The notes below the pieces were generated by a model that was given only the letters and a program-made list of their open reading frames with translations, did not search any database and had not been told where the DNA came from. This document shows, piece after piece, positions 1-42,019 of a stretch of 42,019 nucleotides of DNA. The stretch lies in the UHGV virus genome UHGV-0388215. One strand, written 5' to 3'. This stretch comes from a virus. The translations under genes and the position numbers were made by a program. Every line of letters starts with the position of its first letter. Within the stretch, counting starts at the first letter, position 1.

Positions 1-978
1 CTCCAGTTCCTCGCCGTATTTCACGCCTTCGGCAAAGGCGCGGGATTCGGCGGGGTCTTCCGCATCAAGCCCGCAGGCGTCCATAGCTTTCTTGGTTTCT
101 TCGTCCATCGCTTCCTTTTTCTCCGGCTTCTCGTCGCCTGTTGCAGGGGAATAGGCCAGATCGGAGAGGGAGTCCGTCAGTTTTTTGACGTCCTCGGGGT
201 CGAGTTTGGCGGACAGTTCACCGATGAGCTTACGGATTTCCTCCGCCTTGTCCTCGTCTTCGGTGATATCCACGATTTCGCCAGTCACGGGGTCGACCTT
301 GTGCAGGTCGATGATGGCCTGCGCAAGCTCCACTTCCTGCTTTTCGATGTCCGGGTTGTCGTCTTGCGCGCCCCGGAACCATTTCTTAAACTTGCCCATA
401 AGCGTTCCTTTTTTCGTTGAAGTTGGATGAGAATCCGCCACCACCACGTCCGGCCCGGCCCGCCCTTCTTCGACCAGCGCGACGTGGTTGCCTCGGATGT
501 TCCGCATGATGAAATCGTAGGGGGTGCCCTCGTAGCTGCCCGGCGTGAAATCCGGGTCGTAACGGTAGGCGCAGGAGAGTTCCCGGAAAGAACCGTCTTC
601 AATGGCGTCGATGGCGGCCCGATCCCACACGGTCAGCGGCGCATCTACATACGGCGGGTTCCAGACCGCGCCCGTGCCCACCGCGCCCACGCGGGTGAGC
701 TTCTGCGGCTCTTCCGCGCTGTCGATGTGGTGCTCGATGTGCAGCGGCAGCCCGGCCCATGTCTCAAGCGATGCTTGAAGTTCTTCCGGGTCCCGAAGCC
801 CGTAATAGACAGCCTCGGGGTCAAGCCCGGCTTCCTGCCAGCCCGGAATCTCCCGCCCGTAATAGGGGTTCACCGTCGCTTTCGTGATGTGCGACGCCCC
901 GACGTGCAGGAACCCGTTCTCGTCGGTTTCCCGCTGTGAGGGAGCCGCGTCGAAGGTGACGCCTTTACTTTGATACAT
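1..978 (-). CDS. prohead protease/scaffold protein (Mu gpI-like), N-terminal 326 codons; ORF runs off the window start
   Basis: My own minus-strand translation from ATG at 976-978 ([10 protein letters not shown]...HIEHH...) is open to position 1 in the frame whose antisense is track ORF 427..939; position follows portal and gpF as in Mu; internal ATG at 397-399 with AAGGAA 8 nt upstream; C-terminal part carries [12 protein letters not shown]...[12 protein letters not shown] repeat also present in ORF 41285..42019. Confidence 0.5.
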
Positions 979-981
979 AGA

Positions 982-1785
982 CTAGTCTCCAAATTCAGGA
1001 ATAACGGCCCGGTACGTGCATTGGCACCCCGGAAGCTCACCGCAAAGCACTTTGCGCTTCACGTCAGAGTCGTAAAGACCTTCCGTGATGACGAACTTTT
1101 TCCCATTCATGAGCTGGTGGGTATGGCGGCTCGTTTTCTTTCCCGGCACATGTACCCAGATGCCTTCGGTGATGCCGAGTTCCTTGTCCTGCACCCGCTT
1201 AAGGGCCTCGGTCGCCTTATTGGACTGGTCGCGGGCAATGAATTCTGCCCGGCGCCGGGTGATCTCGTACCGCTTGTGCAGTTCGTCGGCGAGGAACTCC
1301 ACGTCCCGGCCCATGCTGGCGGAACGCTGTACTAGCCCCGTTACTTCCGTGAAATAGTGCTGCGGAATGGATTTGATGAGATTGACATTTTCCTCGAAGA
1401 GGGCCCGCGCCACGTCGCTCATGGCCCTGCTTCCCTCCATCCTCACCGTGAAGCCCGCATCTTTGAGGGCCTGCCTCATGCTGGCTTCCGTGCGCCGCCT
1501 CGTACTGCCCACGAACTCCCGTGCAAAACTCTCCGCGCTTTCCCTCCACCGCCTCGTCCAGTACCGGAACAGGCGCTTGAGGCGGTCTTGCAGGTCACTC
1601 GCCGGGGAATCCTGCGCTATGCGGGTTTCCTGCTTCCTGTACTCGGCGCGCAGCCACCAGATGACGGACCGCTGCATCTCGTCGAGGAGGGACACCAGCC
1701 GCTTCCGGTATTTCGCCCGGATACCCGCGTTGGGCTTAATGGAGCGGATGACCTTAGCCATAGACGGCCCCGGCCTTATCCACAT
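982..1785 (-). CDS. head morphogenesis protein (Mu gpF / SPP1 gp7 family)
   Basis: 267 aa; downstream of portal with 32-nt overlap; sequence character of Phage_Mu_F family (from memory, no search run). Confidence 0.7.
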   Translation of the reverse strand: MWIRPGPSMAKVIRSIKPNAGIRAKYRKRLVSLLDEMQRSVIWWLRAEYRKQETRIAQDSPASDLQDRLKRLFRYWTRRWRESAESFAREFVGSTRRRTEASMRQALKDAGFTVRMEGSRAMSDVARALFEENVNLIKSIPQHYFTEVTGLVQRSASMGRDVEFLADELHKRYEITRRRAEFIARDQSNKATEALKRVQDKELGITEGIWVHVPGKKTSRHTHQLMNGKKFVITEGLYDSDVKRKVLCGELPGCQCTYRAVIPEFGD

Positions 1786-3304
1786 CGTCGATGTCAGGCA
1801 TCAATCCCTCTTCCCCGGCTTCCGGCAGTGCGTCAGGCATTCCGTTGCCCTGCGGCACTTCCGCTGGGTCTATGTCGGAAAAACCGCTGTCCGGGTCACT
1901 GGCAAGGGACTGTCGGGCCTCTTCCTGAGAGATGACATCCCGATCCATGTAGACGGCGATGGTATCGGCCTTAGTCTTCTGGAGCGTCGCAAGGGCCGCC
2001 CTGTCCTCCCCTCCGAGGGGCGCGAAGTCGAACGTCACGGACGGATCGATGGTTCCGCGCAGGTGAAGCTGGATACAGTCGAGCGCCTTTTTGATGCCGT
2101 CGCGCAGGACTTTCTCCTGCTGGCTCGTGATATGGTCGTAATAGTTGCGGATGTCCGATTCGCCCGTGGCATTGAACCCGGACGGGCTGATGCCGAGCAG
2201 CTTGACCGCCGGAGTGCGGTTCAGGGCGGCGAGGATTTCGAGGGACTGGCGCACAATGTCGGTTACGCCGGAAAGCGGCGTTTCCAGCTTGACCACGTCT
2301 TCCGATTCTTTGTCGACGGCAAGCACGCCGTCATTGGTCATGGTCTGGATCATGTACCGGATGCGGGTATCGATCTGCGCGGTTCCCCCGGCTGAGTACA
2401 GGATGTCTTCCATCTTCGTCTTGAAGACGGTCAGCGAGAATTTGGTCAACAACCGGGCTTCCGCCGTGCGGCACTCCCGAAAGTGCATTACATAATCCCA
2501 AAGTGTCTGCGCCTGCGGGATGCCTAAAAAATTGTATGCGGGACGCAGCAGCACCGGGCATTCGTTCGCCACCAGCCGGATGAGCCGGGAAGCATGCACA
2601 CGCTGCCCAAGCACCCACCACCAGCGCGGACGGAAGTAGTCGGGTTCGAGCGGCGAAAGGCTGTTGTAGTCGCCGGGGAAAACGTTCACCGGGTCGATGA
2701 CGACGAAGCGCAGGAGTCCGCCGGGTTTCAGTTCCGCCGAGTACGGGCTGATGTTCAGTGGTCGCTCCAGCTCTTGCCCGATGGCCCCAGTGTCGATGAA
2801 GAGGAACGCGCCGCCCTCGTACCCCACAAGCTCCACGGCCTCATGAAAAAGACGCTGGAGCCCCAATTTCTTGCAAGCCTGTGCAAGGTCGGTAAGCAGG
2901 GCGTCATCGTTGCCCTCCCCTTCGCGCTTAAACTCAATCCATGCACGGGTCATGTCATCAGATACCGTCTGGATACAGGCCCGAACTAGACCATCCTGGG
3001 CAAGTTGCTGGAGAACACCGTACCCCATGAACTGGTTAGTGATCCCCACCCCAAGCTCAAGCGAGTGCTGGAGCAGGGAGTAGACGCCGGAATCCGCAAG
3101 CCGCGCGTCCATCGCAAGCTGCACCTCTTCGGGCGCGCCGAGCGTCTTCGCAGGACCGTACATCCGGCTGATGTCGTCGGGCGTAGGCGGCAAAGGTTGA
3201 GCAAGGCCGCCGCGCACGTCCGGGGAGAGATTCAGACGGCGCGACGGCTGCACGGCTTGCGGGGCTATGGAGGTAGCGTGGCGATAAGTGCGCTTCTTGC
3301 TCAT
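1754..3304 (-). CDS. portal protein (Mu gp29-like, DUF935)
   Basis: 516 aa; size and composition typical of DUF935 portals; lies between terminase large subunit and gpF-like gene. Confidence 0.75.
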   Translation of the reverse strand: MSKKRTYRHATSIAPQAVQPSRRLNLSPDVRGGLAQPLPPTPDDISRMYGPAKTLGAPEEVQLAMDARLADSGVYSLLQHSLELGVGITNQFMGYGVLQQLAQDGLVRACIQTVSDDMTRAWIEFKREGEGNDDALLTDLAQACKKLGLQRLFHEAVELVGYEGGAFLFIDTGAIGQELERPLNISPYSAELKPGGLLRFVVIDPVNVFPGDYNSLSPLEPDYFRPRWWWVLGQRVHASRLIRLVANECPVLLRPAYNFLGIPQAQTLWDYVMHFRECRTAEARLLTKFSLTVFKTKMEDILYSAGGTAQIDTRIRYMIQTMTNDGVLAVDKESEDVVKLETPLSGVTDIVRQSLEILAALNRTPAVKLLGISPSGFNATGESDIRNYYDHITSQQEKVLRDGIKKALDCIQLHLRGTIDPSVTFDFAPLGGEDRAALATLQKTKADTIAVYMDRDVISQEEARQSLASDPDSGFSDIDPAEVPQGNGMPDALPEAGEEGLMPDIDDVDKAGAVYG

Positions 3305-3347
3305 GTGCCCATAATGCTACGAGCCAAAAAGAAAACACACCGTGAAC

Positions 3348-3365
3348 AAGGTTCGGGGGGCTTGG
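3348..3365 (-). promoter_or_regulatory. late-operon motif CACCGTGAACAAGGTTCG (copy 1), upstream of portal gene
   Basis: One of four near-identical copies (3348, 7976, 35198, 36059), each 25-70 nt upstream of a minus-strand late gene; contains dyad GAAC-N3-GTTC. Confidence 0.6.
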
Positions 3366-3440
3366 CTGTGGGGCACCTTTCATATTGTATCAATATAGAT
3401 TAATCTATATATACATAGATACCTTTAGGGAGGTATCCGC

Positions 3441-4187
3441 ATGTACAAAAGCATCATGGTGTTTCTGCTGGCCGCGCTAGTTATGACGTCCGAGGCGCAA
3501 GCCGCGGGCAACGAATGGAACGATTCGTTCAGCAAGGCTAAAAAGACGCTGGAACGGCAGGTCTATTATGACCATCGGATCACGCTCTACTGCGGGGCGG
3601 CGTTCGACGAGAAGAAGAACGTCACTCTCCCGGAGGGTTTTACTGCCGCGAAGCACGAGAAGCGGGCCGGGAAGGTGGAATGGGAACACGTGGTCCCCGC
3701 CGAGAACTTCGGGCAGGCGTTCGCTGAGTGGCGCGAGGGCGACGCGCAGTGCGTGGACAACAGGGGAAAGGCGTTCAAAGGCCGCAAGTGCGCCGAGAAG
3801 GTCAGCCGGGAATACAGGCTCATGCAGGCTGACCTGTACAATCTGTATCCGGCCATCGGCGCGGTGAATGCCCTACGCCAGAACTACAACTTTCAGATGT
3901 TGCCGGGAGAAAAGCCGGACTTCGGGAGTTGTGAGATGAAGATTGCGGACAGAAAGGCCGAGCCGCCTATCAGATCAAGGGGACAAATTGCCCGGACCTA
4001 CAAGTATATGGCCGACGCCTACGCCCCGCGCTACCGCATGAGCCGCCAGCAGACGCAGCTCATGGACGCATGGGACAAGATGTATCCGGTTGATGCGTGG
4101 GAATGCACGCGGGCCAGACGTATTGAAAGACTACAAGGTAACGAGAACCCTTTTGTGAAGGAAAGATGTCAAGAAGCAGGACTCTAA
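3441..4187 (+). CDS. endA: secreted DNA endonuclease I (EndA/Dns family) with N-terminal signal peptide
   Basis: MYKSIMVFLLAALVMTSEAQA signal peptide; motifs EWEHVVPAENFG and DLYNLYPAIGAVNALRQNYNF match Endonuclease_1 family (E. coli EndA); opposite strand to flanking structural genes; AT-rich upstream region with palindrome ATAGATTAATCTAT. Confidence 0.8.
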   Translation: MYKSIMVFLLAALVMTSEAQAAGNEWNDSFSKAKKTLERQVYYDHRITLYCGAAFDEKKNVTLPEGFTAAKHEKRAGKVEWEHVVPAENFGQAFAEWREGDAQCVDNRGKAFKGRKCAEKVSREYRLMQADLYNLYPAIGAVNALRQNYNFQMLPGEKPDFGSCEMKIADRKAEPPIRSRGQIARTYKYMADAYAPRYRMSRQQTQLMDAWDKMYPVDAWECTRARRIERLQGNENPFVKERCQEAGL

Positions 4188-4201
4188 CTCTTTACATTCA
4201 T

Positions 4202-5662
4202 TTATATTCTCCTTCCCATACGTGGCTGATTGAGGATGGCGGGGTTGATGCACATGGGCCGCTTGGTATCGAAATCACGCAGCGCCTGCGTGGTGGCGTC
4301 CACTTGGTCGTCGTGGGGCGCTCCGGGGAACTGCGTCAGTTCCGCGACGTACTCCCGCGCCCACGGGCAATGCTCCGGGTGCGGAAGCAGGACGTTCCCG
4401 GCCTCGAAGAACGTGGTCACGGCATGGGCACGGGCGGTCTTGCTGCCGTCCGGCTCTACCGGAATAATACCGGGCACGGCATGTCTCAGCGCGTCGATGA
4501 CCGCCGGGCCGTTGGCCTTGTCCTCCACCAGCTTGCGGGCTGCGCCGGGCCATTTGGCGGCGAGCGCCCGGAACGCGGCGACCGTGTCCGTAAATCCCAT
4601 GCGCCGCCGGACCTGATCGAGGAGGTAGCGGTCGGCCCCCTTGCGGCCCCACACCTGCCCCACGACAAAGTCGGTATCGTCGCCGTCCTTGAACGTCATG
4701 TCCCACGAGATAAGGAGCTGGTCGAACTGCTCCGGCAGGTCTTTGGGGAGCCAGAACCGCAGCCACTCAGATTTGAAGATGGCGCCGCCGTCTGGGGTAG
4801 GCCGCTGCTGGTACAGGGCCTCCCAGTCGCGTGTGCCGAGGGCTTTCTTGATGGCAAGAAGCTGCTCCAACGAGTAGCGTTCCGGGTGCAGGGCTTCCCC
4901 GGCCTTGCGGTGGGGCTCGTCTTCCGTGGCGATGGCGGGGAAGTTCACCACGCGCCAGTGATCGCCCTCCCCCCGCGCCGCCGCTTCGAGCAGCCGCCCC
5001 GAGAGGTCGGCCATGTGCCAGCGGGTGTTGATGACGAGGATGCCCCCGCCGGGCGCGAGGCGCGTGTACAACGTGGACGTGTACCAGTCCCAGACGTTCT
5101 GGCGGTTGGTCGGGGAATCGGCGGACGCCCGATCTTTGAATGGGTCGTCGACGATGACGATATGCCCGCCCATGCCCGTGATGCCGCCGCCCACGCCAGC
5201 GGAACGGTAGCAGCCAGCGTGACCCACGATTTCGAAGATATCCGAGTTGCGGAGATAAGAACCGTTCCCGACGGTGCGGATATTCTTGCCGTAAAGGGCT
5301 GTTCCCGGGAAGAGTTCCCGGTATTCCGGACTGTCGATGACGCGCTGAACGTCGCGGTTCATGCGCGAGGACAGGTCGGCGGCGTAGCTCGTTGAAATGA
5401 CGGATAGATCGGGATAGCGGCCCAAGGCGTAGGCCGGGAAGCGGCGGGAGGCCAGCTCGCTTTTCCCGTGGCGGGGCGGCATGGTCAGCATGAGGCGCGG
5501 GGAACGCCCGGCTACGACGTCGGCAAGGAAGGCATCCAGCTCGGAACAGATTTCCTCGTGCACCCAGCCCATGCGGTAGCCGGGCATGGTGTAGCGCACA
5601 AAGGCCGCGAGACAGCTCCGGGCCAGCGCGCGGCGGATTTCCGCAAGCACTTCACCCGCCAT
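4202..5662 (-). CDS. terminase large subunit
   Basis: 486 aa; Walker A-like MPPRHGKS, Walker B-like VIVDDP, C-terminal nuclease acidic motif DDQVDA. Confidence 0.9.
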   Translation of the reverse strand: MAGEVLAEIRRALARSCLAAFVRYTMPGYRMGWVHEEICSELDAFLADVVAGRSPRLMLTMPPRHGKSELASRRFPAYALGRYPDLSVISTSYAADLSSRMNRDVQRVIDSPEYRELFPGTALYGKNIRTVGNGSYLRNSDIFEIVGHAGCYRSAGVGGGITGMGGHIVIVDDPFKDRASADSPTNRQNVWDWYTSTLYTRLAPGGGILVINTRWHMADLSGRLLEAAARGEGDHWRVVNFPAIATEDEPHRKAGEALHPERYSLEQLLAIKKALGTRDWEALYQQRPTPDGGAIFKSEWLRFWLPKDLPEQFDQLLISWDMTFKDGDDTDFVVGQVWGRKGADRYLLDQVRRRMGFTDTVAAFRALAAKWPGAARKLVEDKANGPAVIDALRHAVPGIIPVEPDGSKTARAHAVTTFFEAGNVLLPHPEHCPWAREYVAELTQFPGAPHDDQVDATTQALRDFDTKRPMCINPAILNQPRMGRRI

Positions 5663-6197
5663 CCCGCCCCGTCTCCCTGAACGCCTCCCGCGTCAGCCGG
5701 AGCAGCTCATCCGGGGAAAGACGAGAGAGATCGACCGGACGCGGAGACATGGAGCCGTCGGACGACGTATGATCCACTGCGGCCTTGTCCACGATGCCCC
5801 ACACCTTACGCTCACATTCCTGCCTGATCTTGATCGTCTCGGCGGTGATCTTGGCGAGCTTGGCCTTCTCGAAGCTGCCCAGGGACAACGCCTCATCAAT
5901 GAGGGCCTGATGCCGATCCCACTCCCGCTGGTGGCGGGTGATGACGGCGGCCTTGGCTTCGGCGGCGCGGTTCAGGGCTTCGGCCTTTTTTTGAGGGTTG
6001 CAGCCTGCAACCACGCCCGCAACCTTGGCCTCCGCCATGCGGTTCACGGTGCCGGAAATATCCTGCACCCAGCCTTCGGCCCGGATGCGCTTCTGGATGG
6101 CCGTCCGGCTCACACCGTACCGCTTGGACAGATCGGACTGGCTCGCCCCCACTTCGTACTCGGCCCGGATGGATTCCCAATCAAATCGTGCCGCCAT
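5652..6197 (-). CDS. terminase small subunit-like HTH protein
   Basis: 181 aa immediately upstream of and overlapping TerL start; N-terminal HTH (SQSDLSKRYGVSRTAIQKRI). Confidence 0.55.
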   Translation of the reverse strand: MAARFDWESIRAEYEVGASQSDLSKRYGVSRTAIQKRIRAEGWVQDISGTVNRMAEAKVAGVVAGCNPQKKAEALNRAAEAKAAVITRHQREWDRHQALIDEALSLGSFEKAKLAKITAETIKIRQECERKVWGIVDKAAVDHTSSDGSMSPRPVDLSRLSPDELLRLTREAFRETGRDGG

Positions 6198-6642
6198 CGT
6201 CGCACCCCCCGTTTGGCCTGCGTTCTTCCTGTTCTCTCAAAAACCTTTCATGCCCTCGTTTCTCCTCTTCCTCGGGCCTCGTGCTGTGCGCCAAATCATA
6301 CTCCCAAGGGGCCCTTTTCCGCTTCAATTGCGGACACCCGTGACCGGTCTGATAGGACACCGGTGGCCGGTCCACTCTTCCAGTACTCTTTCCAGAACCA
6401 GCAACCAAAACCGAGGAGCGTCCGGTTGCCACGGAGACGAACACCCCGGAGGATACGAGCGCGGCAACGGCCCTGCGCACGGTTCGCGCAGACACGCCAC
6501 ACTCCCGCGCGACGGTTTTCTGCCGCACGCGGATTTTTCCGGTCCGCTTGTCCATGTGTAGGGCGAGCACCATACCTACAAGCTTTTCCGTTGGAAGAAG
6601 TTCCGCCTGAAGAAGCTGACGCTGGAGCGCGTAGGTGTCCAT
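6181..6642 (-). CDS. HTH DNA-binding protein, function unknown
   Basis: 153 aa; HTH TVARECGVSARTVRRAVAAL; overlaps terS-like gene by 17 nt; same polarity as late operon. Confidence 0.4.
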   Translation of the reverse strand: MDTYALQRQLLQAELLPTEKLVGMVLALHMDKRTGKIRVRQKTVARECGVSARTVRRAVAALVSSGVFVSVATGRSSVLVAGSGKSTGRVDRPPVSYQTGHGCPQLKRKRAPWEYDLAHSTRPEEEEKRGHERFLREQEERRPNGGCDDGGTI

Positions 6643-6659
6643 TCATGCACAGGGCATTC

Positions 6660-6932
6660 TCAAAACATCCGGCCCACAATGGCACCGATGCAACCGCCAA
6701 CTCCCGAGAGGGCGGTTATGATGGCGATGGCCGTTGTCCTGCTGCCCTGCCGCTCCCCGCGTTCCCGCGCGCACGTCTCGGCCATAACCGAGATATGATC
6801 CTCAAGATCCCGAATGCGTTTTCCATGGTCGCGGAGTTGCGTGAGTATCGCGTCGTCAAGCCGCTGGTTGAGCGCTTCGAGCAATGCCTCAATGCGGGAA
6901 AGCCGGGATTCGTGGTCCAGTGTATGCTCCAT
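6660..6932 (-). CDS. coiled-coil protein with C-terminal transmembrane anchor (lysis accessory?)
   Basis: 90 aa; N-terminal heptad-rich region, C-terminal hydrophobic TTAIAIITALSGVGGCIGAIVG; last gene of lysis cluster; ATGA overlap with upstream lipoprotein gene. Confidence 0.4.
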   Translation of the reverse strand: MEHTLDHESRLSRIEALLEALNQRLDDAILTQLRDHGKRIRDLEDHISVMAETCARERGERQGSRTTAIAIITALSGVGGCIGAIVGRMF

Positions 6933-7255
6933 CAGCTTCCAGCCTCGACTCCCTTAATCCACAGGAGCAGGTTTCCGGCCTCGCCTGCGGGCAGGTGCAC
7001 CCACTCGCCGGGCTCGGTGAATGTCTCGCCCCGGTAGGTGTAGGACCACTCACCCGTCACGACGGCCCCCGGCGTCAAGGGGGGTGGGCTTGTCGCGGCG
7101 GTCGGTTCCGCCCATTGAGCGCACCCACTCGCCGCCAGTGTCATCACGAACAGCAGCACGATCAGCCTCGCGGCGTTCGCCGTACCGTTGACGCAGCCAC
7201 AGCTTGAGGAGCCCGGTGAGCGATGAAAGGAACTCAAGGACGGCCCGCACATCAC
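6932..7255 (-). CDS. Pro-rich putative lipoprotein (o-spanin-like)
   Basis: Hydrophobic segment LIVLLFVMTLAASGC with lipobox-like ASGC, followed by TSPPPLTPG proline-rich stretch; true start probably internal (GTG/ATG) to give a normal signal peptide. Confidence 0.4.
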   Translation of the reverse strand: MMCGPSLSSFHRSPGSSSCGCVNGTANAARLIVLLFVMTLAASGCAQWAEPTAATSPPPLTPGAVVTGEWSYTYRGETFTEPGEWVHLPAGEAGNLLLWIKGVEAGS

Positions 7256-7542
7256 TTCCCCGTCACGGCCTTGACTTCGGCCTTCACGGTTTCGGACTTG
7301 CCGTCAGCCACGGCACCCTTGTTCTGCCCGAAGTGCGCGGCAAGGGCATGGGCCCAGCGGTAGAAGACGGCATAAAGCCCGGTCGGTTCCTTCGGCACAG
7401 GCATCCATACGGTGGCCACGGCGCACAGGCCGCACACGGTCATGACCACGCTCAGGGCGGTGACGAGCCACGCCGCGTCGGGGTACTGCGCGGAAAGGCC
7501 CATCAAGGTCGAAAGGATGAAATCAATCACGGTCGCTTCCAT
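7252..7542 (-). CDS. holin-like 2-TM membrane protein
   Basis: 96 aa, two predicted TM helices, charged C-terminus; immediately downstream of endolysin with 1-nt overlap. Confidence 0.5.
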   Translation of the reverse strand: MEATVIDFILSTLMGLSAQYPDAAWLVTALSVVMTVCGLCAVATVWMPVPKEPTGLYAVFYRWAHALAAHFGQNKGAVADGKSETVKAEVKAVTGK

Positions 7543-7949
7543 CAGTATTTGCCTCCATGCTGGTAGAACGCCACGTCACGGGGCTTGTCCGGGTCGTTGT
7601 CCACATGGATCCACGTCGGAGCCAGCTCGACGCGCCGAAATCCGGCCTCAAGCAGGGCTTGCAGCATGACGAAACGGGAATGGGAATCCACACAGCGAAT
7701 GTCCACGGCGTAACCTCGCGTATGGGCGGACGTGGGCACGCCGCCGACCGCCTTGTTGTGCTTCGGGCAACGGTACGCGGAAGAAAGGGTAAATGAGATG
7801 CCCGCCAGATCACGGGCCTCATCGAGCATCTGGAGCAGGTCGGCGTCCATCTTCTCCATGCCCGCACCGCACCCGCACTTGCAGCGGAATTCGAGGGGAG
7901 AGAAGTGACGCAAGGGAAGAACAGCCATAAAAAATCCTCCTGCGTCCAC
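7542..7949 (-). CDS. endolysin, peptidase M15 (YcbK/DUF882-like L-Ala-D-Glu or D,D-peptidase)
   Basis: LRHFSPLEFRCKCGCG N-terminal motif, Zn ligands H...D...H (SAHTRGYAVDI, HVD); probable start at MAVLPL (about 7928). Confidence 0.75.
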   Translation of the reverse strand: MDAGGFFMAVLPLRHFSPLEFRCKCGCGAGMEKMDADLLQMLDEARDLAGISFTLSSAYRCPKHNKAVGGVPTSAHTRGYAVDIRCVDSHSRFVMLQALLEAGFRRVELAPTWIHVDNDPDKPRDVAFYQHGGKY

Positions 7950-7975
7950 TCTCGCACAAGAGAATAGGGGGAGGA

Positions 7976-7992
7976 CACCGTGAACAAAGTTC
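7976..7992 (-). promoter_or_regulatory. late-operon motif CACCGTGAACAAAGTTC (copy 2), upstream of lysis/terminase operon
   Basis: Lies between Mor-like gene stop (7992) and endolysin start. Confidence 0.6.
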
Positions 7993-8384
7993 TACAACAG
8001 CCGATATTGCTGCTGTGGTTCCGGGTTCCCGCAAAGCTGCTTTTTGAGCCGACGGACGTACCTGGTGGTCACGCCAAGGGCTTCGGCGATGGCGTCCGGC
8101 TTCTCCCCTGCTTCCAGACGGGACAGGATACGTCTTTTGAACGGTTCACCACGGCGCAGGTTGGGCACGACGATCTGCATCCCCCCAAATTCGGTGCAGA
8201 GGGCCGCCATACGCTGCCGACCAAGCAGCTCCAAAAGAAAACCTGTGGGCTTCCGGGGGATAAAGTATGAACGTCCACCGCACTGTGCGCAGAGGATGAC
8301 CGCCCCCACGTCACCGATGGCCTCTGACAGTTCGAACTGGCTCACCCACACGTCACTCATGAGCACCAACCTTGTGTTCCCCAA
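7992..8384 (-). CDS. mor: Mor-family late transcription activator (Mu Mor/C-like)
   Basis: 130 aa; C-terminal HTH DAIAEALGVTTRYVRRLKK typical of Mor/C family; directly upstream of the first late-motif copy; true start may be MSDVW (about 8360). Confidence 0.7.
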   Translation of the reverse strand: MGNTRLVLMSDVWVSQFELSEAIGDVGAVILCAQCGGRSYFIPRKPTGFLLELLGRQRMAALCTEFGGMQIVVPNLRRGEPFKRRILSRLEAGEKPDAIAEALGVTTRYVRRLKKQLCGNPEPQQQYRLL

Positions 8385-8408
8385 GCCATAGCCGCAGTGC
8401 GGTCACAG

Positions 8409-8639
8409 CTACATCGAGGGCTTCGTCGCGGATACGCTCCGGAGTTTCGTGCTCAACGGCGTGTACAAGCTCACGGTACTCCCCCCCCCGATAACACCAA
8501 GCGCGTGGTATTTGCCCTCAGCAAAAACAGGGTGCTTCACACGTGCTTCCGACAGCCGCTGCATGAGCGCCGCAAGAGCCTTTTCACCAAGTATCGTGAT
8601 GTCGATGTTATGCACTGATAGCCTCCCTGTGCGCGTCAA
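8409..8639 (-). CDS. hypothetical protein containing a G9 homopolymer (Gly-Gly-Gly)
   Basis: 76-aa ORF in operon polarity; C9 run at 8481-8489 on plus strand; opposite-strand ORF 8397..8618 judged shadow. Confidence 0.3.
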   Translation of the reverse strand: MTRTGRLSVHNIDITILGEKALAALMQRLSEARVKHPVFAEGKYHALGVIGGGSTVSLYTPLSTKLRSVSATKPSM

Positions 8640-8790
8640 GCTCGTCGGTATAAGCGCATACGCCGTACCCGAGATGAGTTGCCCTATCGCAATCGTGGAC
8701 GGGGTAGGCGTAGCGGATCATGAGCAGGCGGCTAATTCCGGTGTACTCCGTAATGCGCTTCCAGCCGAGCAGCAATTTCCGTTCATTCAT
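8608..8790 (-). CDS. AlpA-like phage transcriptional regulator (HTH_17)
   Basis: Start taken at internal MNERKLLLGWKRITEYTGISRLLMIRY (AlpA-like KLL...TGLSR..IYR pattern); ATGA overlap with rusA stop at 8787-8790. Confidence 0.45.
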   Translation of the reverse strand: MNERKLLLGWKRITEYTGISRLLMIRYAYPVHDCDRATHLGYGVCAYTDELDAHREAISA

Positions 8791-9218
8791 TGCGCTTCCT
8801 CCTGTGTGTACACGGCTACCTCCCAATGCGGGACGGCGGCGTAGCGTTTTGAACAGCGTAGGGCCACCACCTGCTTATCATCCCCCCAGAACCCCGCGCG
8901 CGTCATGGCGTCTTTGAGCTGCTTCGCCATGTTGTCGAGGTCCGGCTTCTTCGTATGGGCGATTTCGCCGCGTAACATGGCCTCTCGTTGTTTTTTCGGG
9001 GTCGACGCAGGTATCGGCATCCCCGCGATAAATTCGAGCGCGAGAGGGCCTTCCAGCGGCTTTTTTGGGGTGCACGCAGAAAGGAGATCGTCAAGCACGG
9101 CTTCCGCGCTCTTCTGCCCGGCGGACTTGTAGGCCACGCTGTGCCCACAACGGACGGTGTGCCGGACTCGGGCCTGTGCCGTGGGCGTGCAGTTCAGGAC
9201 AAAGCGGTAGGCTGTCAC
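8787..9218 (-). CDS. rusA: RusA-family Holliday junction resolvase
   Basis: AYRFVLNCTPT...KPDLDNMAKQLKDAMTRAGFWGDDKQVVAL matches RusA catalytic region; GTG start at 9216-9218 overlaps stop of upstream ORF (GTGA). Confidence 0.8.
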   Translation of the reverse strand: MTAYRFVLNCTPTAQARVRHTVRCGHSVAYKSAGQKSAEAVLDDLLSACTPKKPLEGPLALEFIAGMPIPASTPKKQREAMLRGEIAHTKKPDLDNMAKQLKDAMTRAGFWGDDKQVVALRCSKRYAAVPHWEVAVYTQEEAQ

Positions 9219-9640
9219 TGCTCCACCCCCAACGCCCGGAGATTGGCAAGCTGTTCGTTCAAGGGCATATCCGGCCTTCCCTGCTTCCGGGCGTCCATCT
9301 TCCCCCGCAGGTTGGCGAGAATCTTCGCGCACCAGTCGGCGCCCTCTTCGCAACGCTCCTCGAACGTCAAAGCATTTTCCGGCAAGGCTTCGCGGTTCAC
9401 GGCTGGCGTCAGTTTCCGGGCCTCTTCCACCTGCCGCATCACGTCGGCAGGAACGGGGAAGAACCGCAGGACGGCCTGCGTCCGACGCATCCCCTCGCGG
9501 AACTCCGCATCGCTCACGTCAGCCAACACGTCGCCCCAAGTCCTGACCAGCAACTCGAATTCCGCCTGCGCGGGCCTCGGCTGCCGATAGAGCACAAACG
9601 CTTTGCTGAGTTCCAGAGCCAAAAGCTGCAAACTCGCCAT
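9215..9640 (-). CDS. hypothetical replication-module protein
   Basis: 141 aa between O-like initiator and rusA; 122-nt overlap with O-like ORF suggests a later start or frameshift. Confidence 0.35.
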   Translation of the reverse strand: MASLQLLALELSKAFVLYRQPRPAQAEFELLVRTWGDVLADVSDAEFREGMRRTQAVLRFFPVPADVMRQVEEARKLTPAVNREALPENALTFEERCEEGADWCAKILANLRGKMDARKQGRPDMPLNEQLANLRALGVEQ

Positions 9641-10490
9641 TTCTGTATACCTCGTCGAGTTTCAAAACCTGTTCCGCAAAATCGCCGCGTTCCGCCGCTT
9701 CCACCTGCCTCGCCGTCATAGGGGCGGCTCGCTGCTGGATAGGGCTCGACCTGCTGGCGTTGTTCTGCGCCCGGTCAAGCCATGAGTTCAGGAACCGCCG
9801 TACCCCAGTTTTTGTTTTCCGCTTCCGGGGATTGCTCAGGCACCACGCCCTGACTTGTGCAAGCTCACCAGCCACGTCTACGCCGGGATAAGCGGCAGCG
9901 TACTCGCTGGCTAAAGATGCGGGAACCGGAAACTCAGAACCGTCAGCGAGTGGGATCATGGCTACAGACTGTTCCTGCTCACCTTCCGGTTCCGGCGCCG
10001 AGGATGCGCCAGCATCGCTCTGCGCAAGATCTGTCTTTCTCTCTTCTTTCTTACTTTCTTTCTTTATATCTTTCTTGTTTGTGGCCCTCTGCTGGCCCTC
10101 TGCTGGCCCTCTGCTGGCCTCTTGTTGGACCTCCTGCTGGCCTTTCTGTTGGCCTTCCGCTGGCCTTTCATCTTGGTATCTATGCCAATTTAAAAAAGAA
10201 ACTACTGTACATCTGTTGGTCGATCTGCTGGACACAATTTCGAGTTTTTTGAGCAGTTCAAAAGCTGTTCTTACCTGCTTTTCACTCAACCCCAGATCAG
10301 AGGCTGCCTTAGCTCGTCCAAAGATGACTTCCCCCGGCTCAAGATCAAAGACCATGCCCGCAACGATTTGACGATGGTGACGGTATGTAGTCTTGAGCAA
10401 CAGGTAACCAAAGAGCTGCCACGCGGGGCCGTTTTGGAGCAGCCCGCTATCTAGGCATTTCCGCCAGAGCTTGACATATCCTTGTTCCAT
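9519..10490 (-). CDS. replication initiator (phage O-like / replisome organiser N-terminal HTH)
   Basis: N-terminus MEQGYVKLWRKCLDSGLLQNGPAWQLFGYLLLK typical of phage replication initiator N-domain; internal 11-bp iterons plus adjacent AT-rich tract, as in lambda O/ori. Confidence 0.65.
   Translation of the reverse strand: MEQGYVKLWRKCLDSGLLQNGPAWQLFGYLLLKTTYRHHRQIVAGMVFDLEPGEVIFGRAKAASDLGLSEKQVRTAFELLKKLEIVSSRSTNRCTVVSFLNWHRYQDERPAEGQQKGQQEVQQEASRGPAEGQQRATNKKDIKKESKKEERKTDLAQSDAGASSAPEPEGEQEQSVAMIPLADGSEFPVPASLASEYAAAYPGVDVAGELAQVRAWCLSNPRKRKTKTGVRRFLNSWLDRAQNNASRSSPIQQRAAPMTARQVEAAERGDFAEQVLKLDEVYRNGEFAAFGSGTQQSVCALSAAEARAGGIRVAGQDLGRRVG
10091..10180. repeat. 8 x 11-12 bp direct repeats TGGCCYYYCTGC (putative ori iterons) inside O-like gene
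   Basis: tggccctctgc x3 exact then 5 degenerate copies, period about 11 bp; flanked by polypyrimidine tract 10040-10090 and AT-rich tract 10187-10225. Confidence 0.6.
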
Positions 10491-10591
10491 AGGTATATTG
10501 TCTCCATTGTTTGGTGTTTTTGTTTGGCCTCCTGTTCCAGCAGGGGGCCTTTTCTTTTGGCAATATCAACGCGCTCGAAAAAGGCTCACGG

Positions 10592-10882
10592 CTACCACCA
10601 TATCCCGCTCTCCTTCCGGCTCGCGCGCTGGAATCTGCGGACCTGCTGGCGGCGTTTCCGGGCCATGCGCTTTTTACTGGTTTCAACGGCGCGGTAGGCC
10701 GTCACAACGACGCAAACGTCGCCCTGCCTTTCCGCTACGACTTTGAGCCGTCCATGAATCACGACATAGCGGTCGCCGTAGCGTTCCAAGCGTCCCGAAA
10801 AAAGGGCATCTGCGATAAGCTGAAGGGAGATGCCCCGCTCAAAACAACGGTCGAGCGCATGGGCGGAAAAGGTGAGGTTCAT
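10592..10882 (-). CDS. DUF4258-family toxin-like protein with basic C-terminal tail
   Basis: FSAHALDRCFERGISLQLIADAL...YVVIHGRLKVVAERQGDVCVVVTAY resembles DUF4258 (H..R..RGI core); ATGA overlap with upstream CII-like gene. Confidence 0.55.
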   Translation of the reverse strand: MNLTFSAHALDRCFERGISLQLIADALFSGRLERYGDRYVVIHGRLKVVAERQGDVCVVVTAYRAVETSKKRMARKRRQQVRRFQRASRKESGIWW

Positions 10883-11388
10883 TCGTCCCCCTTGACCGTC
10901 CGGCAGAAGGTTTCCCGGACTTCCTTGAACGCCCTGTCTTTGAGTTCGTCGAGCTGCGCGAGCGTGATCTTGCCTTGGCGGTAGAGCTTGCAGCCTTCAT
11001 GAAAGGCCACCAACGGCGGGTAGTCCTGCAACGCCTCGGCTTCGAGCGTCGGAGCGTCCGGCTCCTCATCGGCGGCGGACGCCAACGAGTACCCGAACCA
11101 GTTGGCAAGCTCCCGGAGCGGCCCATGCTCGCCGGTCGCTTCCATTACCCTGACCAGTTCCCACACCCGGAGCGTCGATTGCCCGTTGTTCGGGTTCAGG
11201 TCGGCGTAGACGGATGACTCTGATAACCCATGCTGCTCACGCATCCCTGCAAACATTGCCCGGATGCCGCCGGGATAGGTCCGGCAAAGCTGGTATGTCT
11301 TGGCTGCAACGGCCTGTAACAACTTATTCATTTTGCAATTCCTTCTTGTGGTCCGCTGTGTTGTAGTAGCGGTATGGAACTTGTTCAC
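10879..11388 (-). CDS. CII/YdaT-like regulatory protein
   Basis: Position after cro-like gene; probable true start MNKLLQAV (about 11331) with AAGGAA RBS; family assignment from memory of Rac ydaS-ydaT arrangement, low certainty. Confidence 0.45.
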   Translation of the reverse strand: MNKFHTATTTQRTTRRNCKMNKLLQAVAAKTYQLCRTYPGGIRAMFAGMREQHGLSESSVYADLNPNNGQSTLRVWELVRVMEATGEHGPLRELANWFGYSLASAADEEPDAPTLEAEALQDYPPLVAFHEGCKLYRQGKITLAQLDELKDRAFKEVRETFCRTVKGDE

Positions 11389-11581
11389 CTACTCATCACC
11401 CTGCGCGGCCCGGTGTGGCGCGTCCGCATCCTGTCCGGCGGGACCATCAGCTGGAAGTGCTACCGCGCCGAGGACTACCCCACGCCAGAAGCCGTGGCCC
11501 GGCGGTGCGCGGCGGGGCTAGTCACGGTCAAGCCAGAAAATAAACCCCATGAGGGCGAAGAAGGCCACCTTCACGGCGACA

Positions 11582-11827
11582 TCAGGCCAGTCCATGATTC
11601 ACCTCTTCGGGTTCGGTGGGAGTGCTGGGGGCGGCTGGAGGCCATAGGTCGGGCCTGAGCTCGGAACGGGGAATGCCCAAAATGCTCTCGTAAAGTAGCG
11701 CAGAGCGTACGCCAACATTCCTATCACCTTTATATTGTTTATAAATAGTTTGATATGGTGCACCAAGCCGTGCGGCTAGGGCACACGTTAGGCCGCGCCT
11801 TTCAAATGCTTCTTTCAGGTTATTCAT
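11582..11827 (-). CDS. Cro-like repressor (YdaS/HTH family)
   Basis: 81 aa divergent from CI-like gene; HTH LAARLGAPYQTIYKQYKG and ...ELRPDLWP tail typical of YdaS-type Cro. Confidence 0.65.
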   Translation of the reverse strand: MNNLKEAFERRGLTCALAARLGAPYQTIYKQYKGDRNVGVRSALLYESILGIPRSELRPDLWPPAAPSTPTEPEEVNHGLA

Positions 11828-11889
11828 AAAACTATTTTATACAATAGTAAACAATATTGCAATACTTTATACTTATGCAGATTTGACAA
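11828..11889. promoter_or_regulatory. divergent cI/cro promoter-operator region
   Basis: 62-bp AT-rich spacer with direct repeats TTTATAC (x2), palindromes CAATATTG and TTGCAA, TTGACA hexamer. Confidence 0.5.
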
Positions 11890-12666
11890 ATGTATAAAAA
11901 TCATGTTTTAAATAACACTATGAAATCTCTACTTGATTCTGCTCTGGCTGTGATTCAGGGCTACATTGAAAAAAATCACGATGGGAATGTGGCTTCAGCG
12001 GCTAGGTCGCTCGATGTTAGCGTTCCCACTCTTCACACTTGGCTGAAAGGCACTAGGATACCTAGTTTTAGTAAAATGGCTCCTTTATTAGAAAAAATAG
12101 GTGCATATATTGTCAGCCCTGATGAAAAAGACATATCTCGAGAAGTCTGTTTCGTTGATGCTAAGGTAGCCCCAGCCGGAGAAGACCTTCCCCCTCCCCC
12201 GGATGAAGATTATCTTGCTGTCCCTCTGGTCGAAGAGGTCGGGGCTGGACCCGGTATCATTCCACAAGGACAACTTATCTCATGGTTCCTTGTCTGGCGT
12301 CATCAACGAGCAATTCAACATAAACGCGACCTTATCGCCGTTATGCTCGGTAAGCACTCCACATCTATGGTTCCCACGCTCAAGCCACAAGACATTGTGC
12401 TTGTAGACCGACAAGATAAAGACGTGATGAACTTCAAAGGTAGGATCATGCTTGTCCTCGATCCTTTCGACGGTAGCGGGAAAATCAAGCGTGTAGCGGC
12501 AGAAAACCAGCCGAAAAAGCGCGACTATCGCATCACCTACTATTCGGATAACGCCGCCGAGAATCCCCCCGAGGTCTACAGCCTTATGGAAGACTTCGAT
12601 GGCGACTGGAACAAGTCCATCGTCGGGCGCGTCGTATGGGCGTGGAGTGACGTGAGCTGCAAATAG
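11890..12666 (+). CDS. CI-like prophage repressor (N-terminal HTH, C-terminal S24 LexA-type peptidase)
   Basis: 258 aa; C-terminal ...VLVDRQDKDVMNFKGRIMLVLDPFDGSGKIKRVAAE... S24 fold with Ser/Lys dyad context; divergent to cro. Confidence 0.8.
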   Translation: MYKNHVLNNTMKSLLDSALAVIQGYIEKNHDGNVASAARSLDVSVPTLHTWLKGTRIPSFSKMAPLLEKIGAYIVSPDEKDISREVCFVDAKVAPAGEDLPPPPDEDYLAVPLVEEVGAGPGIIPQGQLISWFLVWRHQRAIQHKRDLIAVMLGKHSTSMVPTLKPQDIVLVDRQDKDVMNFKGRIMLVLDPFDGSGKIKRVAAENQPKKRDYRITYYSDNAAENPPEVYSLMEDFDGDWNKSIVGRVVWAWSDVSCK

Positions 12667-12761
12667 CTCCCTATGAGTACATAGAAACCGCCCTCACCGT
12701 ATTTAGCCGTCCACATCGCTATAATAGGCAAGCCGTTAGCTAAGATATCTTCCATCATTCC

Positions 12762-12790
12762 TCCGGCCCCTCCCATGAGGGGCTTTTTTT
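12762..12790 (+). terminator. rho-independent terminator after repressor gene
   Basis: GCCCCTC-CCAT-GAGGGGC hairpin followed by TTTTTTT. Confidence 0.6.
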
Positions 12791-12881
12791 GTGGCCGCCA
12801 AGCGTGACCGCCGATGCCTTCATGGTGTCGGCGGTTATTGTTTTATCTCGTATTTATGCTTTTGTAAATTTACACTGGACA

Positions 12882-12910
12882 AAGCATTCTACATTTGTAT
12901 ATTATGACTT
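12882..12910 (+). promoter_or_regulatory. near-consensus sigma70 promoter (TGGACA-17-TATATT)
   Basis: ttacacTGGACAaagcattctacatttgTATATTatgac; drives leader and ORF 13213..13671. Confidence 0.5.
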
Positions 12911-13212
12911 CACGACGAACGGGAAAGGCGAGTGGCGCGGCAACGGCCCGCTGAAAGCTGGAACCGGACGGAGGAAGCCCCAACAAGTACGAGCACGGCA
13001 AGCGCAAGCCTTTGGGAGCGGGAAGCACGCGACGGCAGGAAATGGGGTGATGTGGAGACAGGCCGCGTAGGGACGGCGGGACGGAAAAACGGCTGAAAAG
13101 AAGGCCGAAGCGTAAAGCGCACCGAAGCGACGGGGGCCGAGCCGACCAACAGGGCCCACGGTTACGACACAAAGATCGGGCCGTGAAACGTGATGAATGA
13201 AAAATAGAGGAT
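12911..13212 (+). ncRNA. about 300-nt purine-rich, T-depleted leader / candidate structured RNA
   Basis: Only about 21 T in about 290 nt on plus strand; all three minus frames open (track ORFs 12870..13271, 12902..13261, 12910..13149 are artefacts of this); no convincing coding frame on plus. Confidence 0.3.
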
Positions 13213-13671
13213 ATGGATATGAGCACTTTTCTTTCTGAAATGGAAATTGCGCGCAAGGCATACAATGACACAGAACTTTTTACCTTTGAACCTTCCGATA
13301 CGTTTTATTGGCGCGATATTCTCAATAATGCAAAGGATAAAGGTTTCGTTAATGACGTTAAGGAATGGCAACGGTTGCCGGGGGAACAAAAGGAAGACGC
13401 ATTGATTGCTCTTTATGAAAAGCTGTTGACCGCATACGACGAGGAGATTCTTAGCATTGATACTGTCGTTGTTAAGGATGTTCTTTTAAGCACTGGCGGC
13501 CCTGCTTCCGGCATTGAATTCCGCCTGATTGATGGTGGCGATTCATACGAATTTCAGAGTGCCAGGTACTGGCATCAGGAATGGTTCACGCCTCGGCAAT
13601 ATTCGCCAATCCCAGACGATATAGGCGAAAAGATGTTTCAACATTTTGGGTTTGAATATAAACAAAGATAG
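13213..13671 (+). CDS. acidic hypothetical protein, immediate-early moron (candidate anti-restriction/anti-defence)
   Basis: 152 aa, D/E-rich, lower GC than surroundings, own promoter and terminator, located between repressor and early-left operon. Confidence 0.45.
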   Translation: MDMSTFLSEMEIARKAYNDTELFTFEPSDTFYWRDILNNAKDKGFVNDVKEWQRLPGEQKEDALIALYEKLLTAYDEEILSIDTVVVKDVLLSTGGPASGIEFRLIDGGDSYEFQSARYWHQEWFTPRQYSPIPDDIGEKMFQHFGFEYKQR

Positions 13672-13756
13672 CTACTTAAGGTTTCTGAGGTATCTGCAAA
13701 GACTTCGGTGTCATGCCCGGCATCTTAAACCGCCTAGCCCTGTAGAAGCCCCGATA

Positions 13757-13785
13757 AGTCGGGGCTTTTTCATCGGGATTGGGAC
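13757..13785 (+). terminator. rho-independent terminator
   Basis: GCCCCGA-TAAG-TCGGGGC hairpin followed by TTTTTC. Confidence 0.55.
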
Positions 13786-13818
13786 GCCAAACCAAACATC
13801 AAAAACGAGGGTATTTCT

Positions 13819-14169
13819 ATGTGTTACGGCACGAACTGCGGGCGTGAGGGGGCCTTTGGAACCTGCTATCACCCGGAAGACTGCATCATGCGCGCCATTG
13901 AGCGCGACGCGGAAGAAAACCTTGCCGCGCGGCTGGCACACGACACGGCCCTGAGCCGGGAACATTTCCCCTGCCCCAACTGCCTTGAACAGGGCGAACG
14001 CCACAGCCTCACCTATGAAAACGGCCTGTTTACCTGCCCGGAATGCGGCGGGGAATGCGACGCGGCGGAACTCATCGCGCTCTATGATGATATACGCGCC
14101 GGGCATGTTTCCGATGCCGAAGTCGTCGGCCTGTGGATTGAAAAGCTCGACGCAAGGAGGGTCGCATGA
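13819..14169 (+). CDS. Cys-rich (zinc-ribbon) hypothetical protein
   Basis: 116 aa; CPNC...CPEC pairs; first gene of early-left operon. Confidence 0.4.
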   Translation: MCYGTNCGREGAFGTCYHPEDCIMRAIERDAEENLAARLAHDTALSREHFPCPNCLEQGERHSLTYENGLFTCPECGGECDAAELIALYDDIRAGHVSDAEVVGLWIEKLDARRVA

Positions 14170-14372
14170 GCGCCGCCATCTTCTGCCCGCACTGCAAGCT
14201 CAAGTACGACAAGGCCGTGAGGCTCAGGAGGCACCGCGACTTCTGGATCTGCTCGTCCTGCGCGGAATACTACACCGCCGAGACGCTGGTCACGGCGTGC
14301 GAGAACGCCGCACGGTCGTTTCTGGCAAAGGCCAACTACCTCAAAATCATGGCACGGAGGGCAGCGGCATGA
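14166..14372 (+). CDS. zinc-ribbon hypothetical protein
   Basis: 68 aa; CPHC...CSSC; ATGA coupling both sides. Confidence 0.4.
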   Translation: MSAAIFCPHCKLKYDKAVRLRRHRDFWICSSCAEYYTAETLVTACENAARSFLAKANYLKIMARRAAA

Positions 14373-14527
14373 TTTCCAACGTCTACATGAAGCACGCCAA
14401 GGTATCTTTGGAACGGCCTAAAAAGGTTGACCGGGCTAGAGTTGCTGCGGTCATCATCTTTATGTCGGTCATGCTTGGGATCTGCATTCTTCCACAGATC
14501 TTGTACGGGATGGAGGCCATGCGATGA
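14369..14527 (+). CDS. small membrane protein (52 aa)
   Basis: ATG at 14369 overlapping previous stop; one TM helix (VAAVIIFMSVMLGICILPQIL); ATGA coupling to next gene. Confidence 0.3.
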   Translation: MISNVYMKHAKVSLERPKKVDRARVAAVIIFMSVMLGICILPQILYGMEAMR

Positions 14528-15297
14528 ATAAGGCTGACGCAGCATACTTCTCCAACAAAGCTCTTTCCAAAAGTGCCATCGACCTGTTGCTTGAATGTCC
14601 TGCTCTTTACAAAGCGTGGTTGGAGGGCGTGGACGACGAGCAGGAATCCAAGGCCCTTTCCTTCGGCAGTATGTTCCATCTTCTCTGCCTTCAACCTGAG
14701 CTGTTCGCCAACGAGTTCGCCGTCACCGACATCAATCTCTCCACGAAGGCAGGACGGGAGTGGAAAAAAGGCATCCCGGACACTGTGACCATCGTCAAGC
14801 AGGAGGACTACGAAAAGGCCCTGCTCATGTCCGAGGCAGTCCGGGAGCACCCACAGGCCAAGTGCCTTTTTAGGCACTACACTGCGGAACAGCCCATTTA
14901 CTGGATGCGCGACGGCATCGAATGCAAGGCCAAGCCGGACATCGTTTCTACCGTTTTCGGGCAACGCTTCTGTGCCGACCTCAAAACCACGGAGAGCGCG
15001 AACCCAGAGGCCATCCAGCGCACCATCGCGAAATACGGCTACCATCGGCAGGCCGCTTGGTATCTCGATGGGATGAAAGCCATAGGCCAACCCTGCGAGG
15101 CGTTCATCTTCATCTTTGTCGAAAAAACATTCCCGCACCTCGTCACCATGTGCCAGCTCGACGAGGATGCCCTGCAAAAGGGGCTATCCGAGTGTCTGTC
15201 CGCTGTCGAAAGCCTCAAGCGTTGCCTGAACTCGGGAACCTTTCCCTGCTACACCAGAGACATTTTAACCATCAGTCTGCCCAAGTGGGCGGCATAA
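14524..15297 (+). CDS. PD-(D/E)XK exonuclease, Cas4/RecB-like with Cys cluster
   Basis: D..CADLKTTE (D/ExK) and GYHRQAAWY (QhxxY) motifs; four Cys (N-terminal C plus C-terminal C..C....C) as in Cas4 Fe-S nucleases; upstream of recT. Confidence 0.7.
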   Translation: MNKADAAYFSNKALSKSAIDLLLECPALYKAWLEGVDDEQESKALSFGSMFHLLCLQPELFANEFAVTDINLSTKAGREWKKGIPDTVTIVKQEDYEKALLMSEAVREHPQAKCLFRHYTAEQPIYWMRDGIECKAKPDIVSTVFGQRFCADLKTTESANPEAIQRTIAKYGYHRQAAWYLDGMKAIGQPCEAFIFIFVEKTFPHLVTMCQLDEDALQKGLSECLSAVESLKRCLNSGTFPCYTRDILTISLPKWAA

Positions 15298-15307
15298 GGC
15301 CAATACC

Positions 15308-16237
15308 ATGTCACAGCTTGATCTCACCCGCCCCATGCCCCCGGCTCAGGAACAAAAAAAGAGTTTCGCCGAGCTGGTGCGCTCCAAGATTTCCACCGTT
15401 CTCGTAGGCAAGAAGGCCGATGATTTCGTAACTAGCCTGATCAGCCTTATGAATCAGGATGTTGCGCTCAGAGACTGTGAACCAATGAGTCTGATCGCCT
15501 CCGCATTGCAAGCCCAGAGTCTGAACCTTTCGCTCAACCGCCAACTTGGGCAGGCATGGGTAGTCTCCTACCGAGACAACAAAAACAACAGAAACATGGC
15601 GACGTTCCAACTTGGCTACAAGGGCTATGTCCAGCTTGCCATCCGTTCCGGAAACTACCGCAAACTAAACGTCATTGCCGTCAAGGAGGGAGAACTTAAG
15701 TTCTTTGACCCGCTGAATGAAGAGCTGGAAATCGACCTTATTCAGGATGACGCCCTCCGGGAAGAGACGCCAACCACCGGCTATTACGCCATGTTCGAGT
15801 ACCTGAACGGATTTCGGAAGTGCCTGTACTGGAGCAAGGAAAAGATGCAGGCGCACGCCCTGCGCTACTCGAAGGCCTACAAGAATGACCTGAACAAGGG
15901 ATGGAACAACTCGTTCTGGAGCAAGGACTTCGACGCTATGGCCTTCAAGACCATGATCCGTCAGCTCATCAGCAAGTGGGGCGTCATGTCCGTTGAAATG
16001 CAGCAGGCCATGGATGCTGACATGAAGAGCATCAAGGACATCGGCTCGTTTGGGGACGTGGTTGATACCGACATTGTGGACTCCGATAGATCTGACTCGG
16101 AAGTACCCGCGCAGCCGGAAGCGCAGCCCGCCCCCGCCGTCAATCTGATCACCTGTCCGAAAACCGAAACGCAGGTCAGCGACTGGACGTGCTCCGACTG
16201 CGAACAGCGCGCCGGATGCCCGGCGTGGGCCGAATAA
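15308..16237 (+). CDS. recT: RecT-family single-strand annealing recombinase
   Basis: 309 aa; QLGYKGYVQLAIRSGNY and surrounding region characteristic of RecT; paired with exonuclease. Confidence 0.8.
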   Translation: MSQLDLTRPMPPAQEQKKSFAELVRSKISTVLVGKKADDFVTSLISLMNQDVALRDCEPMSLIASALQAQSLNLSLNRQLGQAWVVSYRDNKNNRNMATFQLGYKGYVQLAIRSGNYRKLNVIAVKEGELKFFDPLNEELEIDLIQDDALREETPTTGYYAMFEYLNGFRKCLYWSKEKMQAHALRYSKAYKNDLNKGWNNSFWSKDFDAMAFKTMIRQLISKWGVMSVEMQQAMDADMKSIKDIGSFGDVVDTDIVDSDRSDSEVPAQPEAQPAPAVNLITCPKTETQVSDWTCSDCEQRAGCPAWAE

Positions 16238-16311
16238 CCCTAACCACCCCTTCCGGGGCATCACCATAAAAGCCTCGCCGGGGGCTTCATACCCGGCCCA
16301 AAGGAGAAGCC

Positions 16312-16779
16312 ATGAGCCAAGAAATAGCCATCATCGCTACCAACGCCCGTCCCATCGGCCCGAATATGACCTATGTGCGCGAGGAAACCATCACTGTCTC
16401 CGAACCGCTGACCGATGCCGAGCGGCTGGAATACGGACAGGAAATGGCCGACGCGCTGGCGAAAATCGAGGAATACGAGGCCGCACTTGATGCCGAACGC
16501 AAGCACTACAAGCGCCTCATCGAAACGCAGGAGAAGATCGCCCAAACCGCCTCAAAACACTACCGCGACGGCAAGGAAGAACGGGAGGTTCACTGTGATC
16601 TCCTGAAGGATTGGGACAAGTGCGAAATGGTCTGGGTTGAATCCACAGAACCTTACCGCGAAGTCCTGCGCCGCCCGATGACCGCCGAGGAACGGCAAGG
16701 ATCCTTTCTTGAAAAGCCCGTCTCCGTCTCGCCCGGTGATGACGACGTGATCGACGTGACCTCGGAGGAACAGCAATGA
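16312..16779 (+). CDS. hypothetical protein (position of lambda gam analogue; unverified)
   Basis: 155 aa acidic, coiled-coil segment; follows exo-recT pair. Confidence 0.35.
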   Translation: MSQEIAIIATNARPIGPNMTYVREETITVSEPLTDAERLEYGQEMADALAKIEEYEAALDAERKHYKRLIETQEKIAQTASKHYRDGKEEREVHCDLLKDWDKCEMVWVESTEPYREVLRRPMTAEERQGSFLEKPVSVSPGDDDVIDVTSEEQQ

Positions 16780-16964
16780 ACAATACCGACCCCCGCCGCG
16801 CCACCATCACTATTTCCGAAACACCAAAGGAAAATACCCTCGGTATAGACGTAGAGTTCTTCCCTGAACTGAACCTTCAGGACGATGCCTTCTCAGGTCT
16901 GGCGCATCTCGTTTGCACCGCGCTTGAAGCTATCAACAAGGAAACGGAACGCCATGTCGGATGA
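16776..16964 (+). CDS. hypothetical protein
   Basis: 62-aa ORF, translationally coupled. Confidence 0.3.
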   Translation: MNNTDPRRATITISETPKENTLGIDVEFFPELNLQDDAFSGLAHLVCTALEAINKETERHVG

Positions 16965-17127
16965 AGCCCCGAAATCACGCAAGCAAAAGAACTTCGCCCA
17001 GATAAACGGTGCTTGCAAAATGGCCCACCTCAGCGACGGACTGTCTCCCAAGGCTTGCCCCGTCTGCGGAACCGTCAGCAAGCTCAGGGTATGCCCATTC
17101 TGCCGCCATCGGCGGGGGAAGAAATAG
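16951..17127 (+). CDS. zinc-ribbon hypothetical protein
   Basis: Start at internal MSDEAPK; CPVCG...CPFC. Confidence 0.3.
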   Translation, partial: AMSDEAPKSRKQKNFAQINGACKMAHLSDGLSPKACPVCGTVSKLRVCPFCRHRRGKK

Positions 17128-17177
17128 AACCGCTATCCGGGGGCGCGGCCGGACAACAACGCGCAGGGAAAAATGAA

Positions 17178-17759
17178 ATGGCCAGAGTCACCCCCGAAGA
17201 ACTCGACTACATCCGAACCGCCGCCATTGGCGACATGCTCGGAGACTCCAAGGAACTCGACGGAATGGGGCCTGCGGTTACGATTTTCAGGCTGTGCCGG
17301 GAACTGGAACTAGCACGGAAACACGCCGTCACCATGTCAGAAGTAGCAGCCGCAGCATGGGGCGGGGAAATCCCGTCACCGTTGCCCGGTCATGTTTCCA
17401 GTGAAGAACAAATGGAGGAAATGTTTGACCGCCTGAACTGCCCTTTCTGCGGGGGGTCTGGTCACGTTGACGACTGCGACGAGATACAGATCAAACTCCT
17501 GCGAGAGCGTGATGAGGCGAGAGGTCAAATAGTTCAACTCTATTCTGTACTGAATCGTCTTGTTTCCTTCGCGGACAATCAAATTTGCAGACATGAGGAA
17601 ACGCATCGAGGAGGACTTATCTGGGAGATATGCGATTTCTGCGGGGCAAAGTGGGCCGATGATGAAGGTGGAAAGCCTGAGTTTGTGGAACCAAAAGAGA
17701 TAAAAGATGCTTACCGTGCTCTTTGGGAAATAGAGAAAATCATCGGAGAAAGAAAATGA
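17178..17759 (+). CDS. Cys-rich hypothetical protein
   Basis: Probable start MARVTPEEL; CPFCGG...CDFCG motifs; lower GC in 3' half. Confidence 0.35.
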   Translation: MARVTPEELDYIRTAAIGDMLGDSKELDGMGPAVTIFRLCRELELARKHAVTMSEVAAAAWGGEIPSPLPGHVSSEEQMEEMFDRLNCPFCGGSGHVDDCDEIQIKLLRERDEARGQIVQLYSVLNRLVSFADNQICRHEETHRGGLIWEICDFCGAKWADDEGGKPEFVEPKEIKDAYRALWEIEKIIGERK

Positions 17760-18010
17760 ACCTAACAAAAGAAGAGCGCGACCAGTGGCGCGAAAGACTG
17801 TCATCCCCATACACCTGTTTCGATGCTGACCATGCCGACTTCACCATCCGGCTGCTTGATGCGCTGGATGCTGCGGAGCGGAAGGCGTATTTGCTGGAAC
17901 AGTCCAATCTTTGGATAGCCGCTGTAGCATTTAACGGAACGGCTAGTGATTACGGAAGCCTGTATGGTCTTGTAGAAGCCGCTCACGAGGCCGTGGAGGA
18001 AGGGAGATGA
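17756..18010 (+). CDS. hypothetical protein
   Basis: ATGA-coupled ORF (MNLTKEERDQW...). Confidence 0.3.
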   Translation: MNLTKEERDQWRERLSSPYTCFDADHADFTIRLLDALDAAERKAYLLEQSNLWIAAVAFNGTASDYGSLYGLVEAAHEAVEEGR

Positions 18011-18225
18011 ACGAGTACGCGCTGAACGGCCTTGATGCGGAACTTGAAGAGCGGCAATGGGAAATCGGGGCAATCGTCGAACATCTGAGAGAAATGAAGG
18101 AACGATGTGGAGAGCATCGACGGTATCAAGACTTGCTCAAATGCGCTATCAACGATCTTCTCTATGTTGATGATTCACTTATGACAATCAGAAAAATGCT
18201 GGAGGAATCATGTCCGAAGAACTGA
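18007..18225 (+). CDS. hypothetical protein
   Basis: 72-aa coupled ORF. Confidence 0.3.
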   Translation: MNEYALNGLDAELEERQWEIGAIVEHLREMKERCGEHRRYQDLLKCAINDLLYVDDSLMTIRKMLEESCPKN

Positions 18226-18587
18226 CGTTGCTACCGTTACCGTGCCCAGCGTGTGGGCACCCTGCCGGAATTGCTAGAGCGAACGGTACAGGCTGTGCGT
18301 TCGTCATGTGCCAACATGTGAAATGCGCATTTAGTGGACCCATCAAAACAACGAGTGAAGCCGCCATTGCCGCATGGAACGCCCTGCCCCGTGCGCTGAC
18401 ATGGACGAACGAGCCGCCGAAGGTGCCGGGGTGGTACTGGAATAGAGATACCCGACACCCAAACGAAGCTGGTTTTCTCCTCGTCTCCAATTCACGGATA
18501 GAACAACTCCAAAGGATGAGTAAGCCAACTGAACAATGGGCAGGCCCCATCCCCGAACCGAAAGAACAAGGAGGACATGATGGATAG
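18210..18587 (+). CDS. lar: Lar-family restriction alleviation protein (N-terminal domain) with C-terminal extension
   Basis: CPACGHPAG...C..VMCQHVKCAFSG...EAAIAAWNALP matches Lar_restr_allev pattern. Confidence 0.55.
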   Translation: MSEELTLLPLPCPACGHPAGIARANGTGCAFVMCQHVKCAFSGPIKTTSEAAIAAWNALPRALTWTNEPPKVPGWYWNRDTRHPNEAGFLLVSNSRIEQLQRMSKPTEQWAGPIPEPKEQGGHDG

Positions 18588-19047
18588 CTGGACGTTGTGG
18601 AGCGAACAGCGCCCTACGGATGCCAAGATAGTATACCGCTGGCGTATCCCCGCACAGGAGATTCTGGGGCTGGTTATGCAGCCGGAATGGTCGGATAAAA
18701 TCTTTTCCCCCCTATGCCAACCTGATATTTATTGTCCGAGTTGTGCGAAATGGGACGGGTGGAAATGGCATATACCCAAAGGACTAGAATGGCGTGTTGC
18801 GTTGCCAGATGAGCCCGAAGGTGAAAAGGGAGTCGTATGGGGCGACCTTGGCTTGCTTCCATGCCCCTTCACCGGGAAACTTCCGACTGTAATCTACCAT
18901 GGTCGATATATCGGGGCTCCACCATACCATGCAGAATGGCTGGGCATAGCATCGCATATTGTCAGATCTATCGGATGGCATAGCGCCAAAGATATGCGCG
19001 ACGCATGGAATATGAGGTATATACCCGAACCCCGCGAACCGAAGTAG
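18577..19047 (+). CDS. hypothetical Cys-containing protein
   Basis: 156 aa; CPSC...CPFTG. Confidence 0.35.
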   Translation: MMDSWTLWSEQRPTDAKIVYRWRIPAQEILGLVMQPEWSDKIFSPLCQPDIYCPSCAKWDGWKWHIPKGLEWRVALPDEPEGEKGVVWGDLGLLPCPFTGKLPTVIYHGRYIGAPPYHAEWLGIASHIVRSIGWHSAKDMRDAWNMRYIPEPREPK

Positions 19048-19082
19048 CCCCGAAAGGGGCTTTCCTTTTTCTGGAGGAGAAC

Positions 19083-19577
19083 ATGCGAAGACCCATCAAC
19101 CCCGTAATCCCGTACCCGCACGAGGCCATCCAGCACACCCGCTGTGTTCTGGCCTTGTCCATGATCACCGTGGCGCTATCCCTCCTCAAGCCAGAAATGC
19201 TGGCACAGCTTGGCGACCTTGGCAGACAAGTCGAGAAGGTCAACCGCTGGATCGACCGATGCGCGGACGACACGCAGAAGCGCAGACTCTCCGCAGGCGC
19301 GAAGCGAGATCTGGATGCCCGGTTCCATATCCTTGCTGGGCACGTCGGGGATGTTCAGGCCGCTGCCGGGGACGCTTCCCGTTGGACGCAATGGGGCGCC
19401 GGGATGTGGGCCGGGCTGACCTTTCTCGAAGACGCCCGGAACACCTGCCCCGCCTACTTCCGGGGCCTTCATTGGCACAATCTGCTCAAAACGCTGACCA
19501 CGCTGTGCAATGCGCTCGAAAATGTCGACCCCCAGATAGCGGAGATCGGGACGCGGGTGTACGAGCGGGCCGCGTAG
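19083..19577 (+). CDS. hypothetical protein
   Basis: Start MRRPINP after hairpin GCCCC-GAAA-GGGGC plus T-run and GGAGGAG RBS. Confidence 0.4.
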   Translation: MRRPINPVIPYPHEAIQHTRCVLALSMITVALSLLKPEMLAQLGDLGRQVEKVNRWIDRCADDTQKRRLSAGAKRDLDARFHILAGHVGDVQAAAGDASRWTQWGAGMWAGLTFLEDARNTCPAYFRGLHWHNLLKTLTTLCNALENVDPQIAEIGTRVYERAA

Positions 19578-19586
19578 GGAGGAGAT

Positions 19587-19778
19587 ATGAGTGAGGCAGA
19601 AAAACTGCAAAAAATTGCCCAGATTATGTTGGAAAAAGAGAAGAAAGAAAAAGAAGTTGCAGCACTTAACCGCATGATTGCCGAACTTCTAGGAATATCC
19701 TCTACAGAAACAATGAAATTACCGAACAAGGTCTATTCATCAAATCAGTTTAAAGCTGCATGTAGGGGGGCAAAGTGA
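19587..19778 (+). CDS. small basic/coiled-coil protein, positional candidate for excisionase (RDF)
   Basis: 63 aa, low GC, GTGA overlap with integrase start; assignment by position only. Confidence 0.3.
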   Translation: MSEAEKLQKIAQIMLEKEKKEKEVAALNRMIAELLGISSTETMKLPNKVYSSNQFKAACRGAK

Positions 19779-20773
19779 GTTGGTCACAGAGATCTGACGG
19801 TCGATTCATTGTTAAATACAAAGACAAAGGACTATGGAAGCAGATTTCTTTCACAGATAAAGAGAAGGCCATACACTTTGACGCAATGCATAACGCTCCA
19901 AAAGAAGAAATTCGTCTCACTATGGGAGAATTGATCGTCAAGTATCTACATGGAAATCCGGATCTTTTTCATGAAACACGCGAGCGCATTATCTGGTTGT
20001 ATGCCGATGGTGGTCCATGCGCCTTCATGCGCGACAAATATGCAGATTCTCTAAATCGCCAAGACCTCGAACAGCTTCGGGAAAACATACGGGAACGCAA
20101 AGCCAGCAACAACACGTCAAACCACTATCAAGCATATACAAGGGCAATATTGGCGTGGGGAGTCGATCAAGGTCTACTTGTGCTTAACCCTTGGCGAGAT
20201 TTCAAAAAACTTAAAATATCAAAACCAATTCATACCGCAACGTTACTAGATCTGAAACGCTTATATCCTTTTCTTCCTCCCTATCTGCAATGGGCCGCAA
20301 AGACGGCCTTTTTTTTGGCACTTCGCCCGGGGATGGTTGAGCTTTTCAGCTTGAAATGGGATGCCTTCGATTTTAGGCGGGGAATCGTCTCAATCCGGCA
20401 AGGAAAAACAGGAAAGATCAAAAGTGTCTATCCGAACCCTGTGTACATGCAAGAAGCCGCCGCACGCTGTGCCGAAGACTTTAAACGAGGGGTAGCGCTG
20501 GTTTGCCACAACAACGGGAAACCAGTTCTGTCTTACCATAAGATGTGGGGAAAGGCGTGCCGACAGGCAGGGGTCAATTTACGATTCTATGACGTTCGAC
20601 ATCTTGCGGCTACGGAAATGCTCGCCCGTGGCGCTGACCTCGCCGCAGTCGCCGCGCAACTCGGTCACGCATCAGTCACGACAACCGGAAGCACATATGC
20701 CCACGTTACCCCGGGAGGGCAATCACATGCCGGATCACTCATGCCCGCAATCGACATCGAACCGAACTCATAA
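19775..20773 (+). CDS. int: tyrosine integrase
   Basis: 332 aa; catalytic R...HxxR (VRHLAAT) ... H..Y (HASVTTTGSTYAHV) arrangement; GTG start; lower GC; adjacent to tRNA-derived att core. Confidence 0.9.
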   Translation: MSWSQRSDGRFIVKYKDKGLWKQISFTDKEKAIHFDAMHNAPKEEIRLTMGELIVKYLHGNPDLFHETRERIIWLYADGGPCAFMRDKYADSLNRQDLEQLRENIRERKASNNTSNHYQAYTRAILAWGVDQGLLVLNPWRDFKKLKISKPIHTATLLDLKRLYPFLPPYLQWAAKTAFFLALRPGMVELFSLKWDAFDFRRGIVSIRQGKTGKIKSVYPNPVYMQEAAARCAEDFKRGVALVCHNNGKPVLSYHKMWGKACRQAGVNLRFYDVRHLAATEMLARGADLAAVAAQLGHASVTTTGSTYAHVTPGGQSHAGSLMPAIDIEPNS

Positions 20774-20776
20774 AGC

Positions 20777-20820
20777 CTTGGTGCAATCGTGGTGCATTTG
20801 GTGCGGTTTGGTGCAAGAAA
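20777..20820. repeat. four phased TGGTGC(A/G) direct repeats (putative integrase arm-type sites)
   Basis: ttGGTGCAatcgtGGTGCAtttGGTGCGgtttGGTGCAAG, spacing about 10 bp; TTGGTGCAAG recurs at about 20957-20966 with inverted GCACCAA at 20946-20952. Confidence 0.4.
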
Positions 20821-20856
20821 AAGGGCTTACATTTTCATGTAAGCCCTTGAATAAAC

Positions 20857-20890
20857 TGGCTCCCCGGGACGGACTTGAACCGCCAACCTA
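20857..20890 (-). other. attP core: 3' terminal about 34 nt of a tRNA (T-arm, acceptor, CCA), no 5' half
   Basis: Minus strand reads GGTTGGCGGTTCAAGTCCGTCCCGGGGAGCCA (GGTTCAAGTCC T-loop, 7-nt acceptor strand, CCA); upstream does not supply complementary acceptor 5' strand or D-arm. Confidence 0.6.
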
Positions 20891-20974
20891 GTGATTAACA
20901 GTCAAGCTTACATACTAGTAAAATCAATACGTTAAAAACATTTTCGCACCAAACGCTTGGTGCAAGCTATAAAA

Positions 20975-21013
20975 ATCCCCCTCCTCGGTTCGCGCCGGGA
21001 GGGGGATTTTTTT
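20975..21013. terminator. bidirectional rho-independent terminator
   Basis: ATCCCCCTCC ... GGAGGGGGAT 10-bp inverted repeat flanked by A-run and TTTTTTT. Confidence 0.6.
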
Positions 21014-21019
21014 GTGTCT

Positions 21020-21250
21020 TCAATCCGGCTTTTTCGCCACGAATCGGATCTCATCTCGGTGCTCAGGCAGCCATCTGCACTTATGCAGGCACCACCACGG
21101 CGTGATGATGAATCGACCATCTGCTTTCGCTTTCCTGTCGGGATGAGCACCCGACACGGCACAGTCCAGAGAACATAACATCAGGGCTTGGACGCGCTCA
21201 CCGTGTGGGCACCGCAAGTTTTCCTCTTCCTCGGGCATTGGTAGTGGCAT
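21020..21250 (-). CDS. Cys/His-rich small hypothetical protein
   Basis: 76-aa ORF ending at terminator, last gene of tail operon. Confidence 0.3.
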   Translation of the reverse strand: MPLPMPEEEENLRCPHGERVQALMLCSLDCAVSGAHPDRKAKADGRFIITPWWCLHKCRWLPEHRDEIRFVAKKPD

Positions 21251-21304
21251 GGCCTTCCCCCTTTTTTCTAAAGAGTCTAGCCATGCCTACGATTTTTGCA
21301 ATGG

Positions 21305-21724
21305 CTATGGTTCCACGGGCCACGGACAGGCCGGGTCATCCGGTCCATTCCACGGAAATCCCGGCTGTTGCGGCAAATCGCGGAGCGCTTGCCGATAGAC
21401 CTTGATCTCTTCAAGCTTGTCTTGTGAAATCGGATAGTCCGGTATGACAAGGTAATCAGTTTCAGCGATACGTCTATCGCGTTTTACGCGTACGCTAGCA
21501 GCGAGTTCTTCGGTTGTTGGTACGGGAGGGACATAGGGCTGCTCCTCGGTCACGCATTCTGGGTGCGCCTCGGCGTAGGCGAACACCTCGTCCCAAAGTT
21601 CCGCGAATGCGGCGGTATAGGGGTAGACGTGGTAGGGCATACCATTCTTCGTGATGACATAGGAATCGTCAGCGATGCGATGGATGATCTGCTTGTAGTC
21701 TTTCATATACTTCTCATGATTCAT
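21305..21724 (-). CDS. tail fibre assembly chaperone (Tfa)
   Basis: C-terminal ...YLVIPDYPISQD...YRQALRDLPQQPGFPW...WP motif pattern of Caudovirales Tfa. Confidence 0.6.
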   Translation of the reverse strand: MNHEKYMKDYKQIIHRIADDSYVITKNGMPYHVYPYTAAFAELWDEVFAYAEAHPECVTEEQPYVPPVPTTEELAASVRVKRDRRIAETDYLVIPDYPISQDKLEEIKVYRQALRDLPQQPGFPWNGPDDPACPWPVEP

Positions 21725-21729
21725 AGTTG

Positions 21730-22821
21730 TTACGCTAACCTGATGGCTATACCACCTTGGGTTTGTCCAGAATTCGTCCCGCCAGCCAAGATGATGCCAT
21801 GCATTAGCATGTCACTTAGAAGATAGACAAAAAGCCACGTTCCACCGCTGGGCATGTTATCGTTTGTGCCGATAAAAGCAGCATTCGGAGTTGCCTCTGT
21901 CTGATAAGCATATCGAACATGTATATAATCAGGAAAATAGGGACGCAGCTCCTGCGTTAGCGAATCTAAGCCGATAAACCATGAAGCCTCATTACTAGTA
22001 GATGCTTCAACGAAATTATGCCCCCCGAGCCCGTTCGCAAGCCCCGCGGAATCTGCATAGCCAGCGTTTGGGGCTTTTGTACATCCGGCTGATGTCGTGA
22101 CGATATTTCCGAGATCGGTAACATCCGCCTGCGCCTTCAATCCGCTAGAGCTCCATCCTATATATACCTTGTTCTCTTCTTGCCCCGTGCCGCCCCCCTG
22201 CTGCACGGGCGTAAAGCCAAGGTTTGCCTGCTTGCTGTTCGCCAGATCATAGGCCGTCTTCACGGCCTTCGCGGACGCCGCCGTCGTTGAATCCTCCAGA
22301 CTCACGCTGTCCGTGAGCTTCGCTGCGAGCGTCACGTCAGAGGAGAGCGGTCCGCCACCAGTGAGCCCGGTTCCAGCAATGACGCGCCGCGAATCTGGAA
22401 CAAAGCCGCTGGAGACAAAAGACGAGAGCGATACCCAGTAATGGCGATTTGCCTCTAAAATAGGGTCTTTTGCTCCAGTTCCCGATACATCTGGCCCGGA
22501 AGGTTGCAACGCGATGTACTCGACATCATCACTTCCTTTAACATGAGAGCCTGCGATATAGTTCAGCGTAGCTTGCCACGGGTAGACGCATCCGGATTGT
22601 TGGAAAAAGGCGTGTTGACCAAGCAAGTTGAAAAGCGCGTTCATCCACGCTCTTTCAACCATGACGCCGCCCGCGTCGGGGTCGACCTGCGTGATGAACG
22701 GAAAGAGATCCCGGAAAGAAGGAATGCCTTGACCTGTCGGGGTCGTCTCAGGGATCTGCACGGTATCCGCTGCATATCCCAAGACGTTGGGCATGATGCT
22801 AGGAGTCGAGGGGATAGGCAT
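21730..22821 (-). CDS. tail fibre protein
   Basis: 363 aa, between gp48-like baseplate gene and Tfa; Gly/Ser/Thr-rich. Confidence 0.5.
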   Translation of the reverse strand: MPIPSTPSIMPNVLGYAADTVQIPETTPTGQGIPSFRDLFPFITQVDPDAGGVMVERAWMNALFNLLGQHAFFQQSGCVYPWQATLNYIAGSHVKGSDDVEYIALQPSGPDVSGTGAKDPILEANRHYWVSLSSFVSSGFVPDSRRVIAGTGLTGGGPLSSDVTLAAKLTDSVSLEDSTTAASAKAVKTAYDLANSKQANLGFTPVQQGGGTGQEENKVYIGWSSSGLKAQADVTDLGNIVTTSAGCTKAPNAGYADSAGLANGLGGHNFVEASTSNEASWFIGLDSLTQELRPYFPDYIHVRYAYQTEATPNAAFIGTNDNMPSGGTWLFVYLLSDMLMHGIILAGGTNSGQTQGGIAIRLA

Positions 22822-23464
22822 CTACAGGGCCTCCATACGGCTGGAAAACGCCGTTGTTGAAATTCTGACCTCCGGATCCGGCGAAACCGAAGGTATGTTT
22901 AGGGATGACCTGATAGACGTCATAGCCGACGCCAGCAGGCTTTGGGGGCACGTCATCGCGCAGGAGAAGAGCCCGTTCGTATGGCTGGAGCTTGAACCCG
23001 ATGACGTAGCGGATTTTCATTGTACCGACATGCACGACGGCGATGTGGCCACGCGCCGAAAAAAGCCAGTGGACGATTTTGTTTATGTCGAGAAGGCTGC
23101 CGTCAGTGATGTTTGAAGCGGCCTTCATCCAGATCAAGAGCCGATAAGCATTGTCTTGCAAGACAAAAGTGTTCGACTTGCTCTCGTAAGCAAACGGGCC
23201 GTGCCCGAAGTTGCTGAGGTTTGATCCCGTAAAACCGAACGGTTTGATGTCCGTCGCCTTAACTTCAAGCGTCCGGGGGATGGCGACGATACGCCCCCAT
23301 ACGCCCAAACCCCATCCGAATGCTGTTTCGAGGTCAAAGACGGACTCATAAAACGTCGCAATATCTGCCGTGGGCTCAATGGCGGTATTCATCGATTCAA
23401 TGAGCGCCAGCAGTCGTTCCGAGTTGTCGTACTGCGAAAGTATCGTTTCCCGCCAATTATCCAC
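22799..23464 (-). CDS. baseplate/tail protein (Mu gp48 / DUF2313-like)
   Basis: 221 aa directly after Baseplate_J gene as in Mu and P2 (gpI position). Confidence 0.5.
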   Translation of the reverse strand: MDNWRETILSQYDNSERLLALIESMNTAIEPTADIATFYESVFDLETAFGWGLGVWGRIVAIPRTLEVKATDIKPFGFTGSNLSNFGHGPFAYESKSNTFVLQDNAYRLLIWMKAASNITDGSLLDINKIVHWLFSARGHIAVVHVGTMKIRYVIGFKLQPYERALLLRDDVPPKPAGVGYDVYQVIPKHTFGFAGSGGQNFNNGVFQPYGGPVDAYPLDS

Positions 23465-24710
23465 GGCCCGACCTCGTTTCGATAATAGTTACAGTGACGT
23501 TGTCGGAGACGAGCGTGGGGGCTTCATCTATATTGATGGTGATGTAGTCGCCCCATGTTGGGGAGCCTTCGCCAACGGGCGCCGCGATTTCGATGCTCAC
23601 CAAGTCGGTAACGCCCGTTCCGAGTACGGCGGAGTAAAAGCGGCTGGCGTACACCGTATCCCCGATATGCACCCTCTGCCCCGCATTTCCGCAGGCATCA
23701 GCGTTTTCTCCGTAAAATTCTGCGACAACAGCGGCCTTGATAAGTTCTTCGACGTTGCTCGGCATTGATGCATTTTTGCGGATAGTCACCTGAATTCCCA
23801 CCTGGAGCGATTCCGGGTGCTCAAAGAGCACTGTTTCGACCGCTCCGGTTACCGGATCAGTCACAGTGACGCTGGTGTTGCCGTTGTAATCACATCCGGC
23901 TGAACAACGGGCGTAAATGGCCTCAGCAATATCACTATCCGGAGCGCTGCCGACGACCGCCACATAGATTGAGTGCGGCTTGAGCGTGACGCCCTGCACT
24001 TCAAACGGTACGCTGGTTTTGTTCTCGCGCACACAGACATCAAGCACGCCATCCAGATCGCCGACGTTGGCATAGACGGCGGCGGCAACGCTCCGGGCGT
24101 TCTTCGCGACGCTGGCGTAGCGCCGGGACTCGAACGCGGCCCGGCTCTCGACGTTTTGCCCGGTGATCCCATCGGCGTTTGTAATCGTATCCCATCCGGG
24201 GATGGTTCGTACAATCGTAGTCACAGTTCCCTGCCGGATTTCAATAGGCCCCGGAACCTGACAGGCAAAATCAAGGATAATACTGCCGGATTGGGGGATC
24301 GTCCCTCCCGTCTGACAAACCAAAATGTTCCCGTCCGCATCTTTTGCAAGCGCCGGGGCTTCGCTGCCGATTCCGGGGATGACGGTGCCGGGAAGCCCCG
24401 TACAGGTACAGGGGACGACCGTGGAGCGTGCGGGCTGCCGGGTCAGAAAGTAAATCTTGGCGAGCGCGTCTTGATAGATACCCTCCGCAGTCTCGGGGTT
24501 GAACATATTCGCGAGGAACAAAAGCTGGCTGTTCTTGTCCTGCACGATGGCCGTTTCGGATGTGATGAGCTGTCCCTGCGGCGTGGCCGGATCCGGGTTC
24601 AGCCGATTGTCGAATGCCGCCTGCCAGTCCTGTTCCACAGCATCCCGGACGGTTGCGGTATCGGGTACGACCGGGCCGTTTTCGGTAAAATCGATGCTAG
24701 ACTGCGACAT
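23457..24710 (-). CDS. baseplate J-like protein (Mu gp47 / P2 gpJ)
   Basis: 417 aa; size, order and composition of Baseplate_J family. Confidence 0.7.
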   Translation of the reverse strand: MSQSSIDFTENGPVVPDTATVRDAVEQDWQAAFDNRLNPDPATPQGQLITSETAIVQDKNSQLLFLANMFNPETAEGIYQDALAKIYFLTRQPARSTVVPCTCTGLPGTVIPGIGSEAPALAKDADGNILVCQTGGTIPQSGSIILDFACQVPGPIEIRQGTVTTIVRTIPGWDTITNADGITGQNVESRAAFESRRYASVAKNARSVAAAVYANVGDLDGVLDVCVRENKTSVPFEVQGVTLKPHSIYVAVVGSAPDSDIAEAIYARCSAGCDYNGNTSVTVTDPVTGAVETVLFEHPESLQVGIQVTIRKNASMPSNVEELIKAAVVAEFYGENADACGNAGQRVHIGDTVYASRFYSAVLGTGVTDLVSIEIAAPVGEGSPTWGDYITINIDEAPTLVSDNVTVTIIETRSGRG

Positions 24711-25131
24711 CTGCGGTTTCCCCCGTTTCCGTGGTGATGCGGATTGTTCCAGTCAAAACGCGGCGGTCAAGCCGGGAAAGCTGCGTGTTGGCCTGCGCTA
24801 CGCCGGGGACCTCAAGCGCGCGTGCATTTGAGCGTGCCCGCACGAGTTCGGCGGGAGGGAGGGCCCCAAGCTCACGCATGAAGTACGGGATTCCGTCTTG
24901 CTGCACGTAGTACGGTTCTCCTTGGAATGTGCGTACATACGATGCGACATCCTGCACAATGCGCACAGCCCCCCCTGCAGAAGCAAGATTGCCCTCCACG
25001 GAGAGCGTCAAATCCCACTGTTCATCAAGACGTAATGATAGGAGCCCCGAATCTACCACTTCGGCAGTTGCTTGCACTTCATCACGAATATTAGACAGTG
25101 CGCGGATATTCAGAACCGCTCGGAAATTCAT
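24697..25131 (-). CDS. baseplate wedge protein (Mu gp46 / gpW-like)
   Basis: 144 aa immediately upstream of baseplate J. Confidence 0.5.
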   Translation of the reverse strand: MNFRAVLNIRALSNIRDEVQATAEVVDSGLLSLRLDEQWDLTLSVEGNLASAGGAVRIVQDVASYVRTFQGEPYYVQQDGIPYFMRELGALPPAELVRARSNARALEVPGVAQANTQLSRLDRRVLTGTIRITTETGETADVAV

Positions 25132-25910
25132 GAAGATCCTTCTTCCGCTTTTACAGATTCAGCAAACCGAGCCTGCGCAGCGGCGACAAGCGTCGCTATG
25201 TCCCGCCACTCTCCATCGCCACACAGCACGTAGGTGGCTTGCCCGGCGGCTGCGGGCGGCACAAGGCCGCTTGTCCCGGAGGTAGATGCCGTCGCGCCTT
25301 CGTACTCAGGCACGGAGATGATGCCGTTTGTGTCGCGAATGCCGTCGCCAATTGATTTTTCGGAGACTATTTTTGTCCAATTTAACCACGATGTAGGCGT
25401 TTCTTCGGTACCTGTCGTGAAAAGCCCGATTCGCATAGCCGCCGCATTCGTCGTCGCGTTAAAAGCATACTGAACAACTCGTCTTCCCTGATTTGCTACA
25501 TTTCTTTGATAAACGACGATAACTTGTTGGCCGCTCCAATTGGGGCCATTTGTGCTATTCGCCTCCGGGCTGTATACGCCTTGCTTGACAAGTGTATTAA
25601 AATCTACGGTTCCAACAATTACGGCGTTCCCGATCTGTCCCCGCGCACTCGCCAGATCCTCAAGGTTCCCCCCAATCGCCACGTCCTTCACGGTGATCAC
25701 CCCTCCCGCTTCGGTCGTGGTCTTCCCATCGACAAAGTTTGAGGCTTGAGCGCGCTCAAGTGCCTCGTTTGCCGTGGTTTGTGCAACTATCGCAGTAGAC
25801 TGTGCTGTGTCTGCGGCTCCCTGCACTTGCTGAAAGAACCGTGTGGTTTGTCGCTCGAATTCGCTGCCGGACAGCGGTCCTGTAGGCGGCTGGTACTGAA
25901 AATCAGGCAT
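25128..25910 (-). CDS. hypothetical baseplate-associated protein
   Basis: 260 aa, Thr/Gly/Asn-rich, between spike and gp46-like genes; extra relative to Mu order. Confidence 0.35.
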   Translation of the reverse strand: MPDFQYQPPTGPLSGSEFERQTTRFFQQVQGAADTAQSTAIVAQTTANEALERAQASNFVDGKTTTEAGGVITVKDVAIGGNLEDLASARGQIGNAVIVGTVDFNTLVKQGVYSPEANSTNGPNWSGQQVIVVYQRNVANQGRRVVQYAFNATTNAAAMRIGLFTTGTEETPTSWLNWTKIVSEKSIGDGIRDTNGIISVPEYEGATASTSGTSGLVPPAAAGQATYVLCGDGEWRDIATLVAAAQARFAESVKAEEGSS

Positions 25911-25921
25911 AACACCCCCCG

Positions 25922-26704
25922 TTACTGTGGTTGTCCGGATATGCCGGAACCGGGCTCGACCCCGGTATGAACATGAGTTTCCAACACCTTGCCGTTGCTC
26001 TCAACCGTCCCTCCCGCGTTCGTGAGGCCGCCGGAGAACCGGGCCGGGCCGCCGTCGCCCTGTGCCGTGCCCGTCCACGTGAGGCTGCCGTTGATGCGCA
26101 CGTCGGCGTTGATGGTGAAGCCGTTTTCCGCCGTCAGGACGGACTCGTTACCGTGCATCGTCAGTTTGGCCACTCCTTCGATGGTGACGCCCTCGTCGTC
26201 GACCAGCACATAGCGTTCCGGCGCGGCGTTCAAGAAGCCTCCGAGATAGAAGCCGTCGCCTTTGCTCATGGCGCGGGCTGACCCCGGATTGACGGTCCCA
26301 TCCGCTCCGCGGCTCTCTTTGAGTGATTCCGTGTCGCGCATAGCATAGACGGCCAGGCCAATGTCGCCCGGCTGCGGGGCGATGACGAGGGCGTTTTTGC
26401 CGCCTTGGACGCGCAGGTACGGGAGCTTGAAGAGCACGCTCTGCTCCTGCGCCTTCTGTTCGCCCGTCACAAGGTTGACGAGAGGCTGCACGTCGACGAA
26501 GCCCACCGGGGAGACGCCCGAGCCGGAGACGGCGACCACGCGCACGGGTTCAGCCGTGGCGATGCGCCTGAGCATCTGGCTGATCATGAAGTCCTGCGCG
26601 TTGTACTCGCTGGAATTTGTTGAAAGACCGCGTTGTCCCTGCATTATTTCTTGTCCTTCTTCGGCTTCGCGCCGGGATAGCTTGCCTTGATCTGGCTTAT
26701 CCAC
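25922..26704 (-). CDS. baseplate spike (Mu gp45 / gpV-like)
   Basis: GTG start; C-terminal Gly-rich repeats typical of spike tips; position after hub gene. Confidence 0.55.
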   Translation of the reverse strand: MDKPDQGKLSRREAEEGQEIMQGQRGLSTNSSEYNAQDFMISQMLRRIATAEPVRVVAVSGSGVSPVGFVDVQPLVNLVTGEQKAQEQSVLFKLPYLRVQGGKNALVIAPQPGDIGLAVYAMRDTESLKESRGADGTVNPGSARAMSKGDGFYLGGFLNAAPERYVLVDDEGVTIEGVAKLTMHGNESVLTAENGFTINADVRINGSLTWTGTAQGDGGPARFSGGLTNAGGTVESNGKVLETHVHTGVEPGSGISGQPQ

Positions 26705-27546
26705 TGCGTTGCTCCGGGATAGCCTGCCTGCAATTTGTGGCTCAGGCTCACGATCTGCCAGAGGCCGGAAGCGCGGGGGACGATGCTCTCGATGCGCACC
26801 GGGCCGCCAAGTTGAAGCTTCGGCTCGTAGATGCCTTTCACCGTCACGCCCTCGTTGTCGAAGCTCGGATAACCGAGCATCCCGCTTTTTGCGGACCAGA
26901 CGGGCGTCGAGCCGCCGTCATCGCTGCGAAGCGTCGCAAGCGGGGAGATGACCATCTCGCCATCGTCCACGATGAGATCAATTCGGGCATCGTGGGCAAG
27001 CTGTTGCGCCTGTTCCATCGGGCCCCCGATGATGGCGATATTGCGAATGGAAACGGACACGCCCCTGTTGACGAAAGCGAGCCCCATTTGCTTCGCAAGC
27101 CCCTGCATGAGCGTGGCAACGTCCTGCGAGCCCTGCGCCGTCAACGGCGGCACGGGCGTAATGCTGGCGACGTATCCCGTGATGCACTCAATATCGAAAG
27201 AGGGATCAGGGGCGGAATTGAAGTTCGGGACGGCGCTCACGATATCGCCGGAGAATGCTAGCGACATCCCGTGCTCTTCATCGCCCGCATATACCGCGAT
27301 CCTGTTTTTCGACGCCTGCAACGGCTTGAAAGCCAACGTCGTCAGCGTTTCCATGTCCGCCAAGGGCATGTTGAAAATTCTTACCTTGGCCTTGTTCTTC
27401 TCTTTGCCGCCCGGCTTCTGTATGTCTACGTCCATCCCGAGCCGGATGATCTTGGTGTTCGCACCTTGCCCGGTGGCCGTATTGAAGCCGCCCTCGGCCA
27501 GCGTGATGTGCGCTTCAAGCAGCTTTTTGGTGAAGCTCGTGTTCAC
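26644..27546 (-). CDS. baseplate hub / late-control gpD-like protein (Mu gp44-like)
   Basis: 300 aa, position between TMP-proximal genes and spike. Confidence 0.4.
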   Translation of the reverse strand: MNTSFTKKLLEAHITLAEGGFNTATGQGANTKIIRLGMDVDIQKPGGKEKNKAKVRIFNMPLADMETLTTLAFKPLQASKNRIAVYAGDEEHGMSLAFSGDIVSAVPNFNSAPDPSFDIECITGYVASITPVPPLTAQGSQDVATLMQGLAKQMGLAFVNRGVSVSIRNIAIIGGPMEQAQQLAHDARIDLIVDDGEMVISPLATLRSDDGGSTPVWSAKSGMLGYPSFDNEGVTVKGIYEPKLQLGGPVRIESIVPRASGLWQIVSLSHKLQAGYPGATQWISQIKASYPGAKPKKDKK

Positions 27547-27845
27547 AGCGTTTCCCCCTCTTCGACGTAAACGAGCTGGAATCGGTCGCCGAGGCCCGAC
27601 CAGTGCGGATCCTCTTCGCCCTGCATATCGACAAAGTAGAGCTGCCCCCGGAAGGCGAGATAGTCGTACAACTTTAATCCGACGAGATTGCGGCAGATGA
27701 ACCCAGACCAGATGACCGTCTGGTCAATGGCAAGGTCGCAGTACAGGTTCACGCCTCGGGAGATAAACCGGAGGGTGCAGTTCTGTTCCCCAAGCACAAT
27801 CTGGAGGCTCTGGTTCGGCTCCTGTCGGAGCGGTACAGTCATCAT
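27543..27845 (-). CDS. small tail protein
   Basis: 100 aa, coupled (ATGA) in tail operon. Confidence 0.35.
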   Translation of the reverse strand: MMTVPLRQEPNQSLQIVLGEQNCTLRFISRGVNLYCDLAIDQTVIWSGFICRNLVGLKLYDYLAFRGQLYFVDMQGEEDPHWSGLGDRFQLVYVEEGETL

Positions 27846-28399
27846 CCGAAAATCCCCTCGCCCAGCTTTTTCAGTGTGCTTTTTTGCGTCGTCTGCCCCT
27901 GTTGTTTCCCGGCATCCGTGGTGCTTGCGTCGGTCGGATTCTTTGCCTGCGCCTTACTGATTGGCTTTATCGTTTCGTTGCTGTACTGCGGCTCGACCTG
28001 CCGGATCTCTTGCAGCATGAGCCCTACAAGCAGCCTGTCCACACCGTTTTCGGCCTTGCGGTCGTAGTCGTAGGAGACAAGGTTGTAGTCGAGAAATGTC
28101 TTCTCAGGGGTGACGATGCTCACGAGATCGGTACTTTCCGCCAGCTTGTCCAGCGCCTCCAGAAAAGCCGCAAGCTCGTCGCTCTTCCCCGTGCGGCCCA
28201 TCACGACCGACACCGCCGTGGGAGAAGCAACCTTGTTGTAATCCGCGAAACTCCCTTTCTCGACGGGGTTGGAGCTGATTTTGTTCTCGGACTTGATCGA
28301 GCAGGAAAAGAATGTGTCGAAGTCGAGGGCCTTGGCGCCGTCTTTATCGAAAATCGACCAGTTTCCGGGCTGTCCCGGAGGAAGCGCGCCGAATGCCAT
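27842..28399 (-). CDS. tail protein (position of Mu gp43 DNA-circulation N-domain)
   Basis: Start taken at internal MAFGALPPG immediately after TMP stop (28401). Confidence 0.35.
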   Translation of the reverse strand: MAFGALPPGQPGNWSIFDKDGAKALDFDTFFSCSIKSENKISSNPVEKGSFADYNKVASPTAVSVVMGRTGKSDELAAFLEALDKLAESTDLVSIVTPEKTFLDYNLVSYDYDRKAENGVDRLLVGLMLQEIRQVEPQYSNETIKPISKAQAKNPTDASTTDAGKQQGQTTQKSTLKKLGEGIFG

Positions 28400-28400
28400 G

Positions 28401-30209
28401 TCAGTACCCGAATGCGCTGTCTGCTTGCGCGGTTTGATTACGAAGTGCCGGAACCACTCCTTGGGCCATCCCTTCCGCATCCGTAGCCTGCGTATAGACC
28501 TTGACCTCACCCACATTAGTGGTTGACGTCATCTGACGCGAATTATTGACGTTGCTCACGCTTCCCGGACGCGCATCCCCGGCGCGCACCTGCGGCGGCA
28601 GAATAGACGGGCGGACATCACCAACTCGCATTGAATCGGCGACCCCGCCGGGCTTAGCCTCGGCCTTCGTTTCTTCCGGGCGCGAAGACTCATCGCCGCC
28701 GAGCCAATCCTTGATCCAGTCGGGAAGCAAATTGTAGAGCTTCTGGGCTACCCAGTTCAGCATTTCGACAAGCACATCGTTGATTTTGGAGATGCCTCCC
28801 CAGATCGTTTTGAGGGCTTCGATAACGCCTTTTCCGTCCAGCGTAAGAACGGAGTTGAAGAGCTTGGCGACCCCCGAAAGCGCATCCCAGACGCCCCCGA
28901 GGGTACTTTTGATGCCTTCCCAAATGGCCTTGAAACGGGCCCCGATTTCGTCGCCGGTTCCGAACATCGCCCAGAGCCCGGAAAGTGCGGATTCTCCGCC
29001 GTTGATGTAGGTAATGAGATCGTCGACAACCAGCGCGATTGCGCCGATGGCAGCAATCAACGGCGTAAACGGTGCAATCGCAGCCCATGCCGCCGTCGCC
29101 ATCGCGGTCAGGGCCGGAAGCATGAGCGTCGTAATGACCCCGGCCAACGCCGTAAAGAAGACGATCACGAACTGCTTGTTTTCTTTCACCCACCCGAGGA
29201 GGTCGCCGAGCAGGTTCGTCAAAAACGTGATCGCAGGGGAGACGGTGCTGGCGAAAAGGGCTGAGATGGCCTCCCATGCGTCATTGAGCCGCTGCTGCGC
29301 CTCCCGTTGCTTCTTCGCGTTTTCGATGTCCTGCTTGCTGTAGATGGCTTGAGCCTTCTGGACTTTCAGAAGATCCTCAATCCCTTTGCGGCCTTTAAGA
29401 ATGAGCGGGATGGTCTTTTCGTCGAAGCCTATCTGCGTGAGGATTGAGGTCGCTTTCTGGCGGTCGATTTTTGACGTGGCGTCGGAGAGACGAAGGAGTC
29501 CTTCTTCAAAGGAAACGGCCTTCCCTTTCGCATCCGTGAAGCTCACCCCCAAGTCTTTGGTCGCGTCTTTGAGCGGCCCCGAGTCGTGCAGGATGAGATC
29601 CTGCATCCAGTCGCCCAGATCCATGAACCGGGTCGAAAGCTCCTCGGCGTCAACCCCGGCGGAGGCTGCCGTCCTTTGCCATGCCTGCCAGTCTTCAATG
29701 CTCATGCCGAGCGCGTCCGAAGTCTTCTCAATAGCCTGAGCCTGCTCGTAATACTGCGCTATGGAGCTTTTCAGGATGGAAACGCCGCCGATGACGGCGA
29801 GGGCCTGCGCTGCCACGCTCTTGAGCCGTTCAAAGCCAAACGCGCCTTTGTCCGCCGCGTCTTCCAGCGAAACGCCCAATCTTTTCGCGGCGGCATCAAG
29901 GGCTTCAAGACGTTCTTTTGCCGCTCCGGTGCGGATAAGCTCCTCGCGCATCCGCTGATACTCTTTCGTAACCTCGCTGATTTCGCGGCCTTTTTGCACG
30001 GCTTCCTCGAAGGCGGCTTGCAACGAAGAGGCGACATCGGCAGACTGGCCAAGACCTTGGGCCCCCTTGACGCCTGCGTCATATGTCGCGCGCCCCGCGT
30101 CAACGGCTGCGGCCTGCACGCCGTCCAGCCGCTCCTGTGCGGCCTGCACCTGCGCTTTAAAATCCCCTGCTTTCAGCAAGAGGCTGACGACGAGTTCACC
30201 TGCGTTCAT
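28401..30209 (-). CDS. tail tape measure protein
   Basis: 602 aa, Ala/Gln-rich coiled-coil N-half, hydrophobic segments (VIVFFTALAGVITTLMLPALTAMATAAWAAIAPF), Gly/Trp-rich C-half; follows frameshifted chaperone. Confidence 0.8.
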   Translation of the reverse strand: MNAGELVVSLLLKAGDFKAQVQAAQERLDGVQAAAVDAGRATYDAGVKGAQGLGQSADVASSLQAAFEEAVQKGREISEVTKEYQRMREELIRTGAAKERLEALDAAAKRLGVSLEDAADKGAFGFERLKSVAAQALAVIGGVSILKSSIAQYYEQAQAIEKTSDALGMSIEDWQAWQRTAASAGVDAEELSTRFMDLGDWMQDLILHDSGPLKDATKDLGVSFTDAKGKAVSFEEGLLRLSDATSKIDRQKATSILTQIGFDEKTIPLILKGRKGIEDLLKVQKAQAIYSKQDIENAKKQREAQQRLNDAWEAISALFASTVSPAITFLTNLLGDLLGWVKENKQFVIVFFTALAGVITTLMLPALTAMATAAWAAIAPFTPLIAAIGAIALVVDDLITYINGGESALSGLWAMFGTGDEIGARFKAIWEGIKSTLGGVWDALSGVAKLFNSVLTLDGKGVIEALKTIWGGISKINDVLVEMLNWVAQKLYNLLPDWIKDWLGGDESSRPEETKAEAKPGGVADSMRVGDVRPSILPPQVRAGDARPGSVSNVNNSRQMTSTTNVGEVKVYTQATDAEGMAQGVVPALRNQTAQADSAFGY

Positions 30210-30459
30210 GGAATTTGCTCCAAAGGCGTTGGTTGTGGCCGTCCACGGCGATGATTTCTAGCATCTCGTAGGCATCGGACAGGCCGTATACTGTCTGCAT
30301 TTCGTGCAACGTCGCGAGGTTCCGGCTTACCGGGATGCCGACGCATCCGGGGAGGTTTGCGTAGTCCCGGAGCCCGAGGGGTTGAGGATCTGCGACAGGC
30401 GGGAGGTCAAGCCCTCGCCGCCATGCAAAAAATCCAGACAGACGGCGATAGCCTCCCAA
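30196..30459 (-). CDS. -1 frameshift extension of tail assembly chaperone (GT / E'-type product)
   Basis: Slippery heptamer U UUU UUG at about 30432-30426 (zero frame GAU UUU UUG = DFL); -1 frame then reads FFAWRRGLDLPPVADPQPLG..., exactly the body of track ORF 30196..30459, which ends 13 nt inside the TMP start. Confidence 0.6.
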   Translation of the reverse strand: MGGYRRLSGFFAWRRGLDLPPVADPQPLGLRDYANLPGCVGIPVSRNLATLHEMQTVYGLSDAYEMLEIIAVDGHNQRLWSKFHERR

Positions 30460-30836
30460 CGCAGGCGGTAGATCGTGCCCACATCCTCGACATGGGCGTC
30501 GAGGTTTTGCGGGGTGAGCCTGATGGCGTCATCGGGCTTGCCGGGGTTCGGGACGCGGTAGATCTGTCCGAGAAGCTCGTCATAGAGCGGTTCGGCCTGT
30601 TCCCACCGGAGCCCCGAGAGCCCCCGGAGCCCTGCGGAAAGCAGCGCGGCGGTGTTCGAAGACGCTGAAAGCGTCCGGATGTCGGCGGGCATCTCGGAAC
30701 CGAAGACGGCGAGCAGCGCACGGGCGGCCCATTTTTCTAGTTTCGTGACGGGCATCTCCTTGACCTTGAAGGTCTTCCCGGCGTCGCGGCCCTTGTCGAT
30801 GGCAATGATCTTTTCGTTGAGCATGACGGCCTCCAC
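30327..30836 (-). CDS. tail assembly chaperone (G/E-type), zero-frame product
   Basis: 169 aa between tube and TMP. Confidence 0.6.
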   Translation of the reverse strand: MEAVMLNEKIIAIDKGRDAGKTFKVKEMPVTKLEKWAARALLAVFGSEMPADIRTLSASSNTAALLSAGLRGLSGLRWEQAEPLYDELLGQIYRVPNPGKPDDAIRLTPQNLDAHVEDVGTIYRLRWEAIAVCLDFLHGGEGLTSRLSQILNPSGSGTTQTSPDASASR

Positions 30837-30839
30837 GGT

Positions 30840-31289
30840 TTAAAGCGGGCTCGCGGTCCACTGGTCGAAGGTGATGACGAAGGCGCTCGCTTGCAAAGTC
30901 TGAGCGGCGTTGGGGCTGGACTGCACGGAGGTGAGGCCGCCCCGCTTCCCGGTGATCTTCCGGTTGATGCTCGGCATGGCGAACTCGGCATTGCAGAGCA
31001 TCACTTCCCGGGCGGTTTCCTGATACGTCGCCCAGTCTTCCATGATCTGGCGGCTCGGACTGTCCGCCGCGAGAGTGATTGTGACTTCCTTGTTTGTCGG
31101 AACCCACCCAAAGGAGGTATGCCCGTCAACGCCCTTTTCCGCGACGACTGGGGTATTCGTGGCGACGCTGACCATCGCGTCGGTGCTGAACCCCTCGATC
31201 TGCACGGGACTGTCGTAGAGCCCGGGAACCGTCAGGAAAAGCGTGCAATTTGCCGCTGTAATCGTCATGTTGCCGAAGTTGTCAGCCAT
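30840..31289 (-). CDS. tail tube protein
   Basis: 149 aa directly downstream of sheath gene. Confidence 0.6.
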   Translation of the reverse strand: MADNFGNMTITAANCTLFLTVPGLYDSPVQIEGFSTDAMVSVATNTPVVAEKGVDGHTSFGWVPTNKEVTITLAADSPSRQIMEDWATYQETAREVMLCNAEFAMPSINRKITGKRGGLTSVQSSPNAAQTLQASAFVITFDQWTASPL

Positions 31290-31300
31290 GTTTTACCTCA

Positions 31301-32806
31301 TCACTGAATGGCCGTGGCGGGCATGACGATTTGCTGCACGCTGCCGCCGTCCATGTAGTAGAATTTGCATTCGGGGGACTGGCGCTGTCCGCGCACGGTC
31401 GCGCCGGGGTCCTTGACCTGCATATACCAGCCCTGCGTTTCGAGCGTCTGGGAAACGTCCAGCCCGATTTCCGCGAGGAGCTGCACCTTTTGGGTGTTCG
31501 AGAGGGTCACTCCCGTGCGGATAGCCCCGAAGTCGAGAAAACGCGTGATGGTGTCGAGGCAGGCCGTGCGGATCATGCCGTAGCCGCTCTCGTTGTAGGG
31601 GATGCACTTTACGGCCTTGAACAGGTCCAAAAGATTCAACTGGAGGCCGTCTTTAATGGCGATGGCGTCAAGGTACGTGTCGAGCCAGCCCCATTTGCCA
31701 GAAACCTGCCCGTTCTGGAAAAACTTGAACTGGCTGGAGGCCGTGGCAAAGTCCGCATAGCAGTTGTAGGCGTTGGCGATCAGCGCGTCATAGTTCTCGT
31801 CGTTGTCGCAGGTTACGGCAAGCCCTTCGCCCTGCTTGAATGCGAAGGTGAGCCGTCCGTTCGTCTCTTCAAAGTTGATGGAGGCCGCCGTGCCCATGAC
31901 CCACGCGGCGAGTTCAGGCGTGTTGAACACGGGAACCGTCCCGTCGAGTTCGAGCACCTTGGCAATCTGATACCCCGCCGAGGCGGTGGAGCCCGCGACC
32001 TGCGCGGCGTTGTCAGTATCCCACAGCACATAGGCGAAACGGGTGTCATATCCGGCGCACCACTGGGCGAGCGCGATCTTGTCGTCAAGCTCTGGCTCCC
32101 ATACCGTGGAGAACGTCACCCAATCGCGGGCGTACAGGAGCACGTTGGTCATGCAGTCGGGGAGCGTCTGGCCAGCCATGCCTACGGACTGGACGGCACC
32201 GGACTGTTCGGTGAGCAGAAGCAGTGCGCCGAGGTCGGTCCCGGCTTCCGGCGGTGTCGGAAAGGCCACGGCGGAACTTGCCCCGGTCGTCGGGCTGTCG
32301 ATCTGGAACGCCCCGGTCTGGCTGGAGTACGTCACCTTCGCCCCGGTCGCGCCCGCCGTCGTGAGCGCGGTCTGGATCGCCTCCGCAACCTGCGAGAAGC
32401 TGGTCGCAGCGGACAAATCCACGGAGGAAAGCGTGTGCGGCGTGTTGTCGATGGAAATGACCATCGCGCCGTTGGTGACGGCCTGCAACACGGCGAGATT
32501 GCCCGTATACTTCGCGCCGCGCAGCCATGCGCCCACGGACTCGCCGTTGTACCGGGCAAAGAAAATCTTGTCCGGGAGGCTCGTCGTATTCACGTAGCCG
32601 GAGAAGTACATGGAAGCCATAGTTGCCTCCTCCGAAAGCGAGCCGAAATAATTCGCTACGGCCTGCGCGCTTGCGAACTGCACGACACGACCTGCGGGCA
32701 AAAGCTCGGACTGCGAAAGGATGAGCCCGGCGAAGGTCAGGCCCGGCGTGCCGCCCTCGATGATGCGGGGGATGATTTGAACCAGTTTGTCGGCATTGAC
32801 GCTCAT
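31301..32806 (-). CDS. contractile tail sheath protein
   Basis: 501 aa; size, order and strong AGGAGGG RBS. Confidence 0.75.
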   Translation of the reverse strand: MSVNADKLVQIIPRIIEGGTPGLTFAGLILSQSELLPAGRVVQFASAQAVANYFGSLSEEATMASMYFSGYVNTTSLPDKIFFARYNGESVGAWLRGAKYTGNLAVLQAVTNGAMVISIDNTPHTLSSVDLSAATSFSQVAEAIQTALTTAGATGAKVTYSSQTGAFQIDSPTTGASSAVAFPTPPEAGTDLGALLLLTEQSGAVQSVGMAGQTLPDCMTNVLLYARDWVTFSTVWEPELDDKIALAQWCAGYDTRFAYVLWDTDNAAQVAGSTASAGYQIAKVLELDGTVPVFNTPELAAWVMGTAASINFEETNGRLTFAFKQGEGLAVTCDNDENYDALIANAYNCYADFATASSQFKFFQNGQVSGKWGWLDTYLDAIAIKDGLQLNLLDLFKAVKCIPYNESGYGMIRTACLDTITRFLDFGAIRTGVTLSNTQKVQLLAEIGLDVSQTLETQGWYMQVKDPGATVRGQRQSPECKFYYMDGGSVQQIVMPATAIQ

Positions 32807-32824
32807 TGCGCCCTCCTGTGTTTG

Positions 32825-33310
32825 CTATGCCAGCGGATGCACGGAAAGTTCCGCGTCGGTAAAAGTATCCATCTCAACGTGTTCAACGCGGTTCGCTTGG
32901 ATCAGTACATTGAGCATAAAGCGGGGGTTGTACTGCTCGTCCCCTTCCGCCTGTGTCATGTCCTGCGGGTCTTCGACGTACAGGGGGGCAATCCCGTACG
33001 TTTGCAGGAAGCGGCACCCGACGCCGTCGCGCAGGAGCGTTGCGAGCGTCTGGGCACGGTCGGCGGCGGTCGGGCCGTAGACGTCAAGCTGGACACGGCG
33101 GCGCTGCGGCTGCACGATGGCCTCTCCGCCGCACTCGGTCTGGTGCAGGTTCGTCGAGAGGCGCGTCATGCTCATCGGGGTGACGAGCACGTAGTTTTTC
33201 GCCTTCGGCTTGCTCACGCGGTTGACGTAGCCGCGGACAACAACGGCGGAATCGCCGAGGTAACGCTTACAAAAATCGCCGAGGGCCTGCACGAGGATGC
33301 CGTCACTCAT
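32825..33310 (-). CDS. head-tail/tail-completion hypothetical protein
   Basis: 161 aa, coupled in operon upstream of sheath. Confidence 0.35.
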   Translation of the reverse strand: MSDGILVQALGDFCKRYLGDSAVVVRGYVNRVSKPKAKNYVLVTPMSMTRLSTNLHQTECGGEAIVQPQRRRVQLDVYGPTAADRAQTLATLLRDGVGCRFLQTYGIAPLYVEDPQDMTQAEGDEQYNPRFMLNVLIQANRVEHVEMDTFTDAELSVHPLA

Positions 33311-33734
33311 CGTCTCCCCCTTTGGGCGGTTCCGTGGCCCCGACTTCCGGCGGCGCGGTTTCCCTGAGCTTCACGCACCGGATTTTCGTCCAGCCCGCCG
33401 TGGGATTCCAGCGCTCCAGAACTTGATCTACCTGCCACTCGGCGCCATCCCAGTAGAGAAGATCGCCGCCCTGCTCCGCCGGACGATCAAGGGCCGACCA
33501 GTCCCCTGAAAGATAAAAGTCGTGCCAGATCGTGTTCTGGCGCTGCTGCACGAGAAATTGCAGCGTCTTGTCGGAGACAGGCTGCGGCTGCGCCATGACT
33601 TCAACGGCAGGGGCCCATGCCGGGACCTGCTCATACTGCGCGTTTACGGTGAAGCCTGTGGAGACGAGAATCACGACCGACTGAAAAGGGTTCACGATGC
33701 CGATAAGCGGACGCACAAGTTCATGGAGATTCAT
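33303..33734 (-). CDS. hypothetical head-tail protein
   Basis: 143 aa. Confidence 0.35.
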   Translation of the reverse strand: MNLHELVRPLIGIVNPFQSVVILVSTGFTVNAQYEQVPAWAPAVEVMAQPQPVSDKTLQFLVQQRQNTIWHDFYLSGDWSALDRPAEQGGDLLYWDGAEWQVDQVLERWNPTAGWTKIRCVKLRETAPPEVGATEPPKGGDDE

Positions 33735-34294
33735 CTTTTGACTACCTCGTAATCGATGGACTTGAGCAGGCTTCCGGAATCGATGAGCGTCCCCTTTCCC
33801 GCGCCCTTGGCGTTCTTGCGGCGCTTGGTGGATTCGGCGTTGTCCGGGGGCATATTGCTCTTGATCGTTGCCTGAATGTCGTCTGCCATGCGGCGTCCCA
33901 CAAGCCGCATCGCCTCTTTCGGAGTCCGTCCGGCTTCCAATGCTTCCGCAAGGTTATCACACCATGCGTCTGCCTTGGCATCGAGCGTCGAGCGCAGGAA
34001 AGGCCGGGAGGGGATGGTGACGGTGTGGGCTTTGACCGACGCATCCTGCGCAAAATCACTTTTGCCCTTCTTCACGAACCGATTCCCGACGCTGCCGTCA
34101 CGCTTCCGCTTGAAGTACAAGGTTTGCGTCCGCTCAAGGATTTCGATGGTGGCGCCATATTCGTTGTACGCCGCATACTCCGCGACTGGGGTACCACCTT
34201 CGCCCCGCGTCGCATTTTCGAGCACCCCGGCCTTCACGACGATATCGGGGGTAATGTACCGCTTGAGCAGCTTTTCGAGTTCTCCGGACACCAT
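33731..34294 (-). CDS. virion morphogenesis / tail completion protein (Mu gpG / P2 gpS family)
   Basis: Start at internal MVSGELEK; C-terminal ...EAMRLVGRRMADDIQATIKSNMPPDNAESTKRRKNAKGAGKGTLIDSGSLLKSI pattern typical of Phage_tail_S. Confidence 0.6.
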   Translation of the reverse strand: MVSGELEKLLKRYITPDIVVKAGVLENATRGEGGTPVAEYAAYNEYGATIEILERTQTLYFKRKRDGSVGNRFVKKGKSDFAQDASVKAHTVTIPSRPFLRSTLDAKADAWCDNLAEALEAGRTPKEAMRLVGRRMADDIQATIKSNMPPDNAESTKRRKNAKGAGKGTLIDSGSLLKSIDYEVVKR

Positions 34295-34725
34295 TACCCC
34301 CACGGATGCCAATACCGGGCGGCATAGTAGCGCCCGCCTACGGCATAGGGCTGGATGGCCTGCCAAAACGTCTGTCCGCACGGCGTCTGCGCGTAAAAGG
34401 CTTTCCCGGTGTCCTGGGGCACGGAGAAGCTGATGCTGACAGTTCCTTCCGTCGCCGAGGCCACTGGCCCGGCCTGTCCCACTGGCCACAAGGCCAGCGT
34501 CGCCAAGTGGCAGACGAGGAGGTACAGGAGCGTCTTGCGGATCATGACGCCGTGGGCCGGATCATAAGGAACCGGGGATGAGTTTGTGTTGTCCAAGAGC
34601 AGACAGGCGACGTCGAACGCCTGCCGAAGCTGTGCATCGGTCAGGAGGGGCTGCCCGGTCTTCGGATCGACGAAGCGCGGATAGGCCTCCCGGAACTCCT
34701 GCGGGTCAAAGACAACAACAGCCAT
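34294..34725 (-). CDS. head-tail connector-like protein (DUF4054 / Mu gp36-like)
   Basis: N-terminal MAVVVFDPQEFREAYPRF...DAQLRQAFDVACLLLDNT pattern. Confidence 0.4.
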   Translation of the reverse strand: MAVVVFDPQEFREAYPRFVDPKTGQPLLTDAQLRQAFDVACLLLDNTNSSPVPYDPAHGVMIRKTLLYLLVCHLATLALWPVGQAGPVASATEGTVSISFSVPQDTGKAFYAQTPCGQTFWQAIQPYAVGGRYYAARYWHPWG

Positions 34726-34728
34726 GGT

Positions 34729-35175
34729 TTAGAACCCCGCCTTGCTCTGGAGCGGTTCGGTCTGCGCCTTGGGGTCGTTCTCCACATCCACGGGCTCCAG
34801 CCCGTTGCGCAGTTCCGCCCTTTCGTCGGCCTCGTCCACGGCGTCGGCCTTGCGCGCCTGCGCGAAGATGAGCCCGGACTTGAAGATTTCCATGTGCGGA
34901 CCATAGGTCTTTTCAATGTATGCCCAATCGTCGGCGTTCACCCGCGTCAGCCCAAACGCGCCCACGGGCAGCACGCCCTTTTCCTTTCCGCGCAGGCTGG
35001 CGGCGTTGCCTTCGATGAGCACCTTGCGTCCGTCGGGCATGGGGAACGTGATCCCGGTCGTCCGGTTCAGGGCGACCATCACGGTATCCGTCTTCGTCGC
35101 CTGCGTTGTTTCCGGGGCGGTATTCTTTTTGGGTCTGGCCATATCTCTGTATCCCTCCGTTGTTTTGGTCATCAT
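34729..35175 (-). CDS. hypothetical structural protein
   Basis: 148 aa; first gene after third late-motif copy. Confidence 0.35.
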   Translation of the reverse strand: MMTKTTEGYRDMARPKKNTAPETTQATKTDTVMVALNRTTGITFPMPDGRKVLIEGNAASLRGKEKGVLPVGAFGLTRVNADDWAYIEKTYGPHMEIFKSGLIFAQARKADAVDEADERAELRNGLEPVDVENDPKAQTEPLQSKAGF

Positions 35176-35197
35176 GGCAAAAGAGCCGGGACGAAAT

Positions 35198-35215
35198 CAC
35201 CGTGAACAAAGTTCG
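35198..35215 (-). promoter_or_regulatory. late-operon motif CACCGTGAACAAAGTTCG (copy 3)
   Basis: 23-40 nt upstream of ORF 34729..35175. Confidence 0.6.
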
Positions 35216-35216
35216 G

Positions 35217-36005
35217 CTATGCGGCACGGCGAAGGCGGTACTTGCCCAGCATGTTCAGGTCGTTTTTCAGGGCCAGCCGGAAGGCTTCGATCACGTCGAC
35301 GTGGTACGCCTTCACGCTCCCGAAACGGCTGTCCTCGATTTCCCGGATTTCGTGATCCATACGGCGGGACATATCGGAAAGCTTGCGTCCTGCGACGGAG
35401 TACGCGGCTGGCGTATCTGCGAAGACGTCAAGGAACCACGGGATGCCCTTCACGGACTTGTAGTCCCTGCCCCGCCCAAGTTCGTTCTCAAGAGCCGCAG
35501 CCTTGCGTACGGCGGCAGAGGCGGTTGCCATCGCGGTGGCCTCGCGGCGTGAACCGATTTCGGCCTTGGTGCGGATAGCCTCGTCGCGCTCGGCTTCGAT
35601 GCGCCTGATGGTGTCCTGCGCGACCAGCACGGCGCGGGCAAGGATGGCTTCGGGGGTATCGTCCGGCTTGGCTATCAGGTAACCGCCCACCTTACGAATG
35701 GAGGGGATAACCTCATGCGTCACCCACCGCTTGAACGCCTTGGCTTCGGGCTTGCGGGAACGCAGGATGAGGGAATACAGGCCCGGTTCGGAAATAATTG
35801 TCATTTCCTGCTTTCCACCGGGGGTGTCTATACTATGGACGCCCTTTTCATCCTCATCCAGAAGTGCAAGGCTTGAACGAGGGTTGCCCATTTCAAGAAT
35901 ATCGCACACGTCTTTCGCCACGAACCATGGTTGCACCTTGCGCTCAACAACGCGAAGGGAACCGAACTTTTCATGCTCGAAAAGAGCCAAGGGGGAATTT
36001 TCCAT
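35217..36005 (-). CDS. Bro-N domain protein (KilA-C/antirepressor-like)
   Basis: Start at MENSPLALFEHEKFGSLRVV...QPWFVAKDVCDILEMGNP = Bro-N signature; fourth late-motif copy about 55 nt upstream. Confidence 0.6.
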   Translation of the reverse strand: MENSPLALFEHEKFGSLRVVERKVQPWFVAKDVCDILEMGNPRSSLALLDEDEKGVHSIDTPGGKQEMTIISEPGLYSLILRSRKPEAKAFKRWVTHEVIPSIRKVGGYLIAKPDDTPEAILARAVLVAQDTIRRIEAERDEAIRTKAEIGSRREATAMATASAAVRKAAALENELGRGRDYKSVKGIPWFLDVFADTPAAYSVAGRKLSDMSRRMDHEIREIEDSRFGSVKAYHVDVIEAFRLALKNDLNMLGKYRLRRAA

Positions 36006-36058
36006 CGCTGCACCTCCATAGTGTTTTGGAGATGATGCAGCATGGCGGCGTGGGGGCA

Positions 36059-36076
36059 CACCGTGAACAAGGTTCG
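36059..36076 (-). promoter_or_regulatory. late-operon motif CACCGTGAACAAGGTTCG (copy 4)
   Basis: Upstream of Bro-N gene 35217..36005. Confidence 0.6.
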
Positions 36077-36179
36077 TACAGGCAAAAGAAAAGCCCCTTT
36101 CGGGGCGGAGGGCGGCGGCGGTGGATTTTTGGAACGGCCTATGCCATGATAGCCTCATCTATAATAAGGGGGATGATGT

Positions 36180-36779
36180 ATGGCTACCTACATCAAGTTT
36201 CTGGCAGGGGACTACGGGAAAGAAGAATATATTTACATTAAGAATAAAAACAAGTTGCGTTGCTCTTCAAAAATGTTTGGAGCAAAGGAACTTTTTCTTT
36301 CCAGTATTGCCTCTTGCGAAGTAGCCAATGAAGAATCGGTCAAAAAGCTCGGCGGAACTTTGGGAGGCGCACTTGTCGGCGGCGTCTTGCTTGGAGGCAT
36401 CGGAGCGGTTGCGGGTGCGGTAGCTGGAGGCAAGACGACTGAGTCTACCGTCATTATTGAGTTCAAAAATGGAAATAAGGCATTGGCAAAGGTGAATAGC
36501 CCCATGATGGAGGTTATCCGCGCACACCTTTTTGATGACCAATTGGCCCAAGAGCGTGGAGAACCAAACCCGCTTATACATCATGAACGTTCTCAGACGC
36601 CCCCTAAAAAAATTGCCCTTATCATTGGAGTGCTGATAACAGTAGTGCTAGCCGTATTGTGGCTGAGTTGTGCCCTCCAAACGCCGCCCAATACGAATGG
36701 GGCCTTGTTATGGGGAATCCTCACTATCCTTTCCGGACTGTATTCTTGGAAAACATATAAGAAAATATATAAATCTTAA
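36180..36779 (+). CDS. membrane protein with glycine-zipper segment and two C-terminal TM helices
   Basis: 199 aa, low GC; GGTLGGALVGGVLLGGIGAVAGAVAGG GxxxG array; C-terminal TM helices IALIIGVLITVVLAVLWL and LLWGILTILSGLYSW. Confidence 0.5.
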   Translation: MATYIKFLAGDYGKEEYIYIKNKNKLRCSSKMFGAKELFLSSIASCEVANEESVKKLGGTLGGALVGGVLLGGIGAVAGAVAGGKTTESTVIIEFKNGNKALAKVNSPMMEVIRAHLFDDQLAQERGEPNPLIHHERSQTPPKKIALIIGVLITVVLAVLWLSCALQTPPNTNGALLWGILTILSGLYSWKTYKKIYKS

Positions 36780-36814
36780 TATATTAACTTGAATCCGAAC
36801 AGGGAGAGAGGACC

Positions 36815-37885
36815 ATGGATTTTTCGGAAAGAATTGCTGAATTGTCGAAAAAGGTAAAGAATCTGGGAGATAGCCTCAAGACCGAAGAGGCCACGAAAAA
36901 CGCCTTGGTGATGCCTTTCATCGCGGCCCTGGGATACGACGTTTTCAACCCTGCGGAAGTCGTGCCCGAATTTTCAGCCCCCATCGGCGAATATAAGGAC
37001 GCCCGCGTGGACTATGCGATTCTTGTGGACGGCAAGCCTATCCTTCTTCTGGAGTGCAAGGCTTTGGGCACGTCTCTCGACATGAAGCACTGCAACCAGC
37101 TACAGCTTTACTTCCACGGAACGGAAGCCCCCATTGCCATCCTGACGGACGGCAACCGTTACCGGTTCTATTCTGATCTTGAAACAGCCAACAAAATGGA
37201 CAGCAAGCCCTATATGGAGTTCGTCCTTGACGATATGGACGAAATGTTGCTCCCGGAACTGCGCAAGCTGGCAAAAGGCAAGTTTGATCGGGATGCCTGC
37301 ATGAGCGCGGCAAACGAACTCAAGTACAACCGAGAGTTCAAACGCCTCATGTCCGAACAAATGGAAAAGCCGCATGAAGATTTCGCACGCTTTTTCATCG
37401 GCCAGACGTATGATGGACGTATCACGCAAAATGTTCTGGATCGCTTCACTCCAATTCTTACCGCTGCGCTTGACCAGTTCATCAACGACCGCATCAACGA
37501 CCGATTGAAAAATGCCATGACGCAGCAGAAACCGGAAATTGTAGAGATAGAGTCCGAAGATACCCCACAAGGAAAAGAGCAGGATTCGCGTATAGTCACC
37601 ACCGAGGAAGAAAAAGAGGCGTATTACCTTGTCAAATCGCTTCTGATGGGCACCGTTGATCCGGGGCGCGTAGCCATGCGGGACAGTATCAGCTACTGCT
37701 CCATCCTTCTTGACGACAACAGGCTCAAGCCTCTGTGCCGCCTGTATTTCAACGGAAAACAGTGGAGGGTCGGACTGTTTGATGGGGAGAATAAGGACGC
37801 AAAGGAAGACATCGAAAAACTGGAAGATATTATCCCCTTTGCGGATCGAATCCGGGCTACGGCCTTGAAATACGATAACAAGTAA
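36815..37885 (+). CDS. HsdR-N (type I restriction R-subunit N-terminal, PD-(D/E)XK-like) domain protein with helical C-terminal domain
   Basis: EEATKNALVMPFIAALGYDV...GEYKDARVDYAIL.DGKPILLLECKALGTSLD...QLQLYFHGTEAPIAILTDGNRYRFY matches HSDR_N consensus (E..K..LV.PFL..LGY...GR.DYAL...P...IEAK...L...Q...Y..FAILTNG.....Y); low GC. Confidence 0.6.
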   Translation: MDFSERIAELSKKVKNLGDSLKTEEATKNALVMPFIAALGYDVFNPAEVVPEFSAPIGEYKDARVDYAILVDGKPILLLECKALGTSLDMKHCNQLQLYFHGTEAPIAILTDGNRYRFYSDLETANKMDSKPYMEFVLDDMDEMLLPELRKLAKGKFDRDACMSAANELKYNREFKRLMSEQMEKPHEDFARFFIGQTYDGRITQNVLDRFTPILTAALDQFINDRINDRLKNAMTQQKPEIVEIESEDTPQGKEQDSRIVTTEEEKEAYYLVKSLLMGTVDPGRVAMRDSISYCSILLDDNRLKPLCRLYFNGKQWRVGLFDGENKDAKEDIEKLEDIIPFADRIRATALKYDNK

Positions 37886-38236
37886 AACTTTCCAACGTGG
37901 CGTTGCCCGCCAATGATGAAGAACATCCAGATGCGGGCAATGCCACTGCTTTTCTCTTTACATTTTCCGAGTTTTGTGCTGTCTTTTGTGCACGGGCTTC
38001 AGAACCCCGTAGGCGGACAAACGCCACCCGATAGCATGGCGCTTTTTTATGCCCTTTTTCCAAAGTCAAGAGTTTTTCTTGGCTGTCTTTTGGGCTATTA
38101 TTGCATCCAATGTTTGCCGGGTGTGGCGGATATGTCCAAGCGAAAGCTAAAGGCCGCCAGCGGTTCCTACGCCGTTCTGAACACCCGGCGCTTTCTATTT
38201 CAGAGAGTGCAATTCAGACAACGTAGGAGTTGCATT

Positions 38237-39154
38237 ATGGAAATGGCCCTAATCTTCAACGAATTTATCTTCACGCCTGTCACTCACCAAAACAGTCTCT
38301 GGATTCGTTCTTCTGAATTGGCTAAAGCACTTGGCTATTCCGACGACCGCAAGGTTGGTGTGCTCTATGCCCGACATAAGGATGAATTCTCCAATAATAT
38401 GAGCGTGGTTCTCAATTTGAGTACCACGGATGTACCCGCTATGAATCGCATCTTTTCCCTTCGGGGCTGCCATTTGGTTGCGATGCTAGCGCGTACTCCT
38501 ATTGCCAAGGCGTTCCGCCGTTGGGTGCTGGATGTGATTGAACAGTACGGCGACAGGGTGCCCGTTGCCGAACCCGTGACGCTCAACGATGAGCTGATCA
38601 GCGCGTCGGAACGTGCCGAGCTCAAGCTCATCGTAGACGCCAAGCTCTCGACCTACCCGGCGGCGGTGCAGGGCAAGGCCCGCGCCGAGATATGGGCAAA
38701 GTTCAACCGCCACTTCCGCATTGCCGAATACAAGCAGCTCCCGGCCCGGCTTATGCCCGAGGCCCGCGAGTTCCTGCTTTCCGTCCGCGTCCGCGCCATC
38801 AACGCCATACCCACGGCGGAATCCGCGCTCCCGTACCCGTCGCTTACCACCTCCAGCGTCTACGCCGACCGCATGAAGGCCCTCGACCGCCTCGAAGAGG
38901 AATGGATCGAATTTGCGGGGGAAACCCGCTCTCGGCTGCACCAATTCGTCAACGAGCTCCTGCGCGTCAAGGAGAGCACTTATCCCGAATTGCTGAACCG
39001 GATATGTTCCCGGCAGAACATCTCGAAAGACCCGCTCCTCGGCATCCTGCAATCCAACTCGTACAACGCCCAGACGTGGATTGACGCGGGAATCTCGGAA
39101 ATGAGAGCGGCAATCCGTGCCGCGAAGACCGCGAACAGGTTGATGCTAGGATAG
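38237..39154 (+). CDS. Bro-N domain antirepressor-like protein
   Basis: Start at MEMALIFNEFIFTPV...LWIRSSELAKALGYSD (Bro-N/AntA pattern) with AGGAG RBS 7 nt upstream; upstream part of track ORF 37913.. judged non-coding. Confidence 0.55.
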   Translation: MEMALIFNEFIFTPVTHQNSLWIRSSELAKALGYSDDRKVGVLYARHKDEFSNNMSVVLNLSTTDVPAMNRIFSLRGCHLVAMLARTPIAKAFRRWVLDVIEQYGDRVPVAEPVTLNDELISASERAELKLIVDAKLSTYPAAVQGKARAEIWAKFNRHFRIAEYKQLPARLMPEAREFLLSVRVRAINAIPTAESALPYPSLTTSSVYADRMKALDRLEEEWIEFAGETRSRLHQFVNELLRVKESTYPELLNRICSRQNISKDPLLGILQSNSYNAQTWIDAGISEMRAAIRAAKTANRLMLG

Positions 39155-39555
39155 CCCTTGACCCCGAGCACGGGAATGGCTATTGAAAAAAGGAAGGGCG
39201 GCAAGTGGTGACACACCTGCCGCCCCGTGGGACACCCTCCCGAGATTGATCATCTCAAGTTTGCGCCCCGGTTGGAGTTCGCACCTCCTACCGGGGCAAC
39301 TGCGTTATTGGTTCAGCATGAACCGAATCACCACAGCCACAATGACGCCGCCAATCACTTGGACAGCGACGTCCCGGAGGAAGTGTCGCATGGAGTACCC
39401 TCCTTTCAGGAGAGTGCCCCACAGCGGTTTTCTATCCTTTCCCTATTCCCTTGTCAAAGAACGACTATCAGAACACCGAGGCGCATTTCTGCTTACTTTT
39501 TGCATGTAGAGGACAGAAGTTATCATTACTGAGCAGAGCCCAAAGATGTAAAGAA

Positions 39556-39592
39556 AGCCCCAACCGTTAAACAGGCGGTTGGGGCTTTCGCA
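39556..39592. terminator. rho-independent terminator downstream of capsid gene
   Basis: AGCCCCAACCG-TTAAACAG-GCGGTTGGGGCT perfect hairpin with flanking T/A runs. Confidence 0.6.
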
Positions 39593-39611
39593 TGGGGGGA
39601 AGGCAGCAGCT

Positions 39612-40625
39612 TTACATGCCTGTCATCTGCGCAAAGGCAAAGGGCATGAGCACGATACCGCCGTAGGTGGTGCCGACGAACTTCTGACGGAAGCTGGACA
39701 GGTCGGGCACGACGCGTCCGGCACGCATCTTTTCTCCGAAGGCCAGCGTGCCGGATCGCTGCCCGTTCACTTCGGGGGCGATGAGGAACATGGTTTCCCC
39801 GGCGGTCATGCTGTGCAGCTCGGGGACGGTCACGATGTCAATGCGGGTGAAGTACCGCTTCAACATATCCAGCACGGACACGTTGAAATCGGTAGCCGCG
39901 CCGAGGCGAACGGCCAGTTCGGGGGAGAGGCAGAGCTTGAGGGGCGTGTCCTTGTCAATAAGGCCGCTGGACTGCTCGGAAAGCTGCGCGAACAGGGCGA
40001 GGACGTCATTGTAGATCTGCACCGTGGTCTTGTCGGCCCATTTCGTGGAGCCGCCCGTGCCCGTGGCCCCTGCGGTGATCGCAGCAGGGAGGTTCGGATC
40101 GTTGAGGATACCGTAGATTTCCTTCCCGGCGACGCCGAGCAGGTAGAAACGGTTCTGGTCGATGTCGATGACGTTGGCCGCCGCACGCTGCTTGGAGGCA
40201 GCGAGGTTGACTTTCGCCGTGCTCGACATGTCCACTTCAAAGTCGCCGTAGGTGATGGACGTCTGGAAGACGTACTGCACGCGGGTCTGCCATTCGGAGT
40301 TCACGCCCGAAGTCGTGCCGTTGGCATAGTCGGAATACGGCTCGGTCTTTCCGGTCATTTCGTCCACGCGCCACTTCATGTACGGGGTCGTCCAGTCGCC
40401 CTTCTTCTCTTCACCGAAGATTTCACGGGCGCGCCGGGGCGCGGTCAGGATTTCGATGACCATCGGGTCGATATACGCCAGAAGCTCGGCGGGGACGGTC
40501 GTGTTCGGAGTAGTGATGAGCGCGGCGTCCTGCGCAATGCGGGCGCGGTTCTCCGGGGTTGCCCACATGCGGGCGCCCGGGAAGATAAAGCCGTAGCGCT
40601 TGGCCTGTTCAAAAGTCGGATTCAT
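39612..40625 (-). CDS. major capsid protein (probable)
   Basis: 337 aa; AGGAGG RBS; follows scaffold and small head protein; followed by strong terminator; family not assignable without search. Confidence 0.55.
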   Translation of the reverse strand: MNPTFEQAKRYGFIFPGARMWATPENRARIAQDAALITTPNTTVPAELLAYIDPMVIEILTAPRRAREIFGEEKKGDWTTPYMKWRVDEMTGKTEPYSDYANGTTSGVNSEWQTRVQYVFQTSITYGDFEVDMSSTAKVNLAASKQRAAANVIDIDQNRFYLLGVAGKEIYGILNDPNLPAAITAGATGTGGSTKWADKTTVQIYNDVLALFAQLSEQSSGLIDKDTPLKLCLSPELAVRLGAATDFNVSVLDMLKRYFTRIDIVTVPELHSMTAGETMFLIAPEVNGQRSGTLAFGEKMRAGRVVPDLSSFRQKFVGTTYGGIVLMPFAFAQMTGM

Positions 40626-40635
40626 GTAGTACCTC

Positions 40636-41274
40636 CTACGCTCCGGCGGCGGCTGCGCCGAGGTTGGTGCGGGCCTGTTCCGCAGTGGTTGCGCCAGTTC
40701 CGCCGTTGGCCACGCCGAGCGCTCCGGTGGCGTTGCTGAAATCTTTCTGCATCAGGTTCGAGGTGTCGCCGCCGGATCCCGACGCTGCGGCCTGTCCCCA
40801 ATTGCTGATGATGATCGGTTCCCCGATTTCGCCGGGCGTCTTGACGACCCACCCCGTATCGAGGTGCGTGGCGTCGGGGGTCCCGGTGCTGATTGAACCG
40901 TCAGCGGTGGAGGCAAGAACGGCCTGCCCCACCGTGGCCTTGGTCGTGGAAACGGCCCAATAGTCGCCCTTTACGGCCACGGTGAGGTTCGAGCCTGCCG
41001 GGACGGTCAAAGTGCCGTCAGAAAGCAGTTCGTAGTTCACGTAGTTGATGACGCGCTCCACGAAGCCGAGCACGGCTGTGGCGGTGCCAGCAACGTTGGT
41101 GGCCTGCGTGTTGTCGATCACGCCGGAATCCACGACGGGGAAGACGAAGCGCCCCACAGGGAGGGCCACCGCCGCCAGAGGGTTGAGCGGGGTGTAGATG
41201 CTCTGGTCGGGCGTCGCTTTATCGCCAGCGACGCCGGGAGCGACGGAGAGATTGACTTGGGACTGCAAAGGCAT
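40636..41274 (-). CDS. head protein (decoration-like?) with Gly/Ala/Thr-rich C-terminus
   Basis: Start at MPLQSQVNL with AGGAGG RBS; 213 aa; between scaffold and capsid genes; C-terminal GVANGGTGATTAEQARTNLG. Confidence 0.4.
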   Translation of the reverse strand: MPLQSQVNLSVAPGVAGDKATPDQSIYTPLNPLAAVALPVGRFVFPVVDSGVIDNTQATNVAGTATAVLGFVERVINYVNYELLSDGTLTVPAGSNLTVAVKGDYWAVSTTKATVGQAVLASTADGSISTGTPDATHLDTGWVVKTPGEIGEPIIISNWGQAAASGSGGDTSNLMQKDFSNATGALGVANGGTGATTAEQARTNLGAAAAGA

Positions 41275-41284
41275 GGTGTGCCTC

Positions 41285-42019
<735 letters not shown>

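Follow-up and report, generated by a model that had tools for sequence, protein, structure and literature searches.

According to PMC12378983, Dns of CJIE1, a Mu-like prophage of Campylobacter jejuni, contains an endonuclease domain of the kind seen in secreted or periplasmic endonucleases, and its deletion restores natural transformation. The periplasmic ICE nucleases IdeA and SxnA (Vibrio cholerae) likewise inhibit transformation and degrade incoming DNA (PMC12378983). The Dns of V. cholerae limits transformation, shapes biofilm and makes DNA usable as a source of phosphate (PMC3212620), the DNases of Campylobacter prophages can clear biofilm (PMC4372405), and the Streptococcus pyogenes prophage DNases Spd1 and Sda1 are secreted and degrade NETs (PMC3258162). 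Neither the enzyme nor the concept considered here is new, as a transformation-blocking prophage endonuclease I, CJIE1 Dns, is already published (summarised in PMC12378983). Among 50,697 phage records in GenBank, seven match the EndA protein analysed here, five of the seven being Helicobacter or Campylobacter prophages, with annotation as 'Endonuclease I precursor' or 'deoxyribonuclease'. What is new is the setting, a lineage of Bilophila phages that had not been described and whose insertion hotspot is unusually well documented. The Campylobacter finding of a prophage-carried endonuclease I is thereby extended to a second bacterial group, in which it is a recurrent cargo of several unrelated prophages.

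The window, by which we mean the whole 42,019-nucleotide stretch of viral DNA that was analysed, carries an endA-like gene in the position given in Table 1. As the sequence-only reading had claimed, the gene lies on the strand opposite to its neighbours, whose products match Phage_portal_3 and Terminase_6N/6C. It resembles CJIE1 Dns and the Helicobacter and Campylobacter prophage homologues in being a prophage-borne endonuclease I-type DNase carried as accessory cargo, with export predicted in this case, but the Campylobacter and Helicobacter homologues are only about 30% identical to the protein from the window. The carriers also differ: CJIE1 is Mu-like, whereas the phage in the window is of the Phage_portal_3, Terminase_6 and integrase type and has a Desulfovibrionaceae host that is not known to be competent. 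The Helicobacter pullorum gene lies a few genes from a Gam homologue, while endA in the window lies between terL and portal. With IdeA and SxnA the likeness is that of a periplasmic DNase (a predicted location for the EndA of the window) on a mobile element, although their carrier is an ICE and not a phage. Spd1 and Sda1 offer a parallel as secreted beta-beta-alpha-metal DNases acting as lysogenic-conversion genes at the edge of a prophage module, a role that would be comparable here, but they belong to another nuclease family (the DNA/RNA non-specific type), have a Gram-positive host and have a demonstrated NET-degrading role in virulence.

Table 1. Features of the endA locus and of the phage that carries it (positions in the window)
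Feature	Position	Strand	Remarks
Mu-F-like head protein	982..1785	-	
Portal gene	1754..3304	-	Phage_portal_3, E 1.5e-80; left border of hotspot
Cassette-borne upstream region with putative sigma70-like promoter and ribosome binding site	3357..3440	+	Absent from empty-site phages
Perfect 18-bp palindrome ATATAGATTAATCTATAT, candidate operator	3393..3410	.	In the -35/-10 spacer, overlaps the putative -10
Predicted Sec-type signal peptide, residues 1-21	3441..3503	+	Predicted cleavage between AQA and AG; read from sequence
endA-like gene, predicted exported Mg2+-dependent non-specific endonuclease I	3441..4187	+	Pfam, PDB Vvn, catalytic residues, AF2, dN/dS
Gap between the convergent endA and terL stop codons, 14 bp	4188..4201	.	
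Large terminase gene (terL)	4202..5662	-	Terminase_6N/6C; right border of hotspot
Tyrosine integrase gene	19775..20773		

The open reading frame encodes 248 amino acids from an ATG start, with a ribosome binding site, GGGAGG, 8 nt upstream of the ATG (the coordinates in Table 1 include the stop codon). The segment 3366-4187, which had been proposed as the gene, does contain this frame, but 3366 is not its start, as it takes in part of the upstream region. The proposal that the product is an endonuclease I of the EndA/Dns type, together with the suggested search with the Endonuclease_1 model, is borne out: the protein matches Pfam PF04231 with 105.9 bits (cut-off 25; E 3.6e-30) and Vvn in the PDB (1ouo) with E 2e-51. 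The crystal-structure matches comprise Vvn and the endonuclease I of V. cholerae and V. salmonicida (E 2e-51 to 2e-47), and the unannotated PHROG 6861 is also matched. The score of 194.7 bits against the E. coli EndA equivalog model (NCBIfam NF011716 / PRK15137) is below the cut-off of 372, and the protein is therefore a family member rather than an EndA orthologue.

In PMC5758888 and PMC3258162, His80 of Vvn is given as the general base, Glu79 and Asn127 as metal (Mg2+) ligands and Arg99 as the contact to the scissile phosphate. In a HMMER alignment numbered after Vvn, for which the H80A mutant chain 1oup served as the anchor, K28, E79, H80, R99, K100 and N127 of Vvn correspond to K34, E82, H83, R115, K116 and N143 of the endA product, and the general-base His83 falls within the motif EWEH (residues 80-83). 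All the Vvn active-site residues are present, in agreement with the catalytic motifs noticed earlier, and these six positions show no variation across 29 homologues of 66-94% identity. What sets the protein apart from the chromosomal endonuclease I, besides the score below the equivalog cut-off, are two substitutions in the alignment with Vvn (W85 to E88 and E113 to Q129), a 13-residue insertion at 101-113, after W97, and the presence of six cysteines, four of which align with Vvn cysteines, in place of the eight found in Vvn. The AlphaFold2 model of the product is of moderate confidence (pLDDT 77, pTM 0.73), with low confidence around N143. When searched against the PDB, it matches endonuclease I structures only, with E 5.6e-16 to 7e-14, target TM 0.83-0.86 and rmsd 2.6-2.7 A, the next match having an E of 0.8. 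The protein shares with Vvn, V. cholerae Dns (VcEndA) and E. coli EndA the Pfam family, about 44-50% identity, a similar predicted structure and the catalytic residues, and is predicted to have a signal peptide as they do, whereas those are core chromosomal genes and the endA of the window is phage-borne. Judged by its sequence, endA is a genuine member of the endonuclease I family with its active-site residues intact, and the modelled fold is of the Vvn type. As for the enzymology, we consider that this lysogen-borne gene very probably encodes a working Mg2+-dependent DNase.

A Sec-type signal peptide, as proposed in the earlier reading, can also be read from the sequence. The N-terminus reads MYK-SIMVFLLAALVMT-SEAQA, followed by AG after the cleavage point, and has a hydrophobic core, an AxA site and the typical n-h-c layout. 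The Cys of a lipobox was looked for in this N-terminus and is absent. The predicted signal peptide aligns immediately N-terminal of the residue at which the crystallised mature chain of Vvn begins, and an equivalent hydrophobic N-terminus is found in all homologues. The endA product is therefore predicted to carry a Sec-type export signal.

To our knowledge the phages of Bilophila wadsworthia, a sulfide-producing gut pathobiont, are essentially undescribed. When the ends of the window are joined (1..978 and 41285..42019) they yield an unbroken Pa193_gp24-like head gene of 570 aa, which is 98% identical to its counterpart in the relative L004, and the window has no terminal repeat. The restored head gene indicates that the window is a closed circular genome of 42,019 bp cut inside this gene. 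In addition to the integrase it encodes RecT, a PD-(D/E)XK exonuclease, a Peptidase_M15_3 family protein and RusA; searches found no Rfam match and no tRNAs, and a DNA-level search of GenBank phages with the window gave no match. A prophage of B. wadsworthia ATCC 49260 has a TerL 97% identical and an EndA 98% identical to those of the window, from which we conclude that the host is B. wadsworthia. The integrase, RecT, the closed circle and the ATCC 49260 prophage together support a temperate phage, as had been assumed from the sequence. Exact copies of the EndA protein occur in 293 blocks of the metagenome collection, with the order portal, endA, terL in all eight places shown.

The possibility that endA is a moron, also raised by the sequence-only reading, can be assessed directly from related phages. 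A set of 121 loci was collected via TerL, and every locus was scored for TerL, EndA and portal. Close relatives were defined by a TerL of at least 94% identity, which left 27 scorable loci once those retrieved through EndA itself were excluded. An intact endA is present in 15 of the 27, a remnant in one (L095), and no endA in the other 11 (about 40%); the gene is therefore dispensable. At five loci whose TerL is 96-97% identical (L059, L060, L064, L065 and L072), the TerL-portal junction is empty and measures 61 bp. Elsewhere endA is the sole cargo (the window, L001-L008, L014, L055, L057, L058, L070, L087 and L097), is accompanied by a gene for an ORF6N-domain antirepressor-like protein (L061, L069 and L084), or is found with the ORF6N gene and a gene pair that consists of a SocA/Panacea-domain gene and its 137-aa partner (L063, L066 and L076). 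The same junction may also hold cargo other than endA, namely the ORF6N gene alone (L062), a 208-aa lipoprotein (L016) or an IS200/IS605 element (L073). In relatives with TerL of at most 80% identity endA is found in none, and the terL-portal spacing is about 30-260 bp where both genes are on the locus. In near-identical phages, then, endA is present or absent at one junction, where sister phages have an empty site or a different cargo, and by this distribution it is a true moron.

The edges of the insertion can be placed by aligning filled and empty sites. The portal leader, from 3305 to about 3356 (GAACCTTGTTCACGGTGT...), is common to both, and the homology with empty sites stops at ...AACAAGGTTCGG, at about 3356. 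The cassette accordingly begins on the left at about 3357, and on the right it ends at the terL stop codon. The tail of TerL varies with the cargo, ending in RMGRRI* where endA is alone, in RIGYRFR* or RIGCRFR* at empty sites and in R(M/I)G.RRIGGI* (for example RMGLRRIGGI*) with ORF6N-type cargo. This variation in the final 6-10 TerL codons means that the recombination junctions lie within the terL tail. A terminator scan found none 3' of endA, and the folding computed for the RNA beyond the gene is no better than that of shuffles (z = +0.78). The decayed endA of L095 (7447-7837) consists of codons 15-105 only and is joined to a G+C-rich hairpin, CCTCCCCCG-ACTTCAGG-CGGGGGAGG, directly after the terL stop.

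The region upstream of endA was thought to be an AT-rich promoter region of its own. Its AT-richness is clear, with a GC content of 29.5% at 3380-3440 compared with a mean of 57.6% for the window, but a strict scan for sigma70 consensus promoters and for terminators between 3000 and 4700 found none. A candidate is formed by a -35 of TTGTAT (3386-3391), a 17-nt spacer and a -10 of TATATA (3409-3414), the -10 lacking the final T, and the assignment of TTGTAT/TATATA as a promoter is putative. The palindrome that had been quoted as ATAGATTAATCTAT is present and is longer than quoted, forming the perfect 18-mer listed in Table 1. It fills the 17-nt spacer and overlaps the -10, which in a promoter of this kind would be a typical site for a repressor to bind. 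Alleles differ in how many TA repeats they have at the putative -10 (3409-3416 in the window), the sequence being CTATATATACAT in the window, CTATATACAT in the ATCC 49260 prophage (L014) and CTATATAAACAT in L055; such differences would alter the spacing of the promoter.

The palindrome occurs as a single copy in the window even with three mismatches or flexible spacing (0 of 100 shuffles), and it is conserved only along with endA. An exact scan of IMG/VR for it gave 63 loci. On high-GC contigs, the perfect copies with a checkable flank all lie about 30 bp upstream of endA, and one more lies 31 nt from a contig end; the other perfect copies are on unrelated low-GC contigs (27-32% GC). A one-mismatch variant is found mostly on unrelated AT-rich contigs, inside a coding region in one case (L145) and in an iteron-flanked, origin-like region in two others (L163 and L197). 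A search for a regulon or operator network based on the palindrome, in the window and IMG/VR, found no support. We rejected control by the phage repressor, as the AT-rich repeats of the immunity region (11.7-11.9 kb) are unrelated to the palindrome. A comparison by eye with the Fur, CRP/FNR and Pho boxes showed that the spacing does not fit; we make no claim in this respect. From its position and its conservation with endA, the palindrome could plausibly serve as the operator for a host factor, and we put it forward as a candidate.

A homologue of endA at 87% identity is found in a chromosomal context (L009), amid genes for an MFS transporter, RecQ and an amidohydrolase, whose products are assigned by their sources to an uncultured Bilophila sp. 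This chromosomal copy is rare, falling in a cluster of 4 members compared with 33-1876 for its neighbours. About 75 bp of upstream sequence is homologous between the phage alleles and L009, comprising TTGT(A/C)T, the palindrome, CATG and GGAGGTATCCGCATG. The symmetry of the palindrome is 8/9 in L009 and 6/9 in L127, an 83% allele. As L009 has the same putative promoter and palindrome, we conclude that the gene and its control region move as one unit. More distant homologues, at 71-75% identity, are likewise found within mobile elements or beside them. Desulfovibrio falkowii GCA_045865545.1, a single contig of 3.34 Mb, has three paralogues of endonuclease I (L012, L136 and L137), which share about 70-71% identity with the protein from the window; two of them belong to the tail-distal cargo of related prophages, and the third has an ORF6N gene as its neighbour. 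One further homologue is in a prophage cargo region and another abuts a cluster of small phage-like genes. The upstream regions of the distant copies are unrelated to that of the window, and each of these copies overlaps the stop codon of an ORF upstream, a small one in the case of the D. falkowii copies.

The endA gene is under strong purifying selection, with pairwise dN/dS of 0.055-0.11 in all informative comparisons, including those of phage with phage. The idea of a degenerate passenger gene was ruled out by these values (0.06-0.11). For the same phage pairs, dS is 0.12-0.45 in endA, no higher than in terL (0.24-0.41) or portal (0.39-0.48), and identical EndA proteins are found on backbones with portal proteins only 93-95% identical. 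Both observations fit with either long residence or cassette exchange within the lineage. The deviant composition often expected of a moron is not seen in the coding sequence, which has a GC content of 57.4% compared with 57.6% for the window and a GC3 of 0.74 compared with 0.75-0.83 in its neighbours; only the 61-bp upstream region deviates. The phage-like GC content of the coding sequence would fit an origin within Bilophila.

We favour the reading that endA is a lysogeny-expressed periplasmic or extracellular DNase that would destroy exogenous DNA. In this proposal endA would be transcribed in the prophage from a promoter that belongs to the gene, in the direction opposite to the late operon, and the pre-protein would be exported by Sec and cut after Ala21. 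In the periplasm it would fold with three disulfides, from six cysteines of which four align with Vvn. The mature enzyme would act as a beta-beta-alpha-metal non-specific endonuclease, with His83 as the base, Glu82 and Asn143 holding the metal and Arg115 contacting the scissile phosphate; the residues and the fold are those described above, and the activity is predicted from them. Extracellular DNA would be cut to oligonucleotides. By destroying DNA in the periplasm and the medium, the lysogen might take up less foreign DNA and the prophage might be shielded from replacement, as with CJIE1 Dns. The presence of the promoter and palindrome on the chromosomal Bilophila copy also suggests that a host factor, and not a phage repressor, probably controls expression. 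That the stretch from about 3357 to 4201, with its putative AT-rich promoter, palindrome, ribosome binding site and endA, is a self-contained moron cassette for a DNase acting in the lysogen seems to us moderately probable. A role specifically in transformation or on extracellular DNA is more tentative, a possibility drawn by analogy. The phenotypes that have been proposed for such a gene, a barrier to superinfection or transformation and the degradation of biofilm or NETs, have their precedents in Campylobacter, Vibrio and Streptococcus. A literature search for natural competence in Bilophila or Desulfovibrionaceae found nothing, and as competence is not documented for Bilophila, the benefit of a transformation barrier may not apply.

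The location of endA within the late packaging and head module could suggest instead a helper of the lytic cycle, in which DNase released at lysis digests the viscous host DNA and the matrix of extracellular DNA, and virions disperse to new cells. A non-specific secreted nuclease would be suited to such a job, and as endA is convergent with terL with no terminator between them, co-regulation with the late region is possible. We nevertheless regard this as unlikely. The gene is antisense to the late operon, whose transcription would run into it; a chromosomal copy outside any phage has the same promoter region; and about 40% of the sister phages do without the gene while their packaging genes are otherwise identical. 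Furthermore, such a role needs no export before lysis. The promoter shared with the host copy would, on the other hand, suit a metabolic regulon, and the gene might serve nutrition or host interaction only, with extracellular DNA scavenged for phosphate or nucleotides in the gut, or with escape from DNA traps or biofilm, gene flow being unaffected. The growth of V. cholerae on DNA as a phosphate source and its control of biofilm through Dns, the dissolution of biofilm by Campylobacter prophage DNases and the degradation of NETs by streptococcal ones (PMC3258162) are all in keeping with this. This support is wholly by analogy, however, Pho-box-like direct repeats are not evident upstream of endA, and the benefit to the phage itself would be less direct, and we think this explanation improbable.

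In the old T-even literature, endonuclease I of E. coli degrades the DNA of superinfecting phages when this DNA goes astray into the periplasm. A periplasmic EndA might similarly degrade incoming phage or plasmid DNA exposed there and so act as a barrier to superinfection or an anti-phage system. The other cargo of the hotspot is partly of a conflict type, with the SocA/Panacea toxin-antitoxin-like pair and the ORF6N antirepressor-like genes, which is consistent with such a function. Yet most phages deliver their DNA through a protected channel, and the T-even case needs a separate exclusion protein, while endA is often alone in the junction and no such partner is linked to it. None of the PADLOC defence models matches EndA, and we judge a role as such a barrier to be very improbable. 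Returning to a DNase that acts on exogenous DNA in the lysogen, a bolder version can be formulated, in which promoter, palindrome and endA form a mobile, host-regulated cassette common to Bilophila chromosomes and phages, gut Desulfovibrionaceae are naturally transformable, and EndA is an anti-curing device of the prophage switched by a host regulator on the 18-bp palindrome. We offer this as speculation and consider it quite improbable. If it were true, the uptake of free DNA would be a major force in gut Desulfovibrionaceae. This version would draw on the purifying selection, on the fact that most members (over half) of this Bilophila phage lineage, which is widespread in the human gut, have the gene, and on the multi-copy prophage cargo of Desulfovibrio.

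The terL-portal junction provides a natural experiment, as it is available in empty, filled, multi-cargo and decayed forms and the type strain ATCC 49260 carries the near-identical prophage. The locus therefore allows the effects of a prophage DNase on extracellular DNA, biofilm, gene uptake and prophage stability to be studied directly in a gut anaerobe.

Several other features of this phage lineage were observed in the course of the analysis. In the sister phages L071 (7369-8433), L073, L074 and L107 from IMG/VR, TerL has an in-frame insertion of about 340 aa with the hallmarks of an intein, which starts CFAAGTLV... and finishes ...VLVHN, followed by Cys. Within it is a 213-aa ORF for an HNH_3 endonuclease (E 1.3e-15) in a frame that differs from that of the intein and TerL, which is odd for a homing endonuclease. 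The TerL of the window is without this insertion and reads ...DDQVDATTQ... around 4290-4320. A second variable cargo region, at 36180..39154 in the window, adjoins the major capsid gene and encodes a Bro-N protein, an HSDR_N-domain protein and the product of a 199-aa ORF; in L008 the ORF at this position is also 199 aa long and is annotated as PH_gly_zipper. In L001, L003, L005 and L006 (1771-3646) this second region has an AcrIF11-type ADP-ribosyltransferase, of an anti-CRISPR family, and after it a protein of 463 aa that matches Cas_Csy2 weakly. L006 also has, at 12613-15171, just upstream of terS/terL, genes of the NAD-dependent epimerase/dehydratase family, the TAGT family and a ParB_N-like type, which may together form a DNA-modification module.

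Follow-up and report, generated by a model that had tools for sequence, protein, structure and literature searches.

The stretch of DNA analysed here, which we refer to as the window, is 42,019 nucleotides long and comes from an E217-like temperate myophage (prophage) of Bilophila wadsworthia. Two open reading frames lie on its plus strand: gene 1 (36180-36779, 199 aa) and gene 2 (36815-37885, 356 aa). They are preceded by purine-rich ribosome-binding sites, AAGGGGGA and GGGAGAGAGGA, each 6-10 nt 5' of the ATG. The structural genes are on the minus strand and thus opposed to genes 1 and 2. On one side lies the major capsid gene (39612-40625, minus strand; PF09950 on its orthologues) and on the other, below 35175, the head-completion and tail genes; these identities are Pfam labels carried over from loci 94% identical in DNA. 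The GC content of gene 1 (0.458) and gene 2 (0.504) is lower than that of the capsid gene (0.615) or of the window (0.576), and GC3 is 0.47 and 0.63, respectively, versus 0.83. The coordinates, strands and GC values agree with the layout given in the original prediction, namely two same-strand genes with ribosome-binding sites, opposite to the structural operon and lower in GC, inserted between the capsid and head-tail genes.

Bro-N genes were also expected on both flanks, and Pfam matches Bro-N at each. The one on the minus strand (35217-36008; Pfam Bro-N, E=1e-24; phrog_130 Ant, E=3.5e-51) encodes a probable anti-repressor-type protein. It likely starts at an internal ATG at 36008, giving a product of 263 aa; relatives are called at 262-263 aa. 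In the divergent intergenic region 5' of gene 1, a consensus scan found a short GC hairpin followed by a T-run that resembles a terminator (36093-36106, minus strand). Downstream of gene 2 is a 352-nt spacer (37886-38236, plus strand; GC 0.494) without a convincing gene, 77-83% conserved with two related loci, L005 and L096. It is followed by the second Bro-N gene (38237-39154; Pfam Bro-N, E=4e-8; phrog_2127, E=2.7e-36), the third plus-strand gene of the cassette, whose start and ribosome-binding site are visible in the sequence. The GC content of this gene is split between the Bro-N half (0.495) and a phage-like C-terminal half (0.618). The low-GC block, approximately 36.0-38.56 kb, is therefore broader than genes 1 and 2, as it also takes in the spacer and, of the downstream gene, the half that encodes the Bro-N domain. 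A 13-bp GC-rich hairpin with a T-run (39195-39226, minus strand) marks the far edge of the cassette, and a perfect 14-bp hairpin (39553-39589) follows the major capsid gene. Scanning for promoters, we found no credible sigma-70 promoter for the cassette; a TATAAT at 36160 was rejected, being too near the ribosome-binding site and lacking a -35 element at a spacing of 16-18 nt. Nothing was found in the window by Rfam or tRNA scans, and a megablast search of the region against 50,697 phage records gave no match.

The region of about 36.0-38.6 kb is a mosaic accessory ('moron') cassette in a recombination hotspot that extends from the major capsid gene, its boundary, to the head-completion genes. 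Deletions and swaps in sister phages bear out the proposal of a lower-GC accessory insert at a variable hotspot in a temperate phage. In one sister phage (L248), gene 2 is internally deleted (36869-37820) and gene 1 is intact. In another (L011), only the N-terminal domain of gene 1 is kept: homology ends exactly at 36533, and everything from the gene 1 tail to the capsid gene is swapped for a cluster that includes an AcrIF11-like ADP-ribosyltransferase and a Cas_Csy2-like protein.

The product of gene 1 belongs to the PH_gly_zipper family (PF27000) and has a membrane anchor at its C-terminus. Precomputed PF27000 labels are carried by two proteins 98% identical to gene 1 (P0001 and P0002) and by called genes in L005-L014; gene 1 also matches phrog_20920 (E=3e-12) and phrog_888 (E=2e-10). 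The family comprises 608 representatives at E<=1e-3 (phmmer), and the part common to them is residues 1-120. Alignments place the conserved PH_gly_zipper domain at residues 1-118 (36180-36533), with the glycine zipper at residues 57-85 (36348-36434) within it; the Kyte-Doolittle maximum of the domain is 2.07, at residues 64-82. What had been described as a soluble N-terminal domain plus a zipper is a single PF27000 domain. The remainder (36534-36779) is a variable C-terminal module, replaced by other tails in near-identical phages. DNA homology to the window breaks in this region, at 36571-36800, in L005 and L016; alternative variants of gene 1 are 187 aa and 330 aa long, and the C-terminal tail is also found on two DUF4236 proteins (P0017 and P0018). 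The module contains one strong TM segment at residues 143-168 (36606-36683; Kyte-Doolittle maximum 2.87). The two C-terminal TM helices of the original prediction are reduced to this one, as the second hydrophobic segment, around residues 174-191, is weaker, with a mean below 1.4 over 19 residues. The assignment as a glycine-zipper membrane protein holds. We found no match for gene 1 by tblastn against the 50,697 phage records, nor in PADLOC-DB 2.0.0. We read gene 1 as an inner-membrane protein of predicted topology, in which a PH-like domain that encloses the glycine zipper is the conserved part. In approximately 13-14 of 76 other phage loci, a PH_gly_zipper gene lies between an XkdN-like tail assembly chaperone and the tape measure gene; because of this position, the domain may be tail-related in those loci.

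Gene 2 encodes a stand-alone PD-(D/E)XK endonuclease of the HSDR_N / COG2810 / phrog_4225 family. It matches HSDR_N (PF04313; E=3e-13, 50.5 bits, gathering cut-off 25.1), HSDR_N_2 (PF13588; E=6e-8, 33.2 bits, gathering cut-off 25) and, over residues 1-354 of 356, phrog_4225 'endonuclease' (E=1.4e-114). A word-indexed search found 6,485 homologues among the scored candidates. Family members are 350-370 aa long, the architecture is shared by thousands of homologues, and full-length identity is about 45% between bacteria of different phyla and archaea. The family is already catalogued, as COG2810 and phrog_4225, so that the word 'undescribed' does not apply to gene 2: COG2810 is named 'predicted type IV restriction endonuclease', as is a JGI-sourced protein 49% identical to gene 2 (P0134). 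HSDR_N, HSDR_N_2 and COG2810 are united in PD-(D/E)XK group 48 of Steczkiewicz et al. 2012 (PMC3424549). NCBIfam has no family that matches gene 2, and Pfam gave no ResIII or Helicase_C match at E<=1. Our literature search on HsdR-N, COG2810, PH_gly_zipper and prophage defence found no experimental study of either family; the only mention that it turned up is a correlation, seen in a Campylobacter jejuni strain resistant to phage (PMC8713573).

The AF2 model of gene 2 has a mean pLDDT of 87.4, with high confidence over residues 1-137, which form the nuclease domain (36815-37225) and adopt an alpha/beta fold like that of restriction endonucleases. The catalytic codons are D66 (37010-37012) and E80-C-K82 (37052-37060), and E24 sits on a helix upstream of these residues. 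In 46 sequences, down to 47% identity, E24, D66, E80, C81 and K82 are invariant. Gene 2 is, as proposed, a PD-(D/E)XK/HsdR-N nuclease with intact catalytic residues, and is predicted to cut DNA. In a Foldseek search of the PDB, the best matches to the model were the nuclease domains of DrdV Type IIG, HsdR and Cas4, together with 'restriction endonuclease-like fold' proteins; all were weak (E>=3.5e-3), and a sequence profile of gene 2 against the PDB gave a chance-level match only (E=0.06). The HsdR-N domain proposed for the N-terminus is present. The remainder is not the all-helical region of about 200 residues that had been described: AF2 secondary structure and pLDDT define a helical region at residues 143-236 (37241-37522), a disordered linker at residues 238-258 and a C-terminal alpha-beta5-alpha domain at residues 264-355 (37604-37879). 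The latter is a putative DNA- or ligand-binding module with invariant residues E266, D290, R309, F312 and N313; a BFVD fold search with it returned nothing informative.

We also considered whether gene 2 could be an anti-restriction decoy of HsdR. The invariance of the catalytic residues led us to reject this reading. HsdR itself docks to the methylase via its C-terminal region and not via the type of nuclease domain seen in gene 2.

Both proteins were compared with PADLOC-DB 2.0.0, and neither could be assigned to a named system, including Kiwa, Zorya, Gabija, AbiE and the PDC candidates, as had been anticipated. Gene 2 and 45 homologues match weakly (E>=2e-5) the nuclease module fused to Type I/IIG methyltransferases, with scattered single weak matches to LmuB, MTase_II and mad2.

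Relatives of gene 2 are widespread, with 592 chromosomal and 578 viral matches in many phyla and in archaea, and 23 full-length copies in a plasmid collection. No neighbour is conserved among the matches listed. Among viral loci outside the Bilophila group, the gene upstream encodes Peptidase_S24 in 19 of 64 distinct neighbours and HTH_3 in 18 of 64, that is, cI-like repressors. In the clustered cases, the repressor and the gene 2 relative are on the same strand, separated by gaps of 8-95 nt. The order is cI, gene 2 relative, integrase in Fusobacterium FNU_1P; repressor, gene 2 relative in Corynebacterium Juicebox; and HTH, metalloprotease, gene 2 relative in Enterococcus EG-TP1, with the integrase three genes further downstream. 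At least 8 of the downstream neighbours are integrases; no recurring family is seen on that side.

A cognate methyltransferase is not among these neighbours. The cassette in the window has no hsdM or hsdS beside gene 2, and no methyltransferase or specificity family recurs at approximately 150 homologues. No DNA methyltransferase is among the 25 commonest families of the 64 upstream neighbours, and the 150 downstream neighbours include one, of the D12 class (MethyltransfD12). Gene 2 is therefore without a cognate methyltransferase, as is expected of a Type IV enzyme.

Do genes 1 and 2 belong together? They had been proposed to form a defence or abortive-infection pair. With a PH_gly_zipper HMM we scanned all ORFs within 6 kb of approximately 150 gene 2 homologues outside the Bilophila-phage group, and a gene 1 relative was present at two of these loci (L096 and L170). 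Starting from gene 1, three of 80 phage loci with PH_gly_zipper genes contained a gene 2 relative, all three in the Bilophila-phage group, and 76 did not; the reciprocal test gives 0/76. Close chromosomal copies of gene 2, at 75% and 66% identity, have no partner. Membrane-like genes are not in excess beside gene 2 homologues at +1, with counts of 20/53 at that position versus 19/48 at -2, as judged by crude ORF calling and a hydropathy heuristic. Outside the Bilophila group, gene 2 travels alone. Genes 1 and 2 are not a conserved two-gene defence system: their homologues mostly occur apart, with unrelated neighbours, so the pair model is not supported.

A different pattern is seen in one clade. 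Among E217-like phages of the Desulfovibrionaceae, whose gene 2 relatives are 70-83% identical, the nuclease gene adjoins a gene for an envelope protein in most phage contexts. In the Bilophila group, which includes the window, this is the PH_gly_zipper gene upstream of gene 2. In L096, a PH_gly_zipper gene lies downstream and its start overlaps the gene 2 stop. In six contexts (L021, L255, L256-258, L262, L266 and L267), the gene immediately 3' of gene 2 encodes a tRNA_anti-like protein with a signal peptide, again often with overlapping stop and start. The linkage has outlasted much divergence, because the partner proteins have diverged to 37-43% identity and the nucleases are still 71-83% identical. 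A third lineage, an Akkermansiaceae island (L170), encodes a PH_gly_zipper-SHOCT protein two genes downstream of gene 2. A 171-aa ORF after gene 2 in L005-L010, which corresponds to the non-coding spacer of the window, was considered as a lost OB-fold partner and rejected, as it has no similarity to the tRNA_anti-like proteins.

The recurrent small envelope neighbour in the Desulfovibrionaceae phages argues against complete independence of gene 2. One explanation is that gene 2 and the adjacent envelope or membrane protein, here the PH_gly_zipper protein, work together in a module of two components, for defence or abortive infection. The membrane partner might, for example, sense or perturb DNA injection, or kill, with the nuclease as sensor or second effector, and non-homologous envelope proteins would be able to replace one another as the partner. 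The adjacency in most phage contexts of the clade, its persistence as the partners diverged and the third lineage in Akkermansiaceae are consistent with such a module. Against it stand the partnerless chromosomal copies, the lack of a conserved partner or of an excess of membrane-like +1 neighbours at family scale, the reciprocal test from gene 1 and the sister phages that have gene 1 but not gene 2. Furthermore, a periplasmic OB-fold partner could not contact a cytoplasmic nuclease directly, and, the contexts being related phages, the linkage could stem from inheritance of one hotspot as a block. We consider a two-component module unlikely. In its clade-specific form, the COG2810-type nuclease of the Desulfovibrionaceae E217-like phages would be half of a modular exclusion cassette with an exchangeable, fast-evolving envelope partner: PH_gly_zipper in the window and in L096, a secreted tRNA_anti-like OB-fold protein elsewhere, often translationally coupled. 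Envelope protein and nuclease would both act on one event, namely foreign DNA entering the cell. This version, too, is improbable; if true, it would be an undescribed defence architecture with non-homologous partner replacement.

The explanation we favour, with a probability of roughly 0.6, is an accessory cassette carrying two independently distributed genes, in which gene 2 is a restriction-type nuclease and gene 1 an envelope protein. Two independent functions, co-transcribed as one cassette, are the most likely arrangement. Gene 2 probably encodes a Type IV-like restriction nuclease that needs no methylase and serves in defence. Its N-terminal PD-(D/E)XK nuclease, of the HsdR/Type IIG kind, would cut DNA; the long helical region probably acts as a spacer or in dimerisation; and the flexibly linked C-terminal alpha/beta domain probably recognises DNA or a ligand. 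Discrimination between self and non-self would be built into the protein itself, as in Type IV (modification-dependent) enzymes. We infer that the prophage expresses gene 2 and that incoming foreign DNA is cut, because gene 2 lacks a helicase motor as well as any conserved methyltransferase or specificity partner, and because its relatives are co-transcribed with the lysogeny repressor in many temperate phages. Since the promoter scan found no promoter, expression of this cassette in the lysogen is only inferred. For gene 1, a role at the envelope, such as superinfection exclusion, is most likely and is offered as speculation. Counting against a defence role for gene 2 is the observation that the same hotspot holds anti-defence genes in a sister phage.

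That observation raises the question whether gene 2 instead serves the phage's own lytic programme or counter-defence, for example by degrading host or competitor DNA or by processing DNA in the course of replication or recombination. Besides the AcrIF11-like and Cas_Csy2-like genes in the hotspot of L011, the location of the cassette within the late structural region fits such a role, as does the presence of other nucleases, among them Endonuclease_1 and a RecE-like PDDEXK protein, in the phage that carries gene 2. However, gene 2 is transcribed opposite to the late operon, and its relatives in many unrelated temperate phages lie in the lysogeny operon after the repressor, beside the integrase, which is where lysogen-expressed genes are found. 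Members of the family are common, too, at sites remote from phage replication genes, in chromosomes, archaea and the plasmid collection. We consider a lytic or counter-defence function unlikely.

It is very unlikely that gene 2 encodes a free-standing endonuclease of the homing type, a selfish gene that spreads when its enzyme cuts alleles lacking it and that lies beside gene 1 incidentally: its patchy occurrence in near-identical phages, including the clean internal deletion in L248 and the cassette swaps, its insertion between conserved structural genes and its combination of a nuclease with a putative DNA-binding domain would all fit, but about 45% full-length identity across phyla and archaea, thousands of members and non-allelic contexts are atypical of such elements, the family has no intron or intein association, and the recurrent position in the lysogeny operon better fits a lysogen-expressed function.

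In the form first proposed, the pair is not a new defence system, and most of the weight of the original claim is lost. The interest shifts to the gene 2 family, which is very large, highly conserved, single-gene, absent from PADLOC and recurrent in the repressor operons of temperate phages. There is good reason to regard it as a candidate prophage-encoded defence of the restriction type, and one that is cheap to follow up. The coupling of gene 2 to fast-evolving envelope proteins in one clade poses a side question that is concrete and can be tested.

Compared with known systems, gene 2 is a full-length member of the COG2810 / phrog_4225 / HSDR_N family with no structural difference from it, and the function of that family is a predicted one. 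The N-terminal PD-(D/E)XK domain is of the type found in HsdR of Type I systems (EcoR124I, PDB 2w00) and in the Type IIG/L enzyme DrdV (PDB 7lo5). Unlike these, gene 2 lacks an SF2 translocase/helicase, a methyltransferase domain and hsdM or hsdS neighbours, and it has its own helical region and alpha/beta C-terminal domain. As for two-gene systems, lambda RexAB and Kiwa (KwaAB) exclude phages through a membrane protein and a cytoplasmic protein whose genes are an obligate pair. Genes 1 and 2 resemble them in being adjacent, prophage-borne and apparently co-transcribed, and in encoding a small membrane protein and a nucleic-acid-related cytoplasmic protein, but they match no PADLOC model and do not co-occur obligately. 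For gene 1 alone, a counterpart is Ltp of phage TP-J34, a membrane/lipoprotein superinfection-exclusion protein that targets the incoming tape measure protein. Gene 1, too, encodes a small prophage envelope protein, lies in an accessory slot and changes fast in its C-terminal half; a similar exclusion role is speculative. McrA, encoded by the e14 prophage of E. coli, is a Type IV (modification-dependent) restriction enzyme composed of an HNH nuclease and a reader domain. The nuclease of gene 2 is PD-(D/E)XK instead, any reader would differ too, and the C-terminal fold is not that of a known modified-base reader. A McrA-like enzyme is the functional model that we consider most likely for gene 2: both are single-gene, methylase-independent and borne by temperate phages, and in gene 2, too, cleavage would be combined with a separate, putative recognition domain.

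Gene 1 (36180–36779, 199 aa) and gene 2 (36815–37885, 356 aa) are separated by 35 nt, and each is preceded by a purine-rich ribosome-binding site. Both are encoded on the plus strand, opposite to the structural genes, which were identified from Pfam labels on loci with 94% DNA identity. A minus-strand Bro-N gene (35217–36008) flanks them on the side of the head-completion and tail genes, and a second, plus-strand Bro-N gene (38237–39154) on the side of the major capsid gene (39612–40625, minus strand). The GC content of gene 1 is 0.458 (GC3 0.47) and that of gene 2 is 0.504 (GC3 0.63), compared with 0.615 (GC3 0.83) for the capsid gene and 0.576 for the whole window. The arrangement described in the original prediction, including the low GC and the paired Bro-N genes, is thus confirmed as a whole, with small corrections. 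The low-GC block is larger than the two genes: it spans approximately 36.0–38.56 kb, taking in a 352-nt spacer and, in the gene downstream, the half that encodes Bro-N. Two copies of an 18-nt direct repeat, CACCGTGAACAA(A/G)GTTCG, matching at 17 of 18 positions, frame the minus-strand Bro-N gene exactly (35198–35215 and 36059–36076); they may be a scar left by an insertion, or a regulatory site present twice. Near the capsid gene, a variable stretch (39155–39548), missing from the sister phage L011, contains a 28-aa ORF (39305–39391, minus strand; MRHFLRDVAVQVIGGVIVAVVIRFMLNQ) with a hydrophobic core between arginines. A strong Shine-Dalgarno sequence, AAGGAGGG, lies about 7 nt 5' of this ORF, and a 13-bp GC hairpin with a T-run (39226–39195) follows 3' on the same strand. 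The ORF resembles the gene of a small membrane peptide or of a type I toxin.

The window is a temperate phage encoding a portal, terminase, RecT, a RecE-like PDDEXK protein and a tyrosine integrase (19775–20773), with head and tail genes of the E217-like myophage type. The host is Bilophila wadsworthia: strain ATCC 49260 carries a copy of gene 2 with 100% identity, and the source names on relatives of gene 1 are Bilophila. The gene 1 form in this strain is 330 aa long, unlike the 199-aa form in the window, and the window phage is therefore closely related but not identical. The structural region has another opposite-strand insert, an Endonuclease_1 gene (PF04231, E = 3.6e-30; 3441–4187, plus strand) between the portal (1754–3304, minus strand) and large terminase (4202–5662, minus strand) genes. 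The same family is found in the accessory cassette of a related phage (L255).

The Pfam label PF27000, PH_gly_zipper, is attached to proteins that share 98% identity with gene 1, and phrog_20920 and phrog_888 match residues 5–117 and 15–97, respectively. With an exhaustive phmmer search, 608 family representatives were recovered at E ≤ 1e-3, most of them bare domains of 113–135 aa. As predicted, gene 1 is a membrane protein with an N-terminal domain and a glycine zipper. However, the zipper (residues 57–85) is embedded within the PH_gly_zipper domain rather than separate from it, and of the two C-terminal TM helices expected, one is strong (residues 143–168) and the other is a weaker hydrophobic stretch (approximately 174–191). 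The C-terminal half (36534–36779) is a swappable module; near-identical phages contain 187-aa and 330-aa variants of gene 1. The membrane anchor within it (residues 128–197) shares 44% identity with the C-terminal end of the 151-aa DUF4236 (PF14020) proteins P0017 and P0018, and appears to be shuffled. A 365-aa DUF4236 protein is also encoded in the cassette of the related phage L267.

In other phages the contexts of PH_gly_zipper are mixed, including the vicinity of repressors, integrases or lysis genes. In 13–14 of about 76 loci the gene is flanked by those for an XkdN-like tail assembly chaperone and the tape measure protein, suggesting a tail-assembly or ejection-related role in PBSX/XkdN-type myophages. 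There, a bare 115–150-aa PH_gly_zipper gene fills the slot, around position 6001 in loci such as L218, L223, L225, L229, L232, L233, L240, L241, L243 and L246; the neighbors are Phage_TAC_5 (the chaperone, 13) and TMP_3 (the tape measure, 14). For gene 1, a role in membrane-level exclusion is a guess.

Sister phages carry variants of this hotspot. The DNA of L011 is 94% identical to the window as far as position 36533, where the PH_gly_zipper domain ends, and likewise from 39548 onwards. The interval between holds different cargo, including an AcrIF11-like ADP-ribosyltransferase and a Cas_Csy2-like protein. This alternative cargo (L011 6620–9176; also in L012) consists of a 103-aa coiled-coil protein, AcrIF11_ADP_ribosyl (PF26151), and proteins of 136, 334 and 73 aa, of which the 334-aa protein matches Cas_Csy2 above the gathering score (E = 1e-10). 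The combination of a phage-encoded Csy2/Cas5f-like protein with a neighboring AcrIF11-like enzyme points to a type I-F anti-CRISPR cluster. In L248, which is a natural variant of the window phage, gene 1 is intact and positions 36869–37820 of gene 2 are lost. The deletion is clean, internal and 952 bp long (junction at L248 ~6677–6678), and gene 1 with its flanks is 91% identical to the window.

The two genes had been proposed to form an undescribed defense or abortive-infection pair. We searched every ORF within 6 kb of gene 2 homologues at 174 loci, using tblastn and a PH_gly_zipper family HMM. Outside the Bilophila-phage group, PH_gly_zipper was near gene 2 in only two loci. In one, L096, which is a related prophage of Desulfovibrio and shares the hotspot, the gene order is reversed and the start of gene 1 overlaps the stop of gene 2. 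The other is an Akkermansiaceae island adjoining an integrase (L170), in which PH_gly_zipper lies two genes downstream of gene 2. This island (4704–10440; the integrase is of the tyrosine type) encodes, in this order, the gene 2 homologue, a 490-aa Zn-ribbon and TM2 membrane protein, a 262-aa protein with DUF4428 (Zn-ribbon-like), PH_gly_zipper and SHOCT, and a 297-aa hydrophobic protein; outside related Desulfovibrionaceae phages, the two families were found together nowhere else. From the gene 1 side, a gene 2 relative was found in only 3 of 80 phage loci, all in the Bilophila group. These counts and the sister-phage variants indicate that the genes are separable in nature in both directions. 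With homologues mostly apart, the proposed pairing is not upheld, and the original prediction is partly supported: the insert is accessory and does encode both a nuclease and a membrane protein, but is not a conserved two-gene defense system.

We also considered a modular cassette, in which the nuclease is combined with an exchangeable envelope protein. Gene 2 is seldom alone within its close clade (70–83% identity), which resides in related E217-like phages of Desulfovibrionaceae. A signal-peptide protein lies directly 3' of it in L021 (7098–7796), L255 (5098–5625), L256–258 (5098–5616 in L256), L262 (4098–4799), L266 (3062–3592) and L267 (4110–4808), starting 0–3 nt from the gene 2 stop or overlapping it. 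The partner family is tRNA_anti-like OB-fold (PF12869), assigned at E = 1.7e-7 in L021 and by a precomputed label in L262, with weak or no matches in the others. The partners fall into two size classes, 172–176 aa and 232–233 aa, within each of which identity is only 37–43%, compared with 71–83% for the nucleases. However, close chromosomal copies of gene 2 are solitary, and a crude ORF-calling and hydropathy heuristic detected no enrichment of membrane-like neighbors across the family. Block inheritance within one phage group adequately explains the linkage, and we regard a modular cassette as unlikely.

Elsewhere, the gene 2 family has 578 matches on viral contigs. Among the matches listed, the 64 distinct upstream neighbors outside the Bilophila group include Peptidase_S24 (19/64) and HTH_3 (18/64), which are cI-like repressors; the clustered cases are on the same strand as gene 2, with gaps of 8–95 nt. 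Annotated phages show the orders cI, gene 2, integrase (Fusobacterium FNU_1P); repressor, gene 2 (Corynebacterium Juicebox); HTH, metalloprotease, gene 2, with an integrase three genes downstream (Enterococcus EG-TP1); and HicAB, gene 2 (a Porphyromonas phage). Downstream neighbors include at least eight integrases and no recurring family among the matches listed. The 592 chromosomal matches span many phyla and archaea, with no conserved neighbor among those listed, and a plasmid collection holds 23 full-length copies. The pattern is that of a self-sufficient cargo gene of mobile elements, one that temperate phages place in lysogen-expressed operons. From this position we infer a function in defense. 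The literature searched yielded no experimental support for that function; the sole mention of the family that we found records it in a phage-resistant strain of Campylobacter (PMC8713573).

The assignment of gene 2 as an HsdR-N nuclease-domain protein is confirmed. HSDR_N and HSDR_N_2 match above their gathering scores, and phrog_4225, 'endonuclease', aligns end to end (E = 1.4e-114). A survey of PD-(D/E)XK proteins places HSDR_N, HSDR_N_2 and COG2810 in one group (PMC3424549). E24, D66, E80, C81 and K82 are invariant across 46 homologues with identity down to 47%, and make up the classical D...ExK site. Of 8,000 candidates scored in a word-indexed search, 6,485 were homologues, and one of these is labeled 'predicted type IV restriction endonuclease' by its source. 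The family to which gene 2 belongs is catalogued and very large, with only a predicted function. The AF2 model (mean pLDDT 87.4) has four parts: the nuclease domain (residues 1–137), long helices (143–236), a disordered linker (238–258) and an alpha-beta5-alpha domain (264–355). The region after the nuclease is therefore helical in part, but not the all-helical domain of about 200 aa first proposed.

In the most likely mechanism, the prophage expresses gene 2 as a putative Type IV-like restriction nuclease that works alone and without a methylase, and gene 1, on the shared transcript, would encode an envelope protein with a function of its own. The gene 2 family is a good candidate for a defense function. 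PADLOC gave no match for gene 2 beyond the nuclease module. The best structural matches of the nuclease domain, all weak, are the nuclease domains of DrdV Type IIG, HsdR and Cas4. Unlike HsdR and DrdV Type IIG, gene 2 has no helicase or methyltransferase domain detected by Pfam, while the type of nuclease domain is common to all three.
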